In this document: one piece after another, positions 1-64,000 of the stretch | Layout: each line of letters begins with the position of its first letter | Numbering within the stretch: position 1 is the stretch's first letter | Source: an uncultured Alphaproteobacteria bacterium | GTDB lineage: Bacteria > Pseudomonadota > Alphaproteobacteria > JAJFIK01 | Reading direction: 5' to 3' | DNA: 64,000 bases | Assembly: GCA_964522525.1 (NCBI GenBank) | Contig: CAZFWG010000001.1 | Coordinates: forward strand, 36,341 to 100,340 | Translations under genes and position numbers: made by a program | The notes under the pieces: model-generated | Database searches by the model: none | Told to the model about the DNA's origin: nothing | What the model saw: the letters and a program-made list of their open reading frames with translations, nothing else

Positions 1-995
1 GCGACATCGACAGGCGCGTGATCGGTACGGGCCAGATCGGGACGAATATCCGCTTCAGCTTCTCATTCGATTCCGGCGGTGATCCGGTCACCGCACCTTC
101 TTCCGTTGTCGGAAAATTTCCCTCCGACAACGAGCAGAGCCGGGCGACCGGGCGTCTGTTGGGTCATTACCGCCGGGAAGTGGCCTTCTATACGCAATTC
201 GCGCCGGTCGCCGCGCGTATCGCTCCGGGGACCTATTTCGCGGAGCATGACGAGGAGACCGACGGTTTTGCCCTGATCATGGAGGACATGGCGCCTGCGC
301 TTCAGGGGGACCAGCTCACGGGCTGTTCCTTCGAGGAGGCCTGCCGGGCGTTGAACCATGCCGCGGTGCTGCATGCCAGCCATTGGAATGATCCGGGCCT
401 TGAGCGTTTCGATTGGCTCCAGGGATCATTGAGTGCCCCACCGGACCCCATCACACCGGAAATCGTGGCGGGTCTGTGGGCAGGGTTCAAGGAGCGGTAT
501 GCGGAACATCTGTGGCCCCAGGCCATGGCCGTGGGCGATGTGTTCGCGGCCCGGATCCCCGAATGGTCGTTCAGCTATCGGGGGCCGCGGTGTCTGACCC
601 ATGGGGACTATCGTCTGGACAACATGCTGTTTGGTGAGCCTTCCAACCCTCGCAGCCTCGCGGTGGTGGACTGGCAGACCGTGGGCGTCCGGGGCCCTGC
701 GCTCGATGTCTCCTATTTCATCGGCGCAGGTCTGACGCGGGCGGACCGCCGGCGCTTTGAACGTCCGCTTCTGGAGCATTATCACGCATCGCTGGTTCGC
801 GAAGGCATCCGGGACTACAGTTTCCAGCAGCTCTATCGGGACTACCGGTGGTTCTCTTTTTACGGACTTTCGGTCGCCTTCGGGGCCGCCATGCTGGTCG
901 AGCGCACGGAGCGGGGCGATGCCATGTTCCTGACCATGGCGCGGCGTCACATCGACCAGATCATTGAGCACAACGCCCTGGCGTTGCTGCCCTAA
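1..995 (+). CDS. Phosphotransferase family protein (aminoglycoside phosphotransferase/CHK-like kinase fold), 5' end truncated by window edge
   Basis: ORF 18..995 has no in-window stop upstream, so it continues off the left edge. It contains the Brenner-type catalytic motif HGDYRLDNMLF and a DW..VG motif typical of APH/ecdysteroid-kinase-like enzymes. Confidence 0.7.
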   Translation, partial: DIDRRVIGTGQIGTNIRFSFSFDSGGDPVTAPSSVVGKFPSDNEQSRATGRLLGHYRREVAFYTQFAPVAARIAPGTYFAEHDEETDGFALIMEDMAPALQGDQLTGCSFEEACRALNHAAVLHASHWNDPGLERFDWLQGSLSAPPDPITPEIVAGLWAGFKERYAEHLWPQAMAVGDVFAARIPEWSFSYRGPRCLTHGDYRLDNMLFGEPSNPRSLAVVDWQTVGVRGPALDVSYFIGAGLTRADRRRFERPLLEHYHASLVREGIRDYSFQQLYRDYRWFSFYGLSVAFGAAMLVERTERGDAMFLTMARRHIDQIIEHNALALLP

Positions 996-1912
996 CCCTC
1001 ATCTTCCGGGTCGATGAGGCGACCCTCCGCGTCCCGGATTTCCGGCCCATGAACGCGCGCCCGGCCGTCACCGAATTTGGCGTCCCGGGCCCGCAGCGTG
1101 GCCTTTAACCCGTGCTCGGCCACGGATTGCCGAAAAGCGTCCGCCGCCCTTGTATTATGGCCGCGCACGTCGTTTTCCGCCGCCAGCCGTTGCAGCGTGC
1201 GGGCGCCCATCAATTCAAGCCCCAGATTGACGATGCGCTTGTTGGCGCTCAACAGATCCGGATCGATCAGGGCCAGGCGGTCCGCCAGTTGCTCGACCTC
1301 CGCCTCGAGAAGATCGCCGGGGACGGCTTTCATCACGAGGCCGATGGATTGCGCTTCCGCCCCCGTGACCGTGTCGCCGGTCAGAAGAAGGCGCTTGGCC
1401 CATTGGGGCCCCACATTGTAAAGCCACAGATTGGTGGGCAGGGCGCCCAGATCCCGGGCCGGCGGAAACCCGAAACTCGCGTCCTCGGCGGCGACAACCA
1501 TGTCGCACAACAGGGCAAGGTCGGTTCCCCCGGCCAGGCAATAACCATGGACCTGGGCGATGACCGGCTTGTGCATGTCGAACAGCGCCATGCGATAGCG
1601 CTGCTGGCGCTCGAGTTGCCAGGCATCGTCGTCGAGGCGGCGATATCCCCGATAGCTGTTCTCCGCCGACTGAACACGGGACACGGGCACATTGCTGTCC
1701 TTTCCCGACAGATCGTAACCTGCGCAAAAGGCCCGGCCGGCGCCTTTCAGGATCACGCAATGGATGTCGAGATTGTTGTCCGCCTCCCACAAAGCTTCCG
1801 AAAGCTCCGCCTGCATTTTCAAGGACATGGCGTTGAGCTTTTCGGGGCGATTGAGGGTGATGCGGGCGCGGCCCTGTTCGACCTCATAGAGAATTGTTTC
1901 GAATGTTTCCAT
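992..1912 (-). CDS. Enoyl-CoA hydratase/isomerase (crotonase superfamily)
   Basis: Motifs LNRPEKLNAM and GAGRAFCAGYDL are present. Start chosen at METFETILYEV (ATG at 1912) with a GGAGGG RBS 7 nt upstream. The 18 upstream codons of the ORF lack an RBS. Confidence 0.8.
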   Translation of the reverse strand: METFETILYEVEQGRARITLNRPEKLNAMSLKMQAELSEALWEADNNLDIHCVILKGAGRAFCAGYDLSGKDSNVPVSRVQSAENSYRGYRRLDDDAWQLERQQRYRMALFDMHKPVIAQVHGYCLAGGTDLALLCDMVVAAEDASFGFPPARDLGALPTNLWLYNVGPQWAKRLLLTGDTVTGAEAQSIGLVMKAVPGDLLEAEVEQLADRLALIDPDLLSANKRIVNLGLELMGARTLQRLAAENDVRGHNTRAADAFRQSVAEHGLKATLRARDAKFGDGRARVHGPEIRDAEGRLIDPEDEG

Positions 1913-2038
1913 GGCGCCCTCCGATGGTTGCTCCCCCATCGTGACGGGATGGGGGAGAGGGGGCAAGGAAACAAAAAAAAGGGGCGCTCAAGACCTTGAT
2001 GGCCGGCGCCCCGAAGGTGGAGGATTGGTTGGCAGGTG

Positions 2039-4594
2039 TCAGAAGGTAAGCGCGATCCTGGCACTGTAGAAGCGGGGAGGACCGGCAATGAAGGTCGGAA
2101 TGCCGAAGGCACCGCCCGTGTTGCCGCCATCGATGATGTAATCCGTGTCAAGCACGTTGGCCACTTCAAAGGTCAGCTGAACCCGTTCGTCCGGCGTGGT
2201 GTAGCCTGTCCGGATGTTGAACAGGCCAAATGATTGTTGCGATACGGAGGGCACAGTGAAAACGAGGTCACCCGTCATCGGATCGAAGACGGGGACTGCC
2301 GTCTGGTTTTCGTCCTCGAAGAAAACGAGGGACTGCCACGTGTAGGTCGGTGTGACGAACAGGGATCCCCAGTCGTCAAGCTGGTGGACATAGGTCAAAC
2401 CGGCAGACACGGTGTGGTCCGGGCTGAGGCGGAAGCGGTTGCCGCCAAAGACCAGGGGGTTGCCTTCATCATCCGTATCGTCGAAGCGGCTGCGGTTGTA
2501 GCCATAGGTGATGAACAGGTCCAAACCGTCCGTCGGCGTCGCGAAGAACTGGGATTCGAAACCGATCGAGTCCGCGTTCCCCGCATTGATGGTCTCCGTC
2601 AGGCCGGTCGTGGCGTCCACGATGGTCGTGATGAAGTCGCGGTAGTCGTAGAAGAACACCGATCCCGAGGCTTCGAGACGACCATTGAAGAACAGGCCCT
2701 TGGCGCCGATTTCATAACTGTCCACGGTTTCGTCGGGCAGTTCCTCGAAGCCCAGAAAGACCGGGCCCGCCACATCGACCTCGATGATGTTGGGGCGGCG
2801 GCCCCGCGAATAGGAGGCATACAGATTGAGGTTCGGGTTGACGGCGTAATTGGCAACAGCCCGCCAGACGAAATCCGTGAAGTTTTCTTCGTCGGATTCG
2901 ATGACCGTGTTGCCCGTATCGGCCGCCAGGATGGTCTCGACCGGTTCCCCGTCCAGGGGATTGATGATCGGTGTCCCCCCGGTCAGGATGCCCGCGGCCG
3001 CGAGGGCGCTGACCCCCTCGACGGCGCCGCCGGAAAAGCCCGTCGTGCGGTCATCAAGGGTCCAGCGGATGCCACCCGTAAGCTCCAGGCCGTCGAACAC
3101 TTCAACGGTCAATTCCGCGAAGACGTCGAAGGCGTTATTTTCGGCGAAATTGGTGAACTGCTCCACGAAAAAGGGGCTCAGCGCGTTGAACGGGGGAACG
3201 CCGGTGACGATCGGTTCAAGCTGGGCCGGATCTCCGCTCAGGAAAATGGAGGTGAGCCCCGGATCGCCGAACAGGAACGTAGCGTCGGCGGGCAGACCAA
3301 GGGCCGCCGCCAGATCCGGGCTAGCGCCCGTCGCCGATACGGAAGAAAAGAGGGCGAGGAGGGCGCGTTCGTCAAAGCCGAGTGGGACCTGTTGGTCGCC
3401 GTTCTCGAAAAACACATTGCCGCCGAAAAAGCCCCTGAACCGTCCGCCCCGGTCGAAATTGAAGCGCAGTTCCTCACTCCATTGTTGACCGAAAGCATCT
3501 TCGGCGAAGATCAGGACGTCGAACGCCGTGCCGTCCGGATCGAAGATCTCCACGGAGTCGAATTGGCGATAGGCGGCGATGTTCGTGAAGGTCCAGGCTG
3601 GCGAGATCTCATACTCGACCTGTGTGGTGACGCCCCACACCTCGCGGTCCACGCTCAAGGGCTGGCCGCCAAGGAAGCCGCCGAACGTGTTGAGGGAGGC
3701 GAATTCGTTCGGGTCCGTCGTGCCGCCCAGGGCCGGGATCACGCCGCTCTTGAAAGAAGACCCCGGAGGCGTGTCGTGCTGATAGGAGGCGATCACGTCG
3801 ACGGTCAGTTTCGAGGTCGGCTGCCAACGGATGCTGCCCCGGGTCGCGACGGTCTGGGTGCCGTTCAGGGCGACCCCGGTATTGTTGTCGATGAACCCGT
3901 TGCGGAAGGTATAGTTGCCGGCAACACGCACGGCGAGTTTGTCCTCGATGATCGGAATGTTGACCCAGGCTTCGACTTCGTCCTGGGACAGATTACCGAA
4001 TTCATAGGAGACGAAAGCGCCCCGCTCATAATCGGGGCGTTTGGAATGGACCGAGATGGCCCCGATCTGAGCGCTGCGGCCGAACAGGGTGCCCTGGGGT
4101 CCTTTGAGGACTTCGACCCGGTCGAGATCGAACAGCTGCACGATGGAGCCGCGGGACCGGGAGATGCTGACCCCGTCCTGGAACACGGACACGCGCGGTT
4201 CGATGTTGGAAGCGCCTGAATCCGACGTAATGCCCCGGATCACGAAGCCCGGATTGTTGACGCTCTGCTCCTGAACCACGAGGCCCGGCACGAAACGGGC
4301 GAGCTCGTCGAATTCGGTGACGCCGATATCCTGAAGGAATGCCCCGTCATAGGCGGTGATGTTGATCGGAACATCGAGGATCGCTTCTTCGCGCTTCTGC
4401 GCGGTCACCAGGATCACTTCCCGGGTGCGGATGGACGGCACGTTGTCGTCGGCCGCCCGTTCCTGACCATTCTCGATGCCGACTTGATCTTCACTGTCGT
4501 CGGCTGTCTGGGCCAGGGCCGGTGCCCCACCCAGCAATGCGCCCGCGCATGCACCACTCAAAAGGCGCCGCCACAGACCGTTGCCCCGCTGCAT
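2039..4594 (-). CDS. TonB-dependent outer-membrane receptor
   Basis: 851 aa. N-terminal signal peptide ending ALAQ. TonB-box/plug region VILVTAQKREEAILDVPINITAY. C-terminal residue is aromatic (...ARIALTF), as in beta-barrel receptors. Confidence 0.85.
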   Translation of the reverse strand: MQRGNGLWRRLLSGACAGALLGGAPALAQTADDSEDQVGIENGQERAADDNVPSIRTREVILVTAQKREEAILDVPINITAYDGAFLQDIGVTEFDELARFVPGLVVQEQSVNNPGFVIRGITSDSGASNIEPRVSVFQDGVSISRSRGSIVQLFDLDRVEVLKGPQGTLFGRSAQIGAISVHSKRPDYERGAFVSYEFGNLSQDEVEAWVNIPIIEDKLAVRVAGNYTFRNGFIDNNTGVALNGTQTVATRGSIRWQPTSKLTVDVIASYQHDTPPGSSFKSGVIPALGGTTDPNEFASLNTFGGFLGGQPLSVDREVWGVTTQVEYEISPAWTFTNIAAYRQFDSVEIFDPDGTAFDVLIFAEDAFGQQWSEELRFNFDRGGRFRGFFGGNVFFENGDQQVPLGFDERALLALFSSVSATGASPDLAAALGLPADATFLFGDPGLTSIFLSGDPAQLEPIVTGVPPFNALSPFFVEQFTNFAENNAFDVFAELTVEVFDGLELTGGIRWTLDDRTTGFSGGAVEGVSALAAAGILTGGTPIINPLDGEPVETILAADTGNTVIESDEENFTDFVWRAVANYAVNPNLNLYASYSRGRRPNIIEVDVAGPVFLGFEELPDETVDSYEIGAKGLFFNGRLEASGSVFFYDYRDFITTIVDATTGLTETINAGNADSIGFESQFFATPTDGLDLFITYGYNRSRFDDTDDEGNPLVFGGNRFRLSPDHTVSAGLTYVHQLDDWGSLFVTPTYTWQSLVFFEDENQTAVPVFDPMTGDLVFTVPSVSQQSFGLFNIRTGYTTPDERVQLTFEVANVLDTDYIIDGGNTGGAFGIPTFIAGPPRFYSARIALTF

Positions 4595-4857
4595 CCCACA
4601 CTCCTTAAGTTCTGGCCTAAAGGTCTAGAAAGACAGACCCCGGAACAAGCTCGTCCTGACCCACGAGCATTCTTCCGCGCAAATTGTCGGGGCACGGCGC
4701 AACGGGCATATGTCGGGGAGACGAAGCTTTTGTGACGCCAGAGGGCGTTGAGGGGGAGGCAGGGGCGGGGTCTCGGGGCAGGCGGGCATGGAAGCGCCGG
4801 GGAGCGCTGCCGCGATCCGGCGACGGACCGCGACGGCGGGGTGGTCGTATCTGGGTC

Positions 4858-5598
4858 TTAGCGGCGGGTCATGAAGGCCGCGATCCGCTCCTGCATGTCC
4901 GGGCCGACGCCTTCATTTTCCATGACTTCCCATTGCAGGCCCGCATCCATGGCGCGGGCGTCGGTCGCCTCGAGGAGCCGCTTGTTCGCCCGGTGACTGA
5001 AGGGCGAGTTGGCGGTGATTTCCCGGGCAACGGCCGTCACTTCGTCGAAGAACCGGTCGTCCGGAAAGACCGCTTCGGCAAGGCCCATTTCCACGGCCTG
5101 GGTGCCGTTGATCGTCCGGGCGGTGAACATCATGAATTTGGCTTTGGCCAAGCCGACCCGCCGGGGCAGGCGCTGGCTCATGCCCCAGATGGGCGTCAGG
5201 GCGAAACGGGCATGGGTATCGGCGAAGCGCGCATTCTCCGCCGCCAGAATGAAATCGGCGGCGAGGGCCACTTCGAGGGCGCCCGTATAACAATGTCCGT
5301 GGACGGCGGCGATCACCGGCTGGGGCAGGCGTTCCATCATCCGCAAGGTTTCGGAATGCCACCCCGGCGAGGGCACGCTTTCGCCCGCCGCAATGTCGCC
5401 CAGGTCGTGGCCGGCGGAGAAACAGCGTCCGGCACCGCCCAGAACCACGCAGCCGATGGTCTTGTCGCGGGCGAGATCGACCACATGGGCGCGCAGTTCC
5501 GCGAACAGGGCCACGGTCAAGGCATTGAGCTTTTCCGGCCGGTTGAGGGTCAGGAAGGCGGTGCCGTCCCGATCCTCCCTGACGACGAGCCCGGTCAC
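4858..5598 (-). CDS. Enoyl-CoA hydratase/isomerase family protein
   Basis: Motifs LNRPEKLNAL and GAGRCFSAGHDL are present. Its start (ATGA) overlaps the stop of the upstream P450 by 4 bp, indicating translational coupling. Confidence 0.8.
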   Translation of the reverse strand: MTGLVVREDRDGTAFLTLNRPEKLNALTVALFAELRAHVVDLARDKTIGCVVLGGAGRCFSAGHDLGDIAAGESVPSPGWHSETLRMMERLPQPVIAAVHGHCYTGALEVALAADFILAAENARFADTHARFALTPIWGMSQRLPRRVGLAKAKFMMFTARTINGTQAVEMGLAEAVFPDDRFFDEVTAVAREITANSPFSHRANKRLLEATDARAMDAGLQWEVMENEGVGPDMQERIAAFMTRR

Positions 5599-6920
5599 GC
5601 AGGGCTCCCCATCTCAACCTTCAGCATACGAATGGCATGCACGAAATTGTTGGGGGCGATATCCACCTCGCCGGTCCAGGCAATTTCCGGGAAGCGGCCG
5701 AGGATCTGGCGATAGGCGGCTTCGAGCTGCATATTGGCGACCCGCTGTCCGAGGCACACATGGGGGCCAAGCCCGAACGCGATGTGTTCCTTGGCGTTTT
5801 CCCGCGTCACGTCGAAGCGGTCCGGATTCGGATAGACATCCGGGTCCCGGTTCGCGGCGCCGTAATACATGACGATCTTCTCGCCTTCGGCAATCTTCTG
5901 CCCCCGGATCTCGGCGTCGCGCGTGGCCGTGCGGCGCATATAGATCACGGGCGAGACCATGCGGATGGCCTCATGGACCATGTTGCCGATCAGGTCCGGG
6001 TTGTCGATCAGCTTCTGCTTTTCCTTCGGAAACTCCGTCAACAGCTTCATGGTGCCTGACAGGGAGTTGCGCGTCGTGTCGTTGCCGGCAAAGACGATGA
6101 GGAGCCAGGAGCCGTCCAGATAGTTGTCGGAAAGAAGCTCCCCGTCGATGCGGGCATTGGCGATCGCCGACAGCAGATCCTGGCGGGGCTCCTTGCGACG
6201 GGCCTTCAGGACATATTGTCCGTAATCAAACATCTCCTGGATGGCTTCCAGGAACTTCATCAGGAAATCCGGGTCCACTTCGCCGAGTGCCTTCTGCTGG
6301 AAGGTGTAGGAGGCGATTTCCAGATAATGCATCCAGCCCACAAGTTTCGGCCGGTCCGCCTCGTCGACGCCCAGGATCTCGCACAGGGTGAAAAGGGGCA
6401 GTTCGGCGGAAAAATGCTCGACCATGTCGACCCGTGGGCCCTGGCGCACCATGCCGTCAAGAAGGCTGCTCACCTTGACGTCCACCTTCTTGCGCAACTC
6501 CTCCACATAGGTCGGTGTGAAGAAGCTCATATGCTCCCGGCGCAGGGGCATGTGATGGGGCTGGTCGAGGCAGATCATGGTGTCGAGGGAGGAGCGGTGG
6601 AGCAGGGGATGGCGTTGATCCTCCCGCCCGTAGGTCATCAGGATGCCGCCCCGCTGGGAGGAAAAGGTCGCGGTGTCCAGTTCCACGCTGCGCACATCGT
6701 CATATCGGGTCAGGGCCCAGAAGCCCGGCCCTTCCTGGACGGGATGCCACATGACGGGGGCATGGTCGCGCATGGCGCGGAACGCCTCATGGGGCTGACC
6801 GGTGACGAAGGGGCCATTGTCGGCCAGATTGACCGGTGGTTCGAGGGGGAAGACGGGGGCGTATTTCGGATCCCGCGCGTCCATATCTTCCTGGTAGGTT
6901 TCACTTACCGGTTGCAGCAT
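5595..6920 (-). CDS. Cytochrome P450 monooxygenase
   Basis: Heme-binding loop FGLGPHVCLGQRVA (FxxGxHxCxG), an AGNDTT I-helix motif and an ExxR motif are present. Length 441 aa. Confidence 0.85.
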   Translation of the reverse strand: MLQPVSETYQEDMDARDPKYAPVFPLEPPVNLADNGPFVTGQPHEAFRAMRDHAPVMWHPVQEGPGFWALTRYDDVRSVELDTATFSSQRGGILMTYGREDQRHPLLHRSSLDTMICLDQPHHMPLRREHMSFFTPTYVEELRKKVDVKVSSLLDGMVRQGPRVDMVEHFSAELPLFTLCEILGVDEADRPKLVGWMHYLEIASYTFQQKALGEVDPDFLMKFLEAIQEMFDYGQYVLKARRKEPRQDLLSAIANARIDGELLSDNYLDGSWLLIVFAGNDTTRNSLSGTMKLLTEFPKEKQKLIDNPDLIGNMVHEAIRMVSPVIYMRRTATRDAEIRGQKIAEGEKIVMYYGAANRDPDVYPNPDRFDVTRENAKEHIAFGLGPHVCLGQRVANMQLEAAYRQILGRFPEIAWTGEVDIAPNNFVHAIRMLKVEMGSPA

Positions 6921-7030
6921 TTTTATGAACTCCCTTGCAGCGCTTCGGCTTACGTATCATCGATTGACGCCAGCTTACGACGTACCGGAACAAAGGTGAA
7001 GACAAGGGGGGAAAGGGAACAACGGCCCCG

Positions 7031-8260
7031 CTATTCGTGGCGGAGGGCGTCGATCGGATTGAGCCGGGCGGCCCGCCGGGCGGGGACATAGCCGAAAACG
7101 ATGCCCACGCCGCCCGAGGCCACCAGGGCGAGGATGACGGTGCCCAGATCGATCACGATCGGCCAACCGGCAATCGCCGCCGAGGCCAGCGCCCCGCCCA
7201 CGCCGATGACAAGCCCGATCAGGCCGCCGATCAGGCACAAAGTGACCGCTTCGACCAGGAACTGCATCAGGATGGCGCTGGCCCGCGCGCCGACGGCCAT
7301 GCGCAACCCGATCTCCCGGGTCCGCTCGGTCACCGAGACGAGCATGATGTTCATGATGCCGATCCCGCCCACGAGAAGAGAGATCATTGCCGTTGCCAGG
7401 AGAAGCCAGGTCAGGGTCGAAAAGGTTGCTGTCCGGGCCCGGATCAGGTCAGCAAAATTGTTGACACGAAAGTCATCTTCCGAGCCCGGCGCAATACGAC
7501 GGCGTACCCGCATCAAGTCGGTGATCTCATCGGTCAGCGGATCAAGGTCGTCAACGCTCTGGGCCTTGATGAAAATGGCCTGGACCTGGTCGGGTACGGT
7601 GCTGGCCCGTTCCCCCAGAAGGCGGCTTCGGCCCGTGCGCAAGGGCACAAGGATGACGTCATCCTGGTCGCGACCGAAGCTGCTCTGGCCCCGGCTTTCC
7701 ATGACGCCGATCACTTCCATGGGCACATTGGAAATGCGGATGCGCGCGCCCAGGGCCGACCCCTGGAAAAGCTGATCACGGATGGTTGTGCCGATAATGG
7801 CGACCCGTGCCCCCCGCCGGCTTTCGTCCTCGCTGAAGAAACGGCCCTCGAGCACCTTCCAGTCCCGCACAAAGGGATAGCTGCTCTCGACACCGATTAC
7901 CGTTGTCGTCCAGTTGGCGGCGCCGGCGATGATCGGCGCCTGGGTCTGGACATAGCCCGAAACGCCGGCTACGCCGGGCAGGGCCCGGATGGCCCGGACG
8001 TCCCCTTCCGTCAGGGGCTTTGCCGTCCCGGCCCCGCCAAACCGGCCGCCAAGCCGGGACGACCCCGGAAAGATGTTGAGGAGGTTGGAGCCAAGCTGGG
8101 AAATCCGTTCCTCAACGGATTGGCGCGCGCCGGCGCCAACGGCCACCATGATGATCACCGACGCAACGCCGATAATGATGCCAAGGGTGGTCAGGATCGA
8201 GCGCAGCGTGTTGGCGCGGATCGCCTTGACGGCGATAGCGAAGGTGTCAACCAGTCTCAT
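7031..8260 (-). CDS. ABC transporter permease, MacB/FtsX family
   Basis: 409 aa. N-terminal TM helix, a large periplasmic domain, then three C-terminal TM helices (FtsX-like). Start overlaps the ATPase gene stop (8257..8260). Confidence 0.8.
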   Translation of the reverse strand: MRLVDTFAIAVKAIRANTLRSILTTLGIIIGVASVIIMVAVGAGARQSVEERISQLGSNLLNIFPGSSRLGGRFGGAGTAKPLTEGDVRAIRALPGVAGVSGYVQTQAPIIAGAANWTTTVIGVESSYPFVRDWKVLEGRFFSEDESRRGARVAIIGTTIRDQLFQGSALGARIRISNVPMEVIGVMESRGQSSFGRDQDDVILVPLRTGRSRLLGERASTVPDQVQAIFIKAQSVDDLDPLTDEITDLMRVRRRIAPGSEDDFRVNNFADLIRARTATFSTLTWLLLATAMISLLVGGIGIMNIMLVSVTERTREIGLRMAVGARASAILMQFLVEAVTLCLIGGLIGLVIGVGGALASAAIAGWPIVIDLGTVILALVASGGVGIVFGYVPARRAARLNPIDALRHE

Positions 8261-8970
8261 GGTGCGTCCCTCCGCCGGTCCTCGACGATCAGCCCGTCGC
8301 GCAAGTGGATCTGGCGCCGGGCATAGACCGCGACCTCCGGATCATGGGTCACGACAATCACGGTACGGCCCTGTCCGTTCAGGGTAACGAACAAGTCCAT
8401 GATCTCTTCGGATGTATTGGTATCCAGGGCGCCCGTCGGCTCGTCAGCCAGCAGAATACGAGGGTCGTTGACAAGGGCGCGGGCGACGGCCACCCGCTGC
8501 TGTTGGCCCCCGGAGAGTTGCGACGGATTGTGATCCATCCGGTCGCTCAAGCCTACATCCTTGAGACAGCGTTCGGCGATGCCATCGGCATTGTCCACCG
8601 GCTGGCGGGCATAGAGCAGGGGCAGTTTCACATTGTCGAGGGCCGTTGTGCGGGGCAGCAGATTGAATTGCTGGAAGACAAAGCCGATCGTGGCGTTGCG
8701 CAGATCGGCAAGACCATCCTGCCCGAGACTGTTCAGGTCCTGGCCGGCAATGGCGAGGCGCCCCGTGGTGGGCGTGTCAAGCGCCCCCAGCAGGTTCATC
8801 AGCGTGGATTTTCCGGATCCGGACGGTCCCATGATGGCGACGAATTCGCCGGGCTCGATGGTGAAGGATACGCCCCGGAGCGCGGCGACTTCCTGGTCCC
8901 CCATGCGATAGATGCGACTGACCTCGTCACAGAGAATGTCGAGGCCCGGATTCGCGGCGACGGTGTTCAC
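8257..8970 (-). CDS. ABC transporter ATP-binding protein (MacB/LolD-type ATPase)
   Basis: Walker [10 protein letters not shown], signature [15 protein letters not shown], Walker [13 protein letters not shown]. Overlaps the upstream adaptor gene by 4 bp. Confidence 0.85.
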
Positions 8971-10463
8971 GAGGCGCTCCGCCGAACCCGTGTCGCCACG
9001 GCCTCGCCCGGTTCGAGCTCACCGGCGATGACTTCCACATATTGCCCGTCATCGAGGCCGAGCAAGACGGGGCGCGCCTCAAGGCGCAGCGAAGACACGG
9101 CGACCCAGACATTGGTCGCGCGGGCCTCCGGGAGACGGCCCTTGAGCGCCTCATAGGTCGGCTTTTGGGTGTCCGTCAGAAGATCCGCAAAGAGACGATC
9201 AATGGCGGCCAGGCGAAGCTGGCGCAAGCGGGCCGGATCAAAACCGGCCGGCGGGGCGCCTGATGGACCGCCACGGTTTCCGCCGGACCGGCGGCGCTGA
9301 CGGGCCCGTTCCGCCATGGCTTCAAGGCCCGCCTCCAGTTCTTCTTTCTGATCCGCCGTCAAATCAAGAGCGGCGGCCATGGCGAGCACGGTCGTGCGCA
9401 GCCCGGCCCGGCGATCGGAAGCACTGGTGCGTTGTTCCCCTGGCGGAATGAAACGCGCGGCGGCGACGGGGACGCGCATCACATCCTCGACGCTGCCCGT
9501 GGTGATCTCCGCCGTGGCGGTCATGCCGGGGAAGAGCCGCTGGTCCCGATTGGTGGCCGAAATGATGACCGTGTAGGTCACCACGCTGGCGATTTCCGTC
9601 GCGGCGAGACGGACCTGTTTGACGACACCTCGAAAAACCCGATCAGGAAAGGTGTCGACACTGAAGGTCACGGGATCGCCCGTCTCGATCCGGCCCACAT
9701 CGGCCTCGTTGACATCGGCCGCGACCTGAATGATCGAGAGGTCCTGGGCGATGGTGAACAGGATCGGGGCCTGGAGGCTCGCGGCCACGGTCTGGCCCAC
9801 ATCCACGTCCCGGCTGACGATCACCCCGTCAATGGGCGAGCGGATTTCGGTGCGCTCCAGATCGATCCGGGCCTGTTCAAGGGTTGCCGCGCGCTGCAGA
9901 ACCACGGCTTTTGCGTTGTCCACCTGCGCCTTGGCGATGCTGAGATCGGCCGTGGCCACGGCGACATCCGTCTGGGCGTTTTCAAGGGCGGTCTGGGCGG
10001 CGGTGCCCCGCTCGGCAAGACGGCTCTGGCGATCGGCCTCGCGCCGGCTCTGCTGCAACACGGCTTCGGCCTTGGCCACATTGGCGATCTGGATGGCGAG
10101 GGAGGCTTCGGCCACCGCCAGATCCGCCTCCGCCGAGGCCACCCGGCTGGCAAAGGTCTGGGGATCGAGCTGGGCGATGAGCTGATCCTTCGTGACCTGA
10201 TCATTGTAGTCCGCGTAGATGGCGGCGATCTGGCCGGAGAGTTGGGAGCCCACTTCGACGGTGACCACGGGTTCGACGCGTCCGCTTGCGGTCACGCGCT
10301 GGACGACGGCACCGCGATCGACCGTCTCGGTGTCATAGGCCGTGCCCGGCGCCTCGGTGTCCACCGATCTGTAAGCGAAATAGAGGACGGCCGAGATTGC
10401 CAGCACCCCCACGAGGGCGGGCCACCCGAACCATCCCAATCGTCCATGCCGGCCAGTCGCCAT
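8967..10463 (-). CDS. Efflux periplasmic adaptor (membrane fusion protein, HlyD/MacA family), with a ~90-aa Arg/Gly/Pro-rich insertion near the C-terminus
   Basis: N-terminal TM anchor, RVEPVVTVEVGSQLSGQI beta-barrel/lipoyl motif, long coiled-coil (LSIAKAQVDNAKAVV...) and a membrane-proximal domain ending VWVAVSSL...DGQYVEVIAGELEPGEAV. Confidence 0.8.
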   Translation of the reverse strand: MATGRHGRLGWFGWPALVGVLAISAVLYFAYRSVDTEAPGTAYDTETVDRGAVVQRVTASGRVEPVVTVEVGSQLSGQIAAIYADYNDQVTKDQLIAQLDPQTFASRVASAEADLAVAEASLAIQIANVAKAEAVLQQSRREADRQSRLAERGTAAQTALENAQTDVAVATADLSIAKAQVDNAKAVVLQRAATLEQARIDLERTEIRSPIDGVIVSRDVDVGQTVAASLQAPILFTIAQDLSIIQVAADVNEADVGRIETGDPVTFSVDTFPDRVFRGVVKQVRLAATEIASVVTYTVIISATNRDQRLFPGMTATAEITTGSVEDVMRVPVAAARFIPPGEQRTSASDRRAGLRTTVLAMAAALDLTADQKEELEAGLEAMAERARQRRRSGGNRGGPSGAPPAGFDPARLRQLRLAAIDRLFADLLTDTQKPTYEALKGRLPEARATNVWVAVSSLRLEARPVLLGLDDGQYVEVIAGELEPGEAVATRVRRSAS

Positions 10464-10642
10464 GGTGCCGTTCCCCTTTCATTCAGATGGGGAATTATGG
10501 GGCGAAAGACGCGCGATTGGCCATATGGGGACGGGATGAAAACCGTGCCAATTCGTCACGAAAAGACGGCTTGGTACGATTTGTTACAAATTTGTCCCCG
10601 CGGGCGTCCGTCGGTCTCAAGAACGGGCCTGGGGGTCGGTCC

Positions 10643-11845
10643 TCAGCGCACGCCCGACTCGATGCGGTCGATGCGGGGCGCTTCCGTGAGACGCGGAAGC
10701 CAGTCCGTGGTGTTGAACCAGTAATCCCGGGTCTTGGTCAGGAACTGGTCCAGGCTCCGCGCCAGGATCCACGCATCCAGATAGGCCAACAGATCCGGAT
10801 TGCCCCGACGGATCCCAAAGGCAAGCGCGGTCTCGCCCAGGGGTTCATCAAGGGGCATGACGAACTGGTCCGGGGATTGGGCAACGAGCACTTCCGGAAA
10901 AGGGGAGGCGGCGATCAGGATGCCCACCTGGTTTTCAAGCAGGGCCTTTTTCGCCGCCTGGGAATCCGGGAACGGAACCAGCTGCGCCGCCGCAAGGCGT
11001 TCGGTTGCGACCCGTTCCTCGAGCGTGCCGCGCGGCACGCCGATCTGAACGGTCGAGCGGTTGAGATCGTCCAGGCTCTGAACACGGGGAATGCCCCGGC
11101 GCGCCGCCACCACATGGACGGCCCGGCGGGCATAGGGGCGGGTGAACGTCACGCTCAAGGCCCGGCTTGGGGTCACGGCATAGGCGGCGATGATGACATC
11201 GATCGCGTTGCGGGCCAGCGCGCCGATCAATTCGCCCTCGGCCAGGGGCACGACATCGACCTCGACTCCCAAATCGGCGCCGAGGGTCAGGGCGATATCG
11301 ATTTCATGGCCGATCAGGGTGCCGGCCGCGTCGCGCATGGCATAGGGGGCGAAGAGGATCGTTCCCACCCGGAGCGTGCCGCGATTGAGGATCACGTCGA
11401 ACTCATCACCCGAAGGACTGCTTGTTGGCGCCGGGGATTCGGTCGAAGCGGTTTCGTTCTGGGTCCCTTGCGCCGGCGTCTTGAACTGCCGGGGTTCGGG
11501 TTGGTCGACCGCGAAATCGGCCAGGGGATCCACGGGCGAGGGGTCCGCATCGGCATCGCTCGGCGCCTCAAGTGGCCGGCGCATCGGCAGCGGGGCATCG
11601 GCTTCGCTGTCCGGTACTGGGGTCTCTTCAGACGGAGTTGGGTCGGTTTGGGGCGAGGGAGGCAAAGGGCCTTCCGGTTCATCCTCTTGCGTCAATTGGT
11701 TCAACAGAGAATCCGCCCGGCTTGCCGAGCCCGGCGTGGCATCCGCCTCGGGTCCCGCCGCAACAGTGAGGGCCAACACCGCCAGGACGAGGATGCCCCC
11801 CTTTTGAAGGGCGGAGCAAACGACGGAGAGCGGGCAAGCGGTCAT
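10643..11845 (-). CDS. Family-3 extracellular solute-binding protein (PBPb/SBP_bac_3-like) with a signal peptide and ~130-aa Pro/Glu/Asp-rich disordered linker
   Basis: C-terminal 250 aa resemble the SBP_bac_3 / MltF N-domain (LRVGTILFAPYAMRDAAGTLIGHEIDIALTLGADLG...). Start set at MTACPL (ATG 11845) with an AAGAGGA RBS and a signal-like segment. The ORF track's alternative upstream start at 11914 lacks an RBS. Confidence 0.6.
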   Translation of the reverse strand: MTACPLSVVCSALQKGGILVLAVLALTVAAGPEADATPGSASRADSLLNQLTQEDEPEGPLPPSPQTDPTPSEETPVPDSEADAPLPMRRPLEAPSDADADPSPVDPLADFAVDQPEPRQFKTPAQGTQNETASTESPAPTSSPSGDEFDVILNRGTLRVGTILFAPYAMRDAAGTLIGHEIDIALTLGADLGVEVDVVPLAEGELIGALARNAIDVIIAAYAVTPSRALSVTFTRPYARRAVHVVAARRGIPRVQSLDDLNRSTVQIGVPRGTLEERVATERLAAAQLVPFPDSQAAKKALLENQVGILIAASPFPEVLVAQSPDQFVMPLDEPLGETALAFGIRRGNPDLLAYLDAWILARSLDQFLTKTRDYWFNTTDWLPRLTEAPRIDRIESGVR

Positions 11846-12108
11846 GACGCGCGGTCCTCTTCTTCCGGGGCCATCGGGTCGAAAGGCACACCGATTTACT
11901 CGACCGGAGGACACTAAGCCTCTTATTTAAAGATTTGAACCACTCTGGGGGTCCATCCTTGGGGCTAAGACTATTGCTACGGTCATGAGCAGCCTTGTGG
12001 TCGTGACCCGGGGGTGGATGTCCGGCAAACTGTGTCGGGGTTTTCGCGAGGCGCGGGTGGCGCGTGTCGCTTCAAAAAATGGGTCGCAACGGGCGTGAAG
12101 GTGGCGTG

Positions 12109-12891
12109 ATGATCGGGTTGGAGAGCCGCAAGGCGAAATCGGCGTTTGGGAAAACAAGACGCATCGCAGCGATATGGGGGGGCCTGCTGACGAGCGCGTT
12201 TATCCTGTCCGGGTGCGGTGCCGTCGCCTGGCTGACGGAGCCCGGAGACAGCGTGGAACCCAGACGCGTCGAGACCCGGCCGGAACGCACCGCCCAGGCA
12301 CAAGCGCCCACGCCGGCATCGGCCGAGACAGGCGACAAGGTCATCCGTTGTGAATCCCGCGATTCGTCCTACACGACCTGCCGCGCCGAGACCGTGGGCG
12401 GAGTGCGCCTGGTCCGTCAGATCAGCGATGTGCGGTGCCAGGAAAACCGCAGCTGGGGCGTTGAGGATGGTCAGATCTGGGTCGATTTCGGCTGCCGGGG
12501 GGATTTCCAATTGATCGGGACGGCTCCGCCGCCACCGGCACCCCAGCAGGCCGCCGCCGCGCCTAATCTGAGCCTTGGGGCGGAACCGACGGCGGGTCTG
12601 CAATTCGGCACGCCGGGGCGGGATGAGGCCGTGCGCGCCTGCGCCACCTATGCCGATTTCAAGGTGCGCGAACAGGGCGCGGAAGGCGCCCGCGCCGACC
12701 GGATCGTCCATTTACGCAAGGTGGAAGAGCGCCATTTCCAGGTACAGGCCTATGTCCGTGTGCGGTATGATGACCTCTTTCTGCGGCAGCTTGCGAAGGA
12801 AGGTCAGCCACGGCCACGCGATGTGTTCTACATCGATTGCGAAACCGTCCGTGGTCAGGTGATCCATTTCGAATATAACAACTTCCTGTGA
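12109..12891 (+). CDS. DUF3011 family lipoprotein
   Basis: Lipobox LSGC follows a positively charged N-region. The DUF3011 signature is RCESRDSSYTTCRAETVGGVRLVRQISDVRCQENRSWGVEDGQIWVDFGCRGDF. Start chosen at MIGLESRK, preceded by AAGGTGG. Confidence 0.6.
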   Translation: MIGLESRKAKSAFGKTRRIAAIWGGLLTSAFILSGCGAVAWLTEPGDSVEPRRVETRPERTAQAQAPTPASAETGDKVIRCESRDSSYTTCRAETVGGVRLVRQISDVRCQENRSWGVEDGQIWVDFGCRGDFQLIGTAPPPPAPQQAAAAPNLSLGAEPTAGLQFGTPGRDEAVRACATYADFKVREQGAEGARADRIVHLRKVEERHFQVQAYVRVRYDDLFLRQLAKEGQPRPRDVFYIDCETVRGQVIHFEYNNFL

Positions 12892-12935
12892 TCCGCCTTT
12901 GACCCTTGATTGAGGAGAGGGTACACCGCACAGGG

Positions 12936-12966
12936 CCGGCCGGAGCCGCGTCGGCCTCGGCTTTTC
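12936..12966 (+). terminator. Putative rho-independent terminator after the DUF3011 gene
   Basis: Imperfect stem GCCGGAGC/GCCTCGGC (7 of 8 pairs including one G-U) with a 7-nt loop, followed by TTTT. Confidence 0.4.
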
Positions 12967-13082
12967 CCTTCATGGATGATCAAAAGGGCGGGCCCGGCGT
13001 TTTATGGTTGTTGAAAGCAAGGTCAGCCCTGCTGGATCGTGACAAGCAACAATAAAAAAAGCTGGAGACTTGAGGGGCTATC

Positions 13083-13095
13083 TGACTAATTGTCA
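13083..13095. promoter_or_regulatory. Near-palindrome TGACTAATTGTCA in the long AT-richer leader upstream of the second TonB-dependent receptor; candidate operator
   Basis: TGAC-N5-GTCA dyad lies about 195 bp upstream of the 13290 start, inside a ~400-bp lower-GC non-coding region. It matches no known box (not a Fur box). Confidence 0.2.
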
Positions 13096-13289
13096 GTCAG
13101 CGCAACACCGTTTTTCTGCGGCTTTTTCTCCTTTGGCATCCCTGTCTGACCTGCCCGTCACCTTTCTTCGTCTTCTCCTTTGCTGCAAAGCAGCATGAAA
13201 TTCCAGTTCACGGCCCCCTGACACGAATGTTACTCTGCTTGTTAACTATTGAGGGGACCGAAAAAAGCTATCTGGGGAGCGAGAAGCCA

Positions 13290-16160
13290 ATGGAGTATTT
13301 CGGGCGGTTTGCGGCGTGGACGGCACTGGGCACCATCCTGGCCTTGACGCCGGCATGGGCACAGGATGCTGAGGATACTCAGCCAGCGGAAGACAATCAG
13401 TCCTCGGATGAGGGCATGACCCGGGACGAGGCGGTCCAAAGCGGCATCGAACTGATGACCGTGACGGCTCAGAAGCAGGAAGAGTCACTCCTCGATGTGC
13501 CGATCGCCGTGACCTCCCTGGGTGAGGAAGCACTTGAGCTGCGTCAGATCGACAACTTCTCCGACATCCAGTTCAACACGCCCAACCTGACCTTCCAGAA
13601 AGGTCAGTTCACGGGGACGAACATCCAGATTCGCGGGATCGGCTCGGCCCTGACGGCGGCCTCCGCGGATAGCGGGATCAGTACCCACGTCAACAACGTG
13701 TTCTTCCAGTCGCCGCGCCTGTTCGAGACGGAGTTTTTCGACGTCGAACGGGTCGAAATCCTGCGCGGGCCCCAGGGCACCCTGTTCGGACGCAACGCCA
13801 CGGGCGGCGTGATCAATGTCATCACCGCCCGGCCCGACCTTCAGGACTATGGGTTCAATGTTCAGGCCGAATACGGGAACTTCAACAACATTCGTGTCAA
13901 AGGCCACGCGAATGTGCCCATCATCGAGGACAAACTCGGGATCCGCGTCGCCGGTATCTATCTGGAGCGCGACGGCTTCACCGAGAACATCTTCACCGGC
14001 AATGACATTGACGGTCGTGAACAGTTCTCCGTGCGCGGATCACTGCGTTTCACGCCGACGGAACGGACCACGATCGACATCATCGGCTCCTATTTCCAGG
14101 AGGACGACAATCGGGTCCGTTCGGCCAAACAACTGTGTAACCGCGACCCCAGCGGCGTTCTGGGTTGTCTGCCGGACAGGCTTGCCTTTGACGTGCCGAA
14201 CGGCAATGCGACGCTGGGCGGCCTGCTCGTCACGGATCTGATTCTCGGGCCGCTCGCGCTGACGCCCTTTGCCGGACCGGGCGGCGGGGCCACCGCCTTC
14301 AACCCGCCGGACCTGCGCGTCGTCAATGTGGATTTCGAGCCGATTTTCGAGGCGGACGAGACCTTCATCATTGCCTCCTTCACCCAGGAACTGACCGACA
14401 GTCTGACCCTCGTCATCGAAGGCGGCTATCAGGAGACGTCCTTTTTCTCGCAGCAGGACTTCAACAATCAGTTCCTCGCCGATGAGTTCGCTGTTCCCGA
14501 CCTTCTGGCGACGGCATTCCCCACTGTCTTCGAGACGTTCTTTGCCGGAGATCGGTTCCCGATTTCCGCGATCGATGCCGGAAACACCGGCCTCATCGGC
14601 GGGAACATCCTCTCCGATCAGGCCTTCTTCAACGAGGGCTATGACCAGTCCAACATCGATGCGGAACAGTTCAGCGCCGAGATCCGTCTGCAATCTGATT
14701 TCGAAGGGCCTTTGAACTTCCTCGTCGCCGGTTACTACCTCGACAGCGAATCGGAGTCCGATTATTTCGTCGTCGCCAACAGCCTCGACTATTTCTCCCT
14801 GGTCGGAGCGGGCGTGGACGGCATCGGGCTTGTGGCGCCGTTCTTCCGCAGTGAGACGGATCTGTTCGAGCTTCAGTCCTTCGCCTTTTTCGGCGAGGCC
14901 TATTATGACGTGACCGATACCTTCAAGATCACCGGTGGCATCCGCTACACGGTCGATGACAAGGAAATCAGGGACCGCCAGCTTCTGCTGAACACGGCCG
15001 TGCCGATCGGCACCACCGATGCGAACCCCGCCCTGGCACTGGTCGATGCGGATGTCACGGCGCCAGGTATCCAGGAATTCAGGGATGCGGGCGTCGTCTT
15101 CCAGGAGGTGACCGGTCGTTTTGTCGCCCAATGGACCCCGGAACTGTCGTTCACGGATTCCACGAACATCTATTTCTCCTATTCCCGGGGCTTCAAGAGC
15201 GGGGGCATCAATCCGCCTTTCGATGCGGCGCTTTTCCCGAATGTGCCGGCCTTCTTCGATCCTGAATTCATCAACGCCTATGAAGTCGGGACCAAGAACT
15301 CCCTGTTCGGCAATCGCCTCCAGGCCAACCTCACGGGCTTCTTCTATGACTATTCCGGGCTGCAGATTTCCCAGATCGTCAACCGGACATCGGTCAACGT
15401 GAATGTGGATGCCCGGATTTTCGGCCTCGAAGCCGAATTCCTCGCGGCGCCCACGGACAACTGGCTGTTCAATCTCGATATCGGTTACTTGAACACCTCC
15501 ATTCAGGATACGGCCATTGTTGATCCCCGTGATCCCAGCAACGGATCGGACGACGTCACGTTGATCAAGGATTTCGCCGATGCCTCCAACTGCGTCGTGG
15601 ACCACAATGGGGGCGGGGACCTGATCTCGTCCGGTGTCGCCGATGCGCTTGGTGCCGCCGGTGTTCCCTTCATTCCCGCCCAGACGCCGGGCATCGCCTT
15701 CTCCGGGTTCAGCACATGTGCCGGCCTTCAGGCGGCCCTGCAGGCTCTGGGTGTGCCCCAGTTCGTGACCGACGGCGTGCCGCAGGATCTTGATGGCAAC
15801 AATCTTCAGAACTCCCCGGAATTGACCTTCAATATCGGGGCTCAGTACACCTATGATTTCAATCTCGACGGGCGGAGCCTCGCTCTTGAGACACGGGTGG
15901 ACTACTACTATCAGACCAGCTTCTTTGGTCGGATCTTCAACGACCCGATCGATGAGTTCGACGCCTTCGGCCATTTGAACCTGCAAGTGACCCTGTATGG
16001 CCCGGATCAGGACTGGTTCGTGCGCGGGTTTGTCCAGAACCTGACCAACAATGATGCGATTACCGGTCAGTTCCTGACCGACGCCTCTTCAGGTTTGTAT
16101 ACGAATGTCTTCGTGCTCGACCCGCGCCTGTTCGGCGGTGAGATCGGCTACCGTTTCTGA
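13290..16160 (+). CDS. TonB-dependent outer-membrane receptor
   Basis: Start at MEYFGRFAAWTALGTILALTPAWAQ (signal peptide, GGGAG RBS). TonB-box/plug IELMTVTAQKQEESLLDVPIAVTS. C-terminus ends ...GGEIGYRF. Confidence 0.85.
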   Translation: MEYFGRFAAWTALGTILALTPAWAQDAEDTQPAEDNQSSDEGMTRDEAVQSGIELMTVTAQKQEESLLDVPIAVTSLGEEALELRQIDNFSDIQFNTPNLTFQKGQFTGTNIQIRGIGSALTAASADSGISTHVNNVFFQSPRLFETEFFDVERVEILRGPQGTLFGRNATGGVINVITARPDLQDYGFNVQAEYGNFNNIRVKGHANVPIIEDKLGIRVAGIYLERDGFTENIFTGNDIDGREQFSVRGSLRFTPTERTTIDIIGSYFQEDDNRVRSAKQLCNRDPSGVLGCLPDRLAFDVPNGNATLGGLLVTDLILGPLALTPFAGPGGGATAFNPPDLRVVNVDFEPIFEADETFIIASFTQELTDSLTLVIEGGYQETSFFSQQDFNNQFLADEFAVPDLLATAFPTVFETFFAGDRFPISAIDAGNTGLIGGNILSDQAFFNEGYDQSNIDAEQFSAEIRLQSDFEGPLNFLVAGYYLDSESESDYFVVANSLDYFSLVGAGVDGIGLVAPFFRSETDLFELQSFAFFGEAYYDVTDTFKITGGIRYTVDDKEIRDRQLLLNTAVPIGTTDANPALALVDADVTAPGIQEFRDAGVVFQEVTGRFVAQWTPELSFTDSTNIYFSYSRGFKSGGINPPFDAALFPNVPAFFDPEFINAYEVGTKNSLFGNRLQANLTGFFYDYSGLQISQIVNRTSVNVNVDARIFGLEAEFLAAPTDNWLFNLDIGYLNTSIQDTAIVDPRDPSNGSDDVTLIKDFADASNCVVDHNGGGDLISSGVADALGAAGVPFIPAQTPGIAFSGFSTCAGLQAALQALGVPQFVTDGVPQDLDGNNLQNSPELTFNIGAQYTYDFNLDGRSLALETRVDYYYQTSFFGRIFNDPIDEFDAFGHLNLQVTLYGPDQDWFVRGFVQNLTNNDAITGQFLTDASSGLYTNVFVLDPRLFGGEIGYRF

Positions 16161-16189
16161 TCCCGCACCTTTCGCTAGAAGGCTTGCCA

Positions 16190-16226
16190 TCCCCGCGCTC
16201 GGCCTCATGGGCGCGGGGATTTTTCG
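16190..16226 (+). terminator. Rho-independent terminator after the TonB-dependent receptor
   Basis: Perfect 8-bp GC stem CCCCGCGC / GCGCGGGG with a 12-nt loop, followed by ATTTTT. Confidence 0.65.
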
Positions 16227-16358
16227 TTGCTGCCTGAAGATCGCCCTCGACTTTTCCGGCTTCTCGCATCCGTGTCCCTGTCCTAGACTGACTGGAAACC
16301 GGGTAATTCCGCTTCCCGGGCTAAGCGTGTCAGCGTGATGGCGATTATGGGGGTTCCT

Positions 16359-18269
16359 ATGGAAAAGCGACGTCTGTTTTGCCTTGCAGCCACGGGGCTC
16401 ATTCTTGGCCTGATGATCCGCGTGACGGATGCCGGGGCCGTTGATCCAGACCTTGATCGAACGGACGAGGCGATCGGGGCGGAATTTGAGGAATTGGGTG
16501 AGGCCCAGGAACATGTGCTCGTGCCCATGCGTGACGGGATCGGGCTTTCCACCAATATTTATCTGCCTAAGGACCGGGATGGTCCGGTACCGGCCGTGTT
16601 CTGGCGCACGCCCTATCGGTTCACGCCCTTGCGCACGACACACAAGCGCATGGCGCTCAAGGCCATGCGCCGGGGCTATGCGTTCGTGATTCAGAATGAG
16701 CGCGGCAAGTTCTTTTCGGAAGGGGAGTTCGAGATCCTCGGCTATCCGCAGACGGATGGTGTGGATGCCTTGGACTGGATCGCGGAACAGGACTGGTCCA
16801 ACGGTAAAGTGGGGACGCTCGGCTGTTCCTCGCCCGCGGAATGGCAGATGGCGCTTGCCGCCCAGGATCACCCGGCCCATGCCGCCATGGTGCCGATGGC
16901 GCCGGGGGCCGGCATCGGCAAGATGGGGCCCTATTGGGAGCAGGGAAACTGGTATCGGGGTGGGGCGGAGCAAATGTTCTATCCGCCCTGGCTCTATAGC
17001 GCCGTGCAAAGCCCGTTGCGCCCCCAATTGCCCAAGGGTCTGAGCCAGGAGGAGCGGGCGCGGCTCGCTTCCTACTACACGCTTGCGGCCAAGATGCCCG
17101 AGGTCGATTGGGCCAAGGCCATCCGCCATCTGCCCTTGAGCCGGATGATGCGGGAGGTGAAGGGGCCGCGCGGCACCTGGGATGATTATGTTTCGCGCAC
17201 GCCAGGCGATCCGGGTTGGCGTGAGGGTGGATTGTTCCATGACGACATGAAGATCGGTGTTCCGTCCTTGTGGATCTATTCCTGGTTCGACGTCTCCATC
17301 GGTCCCAATCTGGCGCTGTTCAACCATGCCCGCACCAACGCCACCGACCGTCAAACGGCGCGCGACCAGTTCATGGTGGTGGGCCCCAATCTCCATTGCG
17401 CGTTTTTCAGGGATAACAGCGATCTGACCGTTGGGGAACGGAAAATGGGCGATGCCAGTTTCGATTATGAGGAACTGATCTATGCGTTTTTCGACCGGCA
17501 TCTGAAGGGGGAGCGCAACGGGTTCCGCCGCAACAATCCGCCGGTGCGTTATTTCAATATGGGAGAGAACAAATGGCGGGAGGCGGATCAATGGCCGCCC
17601 GCCGGAACCAAGACTCGCACGCTCTATCTGACCAGCGAGGCCGGTGCCAATTCTCTCTATGGGGACGGGACGCTTGTCTCGGAAGCCCCCGAAACAGCGG
17701 CAGCGGACGGTTTCACCTATGATCCCATGAACCCGGTGCCCTCGAAGGGCGGCGGCATCTGTTGCATTGGCGATGCGGTGGAGGGCGGCGTCTTTGATCA
17801 GCGTCCCATTGAGGTGCGTCACGATGTCCTCGTCTACACGACGGCACCGTTGGAAAGCGACATGGACGTGACGGGACCCGTGGGTGTCACCCTCTATGTC
17901 TCGTCCGATGCACCGGACACGGATTTTACGGTGAAGCTGATCGATGTTCAGCCCGACGGCACGGCGTTCAATGTCGACGAAACGATCCAGCGCGTGCGCT
18001 GGCGGGAAGGGTATGACCAGGACCCGGTCTTCATGGCGGCGGGGGAGATCTATGAGGTCAGCATCCAGCCCATGGCCACGGCGACGCGGTTCAAGAAGGG
18101 CCACCGGATCCGTCTCGAGGTTTCCTCATCGAACTTTCCCCGCTTCTCCCGCAACCTGAACACGGGCGGCGCCAATTACGATGAAAGCGAACCGCGGGTT
18201 GCGAAAAACAAGGTGCATCACGGGCCGGACCATCCGTCCCGTCTGGTCCTGACGGTGGTTGAAGACTGA
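16359..18269 (+). CDS. CocE/NonD family hydrolase (Xaa-Pro dipeptidyl-peptidase S15-like alpha/beta hydrolase)
   Basis: Signal-peptide-like N-terminus MEKRRLFCLAATGLILG. CocE/NonD-like blocks (GYAFVIQNERGKF, DGVDALDWIAEQDWSNGKVGTLGCS) and a C-terminal beta-sandwich (GHRIRLEVSSSNFPRF). Start is uncertain; ATGs occur at 16335, 16347 and 16359. Confidence 0.7.
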   Translation: MEKRRLFCLAATGLILGLMIRVTDAGAVDPDLDRTDEAIGAEFEELGEAQEHVLVPMRDGIGLSTNIYLPKDRDGPVPAVFWRTPYRFTPLRTTHKRMALKAMRRGYAFVIQNERGKFFSEGEFEILGYPQTDGVDALDWIAEQDWSNGKVGTLGCSSPAEWQMALAAQDHPAHAAMVPMAPGAGIGKMGPYWEQGNWYRGGAEQMFYPPWLYSAVQSPLRPQLPKGLSQEERARLASYYTLAAKMPEVDWAKAIRHLPLSRMMREVKGPRGTWDDYVSRTPGDPGWREGGLFHDDMKIGVPSLWIYSWFDVSIGPNLALFNHARTNATDRQTARDQFMVVGPNLHCAFFRDNSDLTVGERKMGDASFDYEELIYAFFDRHLKGERNGFRRNNPPVRYFNMGENKWREADQWPPAGTKTRTLYLTSEAGANSLYGDGTLVSEAPETAAADGFTYDPMNPVPSKGGGICCIGDAVEGGVFDQRPIEVRHDVLVYTTAPLESDMDVTGPVGVTLYVSSDAPDTDFTVKLIDVQPDGTAFNVDETIQRVRWREGYDQDPVFMAAGEIYEVSIQPMATATRFKKGHRIRLEVSSSNFPRFSRNLNTGGANYDESEPRVAKNKVHHGPDHPSRLVLTVVED

Positions 18270-18285
18270 AGGTGCGCCGACCGCC

Positions 18286-18681
18286 CTACGCGGTCTCGAC
18301 CGGCGGGTCGGTTTCAACCAGCCCGCCGGGTTTCACGGACCAGAAAAAGCAGGTGGGCCGATTGGTGTGGCAGGCGGGTCCGGTCTGGTCGACCTGCATC
18401 AGGATCGTGTCGCCATCGCAATCCACCCGCAGTTCCACAAGTTTCTGGATATGGCCCGAGCTTTCGCCCTTGCGCCACAGGGCCTGGCGGGAGCGGGACC
18501 AGTAGCAGACGCGACCCGTTGAAAGGGTTTCGCGCAATGCGTGTTCATTCATCCAGGCCATCATAAGCACCGCGCCGCTCTCGGCGTCCTGGGCGATCGC
18601 CGGGACAAGGCCGGCCCTGTCGAAAGACACGGCATCAAGAGCGGCGGTGAGCGCCTCGGGGCTGGGTGGGGTCCAGGTCAT
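18286..18681 (-). CDS. hisI: Phosphoribosyl-AMP cyclohydrolase
   Basis: [20 protein letters not shown]...DCDGD...[13 protein letters not shown] matches the HisI zinc/Mg-binding core. 131 aa from MTWTPP. The upstream 47 in-frame codons are judged non-coding. Confidence 0.75.
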
Positions 18682-18904
18682 GGAGCACTCCAAGGGGTTG
18701 GTGGGGCCGAAGTCTAACGGGGGTACCCCATTTCCGGCCCGATCCTTGCTTCTAAATGGGAGCGAGACAATGGCGGGACGAGCATCGGCGGTATTTGACC
18801 CTGTCGATCGGGCGGTACGCAACGTGCAAGGGCGCGCCGTCTCGACGGTTTCCCGCCCCCGATGCTAGGATCCTTGGTCGGGACGAGAGTGAAGGCTGAC
18901 AGCG

Positions 18905-21658
18905 GTGATCATCTCCCACAAATACCAATTCATCTTCATTCGGACCAGCAAGACCGCTGGAACCAGCGTCGAGATCAGCCTGTCGCGGTTCTGCGGCCCC
19001 GACGATGTGGTGACGCCCCTGGACCCGGAAGAGGAATATGTCCGGCGGGACTTGGGTGTCCATCCCCGGCATTTTCTGCGTCCTCCGTTCCAGTTTCTGG
19101 CGGGCAACATGCTCAATCTCTTTCAGGTTCATCCCCCGTCCGGCCGCCTGCTGACGCGGATAGTGGGTCAGCGCTATTCCGCCTTCATGTCCGCCCGCGA
19201 GGTCAAAGCGCGGGTGGGCCCCGACATCTGGGACAGCTATACCAAATTCGCCATCGAACGGGACCCGCTCGACCGGTTGATGTCGTCCTACTATGCGGAT
19301 CTGGTGGCGGACCGGGTGCGGACCATCGACGAGTTCATGGCCCAGCCGACGCTTGAGTCCAATTTCGAGACCTATTCCCAGGACGGGGAGATCATCGTCG
19401 ACCGGATCCTGCGCTACGATCAGCTTAAAGAGGAGCTGCGGGACCTGTGTGGCCAGTTGGGCGTGCCCTTTGACGGCTGGCTGCCCCGCGCCAAGGCCAA
19501 CAACCGACGCAACAAGCGCAACTGGCGGGACTTGCTGGACGAGACGCAGATCGACCGGATCTGGTTTGAATGCGCGCGGGAATTCCGTGTCTTGAAGGAT
19601 TTGGGAGCGCCGCTTCCGGAGGAAGTCCTGCCGCTGGTCGAGCCGGCCCCGGCTCCCCGTCCCAAGGCGCCCGCAACCGAAGCGCCCCGATCGGAAACAC
19701 CAAGACCGGAAACACCCAGACCGCAGGCGCCCAAGCCGGAGAAAATCCGTCCGGCGGCACCAAAGACGCCGGCGCCCGAACCGGCCGCAACGAGACCAGC
19801 CGAAACCATCGCCAGGTCCGAGGGACCATCGGACCGGATCAATCGGAAGCCGGCCGCCGCCCCAAGCGCCGCGAAGCCGGTCCGCAAACCCGTGCGGGTG
19901 CGTCCCCAGGATCGGGCGCCCGAGCCCATTGTGGATCCTCTGCCGGCGCATCATCCGGGCCCGGCGCCCTCGGCGCCCCCATCCTCCGCGCGCGGCCAGA
20001 GCCCGCTTTCCGGGGAACTCCTGTCGGAAATCGACGCCCCCGCCCGGGATCCCGTGGTGCCCGAACCCGCGGTGGCGGAGGAACCCGCTCCCGTGCAAGG
20101 CACGCCAAAGGCGCGTCCCTGGCTTGATCCGGAACCGGCGGTGACCCCGTTGGAACGGGTCAATGGGCGGGGGGGCAAGCAAGACAAGACCGTCGCGTCC
20201 GCCGGCCGTCCGAAGACGCCGCGCCCGCCAAAGGAGCCCGTCGATCCGCTTGTGGATGTGCTGGCCGAGGTCAAGGCCGATCTGGTTCGCCCGAAGGGGC
20301 CCCTGCGGCCTGTTCCCTTGGACGAGGAGAAAGCGCCTCGGGATGGCGAGCCGTCACCGGCGGGGACCGTGTCCGAGGTGGCGGGCACGCAGGGCGGCGC
20401 CGTTGATCCCGCAGCCCCGAAATCCGCCGCCGGACCTTACGAAACCGTTGATAAGACCCTGGTCGATCACGATGCTGCGGAAATCGACGTGGCGGATGAC
20501 GGGCCCGATGGTTTTCCGGATGCGGCCGTCATGTCGAGCCTGCCGCAGGAGGAAACCGCGCCCCGTCCCCAGCCCGATGAGGGGCTGGACGCGGATGAAC
20601 TCCTCGGCTCGATCCGGGCCATTCAAGCGGTGCGCGCGGCTCAGGTGCCTGAAGGCGACGCCGTCTTGAGCTATGACGATGTGTGGCAGGGGGAGAAAAC
20701 CCCACAAGCGCCGCCGCCCGTTGAACCGGCGCCCCCCGCACGGGTCCCGGATCCGGAGCAGCGTCCGGCCCCGGTTCCCCCACAAGCTCCTGCAACGCAG
20801 CCGCCGCAAACGGACAGTGGATCGGCGCCTTTGTCCCCCTCCGCCATGATGGCCAAGGCCAAGGAAGGTCTTCCGAGCAAGGAATCTTTCCAGGCGCAGC
20901 TCAAGGCGGAGATCGAGAAATCACTGCGCAATGCCTTGAGCGAGGCTCTGGTGTCGCGCCGCATTGCCGAGGCCCTGCAAAAGCGGGTGGCCCGGAAAGA
21001 AGAACCGAGCGAAGCGGAAGAGGCGCTAAGCCAAATCGAGACAGCACCGGCGCCCCAAACTGAATCAAACGAGCCTCCCCTGTCCCGGGACGAGTCACCG
21101 TCAGCGCCCGTGCCATCGGTCCCCGAATCCAGTCCGGCCATCGCCATGCTGGAGCGTTTCCAGGAAAAATGGGCCCCGCTTTTGCGTCCGGAAACGGCAC
21201 GCGACCAAGGCAGCCAAAAGCTGAACGAGCCGCGCGCGCCGGCGCTTCCCGCCGCTTCGGGTTCGGGCCGCCCATCCGTTTCGCCGCCCCTGCAGGAAAC
21301 GCCGGTCGAGGCTTCGGCGAAGGCCGCGCCTGAGATCCAGATCGCCGCGCCGGATCCTCGACAGGTCCGGACCCAAACGGTGAAGGTCCCTCCCGCGCGC
21401 ACGCCGGGCATGTTCGATGAGACCGGGGCCGGGGGCCCGTTGACCCTGGCGCCGCCGGAACCGCCCGCTTGGCTCGATGATGACGATCTTTCCTGGTTGC
21501 CGGGATATGAATCCGACGACGAGGATGGTCCTTTCCCGGACGGGCTCGGCGGCCCGACCAGTGGTGCCGACAGCACAATGGTGACCACGGCGGCGCCCCC
21601 CGGCCAGACGGCCCCTGTGCCGGGTGTGCCCATCCTGCCGTCAACGCCCAGCAAATAA
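18905..21658 (+). CDS. NodH-like sulfotransferase domain (~250 aa) fused to a ~650-aa Pro/Ala/Glu-rich low-complexity tail
   Basis: N-terminus KYQFIFIRTSKTAGTSVE matches the PAPS 5'-phosphosulfate-binding loop of Sulfotransfer_3/NodH-type enzymes. The rest is compositionally biased (PAPEP/PRPETPRP-like repeats). It uses a GTG start. Codon usage is uniform across the whole ORF. Confidence 0.6.
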   Translation: MIISHKYQFIFIRTSKTAGTSVEISLSRFCGPDDVVTPLDPEEEYVRRDLGVHPRHFLRPPFQFLAGNMLNLFQVHPPSGRLLTRIVGQRYSAFMSAREVKARVGPDIWDSYTKFAIERDPLDRLMSSYYADLVADRVRTIDEFMAQPTLESNFETYSQDGEIIVDRILRYDQLKEELRDLCGQLGVPFDGWLPRAKANNRRNKRNWRDLLDETQIDRIWFECAREFRVLKDLGAPLPEEVLPLVEPAPAPRPKAPATEAPRSETPRPETPRPQAPKPEKIRPAAPKTPAPEPAATRPAETIARSEGPSDRINRKPAAAPSAAKPVRKPVRVRPQDRAPEPIVDPLPAHHPGPAPSAPPSSARGQSPLSGELLSEIDAPARDPVVPEPAVAEEPAPVQGTPKARPWLDPEPAVTPLERVNGRGGKQDKTVASAGRPKTPRPPKEPVDPLVDVLAEVKADLVRPKGPLRPVPLDEEKAPRDGEPSPAGTVSEVAGTQGGAVDPAAPKSAAGPYETVDKTLVDHDAAEIDVADDGPDGFPDAAVMSSLPQEETAPRPQPDEGLDADELLGSIRAIQAVRAAQVPEGDAVLSYDDVWQGEKTPQAPPPVEPAPPARVPDPEQRPAPVPPQAPATQPPQTDSGSAPLSPSAMMAKAKEGLPSKESFQAQLKAEIEKSLRNALSEALVSRRIAEALQKRVARKEEPSEAEEALSQIETAPAPQTESNEPPLSRDESPSAPVPSVPESSPAIAMLERFQEKWAPLLRPETARDQGSQKLNEPRAPALPAASGSGRPSVSPPLQETPVEASAKAAPEIQIAAPDPRQVRTQTVKVPPARTPGMFDETGAGGPLTLAPPEPPAWLDDDDLSWLPGYESDDEDGPFPDGLGGPTSGADSTMVTTAAPPGQTAPVPGVPILPSTPSK

Positions 21659-21715
21659 GATCGCTGGGGCCAATAAGGCAATTTAGAAGGATTTCTGCCT
21701 ACCTTCTCGGAAAAC

Positions 21716-21751
21716 GGGGAGGACGCGTCGAGGCGTCCGTCCCCTGTTTTT
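21716..21751 (+). terminator. Putative rho-independent terminator between the sulfotransferase and the histidine kinase
   Basis: Stem GGGGAGGACGC / GCGTCC(G)TCCCC with one bulge, followed by TGTTTTT. Confidence 0.5.
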
Positions 21752-21767
21752 CGGGAGTGCCTTTGCC

Positions 21768-23579
21768 ATGATACGGAGGCTGTGGGCCGGCTGGCTGGGC
21801 TGGATCGACCGTTTCGCGGTCGAAGGCGCCGGTGAGGACTTCGTCGCAATCGTCCGTTACCGGACTTTGGCGACGACCAGCCTGCTGATTACCCTCCTCA
21901 TGCTGCCGAGCCCCGTCCGAGGCTACTTCGTGCTTGACCTGCCGGACTGGGTCGTGGGCTATCATGTCCTGTGTCTGCTCATGGTCGCGGCCGCCATGCC
22001 CACGATGGTCTTGACACGACACATTATATGGCCGACGACACAGATTGTGGCCGGCTTATATCTTTCCGTGATCGAAACAGGCCTGCGGGCCGGCGGTCTT
22101 GACGGCGCCACATCCCAGATCCTGGCTATTCTTCCCCTGGCCGCCGGTCTGATGCTGGGTATGCGCTATTGCCTCATTTGTGGTCTGATCGTTGTCTTGA
22201 CTTATGGCTTTTTGTTCTATGTTTCCGTCAGTCTTCCCGCCGCACCAATGGCCTCACCGTCCAGCGGGCCGGGCAGACAACTCCTCTACTATGTGATCGT
22301 CACCCTCGGCATCACCGGTTTCACCTTTGCGCTTCTTCTGATCCTGAAACATGCTGTCCGCTCTCTCGAGCAGGCCAGGGACATCGCCGATGCGGCCAAT
22401 CGGCAAAAATCCGAGTTCCTCGCCAATATGAGCCATGAAATCCGGACACCCATGAACGGCGTTCTGGGACTGCTCCATATTGCCCGTGAGAAGAACGCAT
22501 CGCCGGACGTCGGCGACCTGTTGGACGACGCCCATGCAAGTGCGGGTCTGCTGCTGGACATCATCAATGACATCCTGGATTTCTCGAAGCTGGAAGCTGG
22601 CTGTATGGCCATCCACGCCCGGCCCTTCGCGTTCAAGGAGACGGTCCGGCGGGTCGCCGCCCTCGTGAAGCCGAAAGCGGTCGAGAAGGGGCTCGATTTC
22701 CGGATCTCCTTTGACGCTGACATCCCCCCGTGCCTCATCGGAGACGAGACGCGACTTCAGCAGATCCTTTTCAATATCCTGGGCAACGCCGTCAAATTCA
22801 CGGATCAGGGCCGGGTCGATCTGCGGGTCACCGCGTTTGAGATCCAGGCGGAGCACGTCTCGCTGCGTATGGAGGTTGAGGATACGGGGCCCGGCCTTTC
22901 CGATTTCGACCGATCAAGGGTGTTTGAACGGTTTACCCAAGTCGATTCATCGGTGACTAAGACCAAAGGCGGCACGGGCCTGGGCCTTGCGATCTGCAAG
23001 CAGTTGGTGGATCTCATGGACGGGCGGATCGGTGTGGCCAGCCGGGAGGGCGAGGGGAGCTTGTTCTGGATAGAGATCACCCTGCCCATCGATCATGTCG
23101 GGGACATTCAACATCAGGACGAGACCAGCGTTGCATCGGGGGGACGGGCACTCCGGATATTGGTCGCCGAAGACAATATGATCAATCAGAAGATCATCGT
23201 TCTGATGCTGGAGAGTCTTGGGTTTGAACCGCCGATCCTCGTGGAGGACGGTCAGGCAGCCCTCGATATGCTGGGGACGAATGAGTTTGACGTGGCCCTT
23301 CTTGATATTCAGATGCCGACCAAGGACGGGTTGACCGTCGCCCGAGAGGCGCGTGCCCGATTGCAGAACGTCCCGCCCCTGATTGCCGTGACCGCCAATG
23401 CGATGGCCGGGGATGAAGAACGCTATTTGGACAATGGTTTTGACGGTTATGTCTCAAAACCCTTGAGTGCCCAGGCCCTCTGGACGGAGATCACCCGGGT
23501 CACTTGCGCATCGCGCAGCGTCGCTCAGCCGGGCAGGTCGCACAGTCAAGATCCGCCTGGAAGCCGCTCCGTTGCATGA
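21768..23579 (+). CDS. Hybrid sensor histidine kinase/response regulator (membrane-embedded sensor, HisKA, HATPase_c, C-terminal receiver)
   Basis: About six N-terminal TM helices. H-box ANMSHEIRTPMNG. N/G boxes LGNAVKFT and GGTGLGLAICK. Receiver domain has LVAEDN...DVALLDIQMP...VSKP. Confidence 0.8.
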   Translation: MIRRLWAGWLGWIDRFAVEGAGEDFVAIVRYRTLATTSLLITLLMLPSPVRGYFVLDLPDWVVGYHVLCLLMVAAAMPTMVLTRHIIWPTTQIVAGLYLSVIETGLRAGGLDGATSQILAILPLAAGLMLGMRYCLICGLIVVLTYGFLFYVSVSLPAAPMASPSSGPGRQLLYYVIVTLGITGFTFALLLILKHAVRSLEQARDIADAANRQKSEFLANMSHEIRTPMNGVLGLLHIAREKNASPDVGDLLDDAHASAGLLLDIINDILDFSKLEAGCMAIHARPFAFKETVRRVAALVKPKAVEKGLDFRISFDADIPPCLIGDETRLQQILFNILGNAVKFTDQGRVDLRVTAFEIQAEHVSLRMEVEDTGPGLSDFDRSRVFERFTQVDSSVTKTKGGTGLGLAICKQLVDLMDGRIGVASREGEGSLFWIEITLPIDHVGDIQHQDETSVASGGRALRILVAEDNMINQKIIVLMLESLGFEPPILVEDGQAALDMLGTNEFDVALLDIQMPTKDGLTVAREARARLQNVPPLIAVTANAMAGDEERYLDNGFDGYVSKPLSAQALWTEITRVTCASRSVAQPGRSHSQDPPGSRSVA

Positions 23580-23604
23580 CCGGCTGTGAAGTCTGGACCT
23601 GCGC

Positions 23605-24354
23605 CTAGAGCCGTCGAACGCTTTCGGGATCAATCCGAAAACGGAGAATGGCGCCGGCCTGTTCCAATTGGCCGGATGCCTCGATGGGATCCGCCACATA
23701 CCGCAGGAGCGAGTCCGGCATCGGATTGCCATCCGGATCGGTGATCAGAGCATTCGTGAAGCCGTTTTCGTGGCGCACAACGAAATGGGGCGGCACGCCC
23801 CCGATCAGGCAGAGCGTGGCGCAGGCCTTGTGAGCCTTCCCCGCGCCGGGCTTCATGACACCCAGAAAGCATTTGCTGTCGACAATTTCCCCACGGATCG
23901 TCCGAGGTCCAAGGCTTTCGATGAGGAGGGGCGTGACGCCCGACGTGCCGAAGGCGGTAATCGCCTCGTCGCCGTCAATGAACTCGATCGAGACGCGCCC
24001 CTGGCGCTCGATATAGAAGCCCTGAACCCGAACACGCTGGTCTTCGAGACCTTCGACCCGATCCTCCACGCCCAGTTTCCCAGTGGAAATCAGAGTGGCG
24101 ACTTTCTCGACACCGTCTTCCGTGTAGAACAGCATCGGGTAGGGGATGCGGCGCAGGGTTCCTTCGAAGGTCCGCGCCTCATCGCTGAGCCACCGACCGG
24201 TGCCGGGATCCTGCTGGGCGCCCGCGAGAAGGACGGCAAGGCCCGCGCTGGCCCCGAACAGGAATGCGGTCAGGATCATCATGGAGATGGCAAGACCGCG
24301 TGGCATGGGGGCAAGGCCGATATAGAACGGGCTTTCCGATGTCTTCTCTGCCAT
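23605..24354 (-). CDS. Membrane-anchored hypothetical protein with a C-x15-C-x3-C motif; last gene of the Rieske operon
   Basis: One N-terminal TM helix (AISMMILTAFLFGASAGLAVLLA). Contains CFLGVMKPGAGKAHKACATLC. GGAGGGA RBS before the ATG at 24354. Lies 10 nt downstream of the FRD-Rieske gene. Confidence 0.5.
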   Translation of the reverse strand: MAEKTSESPFYIGLAPMPRGLAISMMILTAFLFGASAGLAVLLAGAQQDPGTGRWLSDEARTFEGTLRRIPYPMLFYTEDGVEKVATLISTGKLGVEDRVEGLEDQRVRVQGFYIERQGRVSIEFIDGDEAITAFGTSGVTPLLIESLGPRTIRGEIVDSKCFLGVMKPGAGKAHKACATLCLIGGVPPHFVVRHENGFTNALITDPDGNPMPDSLLRYVADPIEASGQLEQAGAILRFRIDPESVRRL

Positions 24355-24366
24355 CACTCCCTCCGT

Positions 24367-25425
24367 CTACGCGCCATTCGGTGAAGCTGGGATCACGGCG
24401 GGTGCCTCCGGTGTGCCCGGCGGATTGGCTTTGGCATTGACCCAGACGATGCCGTCCTGAATGCCCACGCGATAGGTCGCAATCTTTTCCTGGTAGGGCG
24501 GCGGGGATTGCCCGCTTTCCGGCAGATATTGGTAGCCGTGCCAGGGACAGGTGATGCAGCCGTCGACGACGCGCCCTTCACCCAGGGGGCCGTTCTGATG
24601 GGCACAGACATTGCTGACGGCGGCGATCTTTCCGTCATATCGGAAGACGGCGATGCTGTCTTCGGGCCGGTGGATGATCTTGGCACGGTTGTTCGCGATA
24701 CTGTCGATGGGACCGACCTCGATCCACTCCTCGTCGATCACGGGGGAAACCCGGTCCGCGAAGGCCCGGCTCGTGCTGGTGATCAGGTGAAGCCCGCCGA
24801 CCCAGATGACGCTGCCCGCCAAAAGAGCCCAATAGGTCATGGACACTTCGTCCTGAAGAATGCCGAGTGCGATATGGACGCACAATGCCGCATAGGCGAC
24901 ATAGACGAACATATGAAGCGCCTTCCACAAGGGCGGCGACAGATTGGCGAGCCAGAAATCATGACTGGTCGCCGCCATCACGAACAAGACGATCAGCGCG
25001 AAGAACCCGAAGACTTCAAAGGGAATGACGGCGGTGGTCGAATAGTCCGCACTGGTGGCAAACAGGGAGACCAGAGGGCTGAGCACGCCGAAGCCGTGAT
25101 ACCATCCGAGGGCGATCACAAAATGGAAAAGCGCGATGAAGAAGGTGACCACACCGAAATGGCGCCGATTGTACAGCAGCGGCAGGAAGACCGTATTGAG
25201 TCGCGCCAGCGGACCGATGGACAGGATGATGGTCAGCATCAGGAAGGCACAGGTACCGAGCGCCCGGATCGCCATGATCGGCGGGCTGATCTCGTGGCCG
25301 GGTTCGGCGGTCAGAATGGAGACGACCATGAAGGTGACGAGATAGAGAACCACGCCCAGGCCCAGAAACAGATCATAGATCTTCTTGTTCCGGTTCCAGA
25401 GAACCATATTGTATCCGACGGCCAT
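24367..25425 (-). CDS. Fusion of a ferric-reductase-like (FRD/MsrQ-type) di-heme transmembrane domain with a C-terminal Rieske [2Fe-2S] domain
   Basis: Six predicted TM helices with two H-x12-H pairs on separate helices (RRHFGVVTFFIALFH and LHMFVYVAYAALCVH), the bis-His heme-b ligation pattern of FRD domains. The C-terminus has Rieske boxes CAHQNGPL and CPWHGYQY. Strong GGAGGGAG RBS. Confidence 0.7.
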   Translation of the reverse strand: MAVGYNMVLWNRNKKIYDLFLGLGVVLYLVTFMVVSILTAEPGHEISPPIMAIRALGTCAFLMLTIILSIGPLARLNTVFLPLLYNRRHFGVVTFFIALFHFVIALGWYHGFGVLSPLVSLFATSADYSTTAVIPFEVFGFFALIVLFVMAATSHDFWLANLSPPLWKALHMFVYVAYAALCVHIALGILQDEVSMTYWALLAGSVIWVGGLHLITSTSRAFADRVSPVIDEEWIEVGPIDSIANNRAKIIHRPEDSIAVFRYDGKIAAVSNVCAHQNGPLGEGRVVDGCITCPWHGYQYLPESGQSPPPYQEKIATYRVGIQDGIVWVNAKANPPGTPEAPAVIPASPNGA

Positions 25426-25468
25426 GGTGTCTCCCTCCGATCCGCGGTCCTCCGCGGTCTGTCAGCAG

Positions 25469-25651
25469 TCAGGCAAATCCGAGTGGGTCGGCAGAAAGGG
25501 GCATGCTCTGGGACCGCACGCCCAAACCTTCTTCCAGGGGCACGACCGGTGTTTCCCGGCGCGCCTCATAGGCGAGGATGAGGGCGAGCAGGGTCAAGGG
25601 CAAAAGGATCAGCCAGATGATCAGATGGGCACGTCTCTGGGCGCGCTTCAT
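25469..25651 (-). CDS. Small membrane protein (60 aa)
   Basis: Single TM helix LIIWLILLPLTLLALILA after a basic N-region. Starts 3 nt after the stop of the 77-aa gene. GGGGAAGG RBS. Confidence 0.4.
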   Translation of the reverse strand: MKRAQRRAHLIIWLILLPLTLLALILAYEARRETPVVPLEEGLGVRSQSMPLSADPLGFA

Positions 25652-25654
25652 GGT

Positions 25655-25888
25655 TCAAGCCTTCCCCTCTCGGGCGGGAATCCCGCCGCGAATCCAATGG
25701 TAAAGCAGAACAGGCCACAAGGCCACGCTTCCCGGGATGAGCAGGAGACGGACGGAAAGCTTGGCGCCCTTGGCGTTGGGGTCGACGCGGCCGATGCCGA
25801 TCGTGACAAAGATGACGGCGAAGATCAGTCCCGCCGCGAAATAGAGGGCCAAGGCGCTGACGATCATTTCCGCCGTTTGAATGTCCAT
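25655..25888 (-). CDS. Small two-TM membrane protein (77 aa)
   Basis: Two hydrophobic helices. GGAAAGG RBS 6 nt upstream. Tightly spaced within the operon. Confidence 0.45.
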   Translation of the reverse strand: MDIQTAEMIVSALALYFAAGLIFAVIFVTIGIGRVDPNAKGAKLSVRLLLIPGSVALWPVLLYHWIRGGIPAREGKA

Positions 25889-25917
25889 GATGCCTTTCCC
25901 GGTGCCGTTCGGTTGTC

Positions 25918-26511
25918 TCAGGAAGGAAGCGGCAGCGCTTCGTTCCGTTCAAGGTGTAATGCGTTGCGGCTTCCCGTTGTCCGCCAGAGGGCGGCCGCCA
26001 GAAGCACGCCGTATCCGGCCTGTATCCAGGGCGAAAGACCCGCCCATTGCCGCGCGGTCTCGGGCGCCATGCCCAGCAGCATGAACAGGCCCCCCGATTG
26101 ATCCGTACCGACACAGTGGCCGAGCAGGCCGGGGCCCACGGCGATGACGAGCCCGAACGCCGCCAGGACCATGAGGCTTGCCCGGTTGGTTTCGATGGCG
26201 CGCGCCCATGCAAGACCCATCAACACCGCAAGGCCCACGGACAGAACCACCTGGGTCAGGGTCACCGCATAGGAACGTTCCACGGGCATGCGGGCGGCAA
26301 GGTCGATCTCAAAAACGGGCAGGGCCCAGATCACTGCAGGATCCAAGACATGGAGCGTGGGCCAGGCCCGCCACAGGGGGGCGTCGAAAGCAAGCCGCAG
26401 GCTGCCGATTTCGCCATAGACAAAGAGCGCCGCCACCAGACCCGGCAGGGTGAAAACCGCATAAAGCGCCAACAGCACAAGGCCGAGGCGCACGGTCAGG
26501 CGCTCCGTCAT
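25918..26511 (-). CDS. Integral membrane protein (~197 aa, 5-6 TM helices), function unknown
   Basis: Start MTERLTV, whose ATG overlaps the TGA of the upstream Rieske-TPP gene (ATATGA). The upstream 39 codons of the ORF look non-coding. Confidence 0.5.
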   Translation of the reverse strand: MTERLTVRLGLVLLALYAVFTLPGLVAALFVYGEIGSLRLAFDAPLWRAWPTLHVLDPAVIWALPVFEIDLAARMPVERSYAVTLTQVVLSVGLAVLMGLAWARAIETNRASLMVLAAFGLVIAVGPGLLGHCVGTDQSGGLFMLLGMAPETARQWAGLSPWIQAGYGVLLAAALWRTTGSRNALHLERNEALPLPS

Positions 26512-28511
26512 ATCAGTTCCACATCCTGCATGATCTCGATCAAGGCGGGCTTGTCGCTCGCCAGCCCCTTGGCGAAAGCATCCTTCAGTTCCTCGCGCTG
26601 CGTGACCCGGATGCCGAGGCCTCCGCACAGGGTCGCATAGTCCGCAAAGGAAGGGTTATGCAGACTGGTCTGCCAGACCGGCCATTGTCCGGCCCGCTGT
26701 TCCTTGGAAATCTTGCCCAGTTCGCTGTTGTTGAGCAGGATATGGGTGATGTTCATGCCGTATTTCACGGCCGTGGTGAATTCGGCCATATACTGACCAA
26801 ACCCGCCATCGCCACTGATCGACACCACTTTGCGGTCGGGGCCGCCCGGCGCCGTGCCGGCCTTGACCGCGCACCAGGCGCCAAGTGCCGCCGGAAAGGC
26901 AAAGCCGATCGAGCCCAGATAGCCGGACATCAAGACGGCCTGGTGTTTGGGCTCGAAATAGCGGCCGAAGGAATAGGTGTTGTTGCCCACATCGACGGCG
27001 ATGACGGCATCATCCGGTATCGTATCATTGAGAACGTCGAACACCGCGGCCGCGGAAAGGCCCTTGCCCAGATCATCCGTCAGGCGGCGTTTTTTCTCCT
27101 CCCGCCAGATGCGCCAGCGTTCGGCGATTTCATCGCGCTGATCCACCCGGTCGGCGGTACCGTCAAGGGCGCCGCACATCAGATCGGCCGTGACCCCCAC
27201 TTCGCCCCAGACCGGCGCATGGACCATGTGAAACTTGCCCAGCGCCATCTGGTCGAAATCGACCTGGATCAGGATCTTGGAGGTGGAAATACCGGTGTGG
27301 TCGGAAAACGAGGCCCCGAAAACACAGATCACGTCGGCTTCATTCATGAACCAACTGGCGATCGGCGTCCCGCTGCGCCCCAACACGCCGGCGGCGAGGG
27401 GGTGGGCGTCGGGGATCTGGCCCTTGCCCTTGAAGGTCGTTAGGACAGGCGCGTTCAGACGCTCGGCCAGGGCGATGATCTTGTCCATGGCCGTGCGCGC
27501 GCCATAGCCCACGACGATGATCGGCCGTTTGGCGGCGTTCAGGAAACGCATGGCCTGATCGAGGGCGTCGGGCGCCGGGGCGATATGGGGGTCGCCGATC
27601 CGGCCCTTGGGGTTCGAGGGCCGGGCTTTTTCATCCGCCTTCTGAACCTGGACTTCATCGGGGAAGATCAGATGGGCCACGTCGCGTTTGATGGTGGCGT
27701 GTTTGAGCGCGAGCGTCATCAGCTCCGCATGATCCGAGTTCTGCAAGGTCGTCTGGCTGAAGGTGGCCACGGGCGCGAAGGCGGAGGCCAGATCGATTTC
27801 CTGGAAGGCGCCGGGGCCGAAAACCTGGGTGTTGACCTGGCCGGTCAAGGCCAGGACCGGGGCCCGGTCGACCTTGGCATCCCATAGGCCCGTGAGCAGA
27901 TTGGTGGCGCCCGGCCCCGCGATCGCCAGACAGGCGGCGGGCTTGCCCGACAATTTGGCATAGCCGGAACAGGCAAAGGACGCCGCCCCTTCATGGCGAA
28001 TGCCGATATAGCTGAGATGGCCCGCGTCCTCTTCCCGGCGCAGGGCATCGGCCAGACCCAGATTGGAATGGCCCACCATGCCGAAGACATGGGTGACCCC
28101 CCAACGGGTCATGGTCTGGGCCATGATATCGCTGACCGTCGTTTCATGGGGTCCGCGCCCCGGCACGCCGACATAGATCCCGTCTTCCCGTTCCTCCACG
28201 GGAAAGGTGTCGATGCCGTCATCATGACCGCCGGGCGAGGTGCCGTCCCGGGGGTCAAAGTCCCAGCCATGCCAGGGGCAGCGCAACCAGCACCGGCCTT
28301 CGGCGCCGGTCTCGATCGAGCCTTCGCCCAAGGGACCACCCTGGTGGGGGCAGCGGTTGTCGACCGCCCAATGACGGCCCTCGAATTTGGACAGGGCCAC
28401 CGATGTGGTACCGGCGGTCGCGCTCTTGACGCGGCCCTCGTCCAACTCATCGAGCTCGGCCACCTTGTGCCATTCGAGGTCCGGGTTTGGGGCGGCGCCT
28501 TTGGTGCTCAT
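26508..28511 (-). CDS. N-terminal Rieske [2Fe-2S] domain fused to a thiamine-pyrophosphate-dependent enzyme (acetolactate synthase/pyruvate oxidase family)
   Basis: Rieske boxes CPHQGGPL and CPWHGWDF in the first ~110 aa. Then TPP_enzyme_N (GVTHVFGMVGHSNL), central and C-terminal TPP-binding domains (GSIGFAFPAALGA, ISGDGGFGQY). 667 aa. Confidence 0.75.
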   Translation of the reverse strand: MSTKGAAPNPDLEWHKVAELDELDEGRVKSATAGTTSVALSKFEGRHWAVDNRCPHQGGPLGEGSIETGAEGRCWLRCPWHGWDFDPRDGTSPGGHDDGIDTFPVEEREDGIYVGVPGRGPHETTVSDIMAQTMTRWGVTHVFGMVGHSNLGLADALRREEDAGHLSYIGIRHEGAASFACSGYAKLSGKPAACLAIAGPGATNLLTGLWDAKVDRAPVLALTGQVNTQVFGPGAFQEIDLASAFAPVATFSQTTLQNSDHAELMTLALKHATIKRDVAHLIFPDEVQVQKADEKARPSNPKGRIGDPHIAPAPDALDQAMRFLNAAKRPIIVVGYGARTAMDKIIALAERLNAPVLTTFKGKGQIPDAHPLAAGVLGRSGTPIASWFMNEADVICVFGASFSDHTGISTSKILIQVDFDQMALGKFHMVHAPVWGEVGVTADLMCGALDGTADRVDQRDEIAERWRIWREEKKRRLTDDLGKGLSAAAVFDVLNDTIPDDAVIAVDVGNNTYSFGRYFEPKHQAVLMSGYLGSIGFAFPAALGAWCAVKAGTAPGGPDRKVVSISGDGGFGQYMAEFTTAVKYGMNITHILLNNSELGKISKEQRAGQWPVWQTSLHNPSFADYATLCGGLGIRVTQREELKDAFAKGLASDKPALIEIMQDVELI

Positions 28512-28689
28512 CAGGGACGGTCCTTTCGGTCGTTTCTTGACCCTTCACAGATTATGTTTCCCACGGTCATGCCCCGGGCGTCACCAGTTTACCATTGTAA
28601 AAAATGCGCGATCACAGAAAACAACTTGTCGTAAGCGGTTGAGACGGTCGAGCATGGCGCTCCCGGCGGTCACAAGGAGAGAATGCCCC

Positions 28690-30306
28690 ATGAAGAATCG
28701 CATCGCGATCGCCCAATGGGATGAATTGAAAGATCGGGATCCGACCTATGCCTGTGTGGCGAATGTGGATCTTGTGATCATTCGTTACGACAATCAGGTA
28801 TCGGTCCTTTACGGACGATGTCTGCATCGGGGTGCTCTCCTGGCCGATGGGCATATTCGCGGTGAGGACCTGATCTGTGGTGTACATAATTGGGATTATC
28901 GCTACGACACGGGCGTCAGCGCCTACAACAATGAAGAGGTCCTGCAGAAATTCACGACCGAGATCGATTCGGGCTATGTTTATGTGGATGCGGACGAGAT
29001 CGCGGCGTGGGAAAAGGACCATCCCCAGCCCTATGACCGTCAGGCCTATCTTGGTCTCTATGCGGATACGCAAGGGACGCCGGACGAACCGCACACCGCG
29101 TTCATCCAGGAACTCGCCAATCATGGCCTGAAACGGGTGGGCCACCACGGGCCCATGGCGGCCATGGGCGTGCCCTTTCACACCCTTCCCCAGTGGGACG
29201 ACATTCAATTCGTCACGGCCCAGTTGCACCGTTTCCCGCTGCTTGATGAGGATCCGGTGGCGAGCGACGTGGTGATCGGCCCCAAGGCCAGACGGCCCCT
29301 CAAACTCGACATTCCCTTGCTGGTCTCGGATATGAGCTTCGGGGCGCTCTCCCAGGAAGCCAAGCTCGCCCTCGCCAAGGGCGCGGACGACGCGGGCACG
29401 GGCATCTGCTCGGGCGAGGGCGGCATGCTGCCCGAGGAGCAGGAAGCCAATCGGCGCTATTTCTATGAGCTGGCCTCGGCCCGTTTCGGCTTTTCCTGGG
29501 ACGCGGTTGGTAAGGTTCAGGCTTTCCATTTCAAGGGAGGTCAGGGCGCCAAGACCGGCACCGGCGGCCATGTGCCGGGCAGCAAAGTCACGGGCAAGGT
29601 GGCGCAGGTGCGCGGTCTTCAGGAGGGGGAGCCCGCGGTCTCGCCGGCCCGTTTTCCCGACTGGACCGAGCTGCGCCAGATCCGGGATTTCGCCGAGGAA
29701 GTGCGCGAGCGCACCGGCGGTATTCCCATCGGCTACAAGCTTTCCGCGCAGCAGGTGGAAAAGGACATCGACGCGGCGCTCAAGGTCGGTGTCGACTACA
29801 TCATCCTCGACGGCCGGGGCGGCGGCACCGGTGCCGCGCCGACCCTGTTTCGGGACCACATCGCCGTGCCCACGATTCCGGCCCTGGCCCGGGCCCGGCG
29901 CCATCTCGACCATCTGGGCTGTGCCCATGTCACGCTGATCGTGACCGGGGGCCTGCGCACGCCGGCCGATTTCGCCAAGGCGCTGGCGCTGGGGGCCGAC
30001 GCCATTGCCCTTTCCAACGCGGCGATGATGGCCATCGGCTGTCTGGCCATGCGGGCCTGCAACACCAACAACTGTCCCGTCGGTATTACCTCCATGAAGG
30101 ACCATCTCAGGGCGCGCCTTGAGATCGAGGCCTCGGCCCGTCGATTGCACAATTTTTTCGAAGCCTCGGTCGATCTTATGAAGGTAATGGCAAGGGCCTG
30201 CGGTCATCATCATTTGGGGGACTTCTGTCTTGAGGACTTGGTCACCTGGAAGGATGACGTGGCAAAGCTGACGGGCGTTCCCTATGGCGGCGTGGGGCGC
30301 TCATAG
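28690..30306 (+). CDS. N-terminal Rieske-type [2Fe-2S] domain fused to an FMN-binding glutamate-synthase-family (GltS FMN) domain
   Basis: Rieske-like boxes CLHRGALL and CGVHNWDY. Then the Glu_synthase-type FMN/Fe-S barrel (SDMSFGALS, GEGG, KVAQ..GQGAKTGTGGHVPG, ILDGRGGGTGAAP). AAGGAGAG RBS 9 nt before the ATG at 28690. The 101 in-frame codons upstream were rejected. Confidence 0.75.
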   Translation: MKNRIAIAQWDELKDRDPTYACVANVDLVIIRYDNQVSVLYGRCLHRGALLADGHIRGEDLICGVHNWDYRYDTGVSAYNNEEVLQKFTTEIDSGYVYVDADEIAAWEKDHPQPYDRQAYLGLYADTQGTPDEPHTAFIQELANHGLKRVGHHGPMAAMGVPFHTLPQWDDIQFVTAQLHRFPLLDEDPVASDVVIGPKARRPLKLDIPLLVSDMSFGALSQEAKLALAKGADDAGTGICSGEGGMLPEEQEANRRYFYELASARFGFSWDAVGKVQAFHFKGGQGAKTGTGGHVPGSKVTGKVAQVRGLQEGEPAVSPARFPDWTELRQIRDFAEEVRERTGGIPIGYKLSAQQVEKDIDAALKVGVDYIILDGRGGGTGAAPTLFRDHIAVPTIPALARARRHLDHLGCAHVTLIVTGGLRTPADFAKALALGADAIALSNAAMMAIGCLAMRACNTNNCPVGITSMKDHLRARLEIEASARRLHNFFEASVDLMKVMARACGHHHLGDFCLEDLVTWKDDVAKLTGVPYGGVGRS

Positions 30307-30453
30307 GGCATCGGGAGAAACGCGTTGCCAGGGGAGGTAGTCGGTCCGGCTTAGGCCTTTTGACCAGTTCCCGGCGTTAACCAAAATTTTACCTTTCATT
30401 GGACCCGAGGTGCCATCCCGGCTAGCCTTGGAGCCGGTGGAGGGACGGCAGCA

Positions 30454-30747
30454 ATGCGGATCTGGTACGAAATCGAAGACGCTTTGGAGACCTGCTTCGA
30501 AGATGTGGAGCGGGCGATCCATACGGAATGTCGGTTCGAGGTTTGGGAGTGGTGTGCCCTGGAAAGCGGCGCCGAGGCGAGCCTTGTGGGGCGCTTCTCA
30601 AACCGCCGACTTGCCCAGCTGTTCATTTCCCGGATGGAAAGCGAAGTCGAGGAAACGGGCCGGGGCGCCCATTATCCCCGTGACGACCGTCAGCGGGCGC
30701 TCGATGCTTTCCATGCCGTCAGTCCTACCGACAGCACCGTCCACTGA
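30454..30747 (+). CDS. Hypothetical acidic protein (97 aa)
   Basis: GGAGGG RBS upstream of the ATG. No recognisable motif. Lies downstream of, and co-oriented with, the Rieske-GltS gene. Confidence 0.4.
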   Translation: MRIWYEIEDALETCFEDVERAIHTECRFEVWEWCALESGAEASLVGRFSNRRLAQLFISRMESEVEETGRGAHYPRDDRQRALDAFHAVSPTDSTVH

Positions 30748-30862
30748 AGACACGGTTTTGAGACCGCGATTGTAAGCGCGCGGTTTCGGGCACGCAGGCC
30801 GCGCCAGGTCTCCTGTGCGCAGGTATTATCTGCCGCTTGCGGATGAAACGAAGGCGCGCGTC

Positions 30863-31012
30863 TTATTGGGTGACGGCCTCTGCGTTTTCCTCCATGCCAT
30901 CCTGTGCCGGAACATCCTCGGAAAATGTCACGGCGAGCATCAGCAGGGCGATGATGCCGATTGCGATGCCAAGGGGGCTCGGCCGATTGTCGTCCAGCGA
31001 AAAATCCGCCAT
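30863..31012 (-). CDS. Small single-TM protein (49 aa), below the ORF-track length cutoff
   Basis: Reverse-strand translation gives MADFSLDDNRPSPLGIAIGIIALLMLAVTFSEDVPAQDGMEENAEAVTQ. GAGGAA RBS 9 nt upstream. Lies in an AT-richer 460-bp gap. Confidence 0.35.
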   Translation of the reverse strand: MADFSLDDNRPSPLGIAIGIIALLMLAVTFSEDVPAQDGMEENAEAVTQ

Positions 31013-31207
31013 GAGACGTTCCTCATTTTATCATTATGTCGGCAGGGAGGCCGACACTTCTTCAGTATTTGATATACTATCGATCGCGCGGGCCGCCGGG
31101 CGCGACCCCTCGTTTGTTGTCTGAACGTGGCCGAACCCCAAAATAAGCAGGGCCTCACGCCGTGTTACGAATTATGCATCACATGTGAGAACAGCTTCTC
31201 ATCAACA

Positions 31208-32170
31208 TTACGGATTGGCAAGATCTTCCCGCGCCAGGGTTTCAACACCCAGAATCCAGGCCTCTTCCTTGAGAATCGCCTTGTTTTGCGCCGCCGTCAC
31301 GACGCGTGGCCCCTTAAACAATTGGTGCAGCTCGTTTTTTTCGTCGAGGGCTGACAGATACTCGACAACATTTCGCACCTGCACGGCGTCTTTCACCTCT
31401 CCGGGCGCCCCATGTCGAACCCAGAGAGAAGGATAAATCTCCGCCATTGTGACCATGGCGTCACAGTCATCGGGTGGCGCCAGGCCGGTTTCAAACGGCC
31501 AGACATTGATCCGGGAGCCGATCACCGGATCCCGGCGGAGCGCTTCGAGGACGGGCAGACCCATCAGCACCTGGCTGCCCACCGATCCCGTGGTGTAGAG
31601 CTTCCACACCGGTTGGGCGCCTTGCGCGGCCCGGTCGGCCAATCGTCGCTCCGCGATATCACCGGGGCCATGGGGCCGGCTTTTGCGTTGGGTCAAGAAG
31701 GGCGCGTCCCTGCCCACGGGACATCCCCAGAACGGAAACGCGGTCCCGGATAGGGTCTCGTTCATCCGTGCCGCGACGGTGAAGCGATTGTTTTCATTGC
31801 GCGGACCATCTTCGATCTCCCGCGCCAGATAGGACCAGAGCCGTTGCCAGGGAGGCTTCCGACCCGGCAAGCGCAACGCTGCCGCTGTCCCCGCCGGATA
31901 GCCGAAGGGGAAGTCGAAGCCGGCAAGCACCTGGCTTCCCCGGTTCAGCCGCTCACGGAACAAGTCATGGAGCCTGGCGCGTGCCTGCCCGCGAGTCTCG
32001 GGATTTTCCAGATGAACGGGCGTGTGCGCGCCCGCGTCCCGATCTAACACCGCGATCCAGATGCTGTCGGCGCCCGTCCGGGGGCGGGCAGCGGCGGACC
32101 AGTCCACCATGATGAAACTGTCGAACTGGGCGATGGCTTGGGACCGGTTTGGGGCGTCGCGGGCAGGCAT
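31208..32170 (-). CDS. Conserved hypothetical protein (possibly DUF429-like)
   Basis: 320 aa with no diagnostic motif I can name with certainty. Codon usage is consistent with the genome. Confidence 0.5.
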   Translation of the reverse strand: MPARDAPNRSQAIAQFDSFIMVDWSAAARPRTGADSIWIAVLDRDAGAHTPVHLENPETRGQARARLHDLFRERLNRGSQVLAGFDFPFGYPAGTAAALRLPGRKPPWQRLWSYLAREIEDGPRNENNRFTVAARMNETLSGTAFPFWGCPVGRDAPFLTQRKSRPHGPGDIAERRLADRAAQGAQPVWKLYTTGSVGSQVLMGLPVLEALRRDPVIGSRINVWPFETGLAPPDDCDAMVTMAEIYPSLWVRHGAPGEVKDAVQVRNVVEYLSALDEKNELHQLFKGPRVVTAAQNKAILKEEAWILGVETLAREDLANP

Positions 32171-32196
32171 CGACGCAATGTCGGTTCCGGCCTCCG

Positions 32197-32874
32197 TCAG
32201 CCTGCCCGATATCTTTGGGGGAAGCCATGCCTGAAGGGCGTACCACCCCTCAGGACAGAGAGGAAATCATAGGCTTTCGTGGTGTGCAAATGCCGGAGGC
32301 GAGCCAAAATGCCGCTTGAGGCCATATGCAGGCGCAAGGTCGAGGCTTTCCTCGGATGCACTGGGCCGGCGCCCTGAGCGGGCGAGGCCACGAGAGGATC
32401 ATTGACCTTGTTTTCCGTCCCAAGACCATTGAGGCGCTGCCGCTCCGCTGGCGTGAGGTGCAACATGGCGTCATCCATATGCCAGTCCAGCGCGGCATCG
32501 CTGGCGAAACGGTGCGTCCTGGGAATACCGTCGAGGGTCGGTGACAGATCACTGGCCTGGGATCGGAGGGGCGGTCGCACCGAAAGGCCCTGAAGGGCGA
32601 GGGAGATTTCGCTGGCCTGTACGCTTCTCAGCGTGACGAGACGACCGGATCCCTGTTGATCCTGGGTCATGGGCAGACCCAAAAGGGCCCAATCTGCCTT
32701 CGGAGCCGACGCCGGGCCTTGGGCCTGCCGGAAGCTGTGAAGCAATCGCTGCGCAAAAGGCATCTTCTCGTTGACGAAGGCGCCATAGGCCCCGATCAGG
32801 ACGATCATGCACAGGCCGGCGATGGCCCTGTAGGTCAGCCGTTTTCGAAACTCGTTGAGGAGGAAATAGATCAT
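32197..32874 (-). CDS. Membrane-anchored hypothetical protein
   Basis: One N-terminal TM helix (AIAGLCMIVLIGAYGAFV). Weak RBS. Lies between motA and the downstream hypothetical on the same strand. Confidence 0.4.
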   Translation of the reverse strand: MIYFLLNEFRKRLTYRAIAGLCMIVLIGAYGAFVNEKMPFAQRLLHSFRQAQGPASAPKADWALLGLPMTQDQQGSGRLVTLRSVQASEISLALQGLSVRPPLRSQASDLSPTLDGIPRTHRFASDAALDWHMDDAMLHLTPAERQRLNGLGTENKVNDPLVASPAQGAGPVHPRKASTLRLHMASSGILARLRHLHTTKAYDFLSVLRGGTPFRHGFPQRYRAG

Positions 32875-33035
32875 GGATTTGAGGAACCTTACCGCTCCGT
32901 AAGATAGCCGGAGTGTAAGGGCGCCGATCCAGGACCAACAAGTAAAGAAACCCTTGCCGGAGGTCTTATTTGGTCACATGTTGCCGTGAAGTGCCAGTCT
33001 GTGAATAAAGAGAGTAAGTCTCGACTTGCGCACAG

Positions 33036-33908
33036 CTAGCCCACTTCTGGGGGTATCTCTTTGATCGCCTCTTCAAGCTGGGAAAAGCTTGGCTGGACTT
33101 CCGTGGGCACATTTCCGCGCCCGATTTCCACAGAGATTTGCGGCGCGTTGCCGTGGAGATGGGCAACGAGCACATCCCGGACAATCAAATAATAGTGGGT
33201 GTCCTCGCCCAGGATGGCCTTCAGCCGGGCCGCCATGGGACCGACGAAACCATAGGCCAGGAACACGCCCAGAAACGTCCCGACCAGGGCGCCGCCGATC
33301 ATCTTGCCGAGCACGGCCGGCGGTTCGTTGATCGCCGACATGGTCTTGATGATCCCCAAAACGGCGGCCACGATCCCAAGGGCCGGCAGGCCGTCGGCCA
33401 TGTTCTGCATGGCATCGGCGGAGGCTTCGGTCTCGTGGTGGTGCTTGTCGAGTTGCTTCTCCATCACGTCCTCGACCTGATGGGGGTCCTCGAAATTCAT
33501 CGTCATCATGCGGAGGGTATCGGTGACGAAGTGAAGCACGTGATGATCCTTAAGGATCTTGGGATAGCGCGAGAAGATCGTGCTTTCTTCGGGGTTTTCC
33601 AGATGCGCCTCGAGGGCGATCACGCCCTTGGTCTTGATGGTCTTGGTCAGGAGGAAAAGCAGGCAGAGAAGATCGGTGTAGTCCTGCGCCTTCCATTTCG
33701 GGCCTGCGAATACCTTGCCGAAACCGCCCAGTGTCGCCTTCACATTGGCCATGCCGTTGGAGATAAGGAAGGCCCCGACGGCGGCGCCGCCGATCATCAT
33801 CAATTCAAAGGGGGCCGCCTTGATGATCACGTCGAAGTGACCGCCGGCGAGCATGAAGCCGCCGAAAACCATCACGAACACGACAATAATACCGACAATC
33901 GGCAGCAT
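33036..33908 (-). CDS. motA: Flagellar motor stator protein MotA
   Basis: MotA/TolQ/ExbB proton-channel architecture. N-terminus MLPIVGIIVVFVMVFGGFMLAGG, cytoplasmic loop, C-terminal TM3/TM4 (LGIVAAVLGIIKTMSAINEPPAVLGKMIGGALVGTFLG). Start chosen at the second ATG (33908). The ORF-track ATG at 33953 is an alternative. Confidence 0.75.
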   Translation of the reverse strand: MLPIVGIIVVFVMVFGGFMLAGGHFDVIIKAAPFELMMIGGAAVGAFLISNGMANVKATLGGFGKVFAGPKWKAQDYTDLLCLLFLLTKTIKTKGVIALEAHLENPEESTIFSRYPKILKDHHVLHFVTDTLRMMTMNFEDPHQVEDVMEKQLDKHHHETEASADAMQNMADGLPALGIVAAVLGIIKTMSAINEPPAVLGKMIGGALVGTFLGVFLAYGFVGPMAARLKAILGEDTHYYLIVRDVLVAHLHGNAPQISVEIGRGNVPTEVQPSFSQLEEAIKEIPPEVG

Positions 33909-34238
33909 CACGCACCCCCACCCCAGACCCGGGTGCGTTGATCGTTCCGTCACCCCCGAGCGTGAGAGCGCCCGCCGGCAAAAGACCTCTTCGGATCGTG
34001 CCGGCCGTGGCGCTCACTCGCCCGCCAGTATCTCCGGTCACCCTTAATGTCGGATGAAATGGCGGGCCCTTGGCGCGTGCCCTTGAGGGCTGAGGGCTGA
34101 GGGCTGAGGGAGGGGGCACCCCGGGACCGGGCATCCATAAGGGTTGCCATCGCTGCTTGACGCCATGGGGTTTTCCGTTGTCTGACTGGTCCGGAGGATT
34201 TCTCCTTTCCCGCCGCCCCGCGCAGGGTACGATGCTTC

Positions 34239-35564
34239 ATGACCATGGAAAAACACGCCGGGGCTGGCGATCAGGACCGCGACATGCCGATGGAGGCGGC
34301 GATCCATGGAGCTGCCCCCTCCGAGACATCCTGTAAGCCGATGCCCGATCCCGCCGTTTCCGCGGGCCGCGTCACCACGCCGCGTGAGCGGGCGCGGGCC
34401 TTCGTCATCCTGTTTTTGAGCATGACCTGCCTTGGCATGGGGCAGACGGTGATCTTTGCCATCCTGCCGCCGCTCGCCCGGCAACTGGGCTTTATCGATT
34501 TTCAGGTGGGCGCGATCTTTATGGTTTCGGCCGTGGCCTGGCTGGTCATGAGCCCGTTTTGGGGACGGCAAAGCGACTATTGGGGCCGCAAACCCGTCAT
34601 CCTGGTCGGGCTTGTGGGTTTCGTTCTGTCCACGATCCTGTTTGCTGGGCTGTTGGCCTGGGGGCTTGCGGCGGCCGTACCGATGATTCTGCTCTACCCA
34701 GCGCTCATCCTGTCACGGACGATCTACGGGGTGCTGGGCCCGGGGGCCGCGAGCGCCGCCCAGGCCTATGTCGCCGACCGCACCAGCCTTGAAAACAGGA
34801 CCTCAAGCCTTGCGGCCATGGGCTCGGCTTTCGTGTTGGGCACGACCTTCGGCCCCGGCATGGTCGGCCTGTTGTCGGGTTACGGCCTGCTCGCGCCCCT
34901 TTTCGGGGTCGCCGCCCTGGGCGCGATCAGCGTTTTGGCGATCGGGCTGTTGCTGCCGGAACGGACCGGCCCCAAGCCTCAAAAACCGACGCCCCGCATG
35001 CAGCTGTGGGATCCCCGGGTGCGTGAGCCCTTGGGGATTTGCATCCTGCTGTCAACGGCCCAGGCCATCCCGGTGCAGACCGTTACGTTTTTCTTCATCG
35101 ACCGGTTCCAGAAGGCGCCGGCCCTGGCCGCCGAGTTCGCGGCCCAGGCTCTGCTGGCCTCCTCTTTTTCCATGCTGATTGTCCAGCTCGTGGTCCTGCC
35201 GCGCTTGAGATGGACAGGGCGTCGCCTGATGGGCGTCGGTTCCGTCCTCGCCACGATCGGCTTTGCTTTGATGATCGCGGCGGACGCACCGAACATGGTC
35301 GTTGTGGGCATGGTGTTTGTGGGTCTGGGTTTCGCGGCCGCGCGGGCGGGCGGTGTCGGCGAGGCGTCTCTTGCCGTGCCGCCGGAGGAACAAGGGGCCG
35401 TTGCCGGGCTCGTCAGCGCCACGGGCGGTGCGGGATTCGTGGTGGCCCCCCTTGTCGCCTTTCCGCTCTACGCACTGACGCCCTCGGCACCCTATGGCCT
35501 GTCCATGGCGCTTCTGGTCGCGGTCGTCCTCTGGCTGATGTTCAATAGAGGCGCGCGCAGATAG
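34239..35564 (+). CDS. MFS transporter
   Basis: 12 predicted TM helices. MFS motif-A-like GRQSDYWGRKPV between TM2 and TM3. The true start may be an internal ATG (for example 34341). Confidence 0.75.
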   Translation: MTMEKHAGAGDQDRDMPMEAAIHGAAPSETSCKPMPDPAVSAGRVTTPRERARAFVILFLSMTCLGMGQTVIFAILPPLARQLGFIDFQVGAIFMVSAVAWLVMSPFWGRQSDYWGRKPVILVGLVGFVLSTILFAGLLAWGLAAAVPMILLYPALILSRTIYGVLGPGAASAAQAYVADRTSLENRTSSLAAMGSAFVLGTTFGPGMVGLLSGYGLLAPLFGVAALGAISVLAIGLLLPERTGPKPQKPTPRMQLWDPRVREPLGICILLSTAQAIPVQTVTFFFIDRFQKAPALAAEFAAQALLASSFSMLIVQLVVLPRLRWTGRRLMGVGSVLATIGFALMIAADAPNMVVVGMVFVGLGFAAARAGGVGEASLAVPPEEQGAVAGLVSATGGAGFVVAPLVAFPLYALTPSAPYGLSMALLVAVVLWLMFNRGARR

Positions 35565-35607
35565 CCCCGCGCCCGCGAACCGGGGACGCTTATCCTGATC
35601 CTGGCGG

Positions 35608-36936
35608 TCAGCCGCCCGTGGCCTGACGCAGGGCATCCAGCAGATGATCCGTGGCAAAACCATCCGCCGTCAGGCCCCGGTCGCGTTGGAAGGAGCGGAT
35701 CGCCGCGCGGGTCCGGGCGCCCAGAATGCCATCCACTTCGCCGATCTTGTATCCGGCCGTGATGAGGCGGCGCTGCATTTCCTCCCGCTCGGACCGGGAC
35801 AGGATCTTGGTATCCCGGGGCCAGGCGGCCTGGAACGGGCCCGCCCCGGCGATGCGATCGGAGAGATGGGCAATGCCCAGCGCATAGGCCGTAGCCGGAT
35901 TATAGCGCATGATCGATCGGAAATTGCCGTAGATCAGGAAGGCCGGACCCCGATGGCCGCCTGGCACGATGAGCGATGCCTTGATGTCGGCGGCGGGCAG
36001 GGGCGCCCCTCCCGGGCGGCGCACGCCCAGGGTTGCCCATTGGCTGATCGGCTTCGTCGTCTGACGCCCGGCCAGGGCATAGTCAAAGCCGTCGGGCAGG
36101 GCGACTTCCCGGCCCCAGCGATAGTCCGGGTCCCATTTGGCCTTTTTCAGGAAGTTCGCCGTCGAGGCGAAGGCATCCGGCAGGCTGTCCCAGATGTCCC
36201 GTCGCCCGTCACCGTCAAAGTCGACGGCCGATTCAAGAAAGCTTGAGGGCATGAACTGGGTATGGCCCATGGCCCCGGCCCAGGATCCCTTGAGTTCCGA
36301 ACGCGGTTTATCTCCGGCCTGAATGATTTTGAGCGTGTTGATCAGCTCCCGCTCTCCGAAGGTGCGCCGCCGCCCCGTATAGGCAAAGGTCGCCAGGGAC
36401 CGGACCACGTCATATTTGCCGCGCAAGGCCCCGTAGCTGGTCTCAAGGCCCCAAATGGCCACGATCACGCGCGCCGGCACCCCGTAAGCCTGTTCCACTT
36501 GGGCGAGAAGCGCCCGGTGCTGATCAAGCTTCGCCTTGCCATTGCGCACCCGCGTCTGGGACACGGCGCCATCGAGATATTCCCAGATCGGACGGGTGAA
36601 TTCGGGTTGCCGGGCATTGCGGCGCAGGACTTCCGGGTCCGGCGTCACGCCGGCCATTTCCGCGTCATAGAGGTCGGCGCGGATCCCGGCGCGAATCGCC
36701 TGGGCCCGGAAGCGGGTCCGCCACGCATCGAAGCCCGGCGGGATCACCACTTCAGGGACTGTCGGCTTGCTCGGCGCCGCGCCCTTCGCCTTCACGACGG
36801 GGATGGGGATCTCTTCCTGGGCCACGGCGGTGGCCGCGCCGAAGCCTTGCGCGAGGGCCAGCAACGCGGCGCCTGCGACCATGGACATGTTCGATCGCCG
36901 ATCGTGGGGGAGACGCGGGCTGAAGCGCGAAGCCAT
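35608..36936 (-). CDS. Lytic murein transglycosylase (MltB/Slt35-like) with C-terminal peptidoglycan-binding domain
   Basis: Signal peptide. MltB-like core. C-terminal PG_binding_1 (GEVDGILGARTRAAIRSFQRDRGLTADGFATDHLLDAL). AGAGGA RBS before the ATG at 36936. Confidence 0.75.
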   Translation of the reverse strand: MASRFSPRLPHDRRSNMSMVAGAALLALAQGFGAATAVAQEEIPIPVVKAKGAAPSKPTVPEVVIPPGFDAWRTRFRAQAIRAGIRADLYDAEMAGVTPDPEVLRRNARQPEFTRPIWEYLDGAVSQTRVRNGKAKLDQHRALLAQVEQAYGVPARVIVAIWGLETSYGALRGKYDVVRSLATFAYTGRRRTFGERELINTLKIIQAGDKPRSELKGSWAGAMGHTQFMPSSFLESAVDFDGDGRRDIWDSLPDAFASTANFLKKAKWDPDYRWGREVALPDGFDYALAGRQTTKPISQWATLGVRRPGGAPLPAADIKASLIVPGGHRGPAFLIYGNFRSIMRYNPATAYALGIAHLSDRIAGAGPFQAAWPRDTKILSRSEREEMQRRLITAGYKIGEVDGILGARTRAAIRSFQRDRGLTADGFATDHLLDALRQATGG

Positions 36937-37175
36937 TGGCATTCCTCTGATCCTGTCCTTGAATGTCTTCACGCAGACATGAACCGATGCCTTGGCCCGG
37001 TGCAAGAGCCGAGTGCCGTCGGCATCAGTTGGTCGGGAGAGATTGACCCGCCGGGAGCTGGCCGTTAGGGTCGCGCTTCAATTTTTGCGGTTCGTTTCAG
37101 GACACAGGGTGCTGGCGCCCGTTATGGCGGCCATGACCCGGCGACGAGCGAACCCGGAAGACCAGAGGTTCCGTC

Positions 37176-37301
37176 ATGAAGATCAAGAACTCCCTGCGTT
37201 CCCTGAAGGAGCGCCACAAGGCCTGCCGTGTCGTCCGCCGTCGTGGCCGGGTCTATGTGATCAACAAGGTGCAACGCCGTTTCAAGGCTCGCCAGGGTTG
37301 A
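37176..37301 (+). CDS. rpmJ: 50S ribosomal protein L36, zinc-independent type B (YkgO-like)
   Basis: 41 aa [41 protein letters not shown], aligning with E. coli YkgO ([41 protein letters not shown]). AGAGG RBS. Not in the ORF track because it is under 60 aa. Confidence 0.7.
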
Positions 37302-37528
37302 TCTCCCTTCTTTACCGAAGATTTATGTACATAAAATCAATGGCTTGACGGATTGTCGCGCCTAGATGCTTGCGCCTGGGCGCGACGCACGCCCAAATCT
37401 CCATGGCGTAAGACTTGATTTGTCGATCCGTTAACCGCGCTTCCATTGCTCTTTGCGACCACTGCTGCAGTGTCGCGGTCGTTGGAACGCGGCTGCACGA
37501 TCGGTGGCGGTAAAGGGGTGGCGAACCG

Positions 37529-38581
37529 ATGGGCGGGCGGATCCTTCTCTATGGCGCGAATGGATATACGGGGCGGTTGACGGCGAAACTCGCCCGGGAC
37601 AAGGGGCAGTCCCTCATTCTCGCGGGCCGGAACGGCGCGCTGATCAAGGCGCAGGCCGATGGCCATTCCTTTGAGTGGCGCGCTTTCGATCTCACCGATC
37701 CGGACACCATCGACCGCAATCTTGAAGACGTGGACGTGGTGCTGCACATGGCCGGACCCTTTTCGGCGACCATGGCGCCCATGCTCGATGCCTGCCTCAG
37801 GACCAAGACCCACTATCTCGACATCACCGGCGAGATCGACGTCATCGAGGCCCTGTCGGGGCGTTTCGCCGATGCCCAGGCCGCCGGGATTATGATGATG
37901 CCGGGCGCCGGCTTCGATGTCGTGCCGAGTGATTGTCTGCTGGCCCATGTCAAGAATCGCCTGCCCGAGGCCAAGCGCCTGACGCTGGCGATCGAAGGGC
38001 TCACTTCCATGTCCCGGGGCACCGCGAAAACCGCGATCGAATCCCTGGGGCAGGGCATGCGGTTGCGCCGTAAGGGGCGCATCGTGACCCTTGGCGCGCC
38101 GCGCCGGCGGGATTTCGATTTCGGCCATGGTCCGGTGGATTGCGTCGGGGTCGGCTGGGGCGATGTCTCAAGCGCCTATCACTCGACCGCCGTGCCCAAC
38201 ATTCAGGTCTATTTCGCGGTCACACCCGATCTGGAGCGGGCCGCCAAGCTCTCCTCCCTGACCCGCTGGTTCCTCCGTCGCCGGCTCATCCAAGACCAGT
38301 TGAAGCGGGCCGTTGAGAAGCGTCCGGACGGTCCGAACCGGGAGGAGCGGGCCAAGGGCCGGGCCACGCTTCTCGGGGTCGCGGAAGACGGGGAGGGCGG
38401 CATCGCCGTCAGCCGGCTGACGACACCGGAACCCTATTCGCTGACCGCCCGTGTCGCCCTTGACATGGCGGTGAAGGCCGCGGGCAAGACCGCGTGTCAG
38501 GGCTTCTTCACGCCGACCCGGTTTCAAGGGGCCGATTACATTCTGGGCTTTGACGGCGTGAGGCGCGAGGACATTGTCTAA
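37529..38581 (+). CDS. Saccharopine dehydrogenase NADP-binding domain protein (enoyl-reductase-like)
   Basis: N-terminal Rossmann motif LLYGANGYTGRL. Sacchrp_dh_NADP-like. Confidence 0.7.
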   Translation: MGGRILLYGANGYTGRLTAKLARDKGQSLILAGRNGALIKAQADGHSFEWRAFDLTDPDTIDRNLEDVDVVLHMAGPFSATMAPMLDACLRTKTHYLDITGEIDVIEALSGRFADAQAAGIMMMPGAGFDVVPSDCLLAHVKNRLPEAKRLTLAIEGLTSMSRGTAKTAIESLGQGMRLRRKGRIVTLGAPRRRDFDFGHGPVDCVGVGWGDVSSAYHSTAVPNIQVYFAVTPDLERAAKLSSLTRWFLRRRLIQDQLKRAVEKRPDGPNREERAKGRATLLGVAEDGEGGIAVSRLTTPEPYSLTARVALDMAVKAAGKTACQGFFTPTRFQGADYILGFDGVRREDIV

Positions 38582-38673
38582 TTTCTCGGCCTGTTGAGGG
38601 TCCTGGGCGTGCGGTGTTGTCGCTGCGGTCCGGAAGCCGTATTGGCCACGGGGCGACGCTCCGCTAGGATCGC

Positions 38674-39222
38674 GTGATGATGAAGCGGTTCATCCTTCTG
38701 ATTTCTTTCTGCGCGATTTTGTCTTTTCCGGGCCTCGCCCGCGCCGAAGACGACGTTGATCTCCTGTTGCAGGCTCTTCTCAAAGCACCCGATGCTGAAC
38801 GTGCCGCCGGGATCGCCGCTGAAATCCGAAACCGGTGGCGGGCCCAGGGTGGTCCGACCGTGACCCTGCTCTTCGAGCACGCCGACGCCGCGCTTGAGGC
38901 GGATGATCTCTTTCTGGCCCGTGCGAAATTCTCCGGCATCACCGACGTCCAGCCCGATTTCGCGGAAGGCTGGGCGAGCCGGGGCGAGTTTCTCTGGCAA
39001 TTGGGGGAGCGGGAAACGGCCTTGAGTGATCTGGAAACCGCCGTGGACCTCGATCCGCGTCACTTCGCCGCCCACGCCCTGATCGGCGAGATTCGCGAGG
39101 CTGAGGGCGATTGGGACGGCGCGCTCGCAGCCTACCGCGCCGCACACGATCTTTATCCGCAATGGCCGCGCCCGGCCGAGCGCGTTCGCACGCTTGAAAA
39201 ACTGATCGGGTCGGAGGAATAG
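38674..39222 (+). CDS. Secreted tetratricopeptide-repeat protein
   Basis: Signal peptide ending ARA, followed by TPR-like helical repeats. Confidence 0.6.
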   Translation: MMMKRFILLISFCAILSFPGLARAEDDVDLLLQALLKAPDAERAAGIAAEIRNRWRAQGGPTVTLLFEHADAALEADDLFLARAKFSGITDVQPDFAEGWASRGEFLWQLGERETALSDLETAVDLDPRHFAAHALIGEIREAEGDWDGALAAYRAAHDLYPQWPRPAERVRTLEKLIGSEE

Positions 39223-39276
39223 GGCGCGCACGGGCGTGACCTGGTCCCCCGCAAACCGGGGGCACCAACCGGGATC

Positions 39277-40317
39277 ATGAACCGGGACGACATGGGGGAG
39301 GATCGGCCCGACGGGACGGGCGCTTTGGGGGTCTTGATGAAAATACTGGTGCTTTTGCTTGGGCTGCTCCTGATCGGCGTGTTGGGACTCCTTGTTTATG
39401 GTGTGGTTTTCGTCGGCCGTATCGAGGCGCGCTATCCCCGCGTCGGCGGTTTTGTCGATGTGGAGGCGGCCCGGCTCCACTATATCGACCGGCTGCCGAG
39501 CCTCGCCGATGGCGATGGCGGCGACAAACCGGCCTTCGTGCTCCTCCACGGCGCCAGCGCCAATTTACGGGACATGCTGATCAGTCTTGTCGAGCCGCTT
39601 TCTGCGCGGGGCTTCCGGGTCATCGCCTTTGACCGGCCGGGCCATGGCTGGTCCACCCGGTCCGATCCCAAAGGCCACGACCCCCGCGTCCAGGCGCGCA
39701 TGATCGCCGAGGCCCTGGATCAGCTGCGCATCGACCGCCCGATTCTGGTGGGCCATTCCTGGAGCGGGTCGGTCGTCATGGCCTTCCTTCTTCAGTACAA
39801 AGACCAGGTACGGGCCGGCGTGACGCTGGGCGGGGCCACGCATCCCTGGAAAGGACCGCCGAGCTGGTACAATCGGGTGGCCTTGGCGCCGGGCGTGGGC
39901 TGGCTCTTCCGGCGCACGGCCATTCCCCTGGCCGGCCCCGCGCTCCTCCCCGAAGGGATCAAGTCGAATTTCGCGCCCGACAGGCCGATCACGGACTACG
40001 CCAAGCGGGCGGGGATCGTCATGTTGTTCCGGCCCCGTCAGTTCCTGGCCAATGCCCTCGACAGCGTTCATCTGAAGGGGGCGCTTGCCGAAATGAGCCA
40101 GGACTACGCCCAGGTGACGACGCCCCTGCTGATCATCACCGGGGACAAGGACCGGACCGTCACGCCCCGGATCCACTCTATGCCGCTCCATGATCAGGTG
40201 GCGGGGTCACGACTGGTGGTCTTCGACAATGTGGGGCACATGCCCCATCACGCCCGCCAGGAGGCGGTCGTGACGGAACTCATCGCCCTTGCCGACCGTA
40301 CTGGCGGGGCGCCCTGA
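39277..40317 (+). CDS. Alpha/beta hydrolase
   Basis: N-terminal TM anchor. HGxxxS oxyanion region LLHGASAN. Nucleophile elbow GHSWSG. The start may instead be the ATG at 39337. Confidence 0.7.
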   Translation: MNRDDMGEDRPDGTGALGVLMKILVLLLGLLLIGVLGLLVYGVVFVGRIEARYPRVGGFVDVEAARLHYIDRLPSLADGDGGDKPAFVLLHGASANLRDMLISLVEPLSARGFRVIAFDRPGHGWSTRSDPKGHDPRVQARMIAEALDQLRIDRPILVGHSWSGSVVMAFLLQYKDQVRAGVTLGGATHPWKGPPSWYNRVALAPGVGWLFRRTAIPLAGPALLPEGIKSNFAPDRPITDYAKRAGIVMLFRPRQFLANALDSVHLKGALAEMSQDYAQVTTPLLIITGDKDRTVTPRIHSMPLHDQVAGSRLVVFDNVGHMPHHARQEAVVTELIALADRTGGAP

Positions 40318-40332
40318 GACGGGAGCGATGGG

Positions 40333-41769
40333 TTACACGGGCGCCGGCTGGCCGCCCACATAGGCGATGCGCATGAGATTGGTCGCCCCCGGCGTGCCGA
40401 AGGGCAGGCCGGCCGTGATCACGAGCCGCTCGCCGGACTTGGCGAAGCCTTCCTGGCTGGAGACCGCGCAGGCCTTACGCAACATGTCGTCGAGGTCGCT
40501 CGCATCCTCCGTGGTCACACAATGGACCCCCCAGGCGACGGCCAGGCGCCGGGCTGTATCGATGCTGGGCGACAGGGCCAGAATGGGCGCCTTGGGCCTT
40601 TCTCGGGCGGCGCGCAGCGCCGTGGAACCCGATGAGGTATAGCAGACGATCGCGCCCACATTGAGGGTTTCGGCGACTTCCCGGGCGGCCGCCGTGATGG
40701 CGTCGGCCGTGGTGGGCTCGGGATCGGCGTGACGGGCCTGCAGGATCGCACGGTAGTTGGGGTCGTTCTCGACGGTCTCCGCGATCTTGTTCATGGTGCT
40801 GACGGCCTCAACCGGAAACTCTCCGGCGGCTGATTCCGCCGACAGCATGACCGCATCGGCCCCCTCGAAGACCGCGTTCGACACGTCCGACACTTCAGCC
40901 CGGGTCGGGACGGGGGCGGTGATCATGGATTCAAGCATCTGGGTCGCGACCACGACCGGCTTGCCCGCGAGCCGGGTCGCGGCGATAATCTGTTTCTGCA
41001 ATCCCGGCACCTGCTCAATGGGCAGTTCAACGCCCAGATCGCCCCGCGCCACCATGAGACCGTCGGACAGGGTCAGGATCTGTTCCAGATGGGTGAGGGC
41101 GGATGGTTTCTCGATCTTCGACATGACGAAGGCCCGGCCGGCCACGAGCTTGCGGGTCTCCGCCACATCCTCCGGCCGCTGAACAAAGGACAGAGCCACC
41201 CAGTCGACGCCCAGATCAAGGGCCCGGTCCAGGTCCTGACGGTCCTTGGTGGACAGGGACGACAGGGGGAGGATGGCATCGGGGACATTGACGCCCTTGC
41301 GGTCGGAAATCTTGCCGCAGACTTCCGCCTTCGTCTGGGCAAAGCCCTTGCCCACTTCCGTGACGCGCAGGCGCATCTTGCCGTCATCGACAAGCAGCAG
41401 CCCACCGGGCTTCACGGCCTCGAAGATCTCCGGATGGGGCATGCCCACCCGGTTCTTGTCGCCGGGCGTGTCATCCAGATCGAGGCGGAAGGGATCGCCT
41501 TTTTCGAGACGGACCGGCCCGTCGGCGAATTTGCCCACGCGCAGCTTTGGCCCCTGGAGGTCCACCAGGATCCCGATCGGCCGGCCCGACTGGGCCTCGA
41601 CCTGGCGGATCATGCTGTGGGTGAGGGCGAGGCGCTCATGGTCGGCATGGCTCATATTGATACGGAAAACGTCCGCGCCCGCTTCATGGAGTTCCATGAT
41701 GCGGTCTGGGGTGGCGGACGCGGGCCCAAGGGTCGCGACGATTTTCACGTTCCGGCGACGGCGCTGCAT
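40333..41769 (-). CDS. pyk: Pyruvate kinase
   Basis: KIVATLGPAS...FRINMSHA...MVARGDLGVE motifs. Start at MQRRRRNVKIV with a GGGAG RBS. Confidence 0.85.
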   Translation of the reverse strand: MQRRRRNVKIVATLGPASATPDRIMELHEAGADVFRINMSHADHERLALTHSMIRQVEAQSGRPIGILVDLQGPKLRVGKFADGPVRLEKGDPFRLDLDDTPGDKNRVGMPHPEIFEAVKPGGLLLVDDGKMRLRVTEVGKGFAQTKAEVCGKISDRKGVNVPDAILPLSSLSTKDRQDLDRALDLGVDWVALSFVQRPEDVAETRKLVAGRAFVMSKIEKPSALTHLEQILTLSDGLMVARGDLGVELPIEQVPGLQKQIIAATRLAGKPVVVATQMLESMITAPVPTRAEVSDVSNAVFEGADAVMLSAESAAGEFPVEAVSTMNKIAETVENDPNYRAILQARHADPEPTTADAITAAAREVAETLNVGAIVCYTSSGSTALRAARERPKAPILALSPSIDTARRLAVAWGVHCVTTEDASDLDDMLRKACAVSSQEGFAKSGERLVITAGLPFGTPGATNLMRIAYVGGQPAPV

Positions 41770-41851
41770 CGGTCTGGCTCCCTGTCTGCAATTGCCGGGC
41801 ATACTCATTGCCGGTTCGGGCGCAGATGCAATGCGAAAATTGCATTCACCC

Positions 41852-42814
41852 TCACGATTTCACATTTTCGTCTTCCGGGACGGCGGTTTGGCGACCCGGT
41901 CGGGTCGTTCGCTGGGCCAGAACAACACCGGCCAGTACCACCGTCCCGCCCAAGGCCTGCCAGGCGCTTAAGCTTTCGGAAAGGATGAGCCAGCCCAGAA
42001 GAGCCGCCGCGACGGGTTCGATCAAAATCACGAGAGCGGACAGGCCGGCCGGCAGATGACCGAGGGCAAAGGCCAGGAGGCCCTGGCCGCCGGCATGGGA
42101 CACCCAGGCAAGACCTGCCAGCACCAGCCAGCCCTCAAGCGTCAGGGGCCACAAGGTCTCCCCAGCAATGAGCGCCACGGCCAAGAGTACGGCGGCGGTC
42201 ACAAGCCCCGATCCCATCATCAGGCGAGCCGCGCTCATCCGGTGGCGCAGGGACCGGACGGCCAGAACATAGCTGCCGAAAAAGAAAGCCGTGACTAGAC
42301 CGTAAATGTCTCCGGCCAGATGGTCCGGCTTCAGCGCAAAACTGTCCCCCAGGAGAAGGACGGCGCCCGCCATGGCGGTGATCAGGCCCAGGACGAAGCC
42401 GGCACCGACCCGCTCGCCCAGCAGGAACCACGCCCCGATGGTGACGATGACGGGGGAGAAATTCGCGAACAGCGTGGCATTGGCGACGCTCGTGTTCAGG
42501 ATCGACAAGTGCCAGAAGGTTAGATCGCCCGCGAACAGCACGCCGGCGAGAACCAAGGCGCCCATGTCCCCGGCTGTCAGGCGCCGAGGGCGCCCGGTCC
42601 GGCTCTCCGTCCGGCTTGCCCAATGGGCCCAGGCAAAAAGCAAGGGCAGGGCAAGGGCGACGCGCCAAAAGGCCGTGGCGAAGGGCCCCAATTCGCTCAG
42701 GCGCACGAAAATGGGCGAGGCGCCGATCGCGATGGCGCCGAGCAGAAGCGCGGGCAGGGCCCAGCCGTCGGCGCTTTGCCGGGGCGGTGAAACGGCGCCA
42801 TCAATTTCCGCCAT
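41852..42814 (-). CDS. DMT superfamily (EamA) transporter
   Basis: Two EamA repeats and about 10 TM helices. GGGAGG RBS before the ATG at 42814. Confidence 0.75.
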   Translation of the reverse strand: MAEIDGAVSPPRQSADGWALPALLLGAIAIGASPIFVRLSELGPFATAFWRVALALPLLFAWAHWASRTESRTGRPRRLTAGDMGALVLAGVLFAGDLTFWHLSILNTSVANATLFANFSPVIVTIGAWFLLGERVGAGFVLGLITAMAGAVLLLGDSFALKPDHLAGDIYGLVTAFFFGSYVLAVRSLRHRMSAARLMMGSGLVTAAVLLAVALIAGETLWPLTLEGWLVLAGLAWVSHAGGQGLLAFALGHLPAGLSALVILIEPVAAALLGWLILSESLSAWQALGGTVVLAGVVLAQRTTRPGRQTAVPEDENVKS

Positions 42815-42998
42815 GGCCGGCCTCCCGTTCTTTCTGTGCCCCTTTGATTTGGGCGTCGATTCGTGCCTCTTAAGGGCCCTTGGGCGTCCGCCGAGGACAG
42901 CGAGACGGTTGTCCGCTCGGAATGGCCGCAAGGCAAGATCCCGCGTGCGTCTCTCTTTTCAGAAAAAAGCTGGGTTGCACACCAAGAGAAAGACCGCG

Positions 42999-43811
42999 AT
43001 GCATCCTTACCTGGTCCATCTTTCCGACTCCGATAAGGTGCGCTTCGCCCTGTCCTATCCCTTTGCCCAGGCACCGGGCTCCTTCGTCTTCGCCGATGGA
43101 CGGGCCTACAGCCTCACGGCTTTCGATGTGGAGGACTGGCCGGGCGCGCGGATCCTGGGCGATCGGGACGAGATGGATCTGATGGAAGTCCTGGGCCCCA
43201 TCCACTATTCGGATCTGGCCGCGCCGCGCTTTCCCGTGCTGGCCGTTGGTTCCAACGCTTCCCCGGAACAGCTGGCCCGCAAATATGCCGGCACGCGGGA
43301 CGTGATCCCGACCGTGCGGGTCGAGGTGCATGACCATGCCATTGCCTATGCGGGCCAGATCGCGGGCTATGGATCCTTCCCGGCGACCCTGCACCATGTG
43401 CCGGGGGCCAAGACCTGTGCCTATGTCAATTTCCTGACCGATCAGCAGCGCGATCTGATGGATGCGACGGAGACGCTGGGCAAGCATTACGCCTACACGA
43501 CCTTGGAAGGGGTCGACATTCGCCTTGCGGACGGGACGGGTCTTGAGCATGTCTCCGGCTATGTGGCGATCCAGGGTGTGCTTGCGAAAGATGGGGAGAC
43601 GCTGGCCTTGTCGACCATCGAACAAACGGGGCCGGGTCTGGCCATGCGCACCCAGCGCCAGATCGCCGACTATATTCGCGGCGTGCTGGCGCCCGACCTC
43701 ACCCTGGAACAATTCGTCCTCGGCCAGATCCAGGACACCGACTTGCGCCATGCCCGGGAGGCGGCCATGGAAACCCTGGTCGTGCCCACACGGATCGCCA
43801 CATCAAGATAG
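42999..43811 (+). CDS. Hypothetical protein (270 aa)
   Basis: Start MHPYLVHL with an AGAGAAAG RBS. The 231 in-frame codons upstream are antisense to the EamA gene and were rejected. Confidence 0.5.
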   Translation: MHPYLVHLSDSDKVRFALSYPFAQAPGSFVFADGRAYSLTAFDVEDWPGARILGDRDEMDLMEVLGPIHYSDLAAPRFPVLAVGSNASPEQLARKYAGTRDVIPTVRVEVHDHAIAYAGQIAGYGSFPATLHHVPGAKTCAYVNFLTDQQRDLMDATETLGKHYAYTTLEGVDIRLADGTGLEHVSGYVAIQGVLAKDGETLALSTIEQTGPGLAMRTQRQIADYIRGVLAPDLTLEQFVLGQIQDTDLRHAREAAMETLVVPTRIATSR

Positions 43812-43846
43812 CGTTTTTTCCCACCCCCAAGCAGGAGGTCACATTC

Positions 43847-44158
43847 ATGACGGACCGTGACGATGTGCAAGCCCTGGAGGCCGCCGCCTTTCGCCGTCTC
43901 GTGAACCATCTTCGCGAGCGGCCCGAGGTTCAGAATATCGAGCTGATGACGCTTGCGGGCTTCTGTCGCAACTGCCTCGCGGATTGGCTCGCCGATGCCG
44001 CCCAGGAGACGGGGGCACCCTTGTCGAAGGATGCGGCCCGCGAACATGTCTATGGCATGCCCTATGCCGACTGGAAGGCCCAGCATCAGAAACCGGCGAC
44101 GCCCGAACAGGTGGCGGCCTTCGAGGCGGCGCAAAAGGCCAAGGGCGAATCGGGGTAA
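43847..44158 (+). CDS. DUF1244 domain protein
   Basis: MTDRDD...ALEAAAFRRLVNHLRERPEVQNIELMTLAGFCRNCLADW matches the DUF1244 signature. AGGAGG RBS. Confidence 0.7.
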   Translation: MTDRDDVQALEAAAFRRLVNHLRERPEVQNIELMTLAGFCRNCLADWLADAAQETGAPLSKDAAREHVYGMPYADWKAQHQKPATPEQVAAFEAAQKAKGESG

Positions 44159-44233
44159 ACAAAGAGTTAACGGCTTGGGTGCGGCTCGCATCCTGCGCTG
44201 TTCCCGCCCCATTTTTCCCAAAGGAGCCCTGCC

Positions 44234-44533
44234 ATGGACTCTGCCGCCCCCAATGGCGCCGCCACGAGCGGTGACAATGCCGCCGCCCCCAAATCCGTCG
44301 GCGGCGTCTCCACGGGCCAGCTCAAATCCGTCATTGAGCGGATCGAACGTTTGGAAGAAGAAAAGGCCGCCATCGCCGCCGACATCAAGGATGTCTTTGC
44401 GGAGGCCAAGGCCAATGGCTTTGATCCCAAAATCCTGCGTCAGGTGCTGAAGATCCGCAAAATGGACAAGGCCGACCGGGACGAACAGGAAGCCATCCTC
44501 GATCTTTATCTAAGTGCGCTCGGCATGGCGTGA
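44234..44533 (+). CDS. gapR: GapR-like nucleoid-associated protein (DUF2312)
   Basis: [70 protein letters not shown] is near-collinear with Caulobacter GapR (GQLKSIIDRVERLEVEKAEI...[39 protein letters not shown]). AAGGAG RBS. Confidence 0.75.
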
Positions 44534-44609
44534 GCCCTGGGCCCGCCGTCGTGCTGTTTTCCCGGCCCTGATTACCTGCTACCATAGACGGGTTTAGGGA
44601 AGGGAAACC

Positions 44610-46247
44610 ATGACGGTGTTGATCCGTATCGTTGCGGTATCGTGCCTGCTGCATGTTTTTTTGAGCATCGCTCCGGCCGCCTGGGCGCGGACCGGCACGG
44701 AGGGTTTCGTCAGCGTCGATGGACGGCTCGCCTTCAATGCGGATGGCATGGTTTCCGGTCGCCATGAAATCAGGGTCAATGTTCACGGTAAGGACATCAA
44801 GCGCGGCATCTTTTTGAATTTTCCCCGCCATCTCGGCCGGATCTCCAATGTCATGGTTACCCGCGATGGAGCGCGGGAGCCTTTTTTCTGGGCGGGCGGT
44901 GGCAAAAGGGACCTGCGCACCGGCACCAAAGATGTCCGTCTTGAGCCCGGCCTCCACGACTATGTCATCACCTATCGGATCAAGCGTCCTTTCGCACCGG
45001 GCCCGTCCGGCGCGCCGATGTTCCGCTGGCGTCCTTTCATGCTGGACAGCGACCTGCCCTGGGAGCGGGCGTCCCTGGACGTGACATGGCCGGCAGGCAT
45101 GGCGCCTGAAGGGATGAGCCCGGACGCGCAAAACATCGCCTACCGATGGCGGGGGTCTTTGGGTGGTCCCGGCGATGGCGATGTCCTCAGCGGGTCGGTG
45201 AGCTTGGTCTGGGCAGCGGGCACCTTCCCCGAAATCGCCTTTCAGACTGTCGGCCACAGCCGGCCGCTGCGCTATGGCGCGCCGTCCTTGGCTTTGCTCA
45301 TCCTCCTGGTCTTCCACTTGACCTGGCGGGCCGTCGGCCGTGACCGCCGGCCCGGTGTCATTCAGATCGAAGGGGAGGTGCCGGCCGGCATTTCACCGGC
45401 CGCCGCGCGCTATATCCGGCGCATGCGATCGGATCTGACCACCAATCTGACCGCCCTTGTCAGTCTCACGACAAAAGGGGCCATCTCCCTGGAGCGGACA
45501 GACCGTGAGCTGACGATTCGCGATATCGGCGGTTCCCGCGAGCAGGGCGCGTCGATCGAGGAAAGAGCGCTCGTCAAGGCGCTTTTTGAACGGGGGCCGC
45601 AAGTGACCGTCCGGCCGGGAAAGGGGCGGATCGGACGGGCCTTCGGTCGCGTGGGTCAATCCTTGAGCGACCAATATCGGGGACGGATGTTCAAGCGGAA
45701 TCTGGGACCCTGGACATGGTGTGTGTTGTTGGTGGGGGCGCTCGCCATCTGGGTTGCCTTCCGGGTTGTTGCGCAGACCCAGCTCGATCGTCCGGACACG
45801 TTCGGCATCGCTCTGGGTATTGCCAGCGTGATGGCGGCGCAAATCGGCGGCCTTGCCTATCTGAACTATTTCAAGGCGCCGACGCGACAGGGCCGAGCCG
45901 TCATGGACCGGATCGAAGGCCTGCACCGCTATCTGGCTGAAGACAGCCCGTTGCGGGAAAGCGAGGCGACGGTCGACCATTTCTTCGAGCTTTTGCCCTA
46001 TGCCGTCGCTCTTGATGACGAGGAGGCCTGGGAGAAGCGGTTCGGTGATCATCTTCCGAGCTCGGATGAAAACACGGAAATGAGCGCCCTGCTGCGGTGG
46101 TACCGCGCCATCAGGGCGCGAGATGATGGGGCGGCCGCGACCCTGTCCGCGGCGATGATCCCGATCATGGCCGCCTCCACCGCATCAGGCTCCAGCAGTT
46201 CAAGCGGTTTTTCCGGCGGCGGGGGCGGATCGGCCGGCGGCTGGTAG
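44610..46247 (+). CDS. DUF2207 domain membrane protein
   Basis: N-terminal signal/TM, central TM pair, and a C-terminal Gly/Ser-rich tail SSSSSGFSGGGGGSAGGW characteristic of DUF2207. Confidence 0.65.
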   Translation: MTVLIRIVAVSCLLHVFLSIAPAAWARTGTEGFVSVDGRLAFNADGMVSGRHEIRVNVHGKDIKRGIFLNFPRHLGRISNVMVTRDGAREPFFWAGGGKRDLRTGTKDVRLEPGLHDYVITYRIKRPFAPGPSGAPMFRWRPFMLDSDLPWERASLDVTWPAGMAPEGMSPDAQNIAYRWRGSLGGPGDGDVLSGSVSLVWAAGTFPEIAFQTVGHSRPLRYGAPSLALLILLVFHLTWRAVGRDRRPGVIQIEGEVPAGISPAAARYIRRMRSDLTTNLTALVSLTTKGAISLERTDRELTIRDIGGSREQGASIEERALVKALFERGPQVTVRPGKGRIGRAFGRVGQSLSDQYRGRMFKRNLGPWTWCVLLVGALAIWVAFRVVAQTQLDRPDTFGIALGIASVMAAQIGGLAYLNYFKAPTRQGRAVMDRIEGLHRYLAEDSPLRESEATVDHFFELLPYAVALDDEEAWEKRFGDHLPSSDENTEMSALLRWYRAIRARDDGAAATLSAAMIPIMAASTASGSSSSSGFSGGGGGSAGGW

Positions 46248-46253
46248 ACCCGT

Positions 46254-47297
46254 TCAGGGAACCGTGGGGGCATGCAAGGGCGCCCGTTGCACCGCGACAT
46301 AGAGGGCATCGCTGGTCCAGGCGTCGGGCGCTGCATCCCAGGCATGAATTTCCGTCGGCACATGATCCGGGCGGAAACCACAGGCACCCCAGGCGTGGAG
46401 GGCGCCGTCGCGCCCGACCCGGCAGTCGGGCCGTCCAATGTCCCAGCGGACGCCCTTCTGATAGAGCGCACCCGTGTCCACATTCGGCGATGCATCGACC
46501 GCATAGGTGACACTTGTCACCGCCCCGGCGGGTGCGACCACGCGGAACGCGTGCTCAAGGGCCGCCGCGAAGGGCAGCGCCACCACGACGATATCAAAGG
46601 GCCCATCGCCCAGATCTTCCGGGGTTTCGCTGACCCGGGCGCCGTAGCTCCTGGCCAGATCGCGGCGCCGATGATCCGGGTCCGAATAGGCCACATCGCC
46701 CGCGCCCAGGCTCACCGCCAATCCGGCCGCATAAAGACCGATCGTGCCCGGCAGGCCACTGATCACGAGGACCGTGCCGCCCGGTCTTTCCCGTAATTGG
46801 GGGGCGACGGCGCGCCAGGCGTCGGTTGCCATGTCCGACGCGCCGATCAGTTGGGCCGGATCCTTGACCGGGGGCAGGGCGCTCAGCATGCCATCGGCGA
46901 AGGGCACACGGACGAGATCGGCCACGCCGCCGCCAAATCCCCCCGCCCGGCCCATGCCATAGGATGCGCCGAAAGGCACGGATTGGCAGCGTCCCGTGGC
47001 GCCGCGCCGGCAGGCCGAACAGACGCCACAGGAAATCTGTGCAGGTACGAACACCTGCTGTCCGATGTGCCACTTGCGGGCGGCGTCTTCGCCGAGGTCG
47101 ACAATCTCTCCGATGATTTCATGGCCAATGGGCTCGCCCGAAGCCAGCGGCGCCAGGCCTGTGACATAGGCCACATCCAAATCGCATCGACCGGCGACAA
47201 TGGGTCGGATAAGGGCTTCGCCCGGTCCCTGAATCATGGGATCCACAACCTCACGCCATTCGAGGCGGCCCGCTTCAACGAAAACCAAATGTCTCAT
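46254..47297 (-). CDS. Zinc-binding alcohol dehydrogenase family protein (MDR superfamily)
   Basis: Catalytic Zn ligands GHEIIGE and structural Zn cluster CGVCSACRRGATGRC. Start at MRHLVFVE. Confidence 0.7.
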   Translation of the reverse strand: MRHLVFVEAGRLEWREVVDPMIQGPGEALIRPIVAGRCDLDVAYVTGLAPLASGEPIGHEIIGEIVDLGEDAARKWHIGQQVFVPAQISCGVCSACRRGATGRCQSVPFGASYGMGRAGGFGGGVADLVRVPFADGMLSALPPVKDPAQLIGASDMATDAWRAVAPQLRERPGGTVLVISGLPGTIGLYAAGLAVSLGAGDVAYSDPDHRRRDLARSYGARVSETPEDLGDGPFDIVVVALPFAAALEHAFRVVAPAGAVTSVTYAVDASPNVDTGALYQKGVRWDIGRPDCRVGRDGALHAWGACGFRPDHVPTEIHAWDAAPDAWTSDALYVAVQRAPLHAPTVP

Positions 47298-47485
47298 GGC
47301 TTTTTCTTCCCCAAGCCACGCATGGCGCCCTAGAAAAAAACGAATGAACCCACCATAAATCAATTAGTTAACACGAATATACCGACCGGTCTAGCACATT
47401 AAGAGACTGGCATATAATGGTCGCTTCACGGCAAAATCAGGGCATGGAAGTGACGGGGATAGCGTTAGCCAGTGGAGTCATCTCA

Positions 47486-48274
47486 ATGACCTATCAAACA
47501 ATGCGGCTCGACAAAGAAGCCGGCCTCGCGCGCATCACCTTTACGCGGCCTGATGCGGCGAATGCTGTGTCTCCGCAATTTGCCAAGGACCTGCTGGCGG
47601 CGGCCCGAAGCCTCCACTACGGATCCTCAGCGCGGGCCGTGCTCCTGGTTGCCGAGGGACCGGTCTTTTGTGCCGGCGGAGACCTCAAGACCTTCGCGGC
47701 GGCGGGCGCGGCGTTACCCCGTACCCTGAGCGCCATGATCGACGATCTTCATGCGGCGCTTCAGATCCTGGCGGAGTTGGACGCGCCGATCGTGGCGGCG
47801 GTCTCCGGGTCCGCGGGCGGGGCCGGCCTGTCCCTCGTGGCGATGAGCGATATCGTGATTGCCTCGGACAATGCCAAATTCGTCATGGCCTATACTGGGG
47901 CTGGTTTGTCCCCCGATGGCGGCTCGACCTGGTTCCTGCCGCGGGTTCTCGGCGTGCGTCGGGCGGCGGAGCTGATGCTGCTCAATCGTCCGCTTACGGC
48001 GCAAGAGGCTCTCGATTGGGGATTGATCACCCGCGTTGTCGCGGAGGATCAGTTGATGGGCGAGGCGGAAAAGACAGCGCAGCAATTGAGCCAGGGTCCC
48101 ACGCGGGCCTTTGGGCGGGTGCGTCATCTCCTGCAAAACACCTTCACCGGGTCCTTTGCCGATCAGCTGGCCCGGGAAAAGGCCAGCATTGTGGGCATGG
48201 CGGGCACCAAGGACGGCCAGGAAGGCATCCACGCCTTTGTCGAGAAGCGCAAGCCCAGCTTCACCGGACAATAA
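47486..48274 (+). CDS. Enoyl-CoA hydratase/isomerase family protein
   Basis: FTRPDAANAVS and VFCAGGDLK are present. Followed directly by a thiolase gene. Confidence 0.75.
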   Translation: MTYQTMRLDKEAGLARITFTRPDAANAVSPQFAKDLLAAARSLHYGSSARAVLLVAEGPVFCAGGDLKTFAAAGAALPRTLSAMIDDLHAALQILAELDAPIVAAVSGSAGGAGLSLVAMSDIVIASDNAKFVMAYTGAGLSPDGGSTWFLPRVLGVRRAAELMLLNRPLTAQEALDWGLITRVVAEDQLMGEAEKTAQQLSQGPTRAFGRVRHLLQNTFTGSFADQLAREKASIVGMAGTKDGQEGIHAFVEKRKPSFTGQ

Positions 48275-48352
48275 GGCCGGGGTTGGAATCCGCGTCCGCA
48301 CGGCCCATGCTGGGTCCCAATGGACCGGTTTGAAACAGGGGAGACGCCAGCC

Positions 48353-49588
48353 ATGCCTGACGCTTTGATTATTGACGCTTGCCGCACGCCTCGGGGTATC
48401 GGGAAACCGGGCAAAGGGGCCCTGACGGAAATCCACCCCCAGCAATTGGGCGCCGCGGTGCTCAAGGCGATTGCCGAGCGCAACAATATCGACACCGAGG
48501 CCGTCGAGGATGTCATCTGGGGTACCTCCTCCCAGCGGGGCACCCAATCCGGTGACCTGGGACGCATGGCCGCCCTTGATGCGGGCTACTCGATCAAATC
48601 GAGCGGCGTGACCCTGGATCGCTTCTGCGGTTCCGGCATCACCTCCGTCAATTTCGCGGCCCAGGCGGTCATGTCCGGCATGGAAGATCTCGTGGTGGCC
48701 GGCGGCACCGAGATGATGTCGCTCCATGGCCAGCATTCGAGCGGTCAGCCCCCGATGATGGATTCCGGCAATCTGCGTCTGCGTGCCCGACATCCCCAGA
48801 CCCAGCAGGGCGTGGCGGCCGATGCCATCGCCACCATTGAGGGCATCTCCCGCTATGCGGTGGATCAGCTCGCCTATGTCAGCCAGATGCGCGCCAAGCA
48901 CGCGATCGAGAACGGTCATTTCGACAAGGCGCTCGTGCCCGTCTATCACGAGGACGGACGGTTGGCGCTCGACAAGGAAGAGTTCCCGCGCCCGACCACG
49001 ACCTTGGAAGCGCTCGCCGCGCTCAAGCCCTCTTTTGAGCAGCTTGCGGATTTTCCCCTCAATGATGAAGGCCTGACCTACCGCCAGCTCGTGCTTGCGA
49101 AATACCCGGATCTTGAGATCACCCACATCCACACCCCCGGCAATTCCTCCGGCGTGGTCGATGGCGCGGCGGCCGTCCTGGTCGCATCCCCCGACTACGT
49201 CAAGGCCCATGGCTTGAAGCCCCGGGCGCGGGTCGTGGCCATGGCCAATATGGGCGATTGTCCCACCCTGATGTTGAATGCCCCCGTGCCGGCGGCCCGC
49301 AAGGTGCTGGAAAAGGCCGGGCTTTCGATCATGGACATCGATCTCTTCGAGATCAACGAGGCCTTCGGTGTGGTGGCCGAGAAATTCATCCGGGATCTGA
49401 ACCTGGATCGCGACAAAGTCAATGTGAATGGTGGGGCCATGGCGCTGGGCCATCCCATCGGCGCCACGGGCTCGATCCTGATCGGCACGATCCTCGATGA
49501 ACTGGAGCGGCGCGATCTCCATCGCGGCCTCGTCACCATGTGCGCCGCTGGCGGCATGGCGCCCGCAATTATCATCGAACGGGTCTGA
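48353..49588 (+). CDS. Acetyl-CoA C-acyltransferase (thiolase)
   Basis: Active-site Cys region DRFCGSGI and C-terminal NVNGGAMALGHPIGATG...CAAGGMAPA. GGGGAG RBS. Confidence 0.85.
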   Translation: MPDALIIDACRTPRGIGKPGKGALTEIHPQQLGAAVLKAIAERNNIDTEAVEDVIWGTSSQRGTQSGDLGRMAALDAGYSIKSSGVTLDRFCGSGITSVNFAAQAVMSGMEDLVVAGGTEMMSLHGQHSSGQPPMMDSGNLRLRARHPQTQQGVAADAIATIEGISRYAVDQLAYVSQMRAKHAIENGHFDKALVPVYHEDGRLALDKEEFPRPTTTLEALAALKPSFEQLADFPLNDEGLTYRQLVLAKYPDLEITHIHTPGNSSGVVDGAAAVLVASPDYVKAHGLKPRARVVAMANMGDCPTLMLNAPVPAARKVLEKAGLSIMDIDLFEINEAFGVVAEKFIRDLNLDRDKVNVNGGAMALGHPIGATGSILIGTILDELERRDLHRGLVTMCAAGGMAPAIIIERV

Positions 49589-49731
49589 GCGCGCCCCGAT
49601 CAAACCAGCCAAGGCCCGTCCTGATCTCCGTACAGGGCGGGTCTACGCACGTCCTGTGAGGCAACGCCTGGAGCCTTGGGGGGAGAGACAATGGCGTCTC
49701 GGAAAAATTCCTATCCGGAAGATCGGCATGT

Positions 49732-50127
49732 TCACGTCGCAGACAATATGTCCGTGTGCGTGAAATCATCGCCCTTGAACAGCAAGGGCCGGCCCGTCTC
49801 CTTGCTCAGCGCATAGGCAAAACAGTCTCCAAAATTGAGACCGGCGCGATGACGGCCCTTGCCGTATTGAGCATAAGCCATGCGGGCCAAACGGGTGTGG
49901 GAAAGGGTAACCGGCTCGATCCGGATGGCGCTTTCTTCCATGAAGGCTTCGAATTTCTGGACGGCGACAACGTTGTTCTTGCCGTCGATGCGAATGGCGA
50001 CCTCCTGGAAATTGACGGCCGACATGCAGCAATCTTCGGCCTGATCCAGGGCCTCGACGAAGAGGCGTGCTTCTTCTTCCTGGAACAGGATGGCCAGCAG
50101 CGCGGAGGCGTCGACGACGATTTTCAT
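49732..50127 (-). CDS. vapC: Type II toxin-antitoxin system VapC toxin (PIN domain)
   Basis: MKIVVDASALLA start with the first PIN acidic residue, and a C-terminal GDCFAYA region. 4-bp overlap with the upstream antitoxin gene. Confidence 0.8.
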   Translation of the reverse strand: MKIVVDASALLAILFQEEEARLFVEALDQAEDCCMSAVNFQEVAIRIDGKNNVVAVQKFEAFMEESAIRIEPVTLSHTRLARMAYAQYGKGRHRAGLNFGDCFAYALSKETGRPLLFKGDDFTHTDILSAT

Positions 50128-50414
50128 GATCGCGGTCGGGAAGACCCCTCCACCGGCAGACCCGTGTCGTCATAGAGGTCGGCATGGTCAGCCGATGTCT
50201 CGCCCTTGATGTCCAGAGCATCAGCGCAGTCCCGCGCCAGGGCCATGAGGCTGTCGACCCGGTCCTTGCGTGTCTTGGCTTTCGCTGCCCCTTCGACCCG
50301 GTCCAATTTCTCGCGGATCGCCGCACGGACGGCGTCGGTGATCGTGCTTCCAGTCAGCGCGGCCAGCCGTTTTGCCTCTTCATGGGCTTCCGGGTCTTTG
50401 ATGTTCAATGGCAC
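50124..50414 (-). CDS. vapB: VapB-family antitoxin (FitA/StbC-like ribbon-helix-helix)
   Basis: MPLNIKDPEAHEEAKRLAALTGSTITDAVRAAIREKL, 96 aa, immediately upstream of and overlapping vapC. Confidence 0.7.
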   Translation of the reverse strand: MPLNIKDPEAHEEAKRLAALTGSTITDAVRAAIREKLDRVEGAAKAKTRKDRVDSLMALARDCADALDIKGETSADHADLYDDTGLPVEGSSRPRS

Positions 50415-50486
50415 TGTCTGTTCCTCCTATCCTGAAAGAATGGAGGAAAGGTGTAAAAATTCAAGCCGTCTCAGCACTCGGGGTGT

Positions 50487-50912
50487 TCAAGGCGCCGGAT
50501 CGAGGCCGCCCTTGGCGCAGATATGGCGCCATTCCTCCGGGCTGATCGGCGTCACCGACAGACGGGACTGGCGCACCAGCGCCATTTCCGACAGGGCCGG
50601 GTCGGCCTTGATGTCGGCCAGGGTCACGGGGCTGGGCATGGGGCTGACGGCCTTCACGGTGACGAGCCCGAAGCGGCCGCTGGCATCCGTGGGGTCCGGG
50701 GCATATTCCTTGATCACTTCCACCACGCCGACGATCTGCTTCTCGTTCACGGAGTGATAGAAGAAGCCCAGGTCGCCCTTCTTCATGGCCTTCATATTGT
50801 TCGAGGCCTGATGGTTTCGGACACCGTCCCAGCCTTCGCCCTTGGCGCCCTTCTTGACCTGATCGTCCCAGGACCAGGTGCCGGGTTCCGATTTGAACAA
50901 CCAATAGGCCAT
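50487..50912 (-). CDS. EVE (PUA-like) domain protein
   Basis: MAYWLFKSEPGTWSWDDQ...GDLGFFYHS matches the EVE domain signature. Confidence 0.7.
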   Translation of the reverse strand: MAYWLFKSEPGTWSWDDQVKKGAKGEGWDGVRNHQASNNMKAMKKGDLGFFYHSVNEKQIVGVVEVIKEYAPDPTDASGRFGLVTVKAVSPMPSPVTLADIKADPALSEMALVRQSRLSVTPISPEEWRHICAKGGLDPAP

Positions 50913-51001
50913 GAACCTTTTCCTTTTCGCCGCCGTGGCCGGGCTTGTCAGCTTTCTCTAGGGTTACGGGCGGATTTCATCAAGGGCCCGCGACCCATTC
51001 A

Positions 51002-51607
51002 CTACCGCTTCAGTCCCGACTGCATCAGCCACAGTCCCACGAGTCGCGACACCAAGTCCGGCTGCCCCGTCACCCGCGCCTGGATCGTGGCCCCGTCGAG
51101 CACCGCGAGGCCGAGCCGGGCGTGGGTCAGCGCCTGGTCCCGTGGCGTGCCGGCCGCCATATCCGCCGTCGTCAGACGATCGAGGAGCTGGTCCGTGGCC
51201 TTTTCCAGGCTTGCGGCGACGGCCGGGGCATGGGGCACGGTTTCCTGCGCCAGGATCGTGTAGAGCGATCCGCGCATCCGGTCCGGCTTGCGCAAGCCGT
51301 CCGCCATGTGGGCCGCCAGTCCCAAAAGAAGGCCGTCGAAGCGGCAGCCCTCCGCCTCCAGATGATCGAGATGGTCCAGGATCTCCCGGGTCAACCATTC
51401 AAGCGCGGCAATGGCCAGCGCTTCCTTGCCGGCGGGGAAATGGTGGTAGAAGGATCCCTTGGGCGCCCCGGCCCGTTCCAGGATTTCGGTCAGGCCCGTG
51501 GCCGCATAGCCCTTCATCTGGAACAGGCCCAGTCCGGCGCGGATCAGGCGTTCCCGGGTCGGCGGTCGGGGGGATCGTTCTTCTTTTGCTGGGCGCGCTT
51601 CGGGCAT
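51002..51607 (-). CDS. TetR/AcrR family transcriptional regulator
   Basis: HTH LFQMKGYAATGLTEILERAGAPKGSFYHHF. Start at MPEARPA. Divergent from the SDR gene. Confidence 0.75.
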   Translation of the reverse strand: MPEARPAKEERSPRPPTRERLIRAGLGLFQMKGYAATGLTEILERAGAPKGSFYHHFPAGKEALAIAALEWLTREILDHLDHLEAEGCRFDGLLLGLAAHMADGLRKPDRMRGSLYTILAQETVPHAPAVAASLEKATDQLLDRLTTADMAAGTPRDQALTHARLGLAVLDGATIQARVTGQPDLVSRLVGLWLMQSGLKR

Positions 51608-51756
51608 GATGCCCCTATCTGTGCCTGAACCGGATGATCTGTCCAGCCCTCCCGGGGGGCCGTTCCCCGTCCCCTTGATGTCCGGGCGCGGACACCCGAC
51701 GTAATGGACGCAGGATGGCAGTCGGTGCTGGACGCCGCCAATCGAGGAGACAAGCC

Positions 51757-52500
51757 ATGACAAACAGCCTTCAGGGAAAAACCGCTTTCATCACCGGAGG
51801 CAGCCGTGGCATCGGCGCCGCCATTGCCAAACGCCTCGCGGGCGAGGGGGCGAATGTCGCGCTGACCTATAATGCCTCTCCCGGAGCGGCCGATGAGGTC
51901 GTCAAGGCGGTTGAGGCAGCGGGCGCGAAGAGCCTTGCCCTCAAGGCCGACTCGAATGACGCAGGCGCGGTCGCCGGTGCCGTGGCCCAGGCGGCCGAAC
52001 AGTTCGGCCGGGTCGACATCCTGGTCAACAATGCCGGCATTTTCACATTGGGCGGCGCCGGTCAGGCGACGCTCGATGATTTCGACCGTATAACGAATGT
52101 CAATGTGCGGGCGGTTTTTGCCGCCGTGTCCGAGGCCGTCAAGACCATGGGCGAGGGCGGCCGGATCATCACCATCGGCAGCGTCAATGCCGATCACATG
52201 CCCATCCAGGGCGGGGCTCTCTACGGCATGTCGAAGGCCGCCGTGCAGGCCTTGAGCCGGGGCTGGGCGCGGGATCTGGGTGAAAAGGGCATCACGGTCA
52301 ACACGGTTCAACCCGGTCCGGTGGACACGGACATGAACCCGGCCGAGGGCGACTTCGCCAATTTCCTGACCCAGATGACGGCGATCAAGCGCTATGGCCG
52401 CGCCGAGGAAATCGCCGGTCTCGTGGCCTATCTGGTGTCCCCGGAAGCGGCCAACATCACCGGCGCCACCATCGATATCGATGGTGGCATGACAATCTGA
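51757..52500 (+). CDS. SDR family oxidoreductase
   Basis: TGGSRGIGAAIA cofactor motif, NNAG, and catalytic YGMSKAA. GAGGAG RBS. Confidence 0.85.
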   Translation: MTNSLQGKTAFITGGSRGIGAAIAKRLAGEGANVALTYNASPGAADEVVKAVEAAGAKSLALKADSNDAGAVAGAVAQAAEQFGRVDILVNNAGIFTLGGAGQATLDDFDRITNVNVRAVFAAVSEAVKTMGEGGRIITIGSVNADHMPIQGGALYGMSKAAVQALSRGWARDLGEKGITVNTVQPGPVDTDMNPAEGDFANFLTQMTAIKRYGRAEEIAGLVAYLVSPEAANITGATIDIDGGMTI

Positions 52501-52525
52501 CCGGCCGCTCAGTGCTTGGGAGCGT

Positions 52526-54175
52526 TCACCCTGCGGATTGGGCCCGCACGTCGAGGCCCAGTTCGCGGACCTTGCGGTAAAGGGTCGAGCGGCCGATGCC
52601 GAGCCGGCGGGCCACTTCCGACATGTGCCCGGCATAGCGATCAATCGCCAGACGGATCATCTCGCCTTCAATGTCCTCAAGGCGGCGGACATGGCCCGTG
52701 TCGTCGACGATGCGGATCTGTTCGCCGTCTTCCTCCCCATCCACACCGTTCCCCGCCTCCGATAGGGCGGTGGCCAGACCGTTCGGCGGGAAGCCGGGCT
52801 GGTTTTGAGCCGCCGGCATGCCCATGCTGGTGGGATCGGCGGCACTCGGATGAGCTGCGGCCAGGGGCGTGGGACTCAAGGGCGCGGGCGAAAGAGGGGG
52901 CGAGGCGAGGGGCGCGGCCATCGGCGCCGCCGTGGTGACCGGGGTGGCCGTCGGTGCCGGTTGGGGCGCCGCGAGGCTGGCCATGGCCGATTGGGTGAAC
53001 TGGGCGATCTGGGGAAAATCGTCCACACCCAGAAGATCATTGTCGCACAGGACCACGGCGCGGAACACGGCGTTCTCCAACTGGCGAACATTGCCGGGCC
53101 AGTCATAGCGGCACAACAGCTCCAACGCGGCGGCGTCGAGACCGTTCAGCTTCTTGCCCTCTTCGGCGGCGAAACGCTTCACGAACATGGCGATCAGGTC
53201 GGGAATGTCCTGGGCGCGGTCCCGCAAGGGCCCCACATCGATGGGGAAGACATTCAGGCGATAGTAGAGATCCTCCCGAAACTCCCCATCCTGGGCCATG
53301 GTCAGCAGGTCCCGGTTGGTGGCCGAGATGAAGCGGATATCCACCTTGACCGGCTTTTTCGCACCGACCGGATCGATCTCGCCTTCCTGGAGCGCGCGCA
53401 GCAGCTTGACCTGCATGTCGAGGCGCAGCTCGCCGATCTCGTCCAGAAACAGGGTGCCGCCATTGGCTTCCTGGAATTTGCCCGCGTGCTTTTCCATGGC
53501 GCCCGTGAAGGCGCCTTTCTCATGGCCGAACAGAATGCTCTCCACGAGATTTTCCGGAATCGCGCCGCAATTGACCGTGACGAAGGGTTTGCCGGAGCGC
53601 TCGCTCTCGCCCTGAATCGCCCGGGCGATGACTTCCTTGCCGACGCCGCTTTCGCCGCCGATCAGAATCGGGATGTTCGAGGCCGCCGCGCGCTTGCCCA
53701 GGCGAATCACCTGCTGCATGGCCGGGCTTTTGGCCACGATGTCGTCGAAGGTCATCTTGCCCTTCTGACGTTTGGTCAGACGGGAGATCTCCGAACTCAA
53801 GGCATTGAGGCGCAGGGCGTTCTGGATCGAGACCTGGATGCGCTCGGGCGCGGCCGGCTTGACCATGAAGTCATCGGCGCCGGCGCGCATGGCGCTCACC
53901 ACGGTATCGATGCTGCCCTTGGCCGTGAGGACGATCACGGGCAGATGGGGCCGTTTGGGCTTGATGTCGCTCAAGACCGCGAGGCCGTCGACTTCGGGCA
54001 TCACCAGGTCGAGCAGGATCAGCGCGATATCGGGCCCTTGCGGGCCGTTCAGGATTTCCATGGCGTCCCGGCCGCCCCCGGCCTGCACCACTTTATGTCC
54101 AAGGCGGGTCACGACGCTTTCAATCAGGCGCCGTTGGGTCGGATCGTCGTCCACGATCAGGATGTTTTGGACCAT
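52526..54175 (-). CDS. Sigma-54-dependent response regulator (NtrC family: receiver, AAA+, HTH_8) with a ~120-aa Pro/Ala-rich linker before the HTH
   Basis: Receiver ILIVDDD...DLVMP. AAA+ Walker A GESGVGKE and GAFTGA sigma-54 contact motif. C-terminal Fis-type HTH SEVARRLGIGRSTLYRKV. ATG at 54175 with a GGGGA RBS. Confidence 0.8.
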   Translation of the reverse strand: MVQNILIVDDDPTQRRLIESVVTRLGHKVVQAGGGRDAMEILNGPQGPDIALILLDLVMPEVDGLAVLSDIKPKRPHLPVIVLTAKGSIDTVVSAMRAGADDFMVKPAAPERIQVSIQNALRLNALSSEISRLTKRQKGKMTFDDIVAKSPAMQQVIRLGKRAAASNIPILIGGESGVGKEVIARAIQGESERSGKPFVTVNCGAIPENLVESILFGHEKGAFTGAMEKHAGKFQEANGGTLFLDEIGELRLDMQVKLLRALQEGEIDPVGAKKPVKVDIRFISATNRDLLTMAQDGEFREDLYYRLNVFPIDVGPLRDRAQDIPDLIAMFVKRFAAEEGKKLNGLDAAALELLCRYDWPGNVRQLENAVFRAVVLCDNDLLGVDDFPQIAQFTQSAMASLAAPQPAPTATPVTTAAPMAAPLASPPLSPAPLSPTPLAAAHPSAADPTSMGMPAAQNQPGFPPNGLATALSEAGNGVDGEEDGEQIRIVDDTGHVRRLEDIEGEMIRLAIDRYAGHMSEVARRLGIGRSTLYRKVRELGLDVRAQSAG

Positions 54176-54542
54176 GCTGTCCCCGGTCAATCAGATGTGA
54201 GCCCCCATCGGTCCTGACGCATCCCGGCTGCCCAAACCTTAAGGCTCGGCGCCGAGCGGCCACGGCCGACAAGCGCGCCCAACCCCTTAGAAGGCGCCAA
54301 ACTCATCGGTTACGTCCATCGCACGCTTGGTGGCGGAGACTGTTGTCTCGAATTGGTAAAGAGGGGATTAACCGGTGACCCGAAACGGAACGCTTACGCG
54401 TGTAGCATGGTGGTAGCGACACGTTCATGGTGTGGCCATCAGGGGCATCAGGCAGGCTGCGTCAGCGCCGATCGATGCCTGATCCAGATCTTCATGGTAG
54501 GGATGAGAAAACGATCTCCCCTCAAGAATAAGGAGCCTGCCC

Positions 54543-56327
54543 ATGGCGCAAGCCGCACACAACCTTGGTGATCTGCCGGAATGGGCCTTGGATGACCTTT
54601 ATCGGGGGCCGGAAGACCCGGCCGTGGCGCGGGATCTGACGGCTCTGGAAAAGGAGGTCGCCGACTTCGCCGCGGCTCATGCCGGCAAGGTGACGCAGCT
54701 CGACGGCGAGGGGCTTGCGCGCGCCATTACCGTCTATGAGACCCTTCAGGAAAGGGCCGGCAAATTGTCGAGTTTCGCGGGCCTCCTGTTCGCCGGTGAC
54801 AGCACCGATGCAGCCAATGCCAAATTCTACGCCGACATGCAGGGCAGGCTGACGGGTCTGGCCGGGCAGACCTTGTTTTTTGAACATGAACTCAATGATC
54901 TGACCGATGAGGCCCTGGAAGCCGCCTGCGCGGCAAGTCCCGCCCTTGCCCGTTACCGGCCCTGGCTGCGGCGTTTGCGCACCCTGCGGCCCTATCGTCT
55001 GTCCCAGGACCTTGAACGGCTGAGCCTGGAGCATGGGCAGACGGGCAACGCGGCCTGGACCAGACTCTTCGACCAGACCATGGCCGGGCTGCAAATCGAG
55101 ATTGGCAGCACCTCCCAGACCCTGGTCGAGGCCAGCAATCGGCTGAGCGATCCGGAACGCCCGGTCCGTGAGGCCGCCGCGCGCGCCATTGAAGCGGAAG
55201 CCCGGCGGAACCATCCGCTGCTCGGCCTTGTGTTCAATACGCTGATCAAGGACAAGGCCATCGATGATCGTTGGCGCAAGCTCGAAGGGCCGACTCAGGC
55301 GCGCCATTTGTCCAATGATGTGGACGGGGAGGTGGTCGAGGCGCTGGCCGAGGCGGTCAAGGCGGCCTACGCGCCGATCTCCCACCGTTATTACGCGTGG
55401 AAGGCCAAGGCGCTGGGCTTTGAGCGGCTGGCCCATTGGGATCGTCTGGCGCCCTTGCCGGACCACGATGATCGCACCATTCCTTGGTCCCAGGCCCAGG
55501 AGATCGTGCTTGAGGCCTTTGGCCGTTTCTCTCCCCGCATGGCGGAACTGGGCGCCCGCTTTTTCGAGTGCTCCTGGATCGATGCGCCGCCCCGCGCGGG
55601 CAAGGCGGGCGGGGCCTTTTCCCACCCCACCGTGCCCAGTGCGCATCCTTACATTCTGTTGAACTACCAGGGGCGCACCCGCGACGTCATGACCCTGGCC
55701 CATGAGCTGGGCCATGGGGTGCACCAATTATTGGCGGCGGAACAGGGACTTCTTCTGTCCTCGACGCCCCTGACCCTTGCCGAAACCGCCAGCGTTTTCG
55801 GGGAGATGCTGACCTTCCAGGCGCTCCTCGACCGAGAGAGCGATCCGGCGCGCCGCCGACATCTTCTCGCCGCCAAGATTGAAGACAAAATCGGCACGGT
55901 GGTGCGGCAGATTGCCTTTTACGAATTCGAGAAGGCGGCCCATCTGGCGGCCCGGGACGGGGAGCTGCGGCCTGAGGATTTCGATCGGTTGTGGCGGGAA
56001 ACCCAGGAAGCGGCGCTGGGCCCTGCAATGGATTTGGACGGCTATGATGGATTTTGGTGCCTGGTGCCCCATTTCATTCATGCGCCCTTCTATGTGTATG
56101 CCTATGCCTTCGGGGACGGGCTGGTGAATGTGCTCTATGATCTGTATGCAGATAGTGATGACATGTTCGTGGACCGGTATCTGGGCCTGCTCGCCGCCGG
56201 GGGCGCACGGCGATACGACGAAGCCCTGGCGCCGTTCGGGCTTGATGCCCGGGATCCGGCGTTTTGGGCGCGGGGGCTTGGCGTCATCGGGCGCATGCTG
56301 GATCAGCTTGAGGACATGGATGGCTGA
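54543..56327 (+). CDS. M3 family oligoendopeptidase (PepF-like)
   Basis: Zinc motif HELGHGVH with a downstream Glu ligand. 594 aa. AAGGAG RBS. Confidence 0.85.
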   Translation: MAQAAHNLGDLPEWALDDLYRGPEDPAVARDLTALEKEVADFAAAHAGKVTQLDGEGLARAITVYETLQERAGKLSSFAGLLFAGDSTDAANAKFYADMQGRLTGLAGQTLFFEHELNDLTDEALEAACAASPALARYRPWLRRLRTLRPYRLSQDLERLSLEHGQTGNAAWTRLFDQTMAGLQIEIGSTSQTLVEASNRLSDPERPVREAAARAIEAEARRNHPLLGLVFNTLIKDKAIDDRWRKLEGPTQARHLSNDVDGEVVEALAEAVKAAYAPISHRYYAWKAKALGFERLAHWDRLAPLPDHDDRTIPWSQAQEIVLEAFGRFSPRMAELGARFFECSWIDAPPRAGKAGGAFSHPTVPSAHPYILLNYQGRTRDVMTLAHELGHGVHQLLAAEQGLLLSSTPLTLAETASVFGEMLTFQALLDRESDPARRRHLLAAKIEDKIGTVVRQIAFYEFEKAAHLAARDGELRPEDFDRLWRETQEAALGPAMDLDGYDGFWCLVPHFIHAPFYVYAYAFGDGLVNVLYDLYADSDDMFVDRYLGLLAAGGARRYDEALAPFGLDARDPAFWARGLGVIGRMLDQLEDMDG

Positions 56328-56335
56328 GGACATCG

Positions 56336-57679
56336 ATGGCTGAAGACAAGGCAAGTTTCGGAGGGCGCCTGACCCGTTATGCGCGGGTCGGTGCCGGTGT
56401 CGGCGGGGTCGCAGCGCGGATGGCCGGTGCGCGGATCCTGGGGAACGGACCGGATCACGCCCGTCACGCGGCGGATCTCAAGACGGCGCTTGGCGGCCTC
56501 AAGGGACCGCTCATGAAAGTGGCCCAGATTCTAGCCACCATCCCCGATGTGGTGCCGCCGGAATATGCAAGCGAGCTTGCCGAACTCCAGACCAACGCGC
56601 CGCCCATGGGCTGGTCGTTCGTCCGCCGGCGCATGAAGGCGGAGCTGGGCCCCGACTGGCAGGCCCGCTTCGCCGAGTTCGGCCACGAGGCCGCCGCCGC
56701 GGCGTCCCTCGGGCAGGTGCACAAGGCCCGTGGCCTCGATGGCCAGGCTCTTGCCTGCAAACTTCAGTATCCGGATATGCAATCCGCCGTGGAAGCGGAT
56801 CTGAGCCAGCTCAAGATCATCTTCTCCCTTTACCGGCGCATGGACAGCGCCATCGACCCCACCCAGATCGGGGAGGAGCTCGGCGCAAGGCTGCGGGAGG
56901 AGTTGGACTATGAGCGGGAAGCGGCCCATATGCGTATGTACAGCGCCATGCTGGCCTCCATTCCCGCCATCACCGTGCCCGAAGTGATCGATGATCTGTC
57001 CACGGCGCGCCTTTTGACCATGACCTGGCTTGAGGGGCGTCCGGTGCTCACGGCCAAGGACGCGCCGCTTGAGGAGCGCAATCATCTGGCCACGGCCCTG
57101 TTCCAGGCCTGGTGGCTGCCCTTTGCCCGCTATGCGGCGATTCATGGCGACCCTCATCTGGGCAACTATGCGATCCGCGCCGACGGGACGGGGATCAACC
57201 TGCTTGATTTCGGATGTGTCCGGATCTTCCCCGCCAGTTTTGTGCAAGGCGTGATCGATCTCTATCGCGGCATTCTGTCGAATGACCGGGATCTGATCGT
57301 CGCGGCCTATGAGCGCTGGGGCTTTCAAGGCCTCTCCAACGAACTCATTGATGCACTGACAATCTGGGCGGAGTTCATCTACCGGCCGCTGCTCGATGAT
57401 CGGGTGCGCACCGTGGCCGACGGCATCGCGCCGGGCGATTACGGACGTCGGGAAGCCTTTCAGGTCCACCAGGCCTTGCGGGAGCATGGCCCCGTGACGC
57501 CGCCCCGGGAATTCGTGTTCATGGACCGGGCAGCCATCGGGCTGGGCGCCGTGTTCCTCCATCTGGGGGCGGAGCTCAACTTCTTTCGCCTGTTCAACGA
57601 GGCGATCGATGCTTTCTCGGTCGATGCGGTGGCACAGGCGCAAGCCCAGGCAATGAGCGACGCCCGCGTGCCGGTTTGA
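56336..57679 (+). CDS. ABC1/UbiB/AarF family atypical kinase
   Basis: ABC1 signature ASLGQVHKA...HGDPHLGN...DFG. Confidence 0.75.
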   Translation: MAEDKASFGGRLTRYARVGAGVGGVAARMAGARILGNGPDHARHAADLKTALGGLKGPLMKVAQILATIPDVVPPEYASELAELQTNAPPMGWSFVRRRMKAELGPDWQARFAEFGHEAAAAASLGQVHKARGLDGQALACKLQYPDMQSAVEADLSQLKIIFSLYRRMDSAIDPTQIGEELGARLREELDYEREAAHMRMYSAMLASIPAITVPEVIDDLSTARLLTMTWLEGRPVLTAKDAPLEERNHLATALFQAWWLPFARYAAIHGDPHLGNYAIRADGTGINLLDFGCVRIFPASFVQGVIDLYRGILSNDRDLIVAAYERWGFQGLSNELIDALTIWAEFIYRPLLDDRVRTVADGIAPGDYGRREAFQVHQALREHGPVTPPREFVFMDRAAIGLGAVFLHLGAELNFFRLFNEAIDAFSVDAVAQAQAQAMSDARVPV

Positions 57680-57716
57680 TCAGGCGGCGGTGCTATCTGT
57701 GTCCTCTCTCTCGGCC

Positions 57717-58940
57717 TCAAAGATAAGAGAACAGGACGGATTGGCTCCGCCGCTTCACCCCCGCATACCAGGCGCATAGCGGAGTGAGCAGCGCGACCAC
57801 CAACAGCCACAGGCCGAAAACGGCCCAGAGCGAGACGCCGAATTCCTTGGGAAGCATGAAGAACCAGGGCTGCATCTGCGCCAGGGAGAAGCCCTGGGCG
57901 AGGCCCAGAAGGATCGCGATCCCATGGATCAAGAACAGATGCAGGACATAGTAGAAGAGAGGAACCCGCCCGATGGTGGCCAGGACACGGGCAACGGGCC
58001 CGCGGCTTTGTTCCGTCCACGCTAGGAAAAGAAAAGCGGGCCCCAGCGTCATCAGCAGATAGGCCAGCGAGGATGGGTATTTGGTGGTGTTCAGGAACGA
58101 CAGTACCGTGAATATGGAGCTTTCCTGACCGGTCCAAGGGCTGGGATCGCCATAGCCATTGAGGCCCCGCACGACAAAAAAGCCTGCCGTAAACAGGAAC
58201 CCGAGCGAGAGCAGGACCCGGCGCCTCAGGATCTCAGGCACGCCGTAAAGGCCACTCAGCCCATAACCCAGACCAATAACTCCGATCAATGGAATCAAGG
58301 GATAGAGCGCAAAAGGTGACCATCCGCCCACGGTGACCACCGCTTGCGCATGGAGGATTTTCCAAAAGCCCGACGGCAGACCCGTTGCCGCCTCAAAGCC
58401 GTCAGGTGTGATGCCGTCGAGCAGATTGTGCCCGAAAATGATGGCCAGGCTGAGAGCGATCAGCGCCATTCTCGGCAGCCAGAGCAATCCGGCCAGGACG
58501 ATCATGGAAGCGCCGATGGCCCAGATGATGCCCAGGACTGCCGTCTGATAGAAATCGAGGGTCATGTTCCAGGCGAACAGGATAATGGTCAGCTCAAGGA
58601 AAATGAGCCACAAACCACGGGTGATGAGAAAGCGGGCCTGATCGATCCGGGATCTGCCCGACAACGCTGACAGGCCGGCGCCAAGTCCCGCGAGAAGGAC
58701 AAAGATCGGCGCGCAGTAATGGGTGATCCACCGGGTCAGGAACAACAAGGGGGAGGTCTGGTCCAGATCCGTCGGGATGAAGAGACGGGCCTCCACATGC
58801 ATGTAATCGCGGACATGGTCGAGGGCCATGATCACCATCACGAGACCCCGGAGGATATCGACGGAAGACACTCGGGCGAGGTCCTCCGTCACTATGGAAA
58901 TGGCGGTGCGCACGCCCGCCGGAGCTGTAATACCTGCCAT
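57717..58940 (-). CDS. Acyltransferase-family polytopic membrane protein (DUF1624 / heparan-alpha-glucosaminide N-acetyltransferase-like)
   Basis: N-terminal [24 protein letters not shown] motif and about 10 TM helices. Confidence 0.6.
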
Positions 58941-59092
58941 GTTACGCGCCTGGTTCCTGTCCGCTTAAAGACCGACGGGATAACACAGGGTCTGTCATCG
59001 GCCTAGGGCCTGGGGCGGATACCCACTTTCGAGGACGGATCCATCCTTGTAGAATTAAGGGAACAAACAGCAGCCAGCGGAACAGCCTGCCC

Positions 59093-59533
59093 ATGACCGA
59101 CGATCTCTTGGCCGACCGGGACTATGCGATACTGGCGGGATTCAGCCAGATGAACTGGGTGCGCGGTTTCGGCCGCCAGATTGGTCCCCTTTATGAACGC
59201 ATCGAGGGGGACGGCACCTATGTCCGGGGGTTTTATGTCGCCGAGCACCACACCAATGGCATGATGAACTGCCATGGCGGCATGCTCATGGCCTTTGCCG
59301 ATGTGGCCTTCGGCCATTGCGTGTCGATCCGCTATCCGTCCCGTTTCTGGGTGACCGTGCGCCTTCTGACGGATTTCGTGTCCGCCGCGCGGCTCGGCGA
59401 TTGGGTCGAAGGCACGGGCGAGATCATGGGGGAACAGGATGATATCCTTTCCGTCCGGGGACAGATCTGGTCTGGGGAGCGGACATTGATGACCGGCACC
59501 GGCGTCTTCAAGGTGCTGGGGGACCGCGGTTGA
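59093..59533 (+). CDS. PaaI-family hotdog thioesterase
   Basis: [22 protein letters not shown] motif. Confidence 0.75.
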
Positions 59534-59564
59534 CGGCGCATTGATAGAAGGATCACCCCCATAG

Positions 59565-60074
59565 ATGATGACGGCAGCCTATTTCCAGATGCTTGCCCGG
59601 TATAATCGGTGGGCGAATGGTCTTCTCTATGATATGGCGGCGATCCTGCCCGAGGAGGCTTATGTCCAGGATCGGGGGGCGTTTTTCGGATCCCTCCATG
59701 GCACCATGAACCATATTCTGGTGGCGGATCGCATCTGGCTTGCGCGCTTCACGGGAAGGCCCAATCCGGACGTTGGCCTGGATGATATTCTTTATGCGGA
59801 TCTGAAGAGCCTGCGTGAGGCAAGGGTGTGGGAAGACGCCTATATCATTGATTTGATGAACAGGGTGGGCGACGATCAACTCTCCGGGATCTTGGAATAC
59901 AAGAGCATGGCCGGGCAGGCGGGGCAGATCCCTCTCGCCAAGGCCTTCGGCCATTTCTTCAACCATCAGACCCATCACCGGGGCCACTGCCATTGCATGT
60001 TGTCCCAGGCGGGGCTCAAGCCGCCCCAATTCGATCTTCTGTATTTCAATGATGACGAGGACGGAAAGCCTTGA
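59565..60074 (+). CDS. DinB-family (DinB_2) protein
   Basis: His triad in a four-helix bundle (HGTMNHIL, FNHQTHHRGH). Confidence 0.7.
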   Translation: MMTAAYFQMLARYNRWANGLLYDMAAILPEEAYVQDRGAFFGSLHGTMNHILVADRIWLARFTGRPNPDVGLDDILYADLKSLREARVWEDAYIIDLMNRVGDDQLSGILEYKSMAGQAGQIPLAKAFGHFFNHQTHHRGHCHCMLSQAGLKPPQFDLLYFNDDEDGKP

Positions 60075-61090
60075 CCGACAGTGCCTCCCCCGACGCGCCG
60101 CGCGTAAGTCCAATTCCCGAAGGTTCCAAGGAAGGGCCGCTTGCCCCGTTCCGTGGGCAACAGGTGCCGGCGCCCGATTGGTTCGCCCGGGCCATTGCTC
60201 AAGGGGGAACGCCGGGCACCGTCGAGGTCGAAGGCGCACGGGTCAGCTATCGCACCTGGGGACAACCCCATCGCCCCGGTCTCCTGCTCACCCATGGCAA
60301 CGGCGCCCATGAACATTGGTGGGACTTCATCGCGCCCTATCTCGCGCGGGACTATCACGTCGTGGCCATGACCTTGAGCGGCATGGGGGACAGCGACTGG
60401 CGCGAGAGCTATTCCATGGAAGTCTTCGCGCGGGAACAAATGGCCGTATGCGAAGCGACGGGCCTGTTCGATCATGAGGTGCCGCCCATTGTGGTCGGGC
60501 ACAGCTTCGGCGGCTTCGTCACCATCTTGACGGGCGCCCTCTATGGTGAACGGCTTTCCGGCACGGTGCTCGTAGACAGTCCGGTCAATCCCCCGGACCG
60601 GCATTCCGGCGGGCCGCCGCGGGGGCCGCGACCCAATCGGGTCTATCCGGATCTGGCGAGCGGGCTCGCCCGCTTCCGCCTTGCGCCGCCCCAGGAATGC
60701 GAAAATCTCTACATCGTCGATCACATCGCGCGCCGGTCCTTGAAACCGGTCGAAGGCGGATGGACGTGGAAATTCGACCCCAATATCTGGCAGCGCTTTT
60801 CCATCGGCAACACGTCGAACCGCCTGCGGGAGACACGCTGCCGGATCGGCATTTTCCGGGGTGAGTATTCGGTGATCTTTCCGCCCGATGTGGGGGACTA
60901 CATGTTCGGCCTGCTCGGCCACGCGGTGCCGGTGATCGAGATTCCGGAAGCGCGCCACCACATCATGCTCGATCAGCCCCTGGCCTTTGTTTCGGCGCTC
61001 CGGGCCCTGCTCACCGATTGGGACCATTCCCAGGCCAACCGTGTGCCGCCCCAACTGGTGAGCGATCCCATGGCCGCGCTGGATGAATAA
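60071..61090 (+). CDS. Alpha/beta hydrolase
   Basis: Oxyanion loop LLTHGNGAHE and nucleophile elbow GHSFGG. ATGA overlap with the DinB gene. Confidence 0.75.
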   Translation: MTDSASPDAPRVSPIPEGSKEGPLAPFRGQQVPAPDWFARAIAQGGTPGTVEVEGARVSYRTWGQPHRPGLLLTHGNGAHEHWWDFIAPYLARDYHVVAMTLSGMGDSDWRESYSMEVFAREQMAVCEATGLFDHEVPPIVVGHSFGGFVTILTGALYGERLSGTVLVDSPVNPPDRHSGGPPRGPRPNRVYPDLASGLARFRLAPPQECENLYIVDHIARRSLKPVEGGWTWKFDPNIWQRFSIGNTSNRLRETRCRIGIFRGEYSVIFPPDVGDYMFGLLGHAVPVIEIPEARHHIMLDQPLAFVSALRALLTDWDHSQANRVPPQLVSDPMAALDE

Positions 61091-61093
61091 CCC

Positions 61094-62326
61094 TTACGGA
61101 CGATACCGGGCGAGGGCCGTTTCCGGCACGCGGGCCACGGCAATATGCTTGGGCGCCCGGCCGACCGGGATCCGGGCGATCTCCCTTCCGTCGGCATAGG
61201 AGATGACGGAAACATCATCACTGCGATTGTTGGCGAGAACGCAAAGATCCCCTTGCGGACTGTTGACGGACCAGCTCGGCGCGTCGCCCACGGGGATGAT
61301 TGCGCGGGGCTCAAGCGTGTCGGTCGCCACAAGCGCGGCATAGTCCGAGGCCCGTCCCGCAAGGCACAGGGTGCTTTCATCGGGCGACAGGGCAAGTCCG
61401 TGATGGGGTGCCTCGAAATCCCAATCCGCTTCCGTCACGCCGTCCTTCACCGGCAATGTCGTGCGGGCGGTCTCGCGTTCCGCCTCCAGATCATAGGCGA
61501 TGACGTCGTGGACATTGGAAAGCTGGGCGAAAAGGCGGGTTTCATTCCGGGTGACCGCAAAGGGACGGATGCCGGCAGAAAAGCGTATGCGTTTGAGGAT
61601 TTCCAGGCTCTGCGCGTCCGCCACGGTCAACTGATACGCATAGCCCTGGCGGTCGGTGGCTTCTCCCACATTGTCCCGCTGCGTCACCTCGATCCTGGCA
61701 TCACCCAGACTGGCATTGTAGACCCGCGCGCCATCTTCCGAGACATGGACGTCATGGGGAAAGGTGCCGGTCACGAAGGATCCGATCCTGCGGGCGCTCG
61801 CGGTGTCGATCACCTCGACCCGATTGGCGGTCAGGGCCGAGACGAAAAGCTTTTTGCCGTCGGGTGAGATCGCCATATGATCGGCACGGAAACCACCGAT
61901 CGCGAGGCGCCACATCAGGGCGCCGCTGGCGACATCAAAGGCCGCCACATCGCCCAGATGTCCCCGGGAGACGTACAGAACCCGGCCGTCCGGCGAAACA
62001 TCCGCATCTTGAGCATAGTTGAGGCCCGAGCGCTCCACGATCGGCTGTCCGATCATCTGGAGGGGATCGCGGAAAAAGCCGACCCGCTTGCCGTCGGGCG
62101 TGACATCAATGGTGCCGATGACGGCACGGCCATTCAGGTCGATCAGGCTGACACTACCCTCGACCGCGTTTGAGACAAAGGCGATATCGCGGGTCGGGCC
62201 TTGCGGTGTGGGCGCCGTTGTCATGGGGCCTGAGCCGACTTGGCTCTCCTGGTAAAAGCTCACGCCCGCAAACCCGGCGATAACCAGGAAAAGAATAAGA
62301 ACGGGCAGGGCCAGGCGACGTCCCAT
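61094..62326 (-). CDS. YncE/YVTN-type beta-propeller protein (lactonase-like), secreted
   Basis: Signal peptide MGRRLALPVLILFLVIAG. Repeated ~40-aa blades (VSPDGRVLYVS, ISPDGKKLFVS, VSEDGARVYNAS, LSPDESTLCLAG). GGAGG RBS before the ATG at 62326. Confidence 0.65.
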   Translation of the reverse strand: MGRRLALPVLILFLVIAGFAGVSFYQESQVGSGPMTTAPTPQGPTRDIAFVSNAVEGSVSLIDLNGRAVIGTIDVTPDGKRVGFFRDPLQMIGQPIVERSGLNYAQDADVSPDGRVLYVSRGHLGDVAAFDVASGALMWRLAIGGFRADHMAISPDGKKLFVSALTANRVEVIDTASARRIGSFVTGTFPHDVHVSEDGARVYNASLGDARIEVTQRDNVGEATDRQGYAYQLTVADAQSLEILKRIRFSAGIRPFAVTRNETRLFAQLSNVHDVIAYDLEAERETARTTLPVKDGVTEADWDFEAPHHGLALSPDESTLCLAGRASDYAALVATDTLEPRAIIPVGDAPSWSVNSPQGDLCVLANNRSDDVSVISYADGREIARIPVGRAPKHIAVARVPETALARYRP

Positions 62327-62521
62327 GGGGGCCTCCGTTGATTGGGCTCGGTGAAGTGTCCGTGATCGCGGCGGGGCCCACAAGATGGGTTTGTGGCTGC
62401 GGCTCCCTTGCGATTGCGGCCCGGGGCGCCTTTGTTATGATCCGGCCCGAATTTGGTTCGCGGATCAGTGGGGCAAACCATGGAACAGGATCAGGGGCCG
62501 CCGGCCCGACGGGAGAGCAAA

Positions 62522-62704
62522 ATGAATATGACGGAACACCAAAAGACCTGGGACGGTTTCATGGCCGTGGCCAAAGTCTCCACGCTGGTGGTCGGCGCGC
62601 TTATCGCCCTTCTCACGGCCTGGCTGGGCGCGGGCGTGCCCTTTTTCTCGGCCCTGGTCGGCGTGGTGTTGATCTCGGCCGTGATCGCCTATCTCTTCCG
62701 CTGA
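62522..62704 (+). CDS. Small membrane protein resembling bacterial aa3-type cytochrome c oxidase subunit IV (COX4_pro_2-like)
   Basis: MNMTEHQKTWDGFMAVAKVSTLVVGALIALL has the H-x3-W/Y-xGF pattern plus one TM helix. GGAGAG RBS. Lies directly upstream of pntAA. Confidence 0.5.
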   Translation: MNMTEHQKTWDGFMAVAKVSTLVVGALIALLTAWLGAGVPFFSALVGVVLISAVIAYLFR

Positions 62705-62815
62705 AGGTGCGCCTGTGATGGCGGTCGGAGACCGCTGATTTGGCTTTGGCCCCGCAAGGCGGCACACTCTGAAATTCGTCACTGGGACGCCGCTTGCGAA
62801 AAGGGCTGATCATCC

Positions 62816-63958
62816 ATGAAAATTGCCATTCCCACCGAAACCCGCCCCTATGAGACCCGGGTGGCGGCCTCGCCGGAAACCGTCGGCAAATATGTTGCCT
62901 TGGGCGCCGAGGTCGTGGTGCAGCAGGGCGCGGGCGCCAATGCCCGCTTTCTCGACGGCGCCTTTGAGGAGGCCGGGGCGCGCATCGCGCCTGACTACGG
63001 GGCGACGGTGGGGGCGGCGGACATGGTGCTGAAGGTGGCGCCGCCGACGGAAGAGGAAGTGGGCGGGCTGCGGGCCGGCAGCATGCTTGTCAGCCTCCTC
63101 AATCCCTTCAATGAAAAGGACATGATGGCGGGCCTGGCGCGGCAGTCCGTGACGGGTTTCGCCATGGAATTCATGCCTCGGATCACCCGGGCCCAAAGCA
63201 TGGATGTGCTGTCCTCCCAATCCAATCTCGCGGGCTACATCGCCGTGATCGAGGCGGCGTCCCTGTTCAATCGCGCCTTTCCCCAGATGATGACCGCCGC
63301 CGGGACCATTGCGCCGGCCAAGGTATTTGTCATGGGGGCCGGGGTCGCCGGGCTTCAGGCCATCGCGACCGCCAAGCGTCTTGGCGCGCAGGTCAGCGCG
63401 ACGGATGTGCGTCCGGCCGCCCGGGAGCAGGTCGAGAGCCTTGCCGCCAAATTCGTGATGGTCGAAAGCGAGGAGACTCGCGAGGCCGAGACGGCCGGGG
63501 GTTATGCCCGCGAGATGAGCGAGGATTACCGTCAACGCCAGGCCGAACTGATCGCCCAGACCATCGCCAAACAGGACATCGTGATCACGACGGCCCTCAT
63601 TCCCGGCCGGCCGGCTCCCGTGCTTGTCACCGACGAGATGGTGGCGAGCATGGCGCCGGGCTCCGTGATCGTGGATCTGGCTGTGGAGCAGGGGGGCAAC
63701 TGCACCCTGTCCCAATTGGCGCAGGTGATCGACGTCCATGGCGTGACGATTGCCGGCTTCGCCAATATGCCGGGCATGGTGGCCGCCGATGCCTCATCTC
63801 TCTATGCCCGCAATCTCCACAATTTTCTGGCGCTCATGATCGACAAGGAGGCCGGTGCCTTCGCCGTCGACTGGGAGGACGAGATCATCCAGGCCACCGT
63901 GGTGACGCGGGACGGGGCGATCGTGCATCCTTCCCTGACCGAGGCCCAGGCGCGCTGA
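62816..63958 (+). CDS. pntAA: NAD(P) transhydrogenase subunit alpha part 1 (dI, NAD(H)-binding)
   Basis: MKIAIPTETRPYETRVAASPETV start and GAGVAGLQAIATAKRLGA Rossmann motif. Ends after the dI domain (380 aa), as in Rhodospirillum-type split PntA. Confidence 0.85.
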   Translation: MKIAIPTETRPYETRVAASPETVGKYVALGAEVVVQQGAGANARFLDGAFEEAGARIAPDYGATVGAADMVLKVAPPTEEEVGGLRAGSMLVSLLNPFNEKDMMAGLARQSVTGFAMEFMPRITRAQSMDVLSSQSNLAGYIAVIEAASLFNRAFPQMMTAAGTIAPAKVFVMGAGVAGLQAIATAKRLGAQVSATDVRPAAREQVESLAAKFVMVESEETREAETAGGYAREMSEDYRQRQAELIAQTIAKQDIVITTALIPGRPAPVLVTDEMVASMAPGSVIVDLAVEQGGNCTLSQLAQVIDVHGVTIAGFANMPGMVAADASSLYARNLHNFLALMIDKEAGAFAVDWEDEIIQATVVTRDGAIVHPSLTEAQAR

Positions 63959-64000
63959 CAGCCGCGCAGGGTCCGTTCGCCGGCAAATGCATGGTTGTCA

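Follow-up and report, generated by a model that had tools for sequence, protein, structure and literature searches.

Do the cytochrome P450, the two crotonases (ECH1 and ECH2), the TonB-dependent receptor and the kinase-like gene that lie side by side at the left end of this alphaproteobacterial DNA form one unit for the uptake and oxidation of a hydrophobic substrate, as the original prediction of a 'co-directional catabolic block' proposed? We analysed the whole 64-kb stretch, hereafter the window, together with related loci. It is fairly probable that positions 1..6920 comprise at least four predicted transcription units rather than one catabolic operon, in an ancestral order that is decaying (Table 1).

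Table 1. Predicted features in the first 6,920 positions of the window
Feature	Position	Strand	Remarks
APH/EcKL-fold kinase-like gene	3..995	+	5' end cut by window edge; convergent with ECH1
ECH1 crotonase, PRK08272 subfamily	992..1912	-	306 aa, ATG start
Terminator-like hairpin (1981..2012) and U8 (1973..1980)	1973..2012	-	Between receptor and ECH1
TonB-dependent receptor	2039..4594	-	851 aa, plug and beta-barrel domains
ECH2/receptor intergenic region	4595..4857	-	263 bp
Conserved upstream element of receptor	4690..4735	-	About 100-140 nt 5' of ATG
ECH2 crotonase, EchA16-like	4858..5598	-	246 aa, GTG start
Cytochrome P450	5595..6920	-	441 aa, Pfam p450

All five genes exist and belong to the families first assigned to them (kinase, ECH1, receptor, ECH2 and P450). 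For each of the four minus-strand genes, the protein collection contains an identical protein, traced to a 115,397-bp NCBI contig, so our gene calls agree with those of the source. The 263-bp gap between ECH2 and the receptor was confirmed, as was the 4-bp overlap of the P450 with the second hydratase: the P450 stop overlaps the ECH2 start as GTGA (5595..5598), and a Shine-Dalgarno-like GGGGAG site lies upstream. The strand assignment, which had put all five genes on the minus strand, was wrong for the kinase. Its plus-strand translation carries the catalytic loop HGDYRLDN and matches Pfam EcKL (1.7e-16), DUF1679 and APH (1e-11), with a third-position GC of 0.75; the co-directional genes are therefore only four. 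The kinase ends with a TAA at 993..995, its stop codon overlaps that of ECH1 at 992..995, and its reading frame continues beyond the left end of the window, where its 5' end and left-hand neighbours lie. Nor is co-directionality specific to these genes: the minus-strand run extends past the P450 to position 11914, through an unrelated MacAB-type efflux system (MacB, an ABC ATPase and an HlyD-type adaptor) and a solute-binding SBP_bac_3 protein. Crotonase and receptor genes are frequent in the window, with three and two copies, respectively, among the 47 predicted ORFs in 64 kb.

A single five-gene operon would have all its genes on one strand, with short gaps and no internal terminator. The sequence departs from this because the kinase is encoded on the other strand, the 263-bp gap holds a receptor-specific element, and a hairpin followed by U8 precedes ECH1. 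The element in the gap reads TCAYNRAAGCTTCR...CA...CGTYG and can be aligned to sequence 5' of the receptor orthologues in two related loci (L029 and L005), where the preceding gene is a different one; an orphan copy follows ECH2 in a third locus (L024), where the receptor gene is absent. It thus occurs behind three different upstream genes and, from these alignments, appears to be the receptor's own and to travel with it. On the other side of the gene, the hairpin starts 27 nt past the receptor stop codon, upstream of ECH1. A 91-nt stretch folds there at -20.3 kcal/mol, with UUUUUUUU immediately after the hairpin, and the z-score of the whole 91-nt stretch is -1.05, which is not significant. 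With a loop and bulge larger than our pattern scan allows, this hairpin was missed by the scan. A similar hairpin followed by T6 lies downstream of the receptor orthologue in L029. Several points weigh against separate units: the P450 and the receptor stay close to each other, on one strand, in three of the five arrangements described below; the 263-bp gap shows no match to the sigma-70 consensus, although this consensus suits alphaproteobacteria poorly; the polymerase may read through the hairpin, or a long transcript may start upstream of the P450; and the ancestral order inferred here, P450-ECH2-receptor, would suit a functional module that once existed.

How stable is this gene order? Our clade sample comprised five arrangements from six assemblies, including the window, with a P450 78-81% identical in the other four. 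The five-gene order is repeated in none of these four, and no sampled arrangement besides the window has all the partners. The P450-ECH2 pair with its 4-bp overlap occurs in three of the five arrangements, window counted; ECH1 lies near the P450 in three, and so does the receptor, which is on the same strand and within 5 kb of it. The kinase is present in the window's arrangement only, and no homologue of it was found in the 30 loci fetched (L001-L030), every ECH1 context included. In L005, the P450 is followed by 5 kb that include an opposite-strand GGDEF-EAL gene, then by the receptor, a hypothetical gene and ECH1, and ECH2 is lacking. L021 has P450-ECH2 with an ATGA overlap and then an M23 peptidase, with neither receptor nor ECH1, and L024 has P450-ECH2, three small genes and ECH1, with no receptor. 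L029 and L030 present the P450, a 370-bp gap and the receptor, without ECH2; ECH1 lies elsewhere (L026) in the assembly of L030. In close relatives, ECH2, the receptor and ECH1 are thus missing or displaced independently of one another. At greater distance, orthologues of the P450 (65-71% identity), of ECH2 (Henriciella marina, 72%) and of ECH1 (81%) are unlinked to the partners, and joint presence with adjacency, the mark of a conserved functional cluster, does not extend beyond close relatives. Further genes belong to the backbone conserved in the clade, namely hisI, a second receptor, a DUF3011 gene and an SBP_bac_3 gene, so that common descent, and not function, accounts for the synteny. 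Within the block, tight coupling is confined to the P450 and the neighbouring crotonase ECH2.

The P450 shows the domain score and the three motifs by which we recognized its superfamily: it matches PF00067 at 95.8 bits (gathering score 22.8) and carries the Cys-ligand heme loop FGLGPHVCLG (FxxGxHxCxG), the I-helix motif FAGNDTT (AGxDTT) and EAIR (ExxR). Its PDB matches are CYP125MRCA, the reconstructed CYP125 ancestor (1.6e-79), CYP268A2 (2e-65), and CYP124 and CYP153 (both about 1e-57), while natural CYP125 chains match it more weakly than the ancestor does (1e-48 to 1e-49). By sequence similarity it can be placed in the CYP125/268/124/153 clan, whose members hydroxylate lipids, sterols and alkanes terminally. 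Membership of the CYP125 family proper (sterol C26/27 hydroxylases) was rejected: the P450 shares 150 identities over 395 aligned positions with the reconstructed ancestor, or 38%, below the 40% amino-acid identity that the nomenclature convention sets as the minimum within a family. A CYP153 alkane hydroxylase system, defined by CYP153-level similarity and adjacent ferredoxin and ferredoxin reductase genes, was rejected as well: CYP153 chains rank below CYP125, CYP268 and CYP124, and a scan of 38 of the window's 47 predicted ORFs, the other nine being mostly small, found neither redox partner. Among the matches listed, 119 non-identical relatives share 63-81% identity with the P450; those named come from Henriciella, Hyphomonas, Hellea, Aquisalinus, Parvularcula and unclassified Alphaproteobacteria/Pseudomonadota MAGs.

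Both ECH1 and ECH2 belong to the crotonase superfamily, scoring 145 and 150 bits (E 8.6e-44 for the latter) against Pfam ECH_1, well above the gathering score of 27. ECH1 is also a member of the NCBIfam subfamily NF006128 (PRK08272; 325.2 against a cut-off of 257), a family with no assigned substrate, and its nearest structure, 3njb, is an uncharacterised protein. The best NCBIfam model for ECH2, PRK06190, scores under its cut-off (193.6 against 253), and the nearest structure is 3qyr, EchA16_2. Canonical enoyl-CoA hydratases (EC 4.2.1.17) rely on two catalytic glutamates, Glu144 and Glu164 in rat numbering. When aligned to the ECHS1 active-site segment, ECH1 has Asp and Pro at these positions, and ECH2 keeps the first Glu and has His at the second. 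With the pair incomplete in both, neither was retained as a canonical enoyl-CoA hydratase. We also considered the kinase as a 4-hydroxyacyl-CoA kinase of the ACAD10/ACAD11/LvaA type, which would imply similarity across the kinase domain plus an acyl-CoA dehydrogenase domain or gene. This was rejected: its weak PDB matches, ACAD11 and 3dxp (E 1.4e-5 and 1.9e-3), cover only about 43 residues around the catalytic loop, and no acyl-CoA dehydrogenase is in view.

Could the genes still be a clade-specific catabolic module, whose receptor imports a terpenoid, steroid or alkane-like substrate, whose P450 hydroxylates it, and whose crotonases and kinase feed the product into beta-oxidation? We regard this as unlikely, although it agrees with the clan of the P450, with the coupling of P450 to ECH2 and the proximity of the receptor to the P450 (each in three of five arrangements) and with a receptor devoid of iron or B12 signature, and although EdcT and EdcA of Novosphingobium tardaugens provide a precedent in steroid uptake (PMC7793797). 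The partners were independently lost or moved in each relative, leaving the full set in the window alone; the kinase, encoded on the opposite strand, occurs in the window's genome alone; and the receptor comes with a 5' element of its own and is followed by a terminator-like hairpin. Both crotonases have an incomplete hydratase glutamate pair, and no acyl-CoA ligase, acyl-CoA dehydrogenase, hydroxyacyl-CoA dehydrogenase, thiolase, ferredoxin, ferredoxin reductase or regulator was found in the block. Finally, no crotonase or P450 gene was found within flanks of up to 10 kb around the 12 more distant receptor homologues (44-55% identity).

What, then, does the receptor transport? We recognized TonB-dependent receptors by a plug domain, a 22-strand barrel domain, a signal peptide and a C-terminal aromatic residue, and this protein is one of them: PF07715 (plug) and PF00593 (barrel) both score above their cut-offs, and the translation starts with a signal-like sequence and ends in ...ALTF. 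Orthologues at 73% identity are found in L005 and L029. A PhoD-like phosphatase lies directly downstream of 3 of the 12 distant homologues (L011, L013 and L017, all gammaproteobacterial, 47-49% identical over the full length), overlapping the receptor gene in L017; an AMP nucleosidase follows in one locus (L012) and a DUF900 hydrolase in two. Two of the PhoD-linked loci (L011 and L017) have Pho-box-like repeats at -67 and -69. These homologues in other classes offer the nearest comparative hint, and would suggest that the substrate is an organophosphate- or nucleotide-type nutrient, not a lipid. It is rather improbable, however, that the receptor imports such nutrients under phosphate starvation, as a Pho-type importer, and merely lies between lipid-type genes: the PhoD association is seen in gammaproteobacterial homologues only, receptor specificity can change at 50% identity, no phosphatase adjoins the window's receptor or its 73% orthologues, and the best Pho-box match upstream of the window's receptor is 8/14, the level of shuffled sequences. 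An ordinary siderophore, haem or B12 receptor is very improbable. The generic siderophore-receptor subfamily TIGR01783 does rank first among the NCBIfam models, and the PDB matches are siderophore receptors, but the former scores 164 against a cut-off of 223.5 and the latter are similar in the plug domain only. The B12 model TIGR01779 scores 23.8 against 599.7, no other curated NCBIfam receptor model reaches its cut-off, the upstream region has no Rfam family or cobalamin riboswitch, no Fur, Irr or RirA match in this region or those of the two orthologues exceeds the level of shuffled sequences, and no siderophore or ABC-uptake genes adjoin the receptor. We had looked for any of these marks (a curated model above cut-off, iron-regulator boxes or an upstream riboswitch), and siderophore or B12 receptor membership was rejected.

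We thus favour several separate units. The P450 and ECH2 would form a translationally coupled two-gene unit, pairing a class-I type P450 with an atypical crotonase-fold enzyme, whose most likely role would be to oxidize a hydrophobic compound of acyl or isoprenoid-like type, with a CoA-thioester step next. The receptor would be an independent, probably single-gene unit with its own 5' element and hairpin-U8 terminator, its substrate not being indicated by the neighbouring genes. ECH1, a very highly conserved atypical crotonase, would be expressed separately, and the kinase, presumably transcribed from the opposite strand, would be a neighbour specific to the window's genome. P450-ECH2-receptor...ECH1 would then be the ancestral order of one alphaproteobacterial clade, decaying by independent deletion, insertion and relocation. 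The block is a mosaic neighbourhood, in a part of a marine alphaproteobacterial chromosome that is undergoing rearrangement, and largely ordinary. With the kinase on the opposite strand, the receptor bounded by its own element and hairpin, and partners lost or moved, the single uptake-plus-oxidation unit of the original prediction does not hold. The prediction is supported in part, by the P450 clan, by the coupled crotonase, a pairing that recurs in two related genomes, and by the lack of iron or B12 signature in the receptor. The prediction had also allowed that the linkage would be incidental if the receptor were transcribed separately, which is probably the case, and clustered with siderophore or B12 receptors, which it does not.

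Several known systems resemble parts of this locus. The actinobacterial CYP125, CYP124, CYP142 and CYP268 are terminal hydroxylases of sterols and branched lipids with side-chain hydratases encoded nearby. Likewise, the best matches of our P450 among solved structures are of this kind and its gene adjoins one of acyl-CoA hydratase type; however, it is only 38% identical to the reconstructed CYP125 ancestor, its host is a Gram-negative marine alphaproteobacterium, and its partner, an EchA16-like crotonase, keeps only one of the two catalytic glutamates; FadE, Ltp2 and FadD genes are absent. CYP153 alkane hydroxylase operons of marine and soil proteobacteria have the order ferredoxin-CYP153-ferredoxin reductase. 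These are also soluble class-I P450s that hydroxylate hydrophobic chains terminally (E about 1e-54 to 1e-57), but they are more distant than the CYP125-like matches, and the 38 window ORFs scanned hold no ferredoxin or reductase. The receptor-PhoD pairs share the receptor family over its full length, whereas the window's receptor has neither phosphatase neighbour nor Pho box. APH-fold 4-hydroxyacyl-CoA kinases are known as the kinase domains of ACAD10 and ACAD11 (PMC12440821, PMC11342911). The window, too, has an APH-fold kinase gene beside an acyl-CoA-type enzyme gene, but on the opposite strand, without an acyl-CoA dehydrogenase partner, and in an adjacency absent from every other ECH1 context examined. 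The edc estrogen-degradation cluster of N. tardaugens consists of two divergent, substrate-induced operons, with EdcT the last gene of one; its further genes include those for a ring-cleavage dioxygenase, a decarboxylating oxidoreductase and beta-oxidation (PMC7793797). Our block differs in lacking such dioxygenase, oxidoreductase and beta-oxidation partners, in the receptor's own 5' element and terminator, and in a linkage that relatives have not kept. It is similar in bringing together a P450 (EdcA in the edc cluster) and a TonB-dependent receptor (EdcT) in an alphaproteobacterial locus, and the edc example indicates that the TonB-dependent receptors of such loci can serve the uptake of hydrophobic substrates (PMC7793797).

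The five genes of positions 1..6920, namely an APH/EcKL-fold kinase-like gene, two crotonase-family genes (ECH1 and ECH2), a TonB-dependent receptor and a cytochrome P450, were originally predicted to form one uptake and oxidation module for a hydrophobic substrate. The best-supported reading, which we consider fairly probable, is that this block is a mosaic comprising four or more transcription units. P450 and ECH2, the sole coupled pair, would form the first, with a hydrophobic compound of acyl or isoprenoid-like type as the probable substrate; the receptor by itself, ECH1 by itself and the convergent kinase-like gene would be the second, third and fourth. The locus is an ordinary neighbourhood undergoing rearrangement, in which one two-gene unit is conserved.

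All five genes are real, according to ORF listing, third-position GC and Pfam/NCBIfam scans. The four minus-strand proteins have identical sequences in the public protein collection, each from a 115,397-bp NCBI contig, and these exact matches mean that the gene starts agree with the source's own calls. The predicted 4-bp overlap of P450 and ECH2 (stop and start share GTGA, with GGGGAG before) and the 263-bp gap upstream of the receptor are both present. The claim that all five genes lie on the minus strand fails for the kinase-like gene, whose plus-strand frame, open at the window's left edge, has an HGDYRLDN catalytic loop, Pfam matches and 0.75 GC at third codon positions. This gene and ECH1 converge, with overlapping stop codons. 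The kinase-like product matches the EcKL, DUF1679 and APH profiles, and its likeness to the ACAD11 and 3dxp kinases is confined to the catalytic loop; an ACAD10/11-type kinase acting with ECH1 was rejected on grounds of insufficient similarity, strand and conservation. Co-directionality is no special property of the block: the minus-strand run extends past it to 11914, through genes for a MacB permease, an ABC ATPase, an HlyD-type adaptor and an SBP_bac_3 protein. A simple pattern scan of 1..7300 found no sigma-70 consensus promoter, a consensus that fits alphaproteobacteria poorly, and a terminator pattern scan of the same region stayed at or below shuffle level, missing the hairpin described below. 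Aligned across relatives, the upstream regions of P450 and of ECH1 are conserved at the ribosome-binding sites only, a pattern compatible with separate promoters for these genes and equally with their absence.

Positions of the features discussed, in window coordinates unless a comparison locus (L-prefixed) is named
Feature	Position	Strand	Remark
Kinase-like gene	3..995	+	APH/EcKL fold
Stop codon overlap, kinase-like gene/ECH1	992..995
ECH1	992..1912	-	crotonase, 306 aa
U8 run	1973..1980
Hairpin	1981..2012		GC-rich
TonB-dependent receptor	2039..4594	-	851 aa
Gap upstream of receptor	4595..4857		263 bp
ECH2	4858..5598	-	crotonase, 246 aa, GTG start
Cytochrome P450	5595..6920	-	441 aa
Tripartite efflux set	7031..10463	-	MacB/ABC/HlyD-type
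Second TonB-dependent receptor and hydrolase	13227..18269	+	receptor 977 aa
Low-complexity protein	18905..21658	+	917 aa
Ferric-reductase-type/Rieske fusion	24367..25461	-	364 aa
Rieske/thiamine-pyrophosphate enzyme fusion	26508..28544	-	678 aa
Zinc alcohol dehydrogenase	46254..47363	-
Third crotonase and thiolase	47372..49588	+	300 and 437 aa
TetR regulator	51002..51787	-
P450 and DUF2855 gene	L002 10001..12435		4-bp overlap
Orphan receptor 5' block	L024 8065..8140
Receptor homologue and PhoD-like gene	L017 9842..13983		4-bp overlap
Receptor homologue and PhoD-like gene	L013 680..4806
Receptor homologue and PhoD-like gene	L011 611..4548

We compared the window with four other arrangements from five related assemblies, in which the P450 is 78-81% identical; the window is taken as one of five arrangements in the counts.

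Gene order after the P450 in the five arrangements (percentages are identities)
Locus	Genes after P450	ECH2	Receptor	ECH1
Window	ECH2, receptor, ECH1, convergent kinase	yes	yes	yes
L005	opposite-strand GGDEF-EAL, Ada-like, oxygenase, receptor (73%), hypothetical, ECH1 (87%), radical SAM	no	yes, 5 kb from P450	yes
L021	ECH2 (ATGA overlap), M23 peptidase	yes	no	no
L024	ECH2 (ATGA overlap), AHSA1, small gene, glyoxalase, ECH1 (88%), SDR	yes	no	yes
L029/L030	370-bp gap, receptor (73%), AHSA1, HTH regulator, glyoxalase, lpxB	no	yes	away from P450; elsewhere (L026) in the assembly of L030

The P450-ECH2 pair, a receptor near the P450 and an ECH1 near the P450 each occur in three of the five arrangements, and the kinase in one, with no homologue among any of the fetched loci. 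The SBP_bac_3 gene stands before the P450 in all five (in L021 with opposite-strand ccm genes in between). A left-hand backbone of second receptor, DUF3011, SBP_bac_3 and P450 is common to the window, L021, L024 and L029/L030, with hisI beyond it in the window, L024 and L029/L030; the contig of L005 ends early, leaving only DUF3011, SBP_bac_3 and P450 visible. Since this shared backbone includes plainly unrelated genes, the conservation amounts to chromosomal synteny among relatives. Beyond close relatives the linkages are all lost: P450 orthologues at 65-71% identity have housekeeping-gene surroundings, the ECH2 of Henriciella marina (72%) lies near priA and ATP synthase genes, ECH1 at 81% identity sits in an unrelated aromatic-type neighbourhood, and no crotonase or P450 was found within up to 10 kb of 12 receptor homologues (44-55% identity). 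The tripartite efflux set between the SBP_bac_3 gene and the P450 is missing at the corresponding position in L005, L021, L024 and L029; this absence from all related loci makes it look like a genome-specific insertion.

Does the receptor belong with either of its neighbours? The hairpin 27 nt past its stop codon, with the U8 run directly after, precedes the ECH1 ATG at 1912 (ribosome-binding site GGAGGG) and has the shape of a putative intrinsic terminator, a call that rests on the motif because over the full 91 nt the energy z-score does not stand out (-1.05). The receptor orthologue of L029 ends in a hairpin and T6 as well. On the 5' side, a conserved block of about 45-55 nt (TCAYNRAAGCTTCR...TCAGTCAC...CGTTGTGCAYTGCAC...) lies 100-140 nt from the receptor in the window, L029 and L005, where the preceding gene is ECH2, P450 and an oxygenase, respectively. 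An orphan copy directly after ECH2 in L024, which has no receptor gene there, suggests that the receptor ORF was cleanly deleted. The same block behind differing upstream genes, together with the orphan copy, argues for a putative receptor-specific regulatory or promoter region, and its distribution suggests that the ancestral order may have been P450-ECH2-receptor, with single genes deleted later.

The single uptake and oxidation module survives in part, as a possible ancestral, clade-specific arrangement, which we regard as unlikely. A real precedent for it exists in Novosphingobium tardaugens, the EdcA/EdcT estrogen cluster (PMC7793797). However, its partners were independently lost or relocated in relatives, the receptor has its own 5' element and terminator-like site, genes for a CoA ligase, an acyl-CoA dehydrogenase, a thiolase, a redox partner and a regulator are all absent from it, and both crotonases have atypical active sites. 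The 64-kb window is also rich in crotonase genes (three) and TonB-dependent receptors (two), which makes chance adjacency easier.

As to what the receptor transports, its plug and barrel domains are present, it falls below the cut-off of every curated receptor model, and it resembles solved siderophore receptors in the plug only. PhoD-type phosphatases directly follow 3 of the 12 more distant homologues (all three gammaproteobacterial, 47-49% identical), AMP nucleosidase follows one and DUF900 hydrolases two; L011 and L017, both with PhoD-like pairs, have in common a Pho-box-like repeat (GTCATCGCAGTGTCAA) at -67 or -69 (about 68 nt upstream). This hints that the receptor family may take up phosphorus compounds. 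A Pho-type role in the window is distinctly improbable, its one basis being these distant homologues and not the window's own gene. The search for a Pho box upstream of the receptor stayed at shuffle level. In the literature we found nothing specific linking TonB-dependent receptors, PhoD and phosphate starvation. A PhoTORC-like match (PhotoRC-I) in the 263-bp gap was rejected as chance-level (19.6 bits, gathering score 45; Rfam, E up to 1). A siderophore or B12 role is very improbable and has no positive support. The upstream gap has no Rfam family, hence no cobalamin riboswitch, and the best matches to Fur, Irr and RirA boxes in the upstream region do not exceed shuffle level.

In the P450 of the coupled pair, the heme loop, I-helix and ExxR motif are intact. 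Among solved structures, the best matches are a reconstructed CYP125 ancestor (1.6e-79), CYP268A2, P450tol, CYP126, CYP124 and CYP153, all of which we take to hydroxylate sterols, branched lipids, alkanes or comparable hydrophobic substrates at a terminal position. With 38% identity to the CYP125 ancestor, the P450 stays under the 40% by which P450 families are conventionally delimited and so represents a separate, uncharacterised family. The orthologue group is large (at least 119 non-identical matches, 63-81% identical among the matches listed); most listed matches are nameless, and the names are Henriciella, Hyphomonas, Hellea, Aquisalinus and Parvularcula, all marine alphaproteobacterial genera, or unclassified Alphaproteobacteria/Pseudomonadota MAGs. 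A scan of 38 of the window's 47 predicted ORFs turned up neither a ferredoxin nor a reductase. Plasmids gave no match above 38% identity, and metagenomes a single weak locus (L018) that held no synteny information. In a more distant relative, L002 (P450 71% identical), the P450 overlaps a DUF2855 gene in place of a crotonase, so that its translationally coupled downstream partner differs between lineages.

ECH2 is nearest to the uncharacterised mycobacterial EchA16_2 and keeps the first catalytic glutamate of crotonases, the second being His. ECH1 belongs to NCBIfam PRK08272 (325 bits, cut-off 257), and Asp and Pro occupy its two glutamate sites. Its listed matches (P0245-P0363) are 77-88% identical, from sources that include Alphaproteobacteria, Gammaproteobacteria, Pseudomonadales and Desulfurellaceae MAGs: an unusually constrained enzyme, although both canonical catalytic glutamates are missing. 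For both, 'enoyl-CoA hydratase' is no more than a superfamily label.

Elsewhere in the window, the third crotonase and a thiolase adjoin without a gap, with a zinc alcohol dehydrogenase upstream on the opposite strand and a TetR regulator close by; as a beta-oxidation-type unit, this group is more convincing than the flagged block. The second receptor is followed after 175 bp by an S15 X-Pro dipeptidyl-peptidase/CocE-type hydrolase on the same strand, which is missing between that receptor and hisI in L024 and L029. Two unusual fusions lie near each other, one of a ferric-reductase-type transmembrane domain with a Rieske domain, the other of an N-terminal Rieske domain with a full thiamine-pyrophosphate enzyme of acetolactate-synthase type. 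In the 917-aa protein, a weak match to Sulfotransfer_2 at the N-terminus precedes about 650 residues of Pro/Ala/Glu-rich low complexity.

The importance of these results is small beyond annotation hygiene: the adjacency of a receptor, a P450 and 'beta-oxidation-type' genes is insufficient for calling an uptake-and-oxidation locus, most of all where a genome has many TonB-dependent receptors and crotonase paralogues. Worth keeping are the large uncharacterised P450 orthologue group, coupled in one clade to an EchA16-like crotonase, and the ECH1 family without canonical catalytic glutamates; either would be a reasonable target for biochemistry, but neither is surprising.

There is a slim chance that P450-ECH2-receptor, the clade's ancestral order, is the remnant of a real module, in which the receptor would import an amphipathic or hydrophobic compound, the P450, of a new CYP125-like family, would oxidise it and the atypical one-glutamate crotonase would process it. 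If the remnant reading were true, the locus would add another case, after EdcT, in which a lipid-like substrate is taken up by a TonB-dependent route, here in marine Alphaproteobacteria that are abundant.

Follow-up and report, generated by a model that had tools for sequence, protein, structure and literature searches.

We identified a gene in an uncultured alphaproteobacterium that encodes a sulfotransferase-fold domain (the head) fused to a very long tail in one polypeptide. The tail is translated in the same frame as the head and carries four short conserved islands in an invariant order, separated by spacers that vary in sequence and individual length but hardly in summed length. In addition, the head has lost a histidine that is otherwise universal in its family, and the protein carries no export signal. 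On balance, we think it probable that the protein is a cytoplasmic PAPS-binding head, with catalysis altered or lost, on a disordered scaffold with docking motifs in the style of RNase E. The gene lies in a 64,000-nucleotide stretch of DNA, referred to here as the window, and its features are collected in Table 1.

Table 1. Features of the gene and its 3' flank, in window coordinates.
Feature	Coordinates	Strand	Residues	Evidence or remark
Whole gene, sulfotransferase-fold head and long tail	18905..21658	+	917 aa	GTG start, TAA stop; ORF listing
Sulfotransfer_2 (PF03567) domain	18905..19600	+	1-232
5'-PSB PAPS-binding loop, R13-T-S-K16-T-A-G-T-S21-V-E23	18941..18973	+		Invariant columns
Codon 94, TTC (Phe), at the family His position	19184..19186	+	94	Column count H 120, F 1
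3'-phosphate-binding motif, R119-D-P121-L-D-R124-L-M-S127 (PxxRxxS)	19259..19285	+		Conserved columns
Junction motif, L-G-A-P-L-P-E-E-V-L-P-L-V	19601..19639	+	233-245	Just past the end of standalone homologues
Degenerate second copy of island 1, SPLSGELLSEIDA	20000..20038	+	366-378	Regular-expression match; window protein only
Island 1, EPVDPLVDVLAEVKADLVR	20234..20290	+	444-462	63-89% identical; flanking spacers 14-28%
Island 2, PQPDEGLDADELLGSIRAIQAVRAAQ	20567..20644	+	555-580	50-96% identical; predicted helix 563-577; codon-position test
Island 3, ESFQAQLKAEIEKSLRNALSEALVSRRIA	20882..20968	+	660-688	62-90% identical; predicted helix 659-696
Island 4, acidic/tryptophan motif, PPEPPAWLDDDDLSWLP	21452..21502	+	850-866	82-94% identical
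Intrinsic terminator, 3' of the stop codon	21704..21757	+		-36.9 kcal/mol, z=-5.12

Reading frame, orthologues and relatives

The gene is one continuous ORF, and three positional orthologues were found in other alphaproteobacterial MAGs. These proteins are 920, 928 and 940 aa long with tails of 676–696 aa, which shows the architecture to be conserved among orthologues, and their loci have the SBP-TonB receptor-hisI-gene synteny in common. The neighborhood includes hisI, a TonB receptor and a hybrid kinase, and contains no polysaccharide, PAPS-synthesis or secretion genes, giving no clue to function or partners. The GTG start proposed in a sequence-only reading of this DNA is supported by the N-terminus (MIISHKYQFIF...), which aligns position by position with those of the homologues shown and of the three orthologues; the three orthologues likewise begin with GTG. 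The terminator proposed in that reading is also present; none of 200 shuffled sequences folded as stably, and a U-run lies on its 3' side.

A frameshift, which would have placed the tail in another frame or gene, is excluded by an independent assembly and by the orthologues. In the Logan assembly of SRR6462995, which matches this DNA at 99.94% identity across 4998 nt, the frame is likewise open and the protein differs at one residue; the frame of the ~680-codon tail is also open in all three diverged orthologues. When coding scores were computed per 300-nt segment, the sense frame was best or tied for best in every segment. The score falls to about zero in parts of the tail, and the antisense frames tie with the sense frame only in two weak tail segments, with no frame clearly better anywhere. 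Synonymous codon usage in the tail tracks that of the genome. The gene is overlapped on the other strand by two ORFs, 18752–20182 (476 aa) and 20671–21849 (392 aa). We regard both as GC-rich shadows, as their scores do not exceed those of the sense frame and substitutions fall in the sense codon phase.

A tail of this size is as unusual as it had appeared from the sequence. Among the matches listed, the other homologues are 208–290 aa long with the exception of P0002 (340 aa), and the relatives inspected in genomes and metagenomes are 201–236 aa long with the exception of a two-domain 501-aa protein from Leisingera. A metagenome scan recovered only standalone relatives of ~230 aa, whose identity across the complete domain did not exceed 41%; it added no protein to the tailed group. 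A search with the full-length protein against 5.8 billion proteins returned a near-identical copy alone, from a list of at most 8000 candidates that was swamped by low-complexity words.

The closest relative outside the giant-tail clade (the window protein and its three orthologues) is P0002, from GCA_964561475.1, whose head is 52% identical. It shares C116T, N120D, W122L and the junction motif with the clade; at the junction the four orthologues agree fully at L233, G234, A235, P238, L242, P243 and L244, and the motif is weakly recognizable in P0002. The P0002 tail is Pro/Glu-rich, is only ~100 aa long, and may end in a degenerate island-4-like sequence, EPPTNDDWN. However, P0002 keeps His94, lacks islands 1–3 and lies in another genomic context. 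It appears to represent an earlier step in the build-up of the head-tail architecture.

The sulfotransferase-fold head and residue 94

The match of the head to Sulfotransfer_2 (PF03567) exceeds the Pfam cut-off of 22 bits, with the domain by itself reaching 28.5 bits and the whole protein 23.2 bits. All four giant-tail proteins match this family, the sole Pfam family found at E ≤ 10, and the head has the features of the sulfotransferase alpha/beta fold. The window protein has 971 homologues at E ≤ 0.001, and nearly all of those listed carry PF03567. The sequence-only reading had described the head as NodH-like. NodH is likewise of the PAPS-dependent bacterial sulfotransferase type with a P-loop-like PSB motif; however, it belongs to Sulfotransfer_3 (PF13469) and has an RxG PSB motif (PMC11625862), while the head has KTAG and does not match PF13469. 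The description therefore does not hold.

The PAPS-binding-loop-like segment FIRTSKTAGTS, picked out in the same reading, does prove to be the 5'-PSB loop of the Sulfotransfer_2 domain. This feature is defined by a strand-loop-helix in which a conserved lysine (with a glycine) has a catalytic role (PMC11625862). K16, T17, S21 and E23 are invariant in all 121 aligned family sequences. The 3'-phosphate-binding region aligns to the RNPKDxxxS motif of SULT1C3 and has the form PxxRxxS, the PF03567 consensus of the 3'-PB strand-turn-helix (PMC11625862). Here no family sequence departs from R119 or S127, and 120 of 121 have P121. The residues that contact PAPS (K16, T17, S21, R119 and S127) are all kept in the head, and all four giant-tail proteins retain 11 of the 13 family-invariant residues.

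Standalone bacterial PF03567 proteins of ~230 aa, which databases label 'sulfotransferase family 2 domain-containing protein', occur in cyanobacteria, Halomonadaceae, Bacillales and the Roseobacter group and are 35–46% identical over ~90% of the head. They share with it the MIISHKY N-terminus, the KTAGTS PSB loop and the PxxRxxS motif. However, they have no tail, and position 94 is histidine in each of the 120 other family sequences aligned. The giant-tail proteins are the only four in which it is lost, being replaced by Phe, Phe, Phe and Tyr (codons TTC, TTC, TTT and TAC), and the loss coincides with the acquisition of the giant tail.

The SULT enzymes have a catalytic triad of K44, H99 and S129 (PMC8134075), and the 33-aa spacing from residue 94 to S127 resembles that of the triad. 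By its position, which is like that of SULT His99/108, His94 is the probable catalytic base of the family. Alternatively, the base may be E44, which is 99% conserved and occupies an NST/3-OST-like position. Both E44 and H5 are retained in the head as possible alternative bases. Mouse SULT2A8 resembles the head in that a hydrophobic residue (Leu99) replaces the canonical histidine while the PSB lysine and PB serine are kept (PMC8134075). However, this enzyme belongs to another family (Sulfotransfer_1), and its substitute, His48 in the PSB loop, was found by experiment (PMC8134075), while no such substitute was identified in the window head. Because the otherwise universal His94 is replaced by Phe, the chemistry of the head would be altered, either with the base relocated as in mouse SULT2A8 or with the head serving as a PAPS/PAP-binding module with little turnover.

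A stronger version of the second option is that the protein is a pseudo-sulfotransferase, transferring no sulfate, whose head senses PAPS or PAP and whose tail assembles or releases partners. We consider this possible but unlikely. His94 was lost solely in the giant-tail clade, as the tail grew from ~100 aa in P0002 to ~680 aa, the PAPS-binding residues are strictly retained, and pseudoenzymes that still bind ligands are common (PMC5106787). However, nearly all other invariant residues are kept as well, including Lys16 and the probable acceptor-site residues H5, E23, E44, Y112, Y157 and E226, which exceeds the needs of a pure nucleotide binder, and SULT2A8 is active without the canonical histidine (PMC8134075).

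Islands and spacers of the tail

The tail (~670–680 aa) consists of 19% Pro, 15% Ala and 9% Glu and has no Cys. Across the four tails Pro makes up 12–19% and Ala 15–25%, and order-promoting residues account for 16–19% compared with 39–40% in the heads. The tail has no match in Pfam, NCBIfam or the PDB sequences. Composition and the lack of domain matches agree with the earlier description of a low-complexity tail without a globular domain; however, the tail is not featureless, as it contains the four conserved islands. The spacers appear to be disordered. The charge-hydropathy plot is borderline, placing two of the four tails just on the 'ordered' side. A single-sequence AF2 model of the full-length protein has tail helices solely at islands 2 and 3 and in two short extra segments; we used it for helix positions and not as a measure of disorder, as even the head is poorly modeled (pLDDT 40.5) and low tail pLDDT is uninformative in this respect. 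Short tandem repeats in the spacers are lineage-specific, with ETPRP occurring twice in the window protein, AEPYAP four times in L005, and SPENGP in L003. Acid-flanked tyrosines were considered as possible sulfo-tyrosine-like self-substrate sites and rejected, as their signal is inconsistent, being significant in three tails and absent in L005, and their positions are unconserved.

Among the four orthologues the islands are 50–96% identical and about as conserved as the head domain. The spacers are 14–28% identical, which is the level of shuffled controls, with the exception of spacer L1 (54% in the close pair L003/L004). Differences within the islands fall at codon positions 1, 2 and 3 in the numbers 105, 95 and 255, with 168 synonymous codon changes. 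This third-position bias and synonymous turnover show that the islands are under purifying selection at the protein level. Island 1 is amphipathic (muH 0.45), and its substitutions are mostly synonymous or at third positions; its degenerate second copy in the window protein was aligned by MAFFT to island 1 of the orthologues. Island 3 is the highest-confidence part of the full-length AF2 model, has the strongest hydrophobic moment of the tail, and alone contributes 39–44 bits in the island profile. In island 4, EPPAWLDDDD-x-SWLP is invariant despite swaps between the serine codons TCC and AGC.

An exhaustive phmmer search with the tail against 1.84 billion representatives recovered the tail itself alone, at a database size where true orthologous tails would score E~0.3–0.65. 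A profile of the islands only found nothing, P0001 being missed too although the profile gives the window protein 105 bits locally, and nothing among PDB sequences at E ≤ 10. A PVDPLAD 7-mer in the neighboring SBP_bac_3 protein is a coincidence, as it is absent from the orthologues of that protein, which is periplasmic. Island 2 (ELLxSIRxI) has some resemblance to PopZ (Pfam DUF2497), which has a MEEILASIRRI-type helix at the N-terminus and an oligomerization domain at the C-terminus. DDDDWSWL of island 4 fits the motif of LC3-interacting regions (LIRs), an acidic W-x-x-L. Neither reading has a supporting profile match, and membership in PopZ was rejected as no Pfam family besides PF03567 is found at E ≤ 10 and the island profile has no PDB match at that threshold.

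Single spacers vary about two-fold in length, but their summed length is 582–605 aa, with an SD of 10 compared with 83 expected under independence. This compensation is significant by permutation (p=0.003, or p=0.015 with three lineages) for four sequences, two of which are close relatives. It bears on whether the protein could be an ordinary active sulfotransferase with a passive tail, such as an entropic bristle, spacer or solubility tag, in which the islands are structural remnants. Between the orthologue loci the head is 60–64% identical and the neighboring housekeeping genes 64–68%, so the head evolves at their rate, and the spacer sequence is unconstrained, both of which would suit a passive tail. 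However, a passive tail would explain neither the invariant island order nor the constant total length, nor why the islands match the enzyme domain in conservation and show synonymous turnover at the codon level, making this reading improbable.

PAPS is a cytoplasmic cofactor. The protein lacks both a signal peptide and any hydrophobic stretch of 15 or more residues, and the best reading of these absent export signals is a cytoplasmic location. A cell-envelope-anchored or periplasm-spanning tether, suggested earlier, is unsupported because there is neither a signal peptide nor a membrane segment, the N-terminus is the catalytic strand-loop-helix, and PAPS is cytoplasmic. A Pro-rich tether of the TonB/TolA type was rejected as well, as the N-terminal anchor or signal is lacking and no C-terminal domain is seen by Pfam, PDB or AF2.

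Effectors typically have long disordered regions with short linear motifs, and the acidic run followed by W-S-W-L in island 4 could point to a secreted effector for a eukaryotic host, with eukaryote-type motifs in its tail. We regard this as highly improbable. The protein has no signal peptide, no type III, IV or VI secretion genes occur within the 64-kb window, the gene content of the window is that of a free-living motile heterotroph, and the head requires cytoplasmic PAPS. Finally, that the tail is an annotation or assembly artefact (a frameshift, an erroneous fusion or a GC-rich shadow ORF) is scarcely credible since, although long spurious ORFs arise in high-GC DNA, antisense ORFs overlap the gene and coding scores are near zero in parts of the tail, two independent assemblies agree, and in four diverged lineages the frame is open, the islands are in frame and substitutions are biased to third positions.

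Comparison with known disordered scaffolds

Long disordered regions are uncommon among bacterial proteins. The well-understood ones, in RNase E, FtsZ and PopZ, are organizers of major cellular machines, and in the FtsZ linker it is the properties and not the exact sequence that count for function. In RNase E, conserved microdomains (SLiMs/MoRFs) lie amid freely evolving spacers (PMC4435900, PMC11964227). Like the window protein, RNase E combines an enzyme at its N-terminus with a long disordered region of biased composition that includes tandem repeats. However, the enzyme is a different one and there is no sequence relationship, so the likeness is one of mechanism and not of family membership, and no membrane-targeting or RNA-binding motif was identified in the window tail. 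The window tail does show a biased non-globular region, lineage-specific repeats and ordered motifs amid unconserved spacers, which place it with RNase E-type disordered scaffolds as a functional class rather than a homology family. FtsZ similarly has a disordered linker of variable sequence, followed by a short conserved C-terminal peptide that binds partners (10.1101/171280, PMC9586301). However, the FtsZ linker is much shorter and leads to a single motif at the terminus, whereas the window protein has its four motifs inside a tail with ~590 aa of spacer. In the literature searched there is no report of such a head-tail architecture for bacterial sulfotransferases.

In the RNase E-style reading that we favor, the head (aa 1–232) would be a PAPS-dependent sulfotransferase fold that keeps its PAPS contacts and has Phe in place of His94. 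The tail (aa ~233–917) would be an acidic, Pro/Ala-rich, non-globular chain acting as a scaffold or tether. Its four conserved motifs, three of them helix-forming and the fourth the acidic-tryptophan EPPAWLDDDDxSWLP, would be docking sites that bind partners, set apart by spacers that evolve freely while their lengths add up to a nearly constant total of about 590 aa. A more speculative form of this idea, which we put forward with considerable doubt, is that a PAPS/PAP-sensing head, non-catalytic or re-wired, sits on a ~680-residue disordered 'ruler' whose motifs assemble a cytoplasmic multiprotein hub. The total length of the ruler would then be under stabilizing selection, and the protein may be a degradosome-like organizer that links sulfur/nucleotide status to the assembly or localization of its partners.

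The window protein would be a natural example of the logic of RNase E, FtsZ and PopZ on another enzyme fold. It offers a simple system for testing directly how selection acts on the length of a disordered region and how an enzyme fold becomes a binding or regulatory module. For the giant-tail clade, the label 'sulfotransferase family protein' may mislead.

A sulfotransferase head fused to a giant tail

The window encodes a 917-amino-acid protein in which a sulfotransferase head (aa 1-232) and a very long low-complexity tail share one reading frame. The sequence-only reading had described this fusion, with a GTG start and a downstream terminator (see table), and the observation is confirmed; the fusion is real. 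When codon usage is scored per 300-nt segment, the annotated frame is best or tied-best in every segment, and the synonymous codons of the tail track genome preferences (CCC/CCG, GCC/GCG, AAG, CAG) with a weaker bias. An independent Logan assembly (SRR6462995) is 99.94% identical to the window over 4998 nt. The 3 differences all lie in the tail; 2 are synonymous and 1 is V397A. They fall at 20008, 20062 and 20094, spanning 87 nt in a tail spacer (L1), which suggests strain-level variation concentrated in this spacer.

The tail is also present in related genomes. A scan of GTDB species genomes identified three relatives in uncultured alphaproteobacterial MAGs (loci L003, L004 and L005), with heads 60-64% identical and single ORFs of 920, 928 and 940 aa, so that the sample of the giant-tail family consists of four species-level genomes and one near-identical contig. 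The order SBP_bac_3 protein, DUF3011 protein, TonB-dependent receptor, hisI and giant-tail gene is conserved, as is a 250-aa protein further downstream, and neighbouring genes are 64-68% identical between loci. Based on this shared order, the three relatives are positional orthologues. The tail is translated, since an untranslated stretch could not, at such divergence, stay open for ~680 codons across four lineages.

The N-terminus (MIISHKYQFIF) matches residue for residue those of the homologues shown, and the orthologues begin with MIISHKYQFIFIRT, GTG-encoded in 3/3; the GTG start is thus correct. Two antisense ORFs overlap the gene, at 18752-20182 (-) (476 aa) and 20671-21849 (-) (392 aa). 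Neither outscores the sense frame, and substitutions keep to the codon phase of the sense strand; these are GC-rich shadow ORFs and not genes.

Features of the giant-tail gene (nucleotide positions in the window) and islands of its product (amino-acid positions)
Feature	Position	Strand	Sequence	Details
Giant-tail sulfotransferase gene	18905..21658	+		single ORF, 917 codons, GTG start
Terminator hairpin	21704-21757	+		-36.9 kcal/mol, z=-5.1, U-rich 3' side
Island I1	aa 444-462		EPVDPLVDVLAEVKADLVR	63-89% identity between orthologues
Island I2	aa 555-580		PQPDEGLDADELLGSIRAIQAVRAAQ	50-96% identity between orthologues
Island I3	aa 660-688		ESFQAQLKAEIEKSLRNALSEALVSRRIA	62-90% identity between orthologues
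Island I4	aa 850-866		PPEPPAWLDDDDLSWLP	82-94% identity between orthologues

Head family and position 94

Profile searches match the head to Sulfotransfer_2 (PF03567) alone among the Pfam sulfotransferase families, in the window protein and in all orthologues (4/4). The head carries both features that define this family (PMC11625862), the lysine of the 5' PAPS-binding (PSB) loop (K16 within KTAGTS) and the 3'-phosphate motif PxxRxxS (P121-R124-S127). The earlier label "NodH-like" does not fit, as NodH is a member of PF13469 with an RxG PSB motif (PMC11625862). We found 971 head homologues; almost every match listed is a standalone protein of ~230 aa, with cyanobacteria, Halomonadaceae and Bacillales among the sources. 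A distant homologue in Leisingera sp. ANG1 (L010 6001-7503, ~35% identity, 501 aa) bears a different extension on the same head fold, consisting of a short Pro/Ala linker and a second, apparently globular C-terminal domain.

Across 119 homologues outside the giant-tail clade, 13 positions are 100% invariant. The four giant-tail proteins retain 11 of these, the exceptions being His94, replaced by Phe, Phe, Phe and Tyr (codons TTC, TTC, TTT, TAC), and K197, which is Arg in 3/4. The closest protein outside the clade (P0002, 340 aa, GCA_964561475.1), with a head 52% identical and a tail of ~100 aa, keeps His94. In a head model from a 121-sequence alignment (pLDDT 88.9, pTM 0.84), position 94 is in a confidently modelled loop ahead of helix 97-111, preceding R119 by 25 residues and S127 by 33. 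The order K16/His94/S127 is the same as in the canonical SULT catalytic triad K44/H99/S129, where His and Ser are 30 rather than 33 residues apart (PMC8134075), and a profile alignment of the head to SULT1C3 anchors the RNPxDxxxS region. From this order and spacing, His94 is, by position only, probably the catalytic base in the family. A further residue, E44 (99% conserved, 28 residues past K16), is at the position of the Glu base in NST, 3-OST and TPST. Mouse SULT2A8 likewise lacks the canonical His, which is Leu, and is active, another His having taken over the role (PMC8134075). The giant-tail head may have either re-wired catalysis or become a PAPS/PAP binder with little turnover.

Conserved islands in a variable tail

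Pro makes up 19% of the tail (aa ~247-917), Ala 15% and Glu 9%; the net charge is about -28, and there are 13 aromatics, no Cys and no hydrophobic run of >=15 residues. The DNA of the tail holds no tandem-repeat array, only one 15-nt unit at ~2 copies. Alignment of the four orthologues defines four islands in invariant order, conserved on a par with the head (60-88% identical); the junction motif LGAP[IL]PxEVLPLP after the head is conserved as well. The most amphipathic tail segments include I1 and I3. Island differences among orthologues number 105/95/255 at codon positions 1/2/3, and 168 codon changes are synonymous, TCC/AGC serine swaps included; this is purifying selection at the protein level in the annotated frame, far from the enzyme domain. 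The island motifs were found neither in the rest of the 64-kb window nor in any fetched locus. The SBP_bac_3 protein (10646-11926 (-)) has a signal peptide and then a ~130-aa acidic Pro-rich linker with PVDPLAD, a 7-mer of island 1; this match is apparently coincidental, the L003/L004 orthologues having D[LG]GFxFD there.

Spacers are 14-28% identical among orthologues, the same as composition-matched shuffles, except for L1 of the close pair L003/L004 (54%). They are Pro-rich in the window protein, Ala/Gly/Asp-rich with Tyr/His patches in the MAG orthologues, and bear short lineage-specific repeats. Single spacer lengths differ ~two-fold (106-199, 92-194, 79-178, 107-189 aa). However, their sums are 582, 585, 593 and 605 aa, with an SD of 10 vs 83 expected under independent variation (permutation p=0.003 with four sequences, p=0.015 with three independent lineages), which suggests, in this small sample of four, stabilising selection on total tail length. 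From composition, non-conservation and indel turnover we infer that the spacers are disordered; a charge-hydropathy test of the tails is borderline. A single-sequence AF2 model of the full-length protein, which is poor, has the tail as coil except for helices 563-577 (I2), 659-696 (I3) and two short segments.

Tail tyrosines are often acid-flanked (window 3/3 with D/E at +1, p=0.004; L004 p=0.0002; L003 p=0.018; L005 not significant). The pattern is similar to that of tyrosine-sulfation sites, although the tyrosines are not at conserved positions. Elsewhere in the window, a sigma-54 activator (52529-54190 (-); receiver, AAA+ and HTH_8 domains) has a low-complexity linker of ~100 aa, rich in Pro, Ala and Ser, that separates the AAA+ lid from the DNA-binding domain.

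Location, context and possible role

The window protein begins at the catalytic strand-loop-helix; neither a signal peptide nor a membrane segment is present. PAPS is cytoplasmic, and on all these grounds the protein is predicted to be cytoplasmic too. Of the sequence-only interpretation the fused low-complexity tail stands, but the envelope anchor or periplasm-spanning tether is, like the NodH label, not supported. With TonB receptors, a P450, MacB/HlyD efflux, beta-oxidation enzymes, MotA and pyruvate kinase among its gene products, the 64-kb window resembles an ordinary chromosomal region from a motile, free-living heterotroph. Genes for PAPS synthesis, polysaccharides or effector secretion were not found within it.

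Two genes that flank the locus in the window (16335-18269 (+) and 21768-23579 (+)), an S15 X-Pro dipeptidyl-peptidase and a hybrid histidine kinase, are additional to the synteny conserved among the orthologous loci; L004 (8824-10887 (-)) and L005 (7082-9067 (-)) instead have a large downstream gene, patatin-like by eye. The 250-aa protein at 23605-24357 (-) has no Pfam match and is 52-60% identical to those downstream in L004 and L005. Three Rieske [2Fe-2S] fusion proteins lie within 6 kb (24370-25461 (-), 26511-28544 (-), 28375-30303 (+)), paired with a ferric-reductase-type membrane domain, a full TPP-enzyme (N/M/C) and a glutamate-synthase/FMN-dehydrogenase domain; these combinations are unusual.

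In RNase E, the catalytic N-terminal domain leads into a disordered region of biased composition that contains repeats, and conserved microdomains embedded in this C-terminal scaffold bind partners (PMC4435900, PMC11964227). The giant tail has the same conservation pattern, and by this analogy we lean towards the tail serving as a tether or scaffold. The four motifs would act as docking sites for partners or determine where the head is localised, the total reach of the tail would be under constraint, and the contribution of the head would be PAPS-linked chemistry or sensing. A purely non-catalytic sensor-scaffold, for which the loss of His94 speaks and against which the 11 retained positions count, is a weaker candidate. 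A passive tail, suggested by the spacers, sits poorly with the islands and is improbable. A secreted effector is very unlikely for a protein of this predicted location, and an artefact, with the frame open in four lineages, is hardly credible.

Full-text search turned up no paper in the searched library on a tail of this kind in any bacterial sulfotransferase, a scope that is not proof of novelty. The finding amounts to a Sulfotransfer_2-fold protein that joins a putative disordered scaffold bearing conserved motifs to a head that has lost an otherwise invariant histidine.

Follow-up and report, generated by a model that had tools for sequence, protein, structure and literature searches.

A predicted di-heme membrane unit genetically linked across phyla to Rieske-tagged thiamine and FMN enzymes

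Three Rieske fusion proteins at one locus

Why do three genes within 6.7 kb of an uncultured alphaproteobacterial genome each carry a Rieske module fused to an unrelated partner, and do they belong to one electron transfer system? The locus lies in a contig stretch of 64,000 nucleotides (the window), and a preliminary description had read it as a single dedicated module. Each of the three proposed proteins (A, G and E, all where they had been placed) has an above-threshold Rieske match in Pfam, as well as the partner domains claimed for it (TPP, Glu_synthase and Ferric_reduct, respectively), and the CxH...CxxH ligands are invariant in the family alignments. Within the 64-kb window, Rieske-like cross-matches are confined to A, G and E, and no oxygenase component was found.

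26508..28511, minus strand: A, 667 aa, N-terminal Rieske domain and pyruvate-oxidase/PoxB-like thiamine-diphosphate enzyme (Pfam, NCBIfam, PDB match)
28170..28475, minus strand: Rieske [2Fe-2S] domain of A, aa 13-114, CPHQGGPLGEG...CPWHGW (Pfam and alignment)
28512..28689, no strand: A/G divergent intergenic region, 178 nt (sequence read)
28690..30306, plus strand: G, 538 aa, N-terminal Rieske domain and glutamate-synthase-type FMN/[3Fe-4S] barrel (Pfam, PDB alignment)
28702..28998, plus strand: Rieske [2Fe-2S] domain of G, aa ~5-103, CLH...CGVH (Pfam and alignment)
30040..30075, plus strand: C-x5-C-x4-C-P motif of G, CLAMRACNTNNCP, matching the glutamate synthase [3Fe-4S] ligands
24367..25425, minus strand: E, 352 aa, six-helix di-heme ferric-reductase-domain (FRD) protein with C-terminal cytoplasmic Rieske ferredoxin domain (Pfam)
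24751..25392, minus strand: transmembrane FRD region of E, aa 12-225, with H89, H101, H171 and H184 as predicted heme ligands
24436..24729, minus strand: Rieske [2Fe-2S] domain of E, aa 233-330, CAHQNGPLGEG...CITCPWHGY (Pfam and alignment)

Protein A combines a Rieske domain (55.1 bits, cut-off 20.3, aa 13-91) with TPP_enzyme_N, M and C domains (113, 111 and 110 bits). Its assignment as a TPP enzyme thus stands, but it lies nearer to pyruvate oxidase and PoxB than to acetolactate synthase as originally proposed: these are its top NCBIfam models, led by pyruvate oxidase PRK08611 (385 bits against a cut-off of 742), although A misses all equivalog cut-offs. The best PDB match is E. coli PoxB (3EYA, E 5e-61), in an alignment that ends near PoxB residue ~526 of 572. 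A resembles PoxB and Lactobacillus pyruvate oxidase in its three TPP domains, catalytic Glu and GDG...NN motif, and lacks the C-terminal membrane/lipid-binding peptide of PoxB, having the N-terminal Rieske domain instead. The Rieske ligands (C54/H56/C78/H81) are invariant in the family alignment, as are Glu174 of the RHEG motif and GDGG...NN in the catalytic part.

Protein G pairs its Rieske domain (44.2 bits, aa 5-75) with a Glu_synthase domain (297.9 bits) that aligns with the FMN domains of the GltS large subunits 7MFM and 1EA0, its CLAMRACNTNNCP segment matching GCVMMRACHLDTCPVG of 7MFM. The Rieske ligands (C44/H46/C63/H66) and Cys451/457/462 are invariant among 11 homologues (alignment A4). 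While the FMN barrel and the [3Fe-4S] motif are shared with the glutamate synthase large subunit (GltB/Fd-GltS), the glutamine amidotransferase, central and C-terminal GXGXG domains of the latter are absent from G, which scores 128 bits against NF008730 (NCBIfam cut-off 1047). Glutamate synthases receive electrons from ferredoxin or GltD; in G the N-terminal Rieske domain takes the place of that input partner.

The membrane protein E matches Ferric_reduct (44.7 bits, cut-off 28, aa 57-182) and Rieske (58.5 bits, aa 233-318). Six helices and bis-His pairs had been described for this protein and are indeed present, but the spacing is H-x11-H (H89/H101) and H-x12-H (H171/H184) rather than twice H-x12-H. 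All four histidines are invariant in the family alignment, as are the Rieske ligands C274/H276/C293/H296. By analogy with NOX and STEAP structures, H89 and H171 would bind the inner heme, and H101 and H184 the outer. The six-helix topology and the basic character of both the N-terminus and the TM2-TM3 loop (LLYNRRH) put the C-terminal Rieske domain on the cytoplasmic side. This domain is of the oxygenase-ferredoxin type. It shares 36% identity with that of A (E 2e-22, common HQ.GPLGEG...CPWHG) and 24% with that of G; from their sequences we assign the A and E domains to a shared Rieske subtype.

Companion membrane proteins and gene junctions

Four further membrane proteins are encoded on the minus strand with A and E.

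25918..26511, minus strand: B, 197 aa, polytopic membrane protein, start overlapping the A stop (ATGA)
25655..25888, minus strand: C, 77 aa, two-helix membrane protein, conserved core subunit (74/80 loci)
25469..25651, minus strand: D, 60 aa, single-helix membrane protein, conserved core subunit, N-terminal motif M-x-R-x-x-R-x-x-H-x-x-x-W
23605..24354, minus strand: F, 249 aa, N-terminal membrane anchor followed by two OB-like beta-barrels, conserved core subunit
23809..23871, minus strand: C-x12-H-x2-C-x3-C motif of F (C163, H176, C179 and C183 in 250-aa numbering)

The minus-strand junctions largely agree with the original reading, with an ATGA overlap of A and B at 26508-26511 and gaps of 29 nt (B-C) and 3 nt (C-D). 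The E-F gap, however, measures 12 nt if F starts at the ATG (24354) and 9 nt if it starts at a GTG (24357), not 10, and a 43-nt D-E gap had been omitted. The divergent A/G spacer measures 178 nt, as claimed; it contains a Shine-Dalgarno sequence, AAGGAGAG, 8 nt before the G start, and a consensus promoter scan of 28512..28689 found no sigma-70-like site.

These membrane proteins had been placed in one coupled unit, of which C, D and F are conserved core members but B is not. The latter has no Pfam or NCBIfam match and was found by tblastn in just one of 80 related loci, that of the closest relative (L001); we regard it as lineage-specific and outside the conserved system. C belongs to a family of ~75-aa, 2-TM proteins with no Pfam entry and the aligned motif Y..G..F...F......D..A.......R....PG...WP, and directly precedes D/E in 74 of the 80 loci. 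At most of the 80, an ORF bearing the D motif reaches the E start or runs into it, often overlapping by 4 nt. A strict regular expression for this motif matched 43 of 78 ORFs, with more cases seen by eye; tblastn alone finds D in 6/80 loci because the protein is so short. Its C-terminal tail is variable, ranging across loci from 50 to 180 aa.

Protein F is present in 76/80 loci. Its Cys/His motif is placed on two short helices between the barrels, within GEI.DSKC.LG.MKPG.GK.H..CA..C..GG.PP, whose columns are invariant among 25 sequences (alignment A2). A modest charge bias, the one cue to orientation, suggests that the domain faces the periplasm. No recognisable redox fold was found in F and a Tat motif is mostly absent, making an Fe-S cluster in a periplasmic F unlikely. 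Our guess is that the Cys3-His site serves as terminal acceptor, most plausibly as a bound metal or redox site.

Two conserved units with a facultative link

The conserved unit across 80 genomes and at least 8 phyla is C-D-E-F, with C, E and F each present in 74-80 of the 80 loci. Of these 80 genome loci, 22-23 have A and 18 have G no more than 10 kb from E; one or both occur within 10 kb of the core in 27, in at least nine gene orders, and A or G is less than 400 nt from the core in 24 of the 27. The linked loci come from Alpha- and Gammaproteobacteria, Bacteroidota, Balneolaceae, Planctomycetaceae and Thermoanaerobaculia, and translational coupling of G-C or A-B-C is often seen. Such recurrence across many phyla puts the grouping far beyond chance, and supports the proposal that a heme-b/Rieske membrane conduit is genetically linked with TPP and FMN enzymes; the juxtaposition is not accidental.

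The single dedicated module, by contrast, gives way to two units. In most genomes neither A nor G nor a different Rieske flavoenzyme lies within 10 kb of C-D-E-F, the A/G pair usually lacks E nearby in A-centred metagenome loci, and pair and core are linked in roughly one case in four. G neighbours A in 34 of 80 A-centred loci, and E does so in 8 (8 and 4, respectively, of the 15 loci flanked on each side by 4 kb or more). A and G hence form a second pair, tighter than their link to the core. The partnership is facultative, and on this comparative evidence we take the linkage to be selected. G alone is attached to the core in L007, L038, L047 and L057, and A alone in L002, L027, L044, L056, L060 and L065, so that each can pair with the core singly.

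A third partner type was found in a fusion of Rieske and NAD(P)H-dependent FMN reductase; this gene immediately precedes C in L078 and immediately follows F in L165. Its presence beside the core is as predicted by an electron-donor role of Rieske-tagged flavoenzymes. C-D-E-F is absent nearby for five of the seven family members examined (six plus that of L078).

Comparison with known systems

Two-heme 'long-form' FRDs are reported to have all four heme histidines invariant, as in E, whereas the single-heme YedZ-type short forms are reported to lack those of the inner heme (Zhang et al. 2013, PMC3591440). MsrQ (YedZ) of MsrPQ is likewise a bacterial FRD membrane cytochrome b, exporting electrons to a periplasmic partner of its own whose gene is adjacent. 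That partner, however, is the molybdoenzyme MsrP rather than an OB-fold Cys3-His protein such as F, and E differs further in its fused Rieske domain and the two extra small subunits C and D; the match of E to the NCBIfam MsrQ model is weak (33.9 bits, cut-off 130). NOX/FRE enzymes, including bacterial NOX5-like proteins and SpNOX, have a FAD/NADPH dehydrogenase input. E instead takes its input through a one-electron Rieske ferredoxin and, unlike NOX/FRE, therefore depends on a separate donor enzyme. STEAP proteins contain one heme, an inter-subunit FAD and an N-terminal F420-type NADPH domain, compared with two heme sites and a C-terminal Rieske domain in E. The Rieske ferredoxins of ring-hydroxylating oxygenases (CarAc, BphA3/BphF, NdoA, TodB) and NirD also differ from the present case, where Rieske domains are fused to a membrane cytochrome and to flavoenzymes.

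The FRD plus Rieske combination was catalogued among bacterial FRD fusions as model M4, with Rieske as 'electron transfer agent' (Zhang et al. 2013, PLoS One 8:e58126, PMC3591440). M4 is a figure-legend architecture, listed with an FMN domain; function, partners and operon context are not given, and C, D, F, A and G are not mentioned (PMC3591440). Apart from this 2013 architecture, nothing of the system had been noted previously, and no member of C-D-E-F/A/G is characterised.

Proposed electron flow and alternatives

Could A and G instead form a self-contained soluble redox couple, sharing with C-D-E-F no more than neighbourhood or regulation? Here A would oxidise a 2-oxo acid and pass electrons from Rieske to Rieske to G, which would act reductively through its 3Fe-4S cluster and FMN, for instance in imine or 2-oxo-acid amination; the two would in effect be a glutamate-synthase-like pair independent of ferredoxin and NAD(P)H. 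The preference of G for A over E as neighbour and the PoxB-like oxidative scaffold of A agree with this, as does the homology of G to true glutamate synthases, in which the 3Fe-4S/FMN barrel works reductively. We nevertheless consider it unlikely, as the close spacing, many gene orders and translational coupling seen in several phyla are hard to explain without a functional tie of A/G to the core. A more improbable reading has E itself as a NOX/STEAP-like terminal reductase, acting at the outer heme on O2 (to superoxide) or on Fe(III)/Cu(II), with F, C and D as assembly, stabilising or metal-handling factors rather than electron acceptors; F is, however, co-inherited with E as strictly as any subunit, and its invariant Cys3-His site suggests a direct catalytic or redox role.

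Slightly more doubtful still is flow in the inward direction, from quinol or a periplasmic donor bound to F, through the hemes and the cytoplasmic Rieske domain, to enzymes such as G. In its favour, the closest relatives of G act reductively and depend on an external donor of single electrons, and midpoint potentials are not fixed by sequence. Against this, E has an oxygenase-ferredoxin-type Rieske domain, and such domains are typically low-potential, so that transfer from quinol or b hemes would be uphill and unfavourable. Among the three partner types, moreover, both the PoxB-like oxidase and the NAD(P)H:FMN reductase are obvious electron sources. PMC12525009 and PMC5449189 report that MsrQ-type FRDs draw on the quinone pool, yet every characterised FRD protein moves electrons outward (PMC3591440).

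We tentatively favour a model in which the region joins two conserved units, the C-D-E-F membrane complex and the A/G flavoenzymes, with electrons flowing outward to periplasmic F. The first unit would be built around E, with STEAP/NOX-type six helices, two b hemes stacked across the membrane, and the cytoplasmic Rieske domain replacing the flavin/NAD(P)H domain of NOX or FRE; C and D would be small accessory membrane subunits, and F would present its Cys3-His site on a membrane-anchored OB-fold domain in the periplasm. In the second unit, A and G would be soluble flavoenzymes using the N-terminal Rieske domain as a one-electron port. A, with a putative FAD, may catalyse oxidative decarboxylation of a 2-oxo acid, while G, as a GltS-like FMN/[3Fe-4S] enzyme, may act on an amino or imino acid. 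If the cofactor sites are loaded as their ligands suggest and the proteins make contact, electrons would pass from substrate to the flavin of A, and possibly G, to their own Rieske domains and on to that of E, then via the inner and outer heme b to F. To our knowledge, Rieske-to-Rieske transfer between proteins has little precedent. From the sequence comparisons, C-D-E-F would thus be an "electron wire" that the A/G flavoenzymes probably feed.

A compact cluster with three Rieske fusion genes

Six close-packed ORFs occupy 23605–28511 on the minus strand of the window, with one divergent ORF on the plus strand. The preliminary description had claimed three Rieske fusion genes in this cluster. 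This is borne out, with Pfam detecting the Rieske, TPP_enzyme, Glu_synthase and Ferric_reduct domains above their gathering thresholds in the following proteins:

A, 26508–28511, minus strand, 667 aa: Rieske domain and TPP enzyme (Pfam Rieske and TPP_enzyme_N/M/C)
G, 28690–30306, plus strand, 538 aa: Rieske domain and GltS-type FMN barrel (Pfam Rieske and Glu_synthase)
E, 24367–25425, minus strand, 352 aa: ferric-reductase domain (FRD) and Rieske domain (Pfam Ferric_reduct and Rieske)

The small or polytopic membrane proteins B (197 aa), C (77 aa) and D (60 aa), as well as the membrane-anchored protein F (249 or 250 aa), have no family match in Pfam or NCBIfam.

The minus-strand genes are coupled at the operon level. 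The stop and start codons of A and B overlap as ATGA, as had been proposed. Gaps of 3, 10 and 29 nt had been claimed for other junctions; direct reading upholds 3 nt for C-D and 29 nt for B-C, while E-F measures 12 nt to an ATG or 9 nt to a GTG, and a D-E gap of 43 nt had been left out. Shine-Dalgarno-like GGAGG boxes are found ahead of C, E and F. The start of G lies 178 nt from A on the opposite strand and is preceded by AAGGAGAG. A promoter and terminator scan of 23000–31200 gave results no better than shuffled sequences. No Rieske-like sequence other than those of A, E and G occurs in the entire 64-kb window, and the original observation is therefore confirmed, with three corrections.

The flanks encode a hybrid histidine kinase, MotA, a TonB receptor, an MFS transporter and hypothetical proteins, none with an obvious functional tie to the cluster. 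The kinase gene (21768–23579, plus strand; receiver domain and multi-helix N-terminal membrane region) converges on F with the stop codons ~25 nt apart, and is not conserved beside F in other loci. A 917-aa ORF at 18905–21658 (plus strand) begins with a weakly sulfotransferase-like N-terminus (23 bits) and continues as ~700 aa of low-complexity sequence rich in Pro, Ala and Glu; this compositional bias accounts for the many overlapping ORFs on both strands there. Two consecutive minus-strand ORFs without a Pfam family (31208–32170, 320 aa; 32197–32874, 225 aa) are located between the cluster and motA (33036–33953).

E is a di-heme-type FRD protein with a Rieske domain

E matches PF01794 Ferric_reduct over residues 57–182 with 44.7 bits (cut-off 28) and has the six transmembrane helices of the STEAP/NOX fold. 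The candidate heme ligands H89, H101, H171 and H184, located on TM3 and TM5, are invariant in 18 diverse homologues and provide the two histidine pairs of the two-heme 'long-form' FRD signature. Their spacing is H-x11-H and H-x12-H, not H-x12-H twice as first reported, and differs from the x13 and x12 of NOX2. The Rieske ligands C274, H276, C293 and H296 are invariant in the same 18 sequences, as are H155-D156 (in ATSHDFW) and H213. In the AlphaFold model (pLDDT 84), a beta-rich domain comes after six transmembrane helices. The six helices, the basic N-terminus and the basic TM2–TM3 loop together predict a cytoplasmic location for the Rieske domain. A periplasmic Rieske domain inserted by the dual Sec/Tat route (Tooke et al. 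2017, PMC5449189) was rejected, given the six helices and the lack of an RR before the last of these.

A 5.8-billion-protein collection contains at least 8000 homologues that match E in length and architecture, the fullest annotation being 'ferric reductase-like transmembrane domain-containing protein'. Among the matches listed, the nearest relative belongs to an uncultured alphaproteobacterial MAG (L001; 69% identity for E).

Assignment of E to MsrQ fails on score (33.9 bits against an NCBIfam cut-off of 130), on heme count and on partner. The operon has no adjacent Tat-exported molybdoenzyme MsrP, and F, with its OB-like fold, belongs to no Pfam family. NOX/FRE membership was likewise rejected, as the C-terminal part matches Rieske families only and FAD/NAD(P)H dehydrogenase domains are lacking. 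The only mention of an FRD with a Rieske domain that our literature search returned is the architecture catalogue of Zhang et al. 2013 (PMC3591440), which describes an FRD architecture, M4, accompanied by FMN and Rieske modules; a search for MsrQ with Rieske found nothing beyond this note. Searches for Rieske-TPP or Rieske-GltS fusions, for DUF5818 and for the C, D and F families found no reports.

The Rieske domains and the catalytic parts of A and G

All three Rieske domains retain intact ligands. They score 55.1 (A), 44.2 (G) and 58.5 bits (E) against PF00355 (cut-off 20.3), and the CxH...CxxH ligands are invariant in the family alignments of A, E and G. The boxes read CAHQNG/CPWHGY in E, CPHQGG/CPWHGW in A and CLHRGA/CGVHNW in G. 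A high-potential bc1/b6f type was rejected, given that the boxes contain no extra disulfide cysteines and that the best structural matches are oxygenase-type ferredoxins. The domains of A and E are 36% identical (E-value 2e-22) with HQ.GPLGEG...CPWHG in common, while that of G is more distant at 24% identity.

The catalytic part of A is nearest to E. coli PoxB (3EYA, E-value 5e-61) and to the pyruvate oxidase model PRK08611 (385 bits, cut-off 742), which scores well above any acetolactate synthase model. The acetolactate-synthase-like label initially given to A should hence be replaced, with pyruvate oxidase/PoxB closer by both NCBIfam and PDB match; TIGR00118 reaches 289 bits against 538, and the other acetolactate synthase models lie far under their cut-offs and below the pyruvate oxidase model. 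A also misses the equivalog level of the pyruvate oxidases themselves (PRK09124, PoxB, 284 versus 792; TIGR02720, 283 versus 638). The three TPP-enzyme domains contain the invariant catalytic glutamate (E174) and the ThDP/Mg GDG-x-NN motif (G567-D568-G569-G570, N594-N595). Pfam finds TPP_enzyme_M, where FAD binding is putative. A C-terminal lipid-binding peptide brings PoxB to the membrane. The alignment of A with PoxB stops near PoxB residue ~526–532 of 572, and A thus does not have this membrane-binding activation peptide, a further difference from PoxB.

G scores 297.9 bits against PF01645 Glu_synthase and matches the FMN domain of glutamate synthase large subunits, including the C-x5-C-x4-C-P [3Fe-4S] motif; C451, C457 and C462 are invariant in 11 homologues and align with the GltS motif. 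It does not have the glutamine amidotransferase, central and C-terminal GXGXG domains of the large subunit, and so is not a GltS proper. The Glu_syn_central match is marginal (17.9 versus 22.8) and overlaps the FMN barrel, and NF008730 reaches 128 bits against 1047.

The conserved unit is C-D-E-F

An E-profile scan with one genome per species yielded at least 591 confirmed relatives, of which the best 80 were kept with 10-kb flanks and searched by tblastn with the seven window proteins. These 80 loci stem from Alpha- and Gammaproteobacteria, Bacteroidota, Balneolaceae, Cyanobacteria (Moorena), Verrucomicrobiota, Gemmatimonadota, KSB1, Nitrospirota, Planctomycetota (Phycisphaerae, Planctomycetia) and Acidobacteriota (Terriglobales, Thermoanaerobaculia, Bryobacteraceae).

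Loci with a tblastn match to each window protein (best 80 of at least 591)
E: 80
F: 76
C: 74
A: 23
G: 18
D: 6
B: 1

D is a short, fast-diverging protein, and most of these best 80 loci have a small ORF directly upstream of E that reads M-x-R-x-x-R-x-x-H-x-x-x-W followed by a Pro-containing helix. The C-terminal tail of this D-like ORF measures 50 to 180 aa, and a 4-nt overlap with the E start is common. Given the near-universal E, F and C, C-D-E-F thus emerges as the conserved unit; three of these four core proteins belong to no Pfam family. B starts translationally coupled to A and was found only in L001, and looks like a recent, lineage-specific insertion. In ~6–8 of the best 80 loci (of at least 591), a TANGO2-family gene and two small families without assignment reappear 2–7 kb downstream of F, mostly on the same strand (L013:12556–13335, L026:14352–14963, L026:13952–14419 and similar).

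C has two helices, a conserved loop and a basic C-terminus. F has ~1700 detectable homologues, all 'hypothetical', and 9 of 25 F sequences match DUF5818 weakly. Its invariant residues cluster in GEI.DSKC.LG.MKPG.GK.H..CA..C..GG.PP, corresponding to C163, H176, C179 and C183. The model, which is confident (pLDDT 90), consists of one N-terminal helix and two OB-like beta-barrels; two short helices located between the barrels carry the Cys/His residues. A fold search returned generic OB folds only. Mean charges of about +1.2 to +2 before the helix and -1 to -1.4 after it favour, with moderate strength, an N-in/C-out orientation, which would place the domain in the periplasm. Some marine alphaproteobacterial homologues read DRRFLLG; Tat export as a feature of the F family was rejected, as no twin-arginine is conserved in the 25-sequence alignment.

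A and G are a pair facultatively joined to the core

A reciprocal scan of metagenome contigs with the A profile (80 loci kept) found G adjacent to A in 34 loci and E in 8. Fifteen of these loci extend by 4 kb or more on both sides; 8 of them contain G and 4 contain E. G accompanies A more often than E does, and A and G therefore form a pair in their own right. Linkage to the core takes at least nine orders, including A< G> C> E> F>, A< C> E> F>, G> C> E> F>, G> A> C> D> E> F> and C> E> F> A>; the window order G< A> B> C> D> E> F> is common to L001 only. Among the best 80 E loci (of at least 591), 27 are linked, and in 24 of these no more than 400 nt separate A or G from the core. One of the 27 (L059) contains a TPP enzyme of 25% identity that is probably no true A. 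By our own rough estimate, two single-copy genes would be found no more than 10 kb apart in well under 1% of 4-Mb genomes. Repeated linkage across phyla and in many arrangements indicates a functional, optional tie of A and G to the core. The neighbourhood conservation anticipated in the preliminary description is hence found everywhere for C-D-E-F and is recurrent for A and G; the A/G linkage is optional and B is lineage-specific.

Other Rieske-tagged flavoenzymes

All ORFs of 160 loci (80 E-centred and 80 A-centred) were screened with a custom Rieske HMM derived from the three families. Beyond A, E, G and fragments the HMM matched three proteins. Two of these are alpha subunits of ring-hydroxylating oxygenases. 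The third has 388 aa, with Pfam Rieske and NADPH-dependent FMN reductase domains, and ends at the C start in a Pedosphaera locus (L078:8088–9254). Given this short list, no oxygenase partner accounts for the system. In a KSB1 locus (L165), the order is C-D-E-(inserted PDDEXK gene)-F-Rieske-FMN_red, with the Rieske-FMN_red gene at L165:6001–7101. This was the one C-D-E-F neighbour in six Rieske-FMN_red context look-ups, the other five contexts being unrelated; together with L078 this makes two, and the link to C-D-E-F is suggestive only. With A, G and Rieske-FMN_red all seen beside the core, three unrelated flavoenzymes with the same kind of N-terminal Rieske domain can therefore be attached to the C-D-E-F operon.

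The Rieske-FMN_red family (WrbA-like) is very large and highly conserved, with at least 7102 matches. In 14 of 80 metagenome loci, as well as in L016, L023 and L048, a DUF5996 protein (PF19459, ~280 aa, 'WPHHFD' motif) is encoded next to the Rieske-TPP gene; in one Burkholderiales genome it adjoins a Rieske-FMN_red gene. Copies lie at L109:2831–3664, L163:5228–5992 and L016:11892–12677. Rieske-tagged flavoenzymes may have an alternative partner in this protein, of which the window contains no copy. The PDDEXK_3 nuclease-family gene of the KSB1 locus (L165:4131–4934) splits an otherwise canonical C-D-E-F between E and F.

Proposed electron export and alternatives

We propose that the C-D-E-F system would work in a manner similar to transmembrane electron export of the MsrQ/NOX/STEAP type. 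Electrons would exit the flavin of A (possibly of G, or of Rieske-FMN_red elsewhere) singly via the fused Rieske domain and pass to the predicted cytoplasmic Rieske domain of E. They would then cross the membrane from an inner heme (H89/H171) to an outer heme (H101/H184) and arrive at the putative periplasmic Cys3-His site of F, with C and D serving as structural subunits. F might use the electrons to reduce or handle metals, act as a redox relay, or have some different role. The whole outward chain from flavoenzymes to F is put forward tentatively, as a model that could well be right but that we stop short of favouring outright.

The strong association of A with G in the A-centred loci would also fit a closed, soluble couple in which A passes electrons to G and the core is a mere neighbour. 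The tight and varied attachment of A alone or of G alone to the core argues against such a couple, which we consider unlikely. As regards direction, all characterised FRD proteins pass electrons outward to our knowledge. PoxB-like oxidase and NAD(P)H:FMN reductase are plainly electron sources, and represent two of the three attachable enzyme types. The FRD precedent, the ferredoxin-type Rieske fold and these donor-type partners together argue for outward flow, and an inward flow supplying G is the alternative to which we give the least credence. Alternatively, E could itself be a terminal O2 or metal reductase with F as an accessory factor, which we view as distinctly improbable.

The outward chain may be extended to a modular and hitherto unrecognised electron-export network widespread in bacteria, a more speculative reading that we judge possible, if somewhat doubtful. 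The common N-terminal Rieske subtype would provide unrelated flavoenzymes (PoxB-like ThDP/FAD, GltS-like FMN/3Fe-4S and WrbA-like NAD(P)H:FMN reductase) with a plug-in one-electron port, allowing these to dock on the cytoplasmic Rieske domain of the di-heme FRD protein. E and two new small subunits would thus couple the oxidation of central metabolites directly to a new periplasmic Cys3-His OB-fold protein with a redox or metal function.

Implications

What is new here is a putative FRD wire with iron-sulfur input, together with new subunits and candidate Rieske-tagged feeder enzymes. The E family (at least 8000 members) and F (~1700) are joined by thousands more Rieske-TPP and Rieske-FMN_red proteins across many phyla, and the compact four-gene system, both widespread and experimentally tractable, could be expressed for spectroscopy and reconstitution. 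If the outward model holds, a NOX/MsrQ-like transmembrane wire would receive its input from an iron-sulfur ferredoxin rather than a flavin, and would be fed by Rieske-tagged enzymes that directly oxidise 2-oxo acids or amino acids. A testable role would thereby emerge for the stand-alone GltS-like and PoxB-like paralogues that have long gone unannotated. Should the network reading be true, it would constitute a new branch of respiration, or of periplasmic redox maintenance, circumventing both NAD(P)H and quinones.
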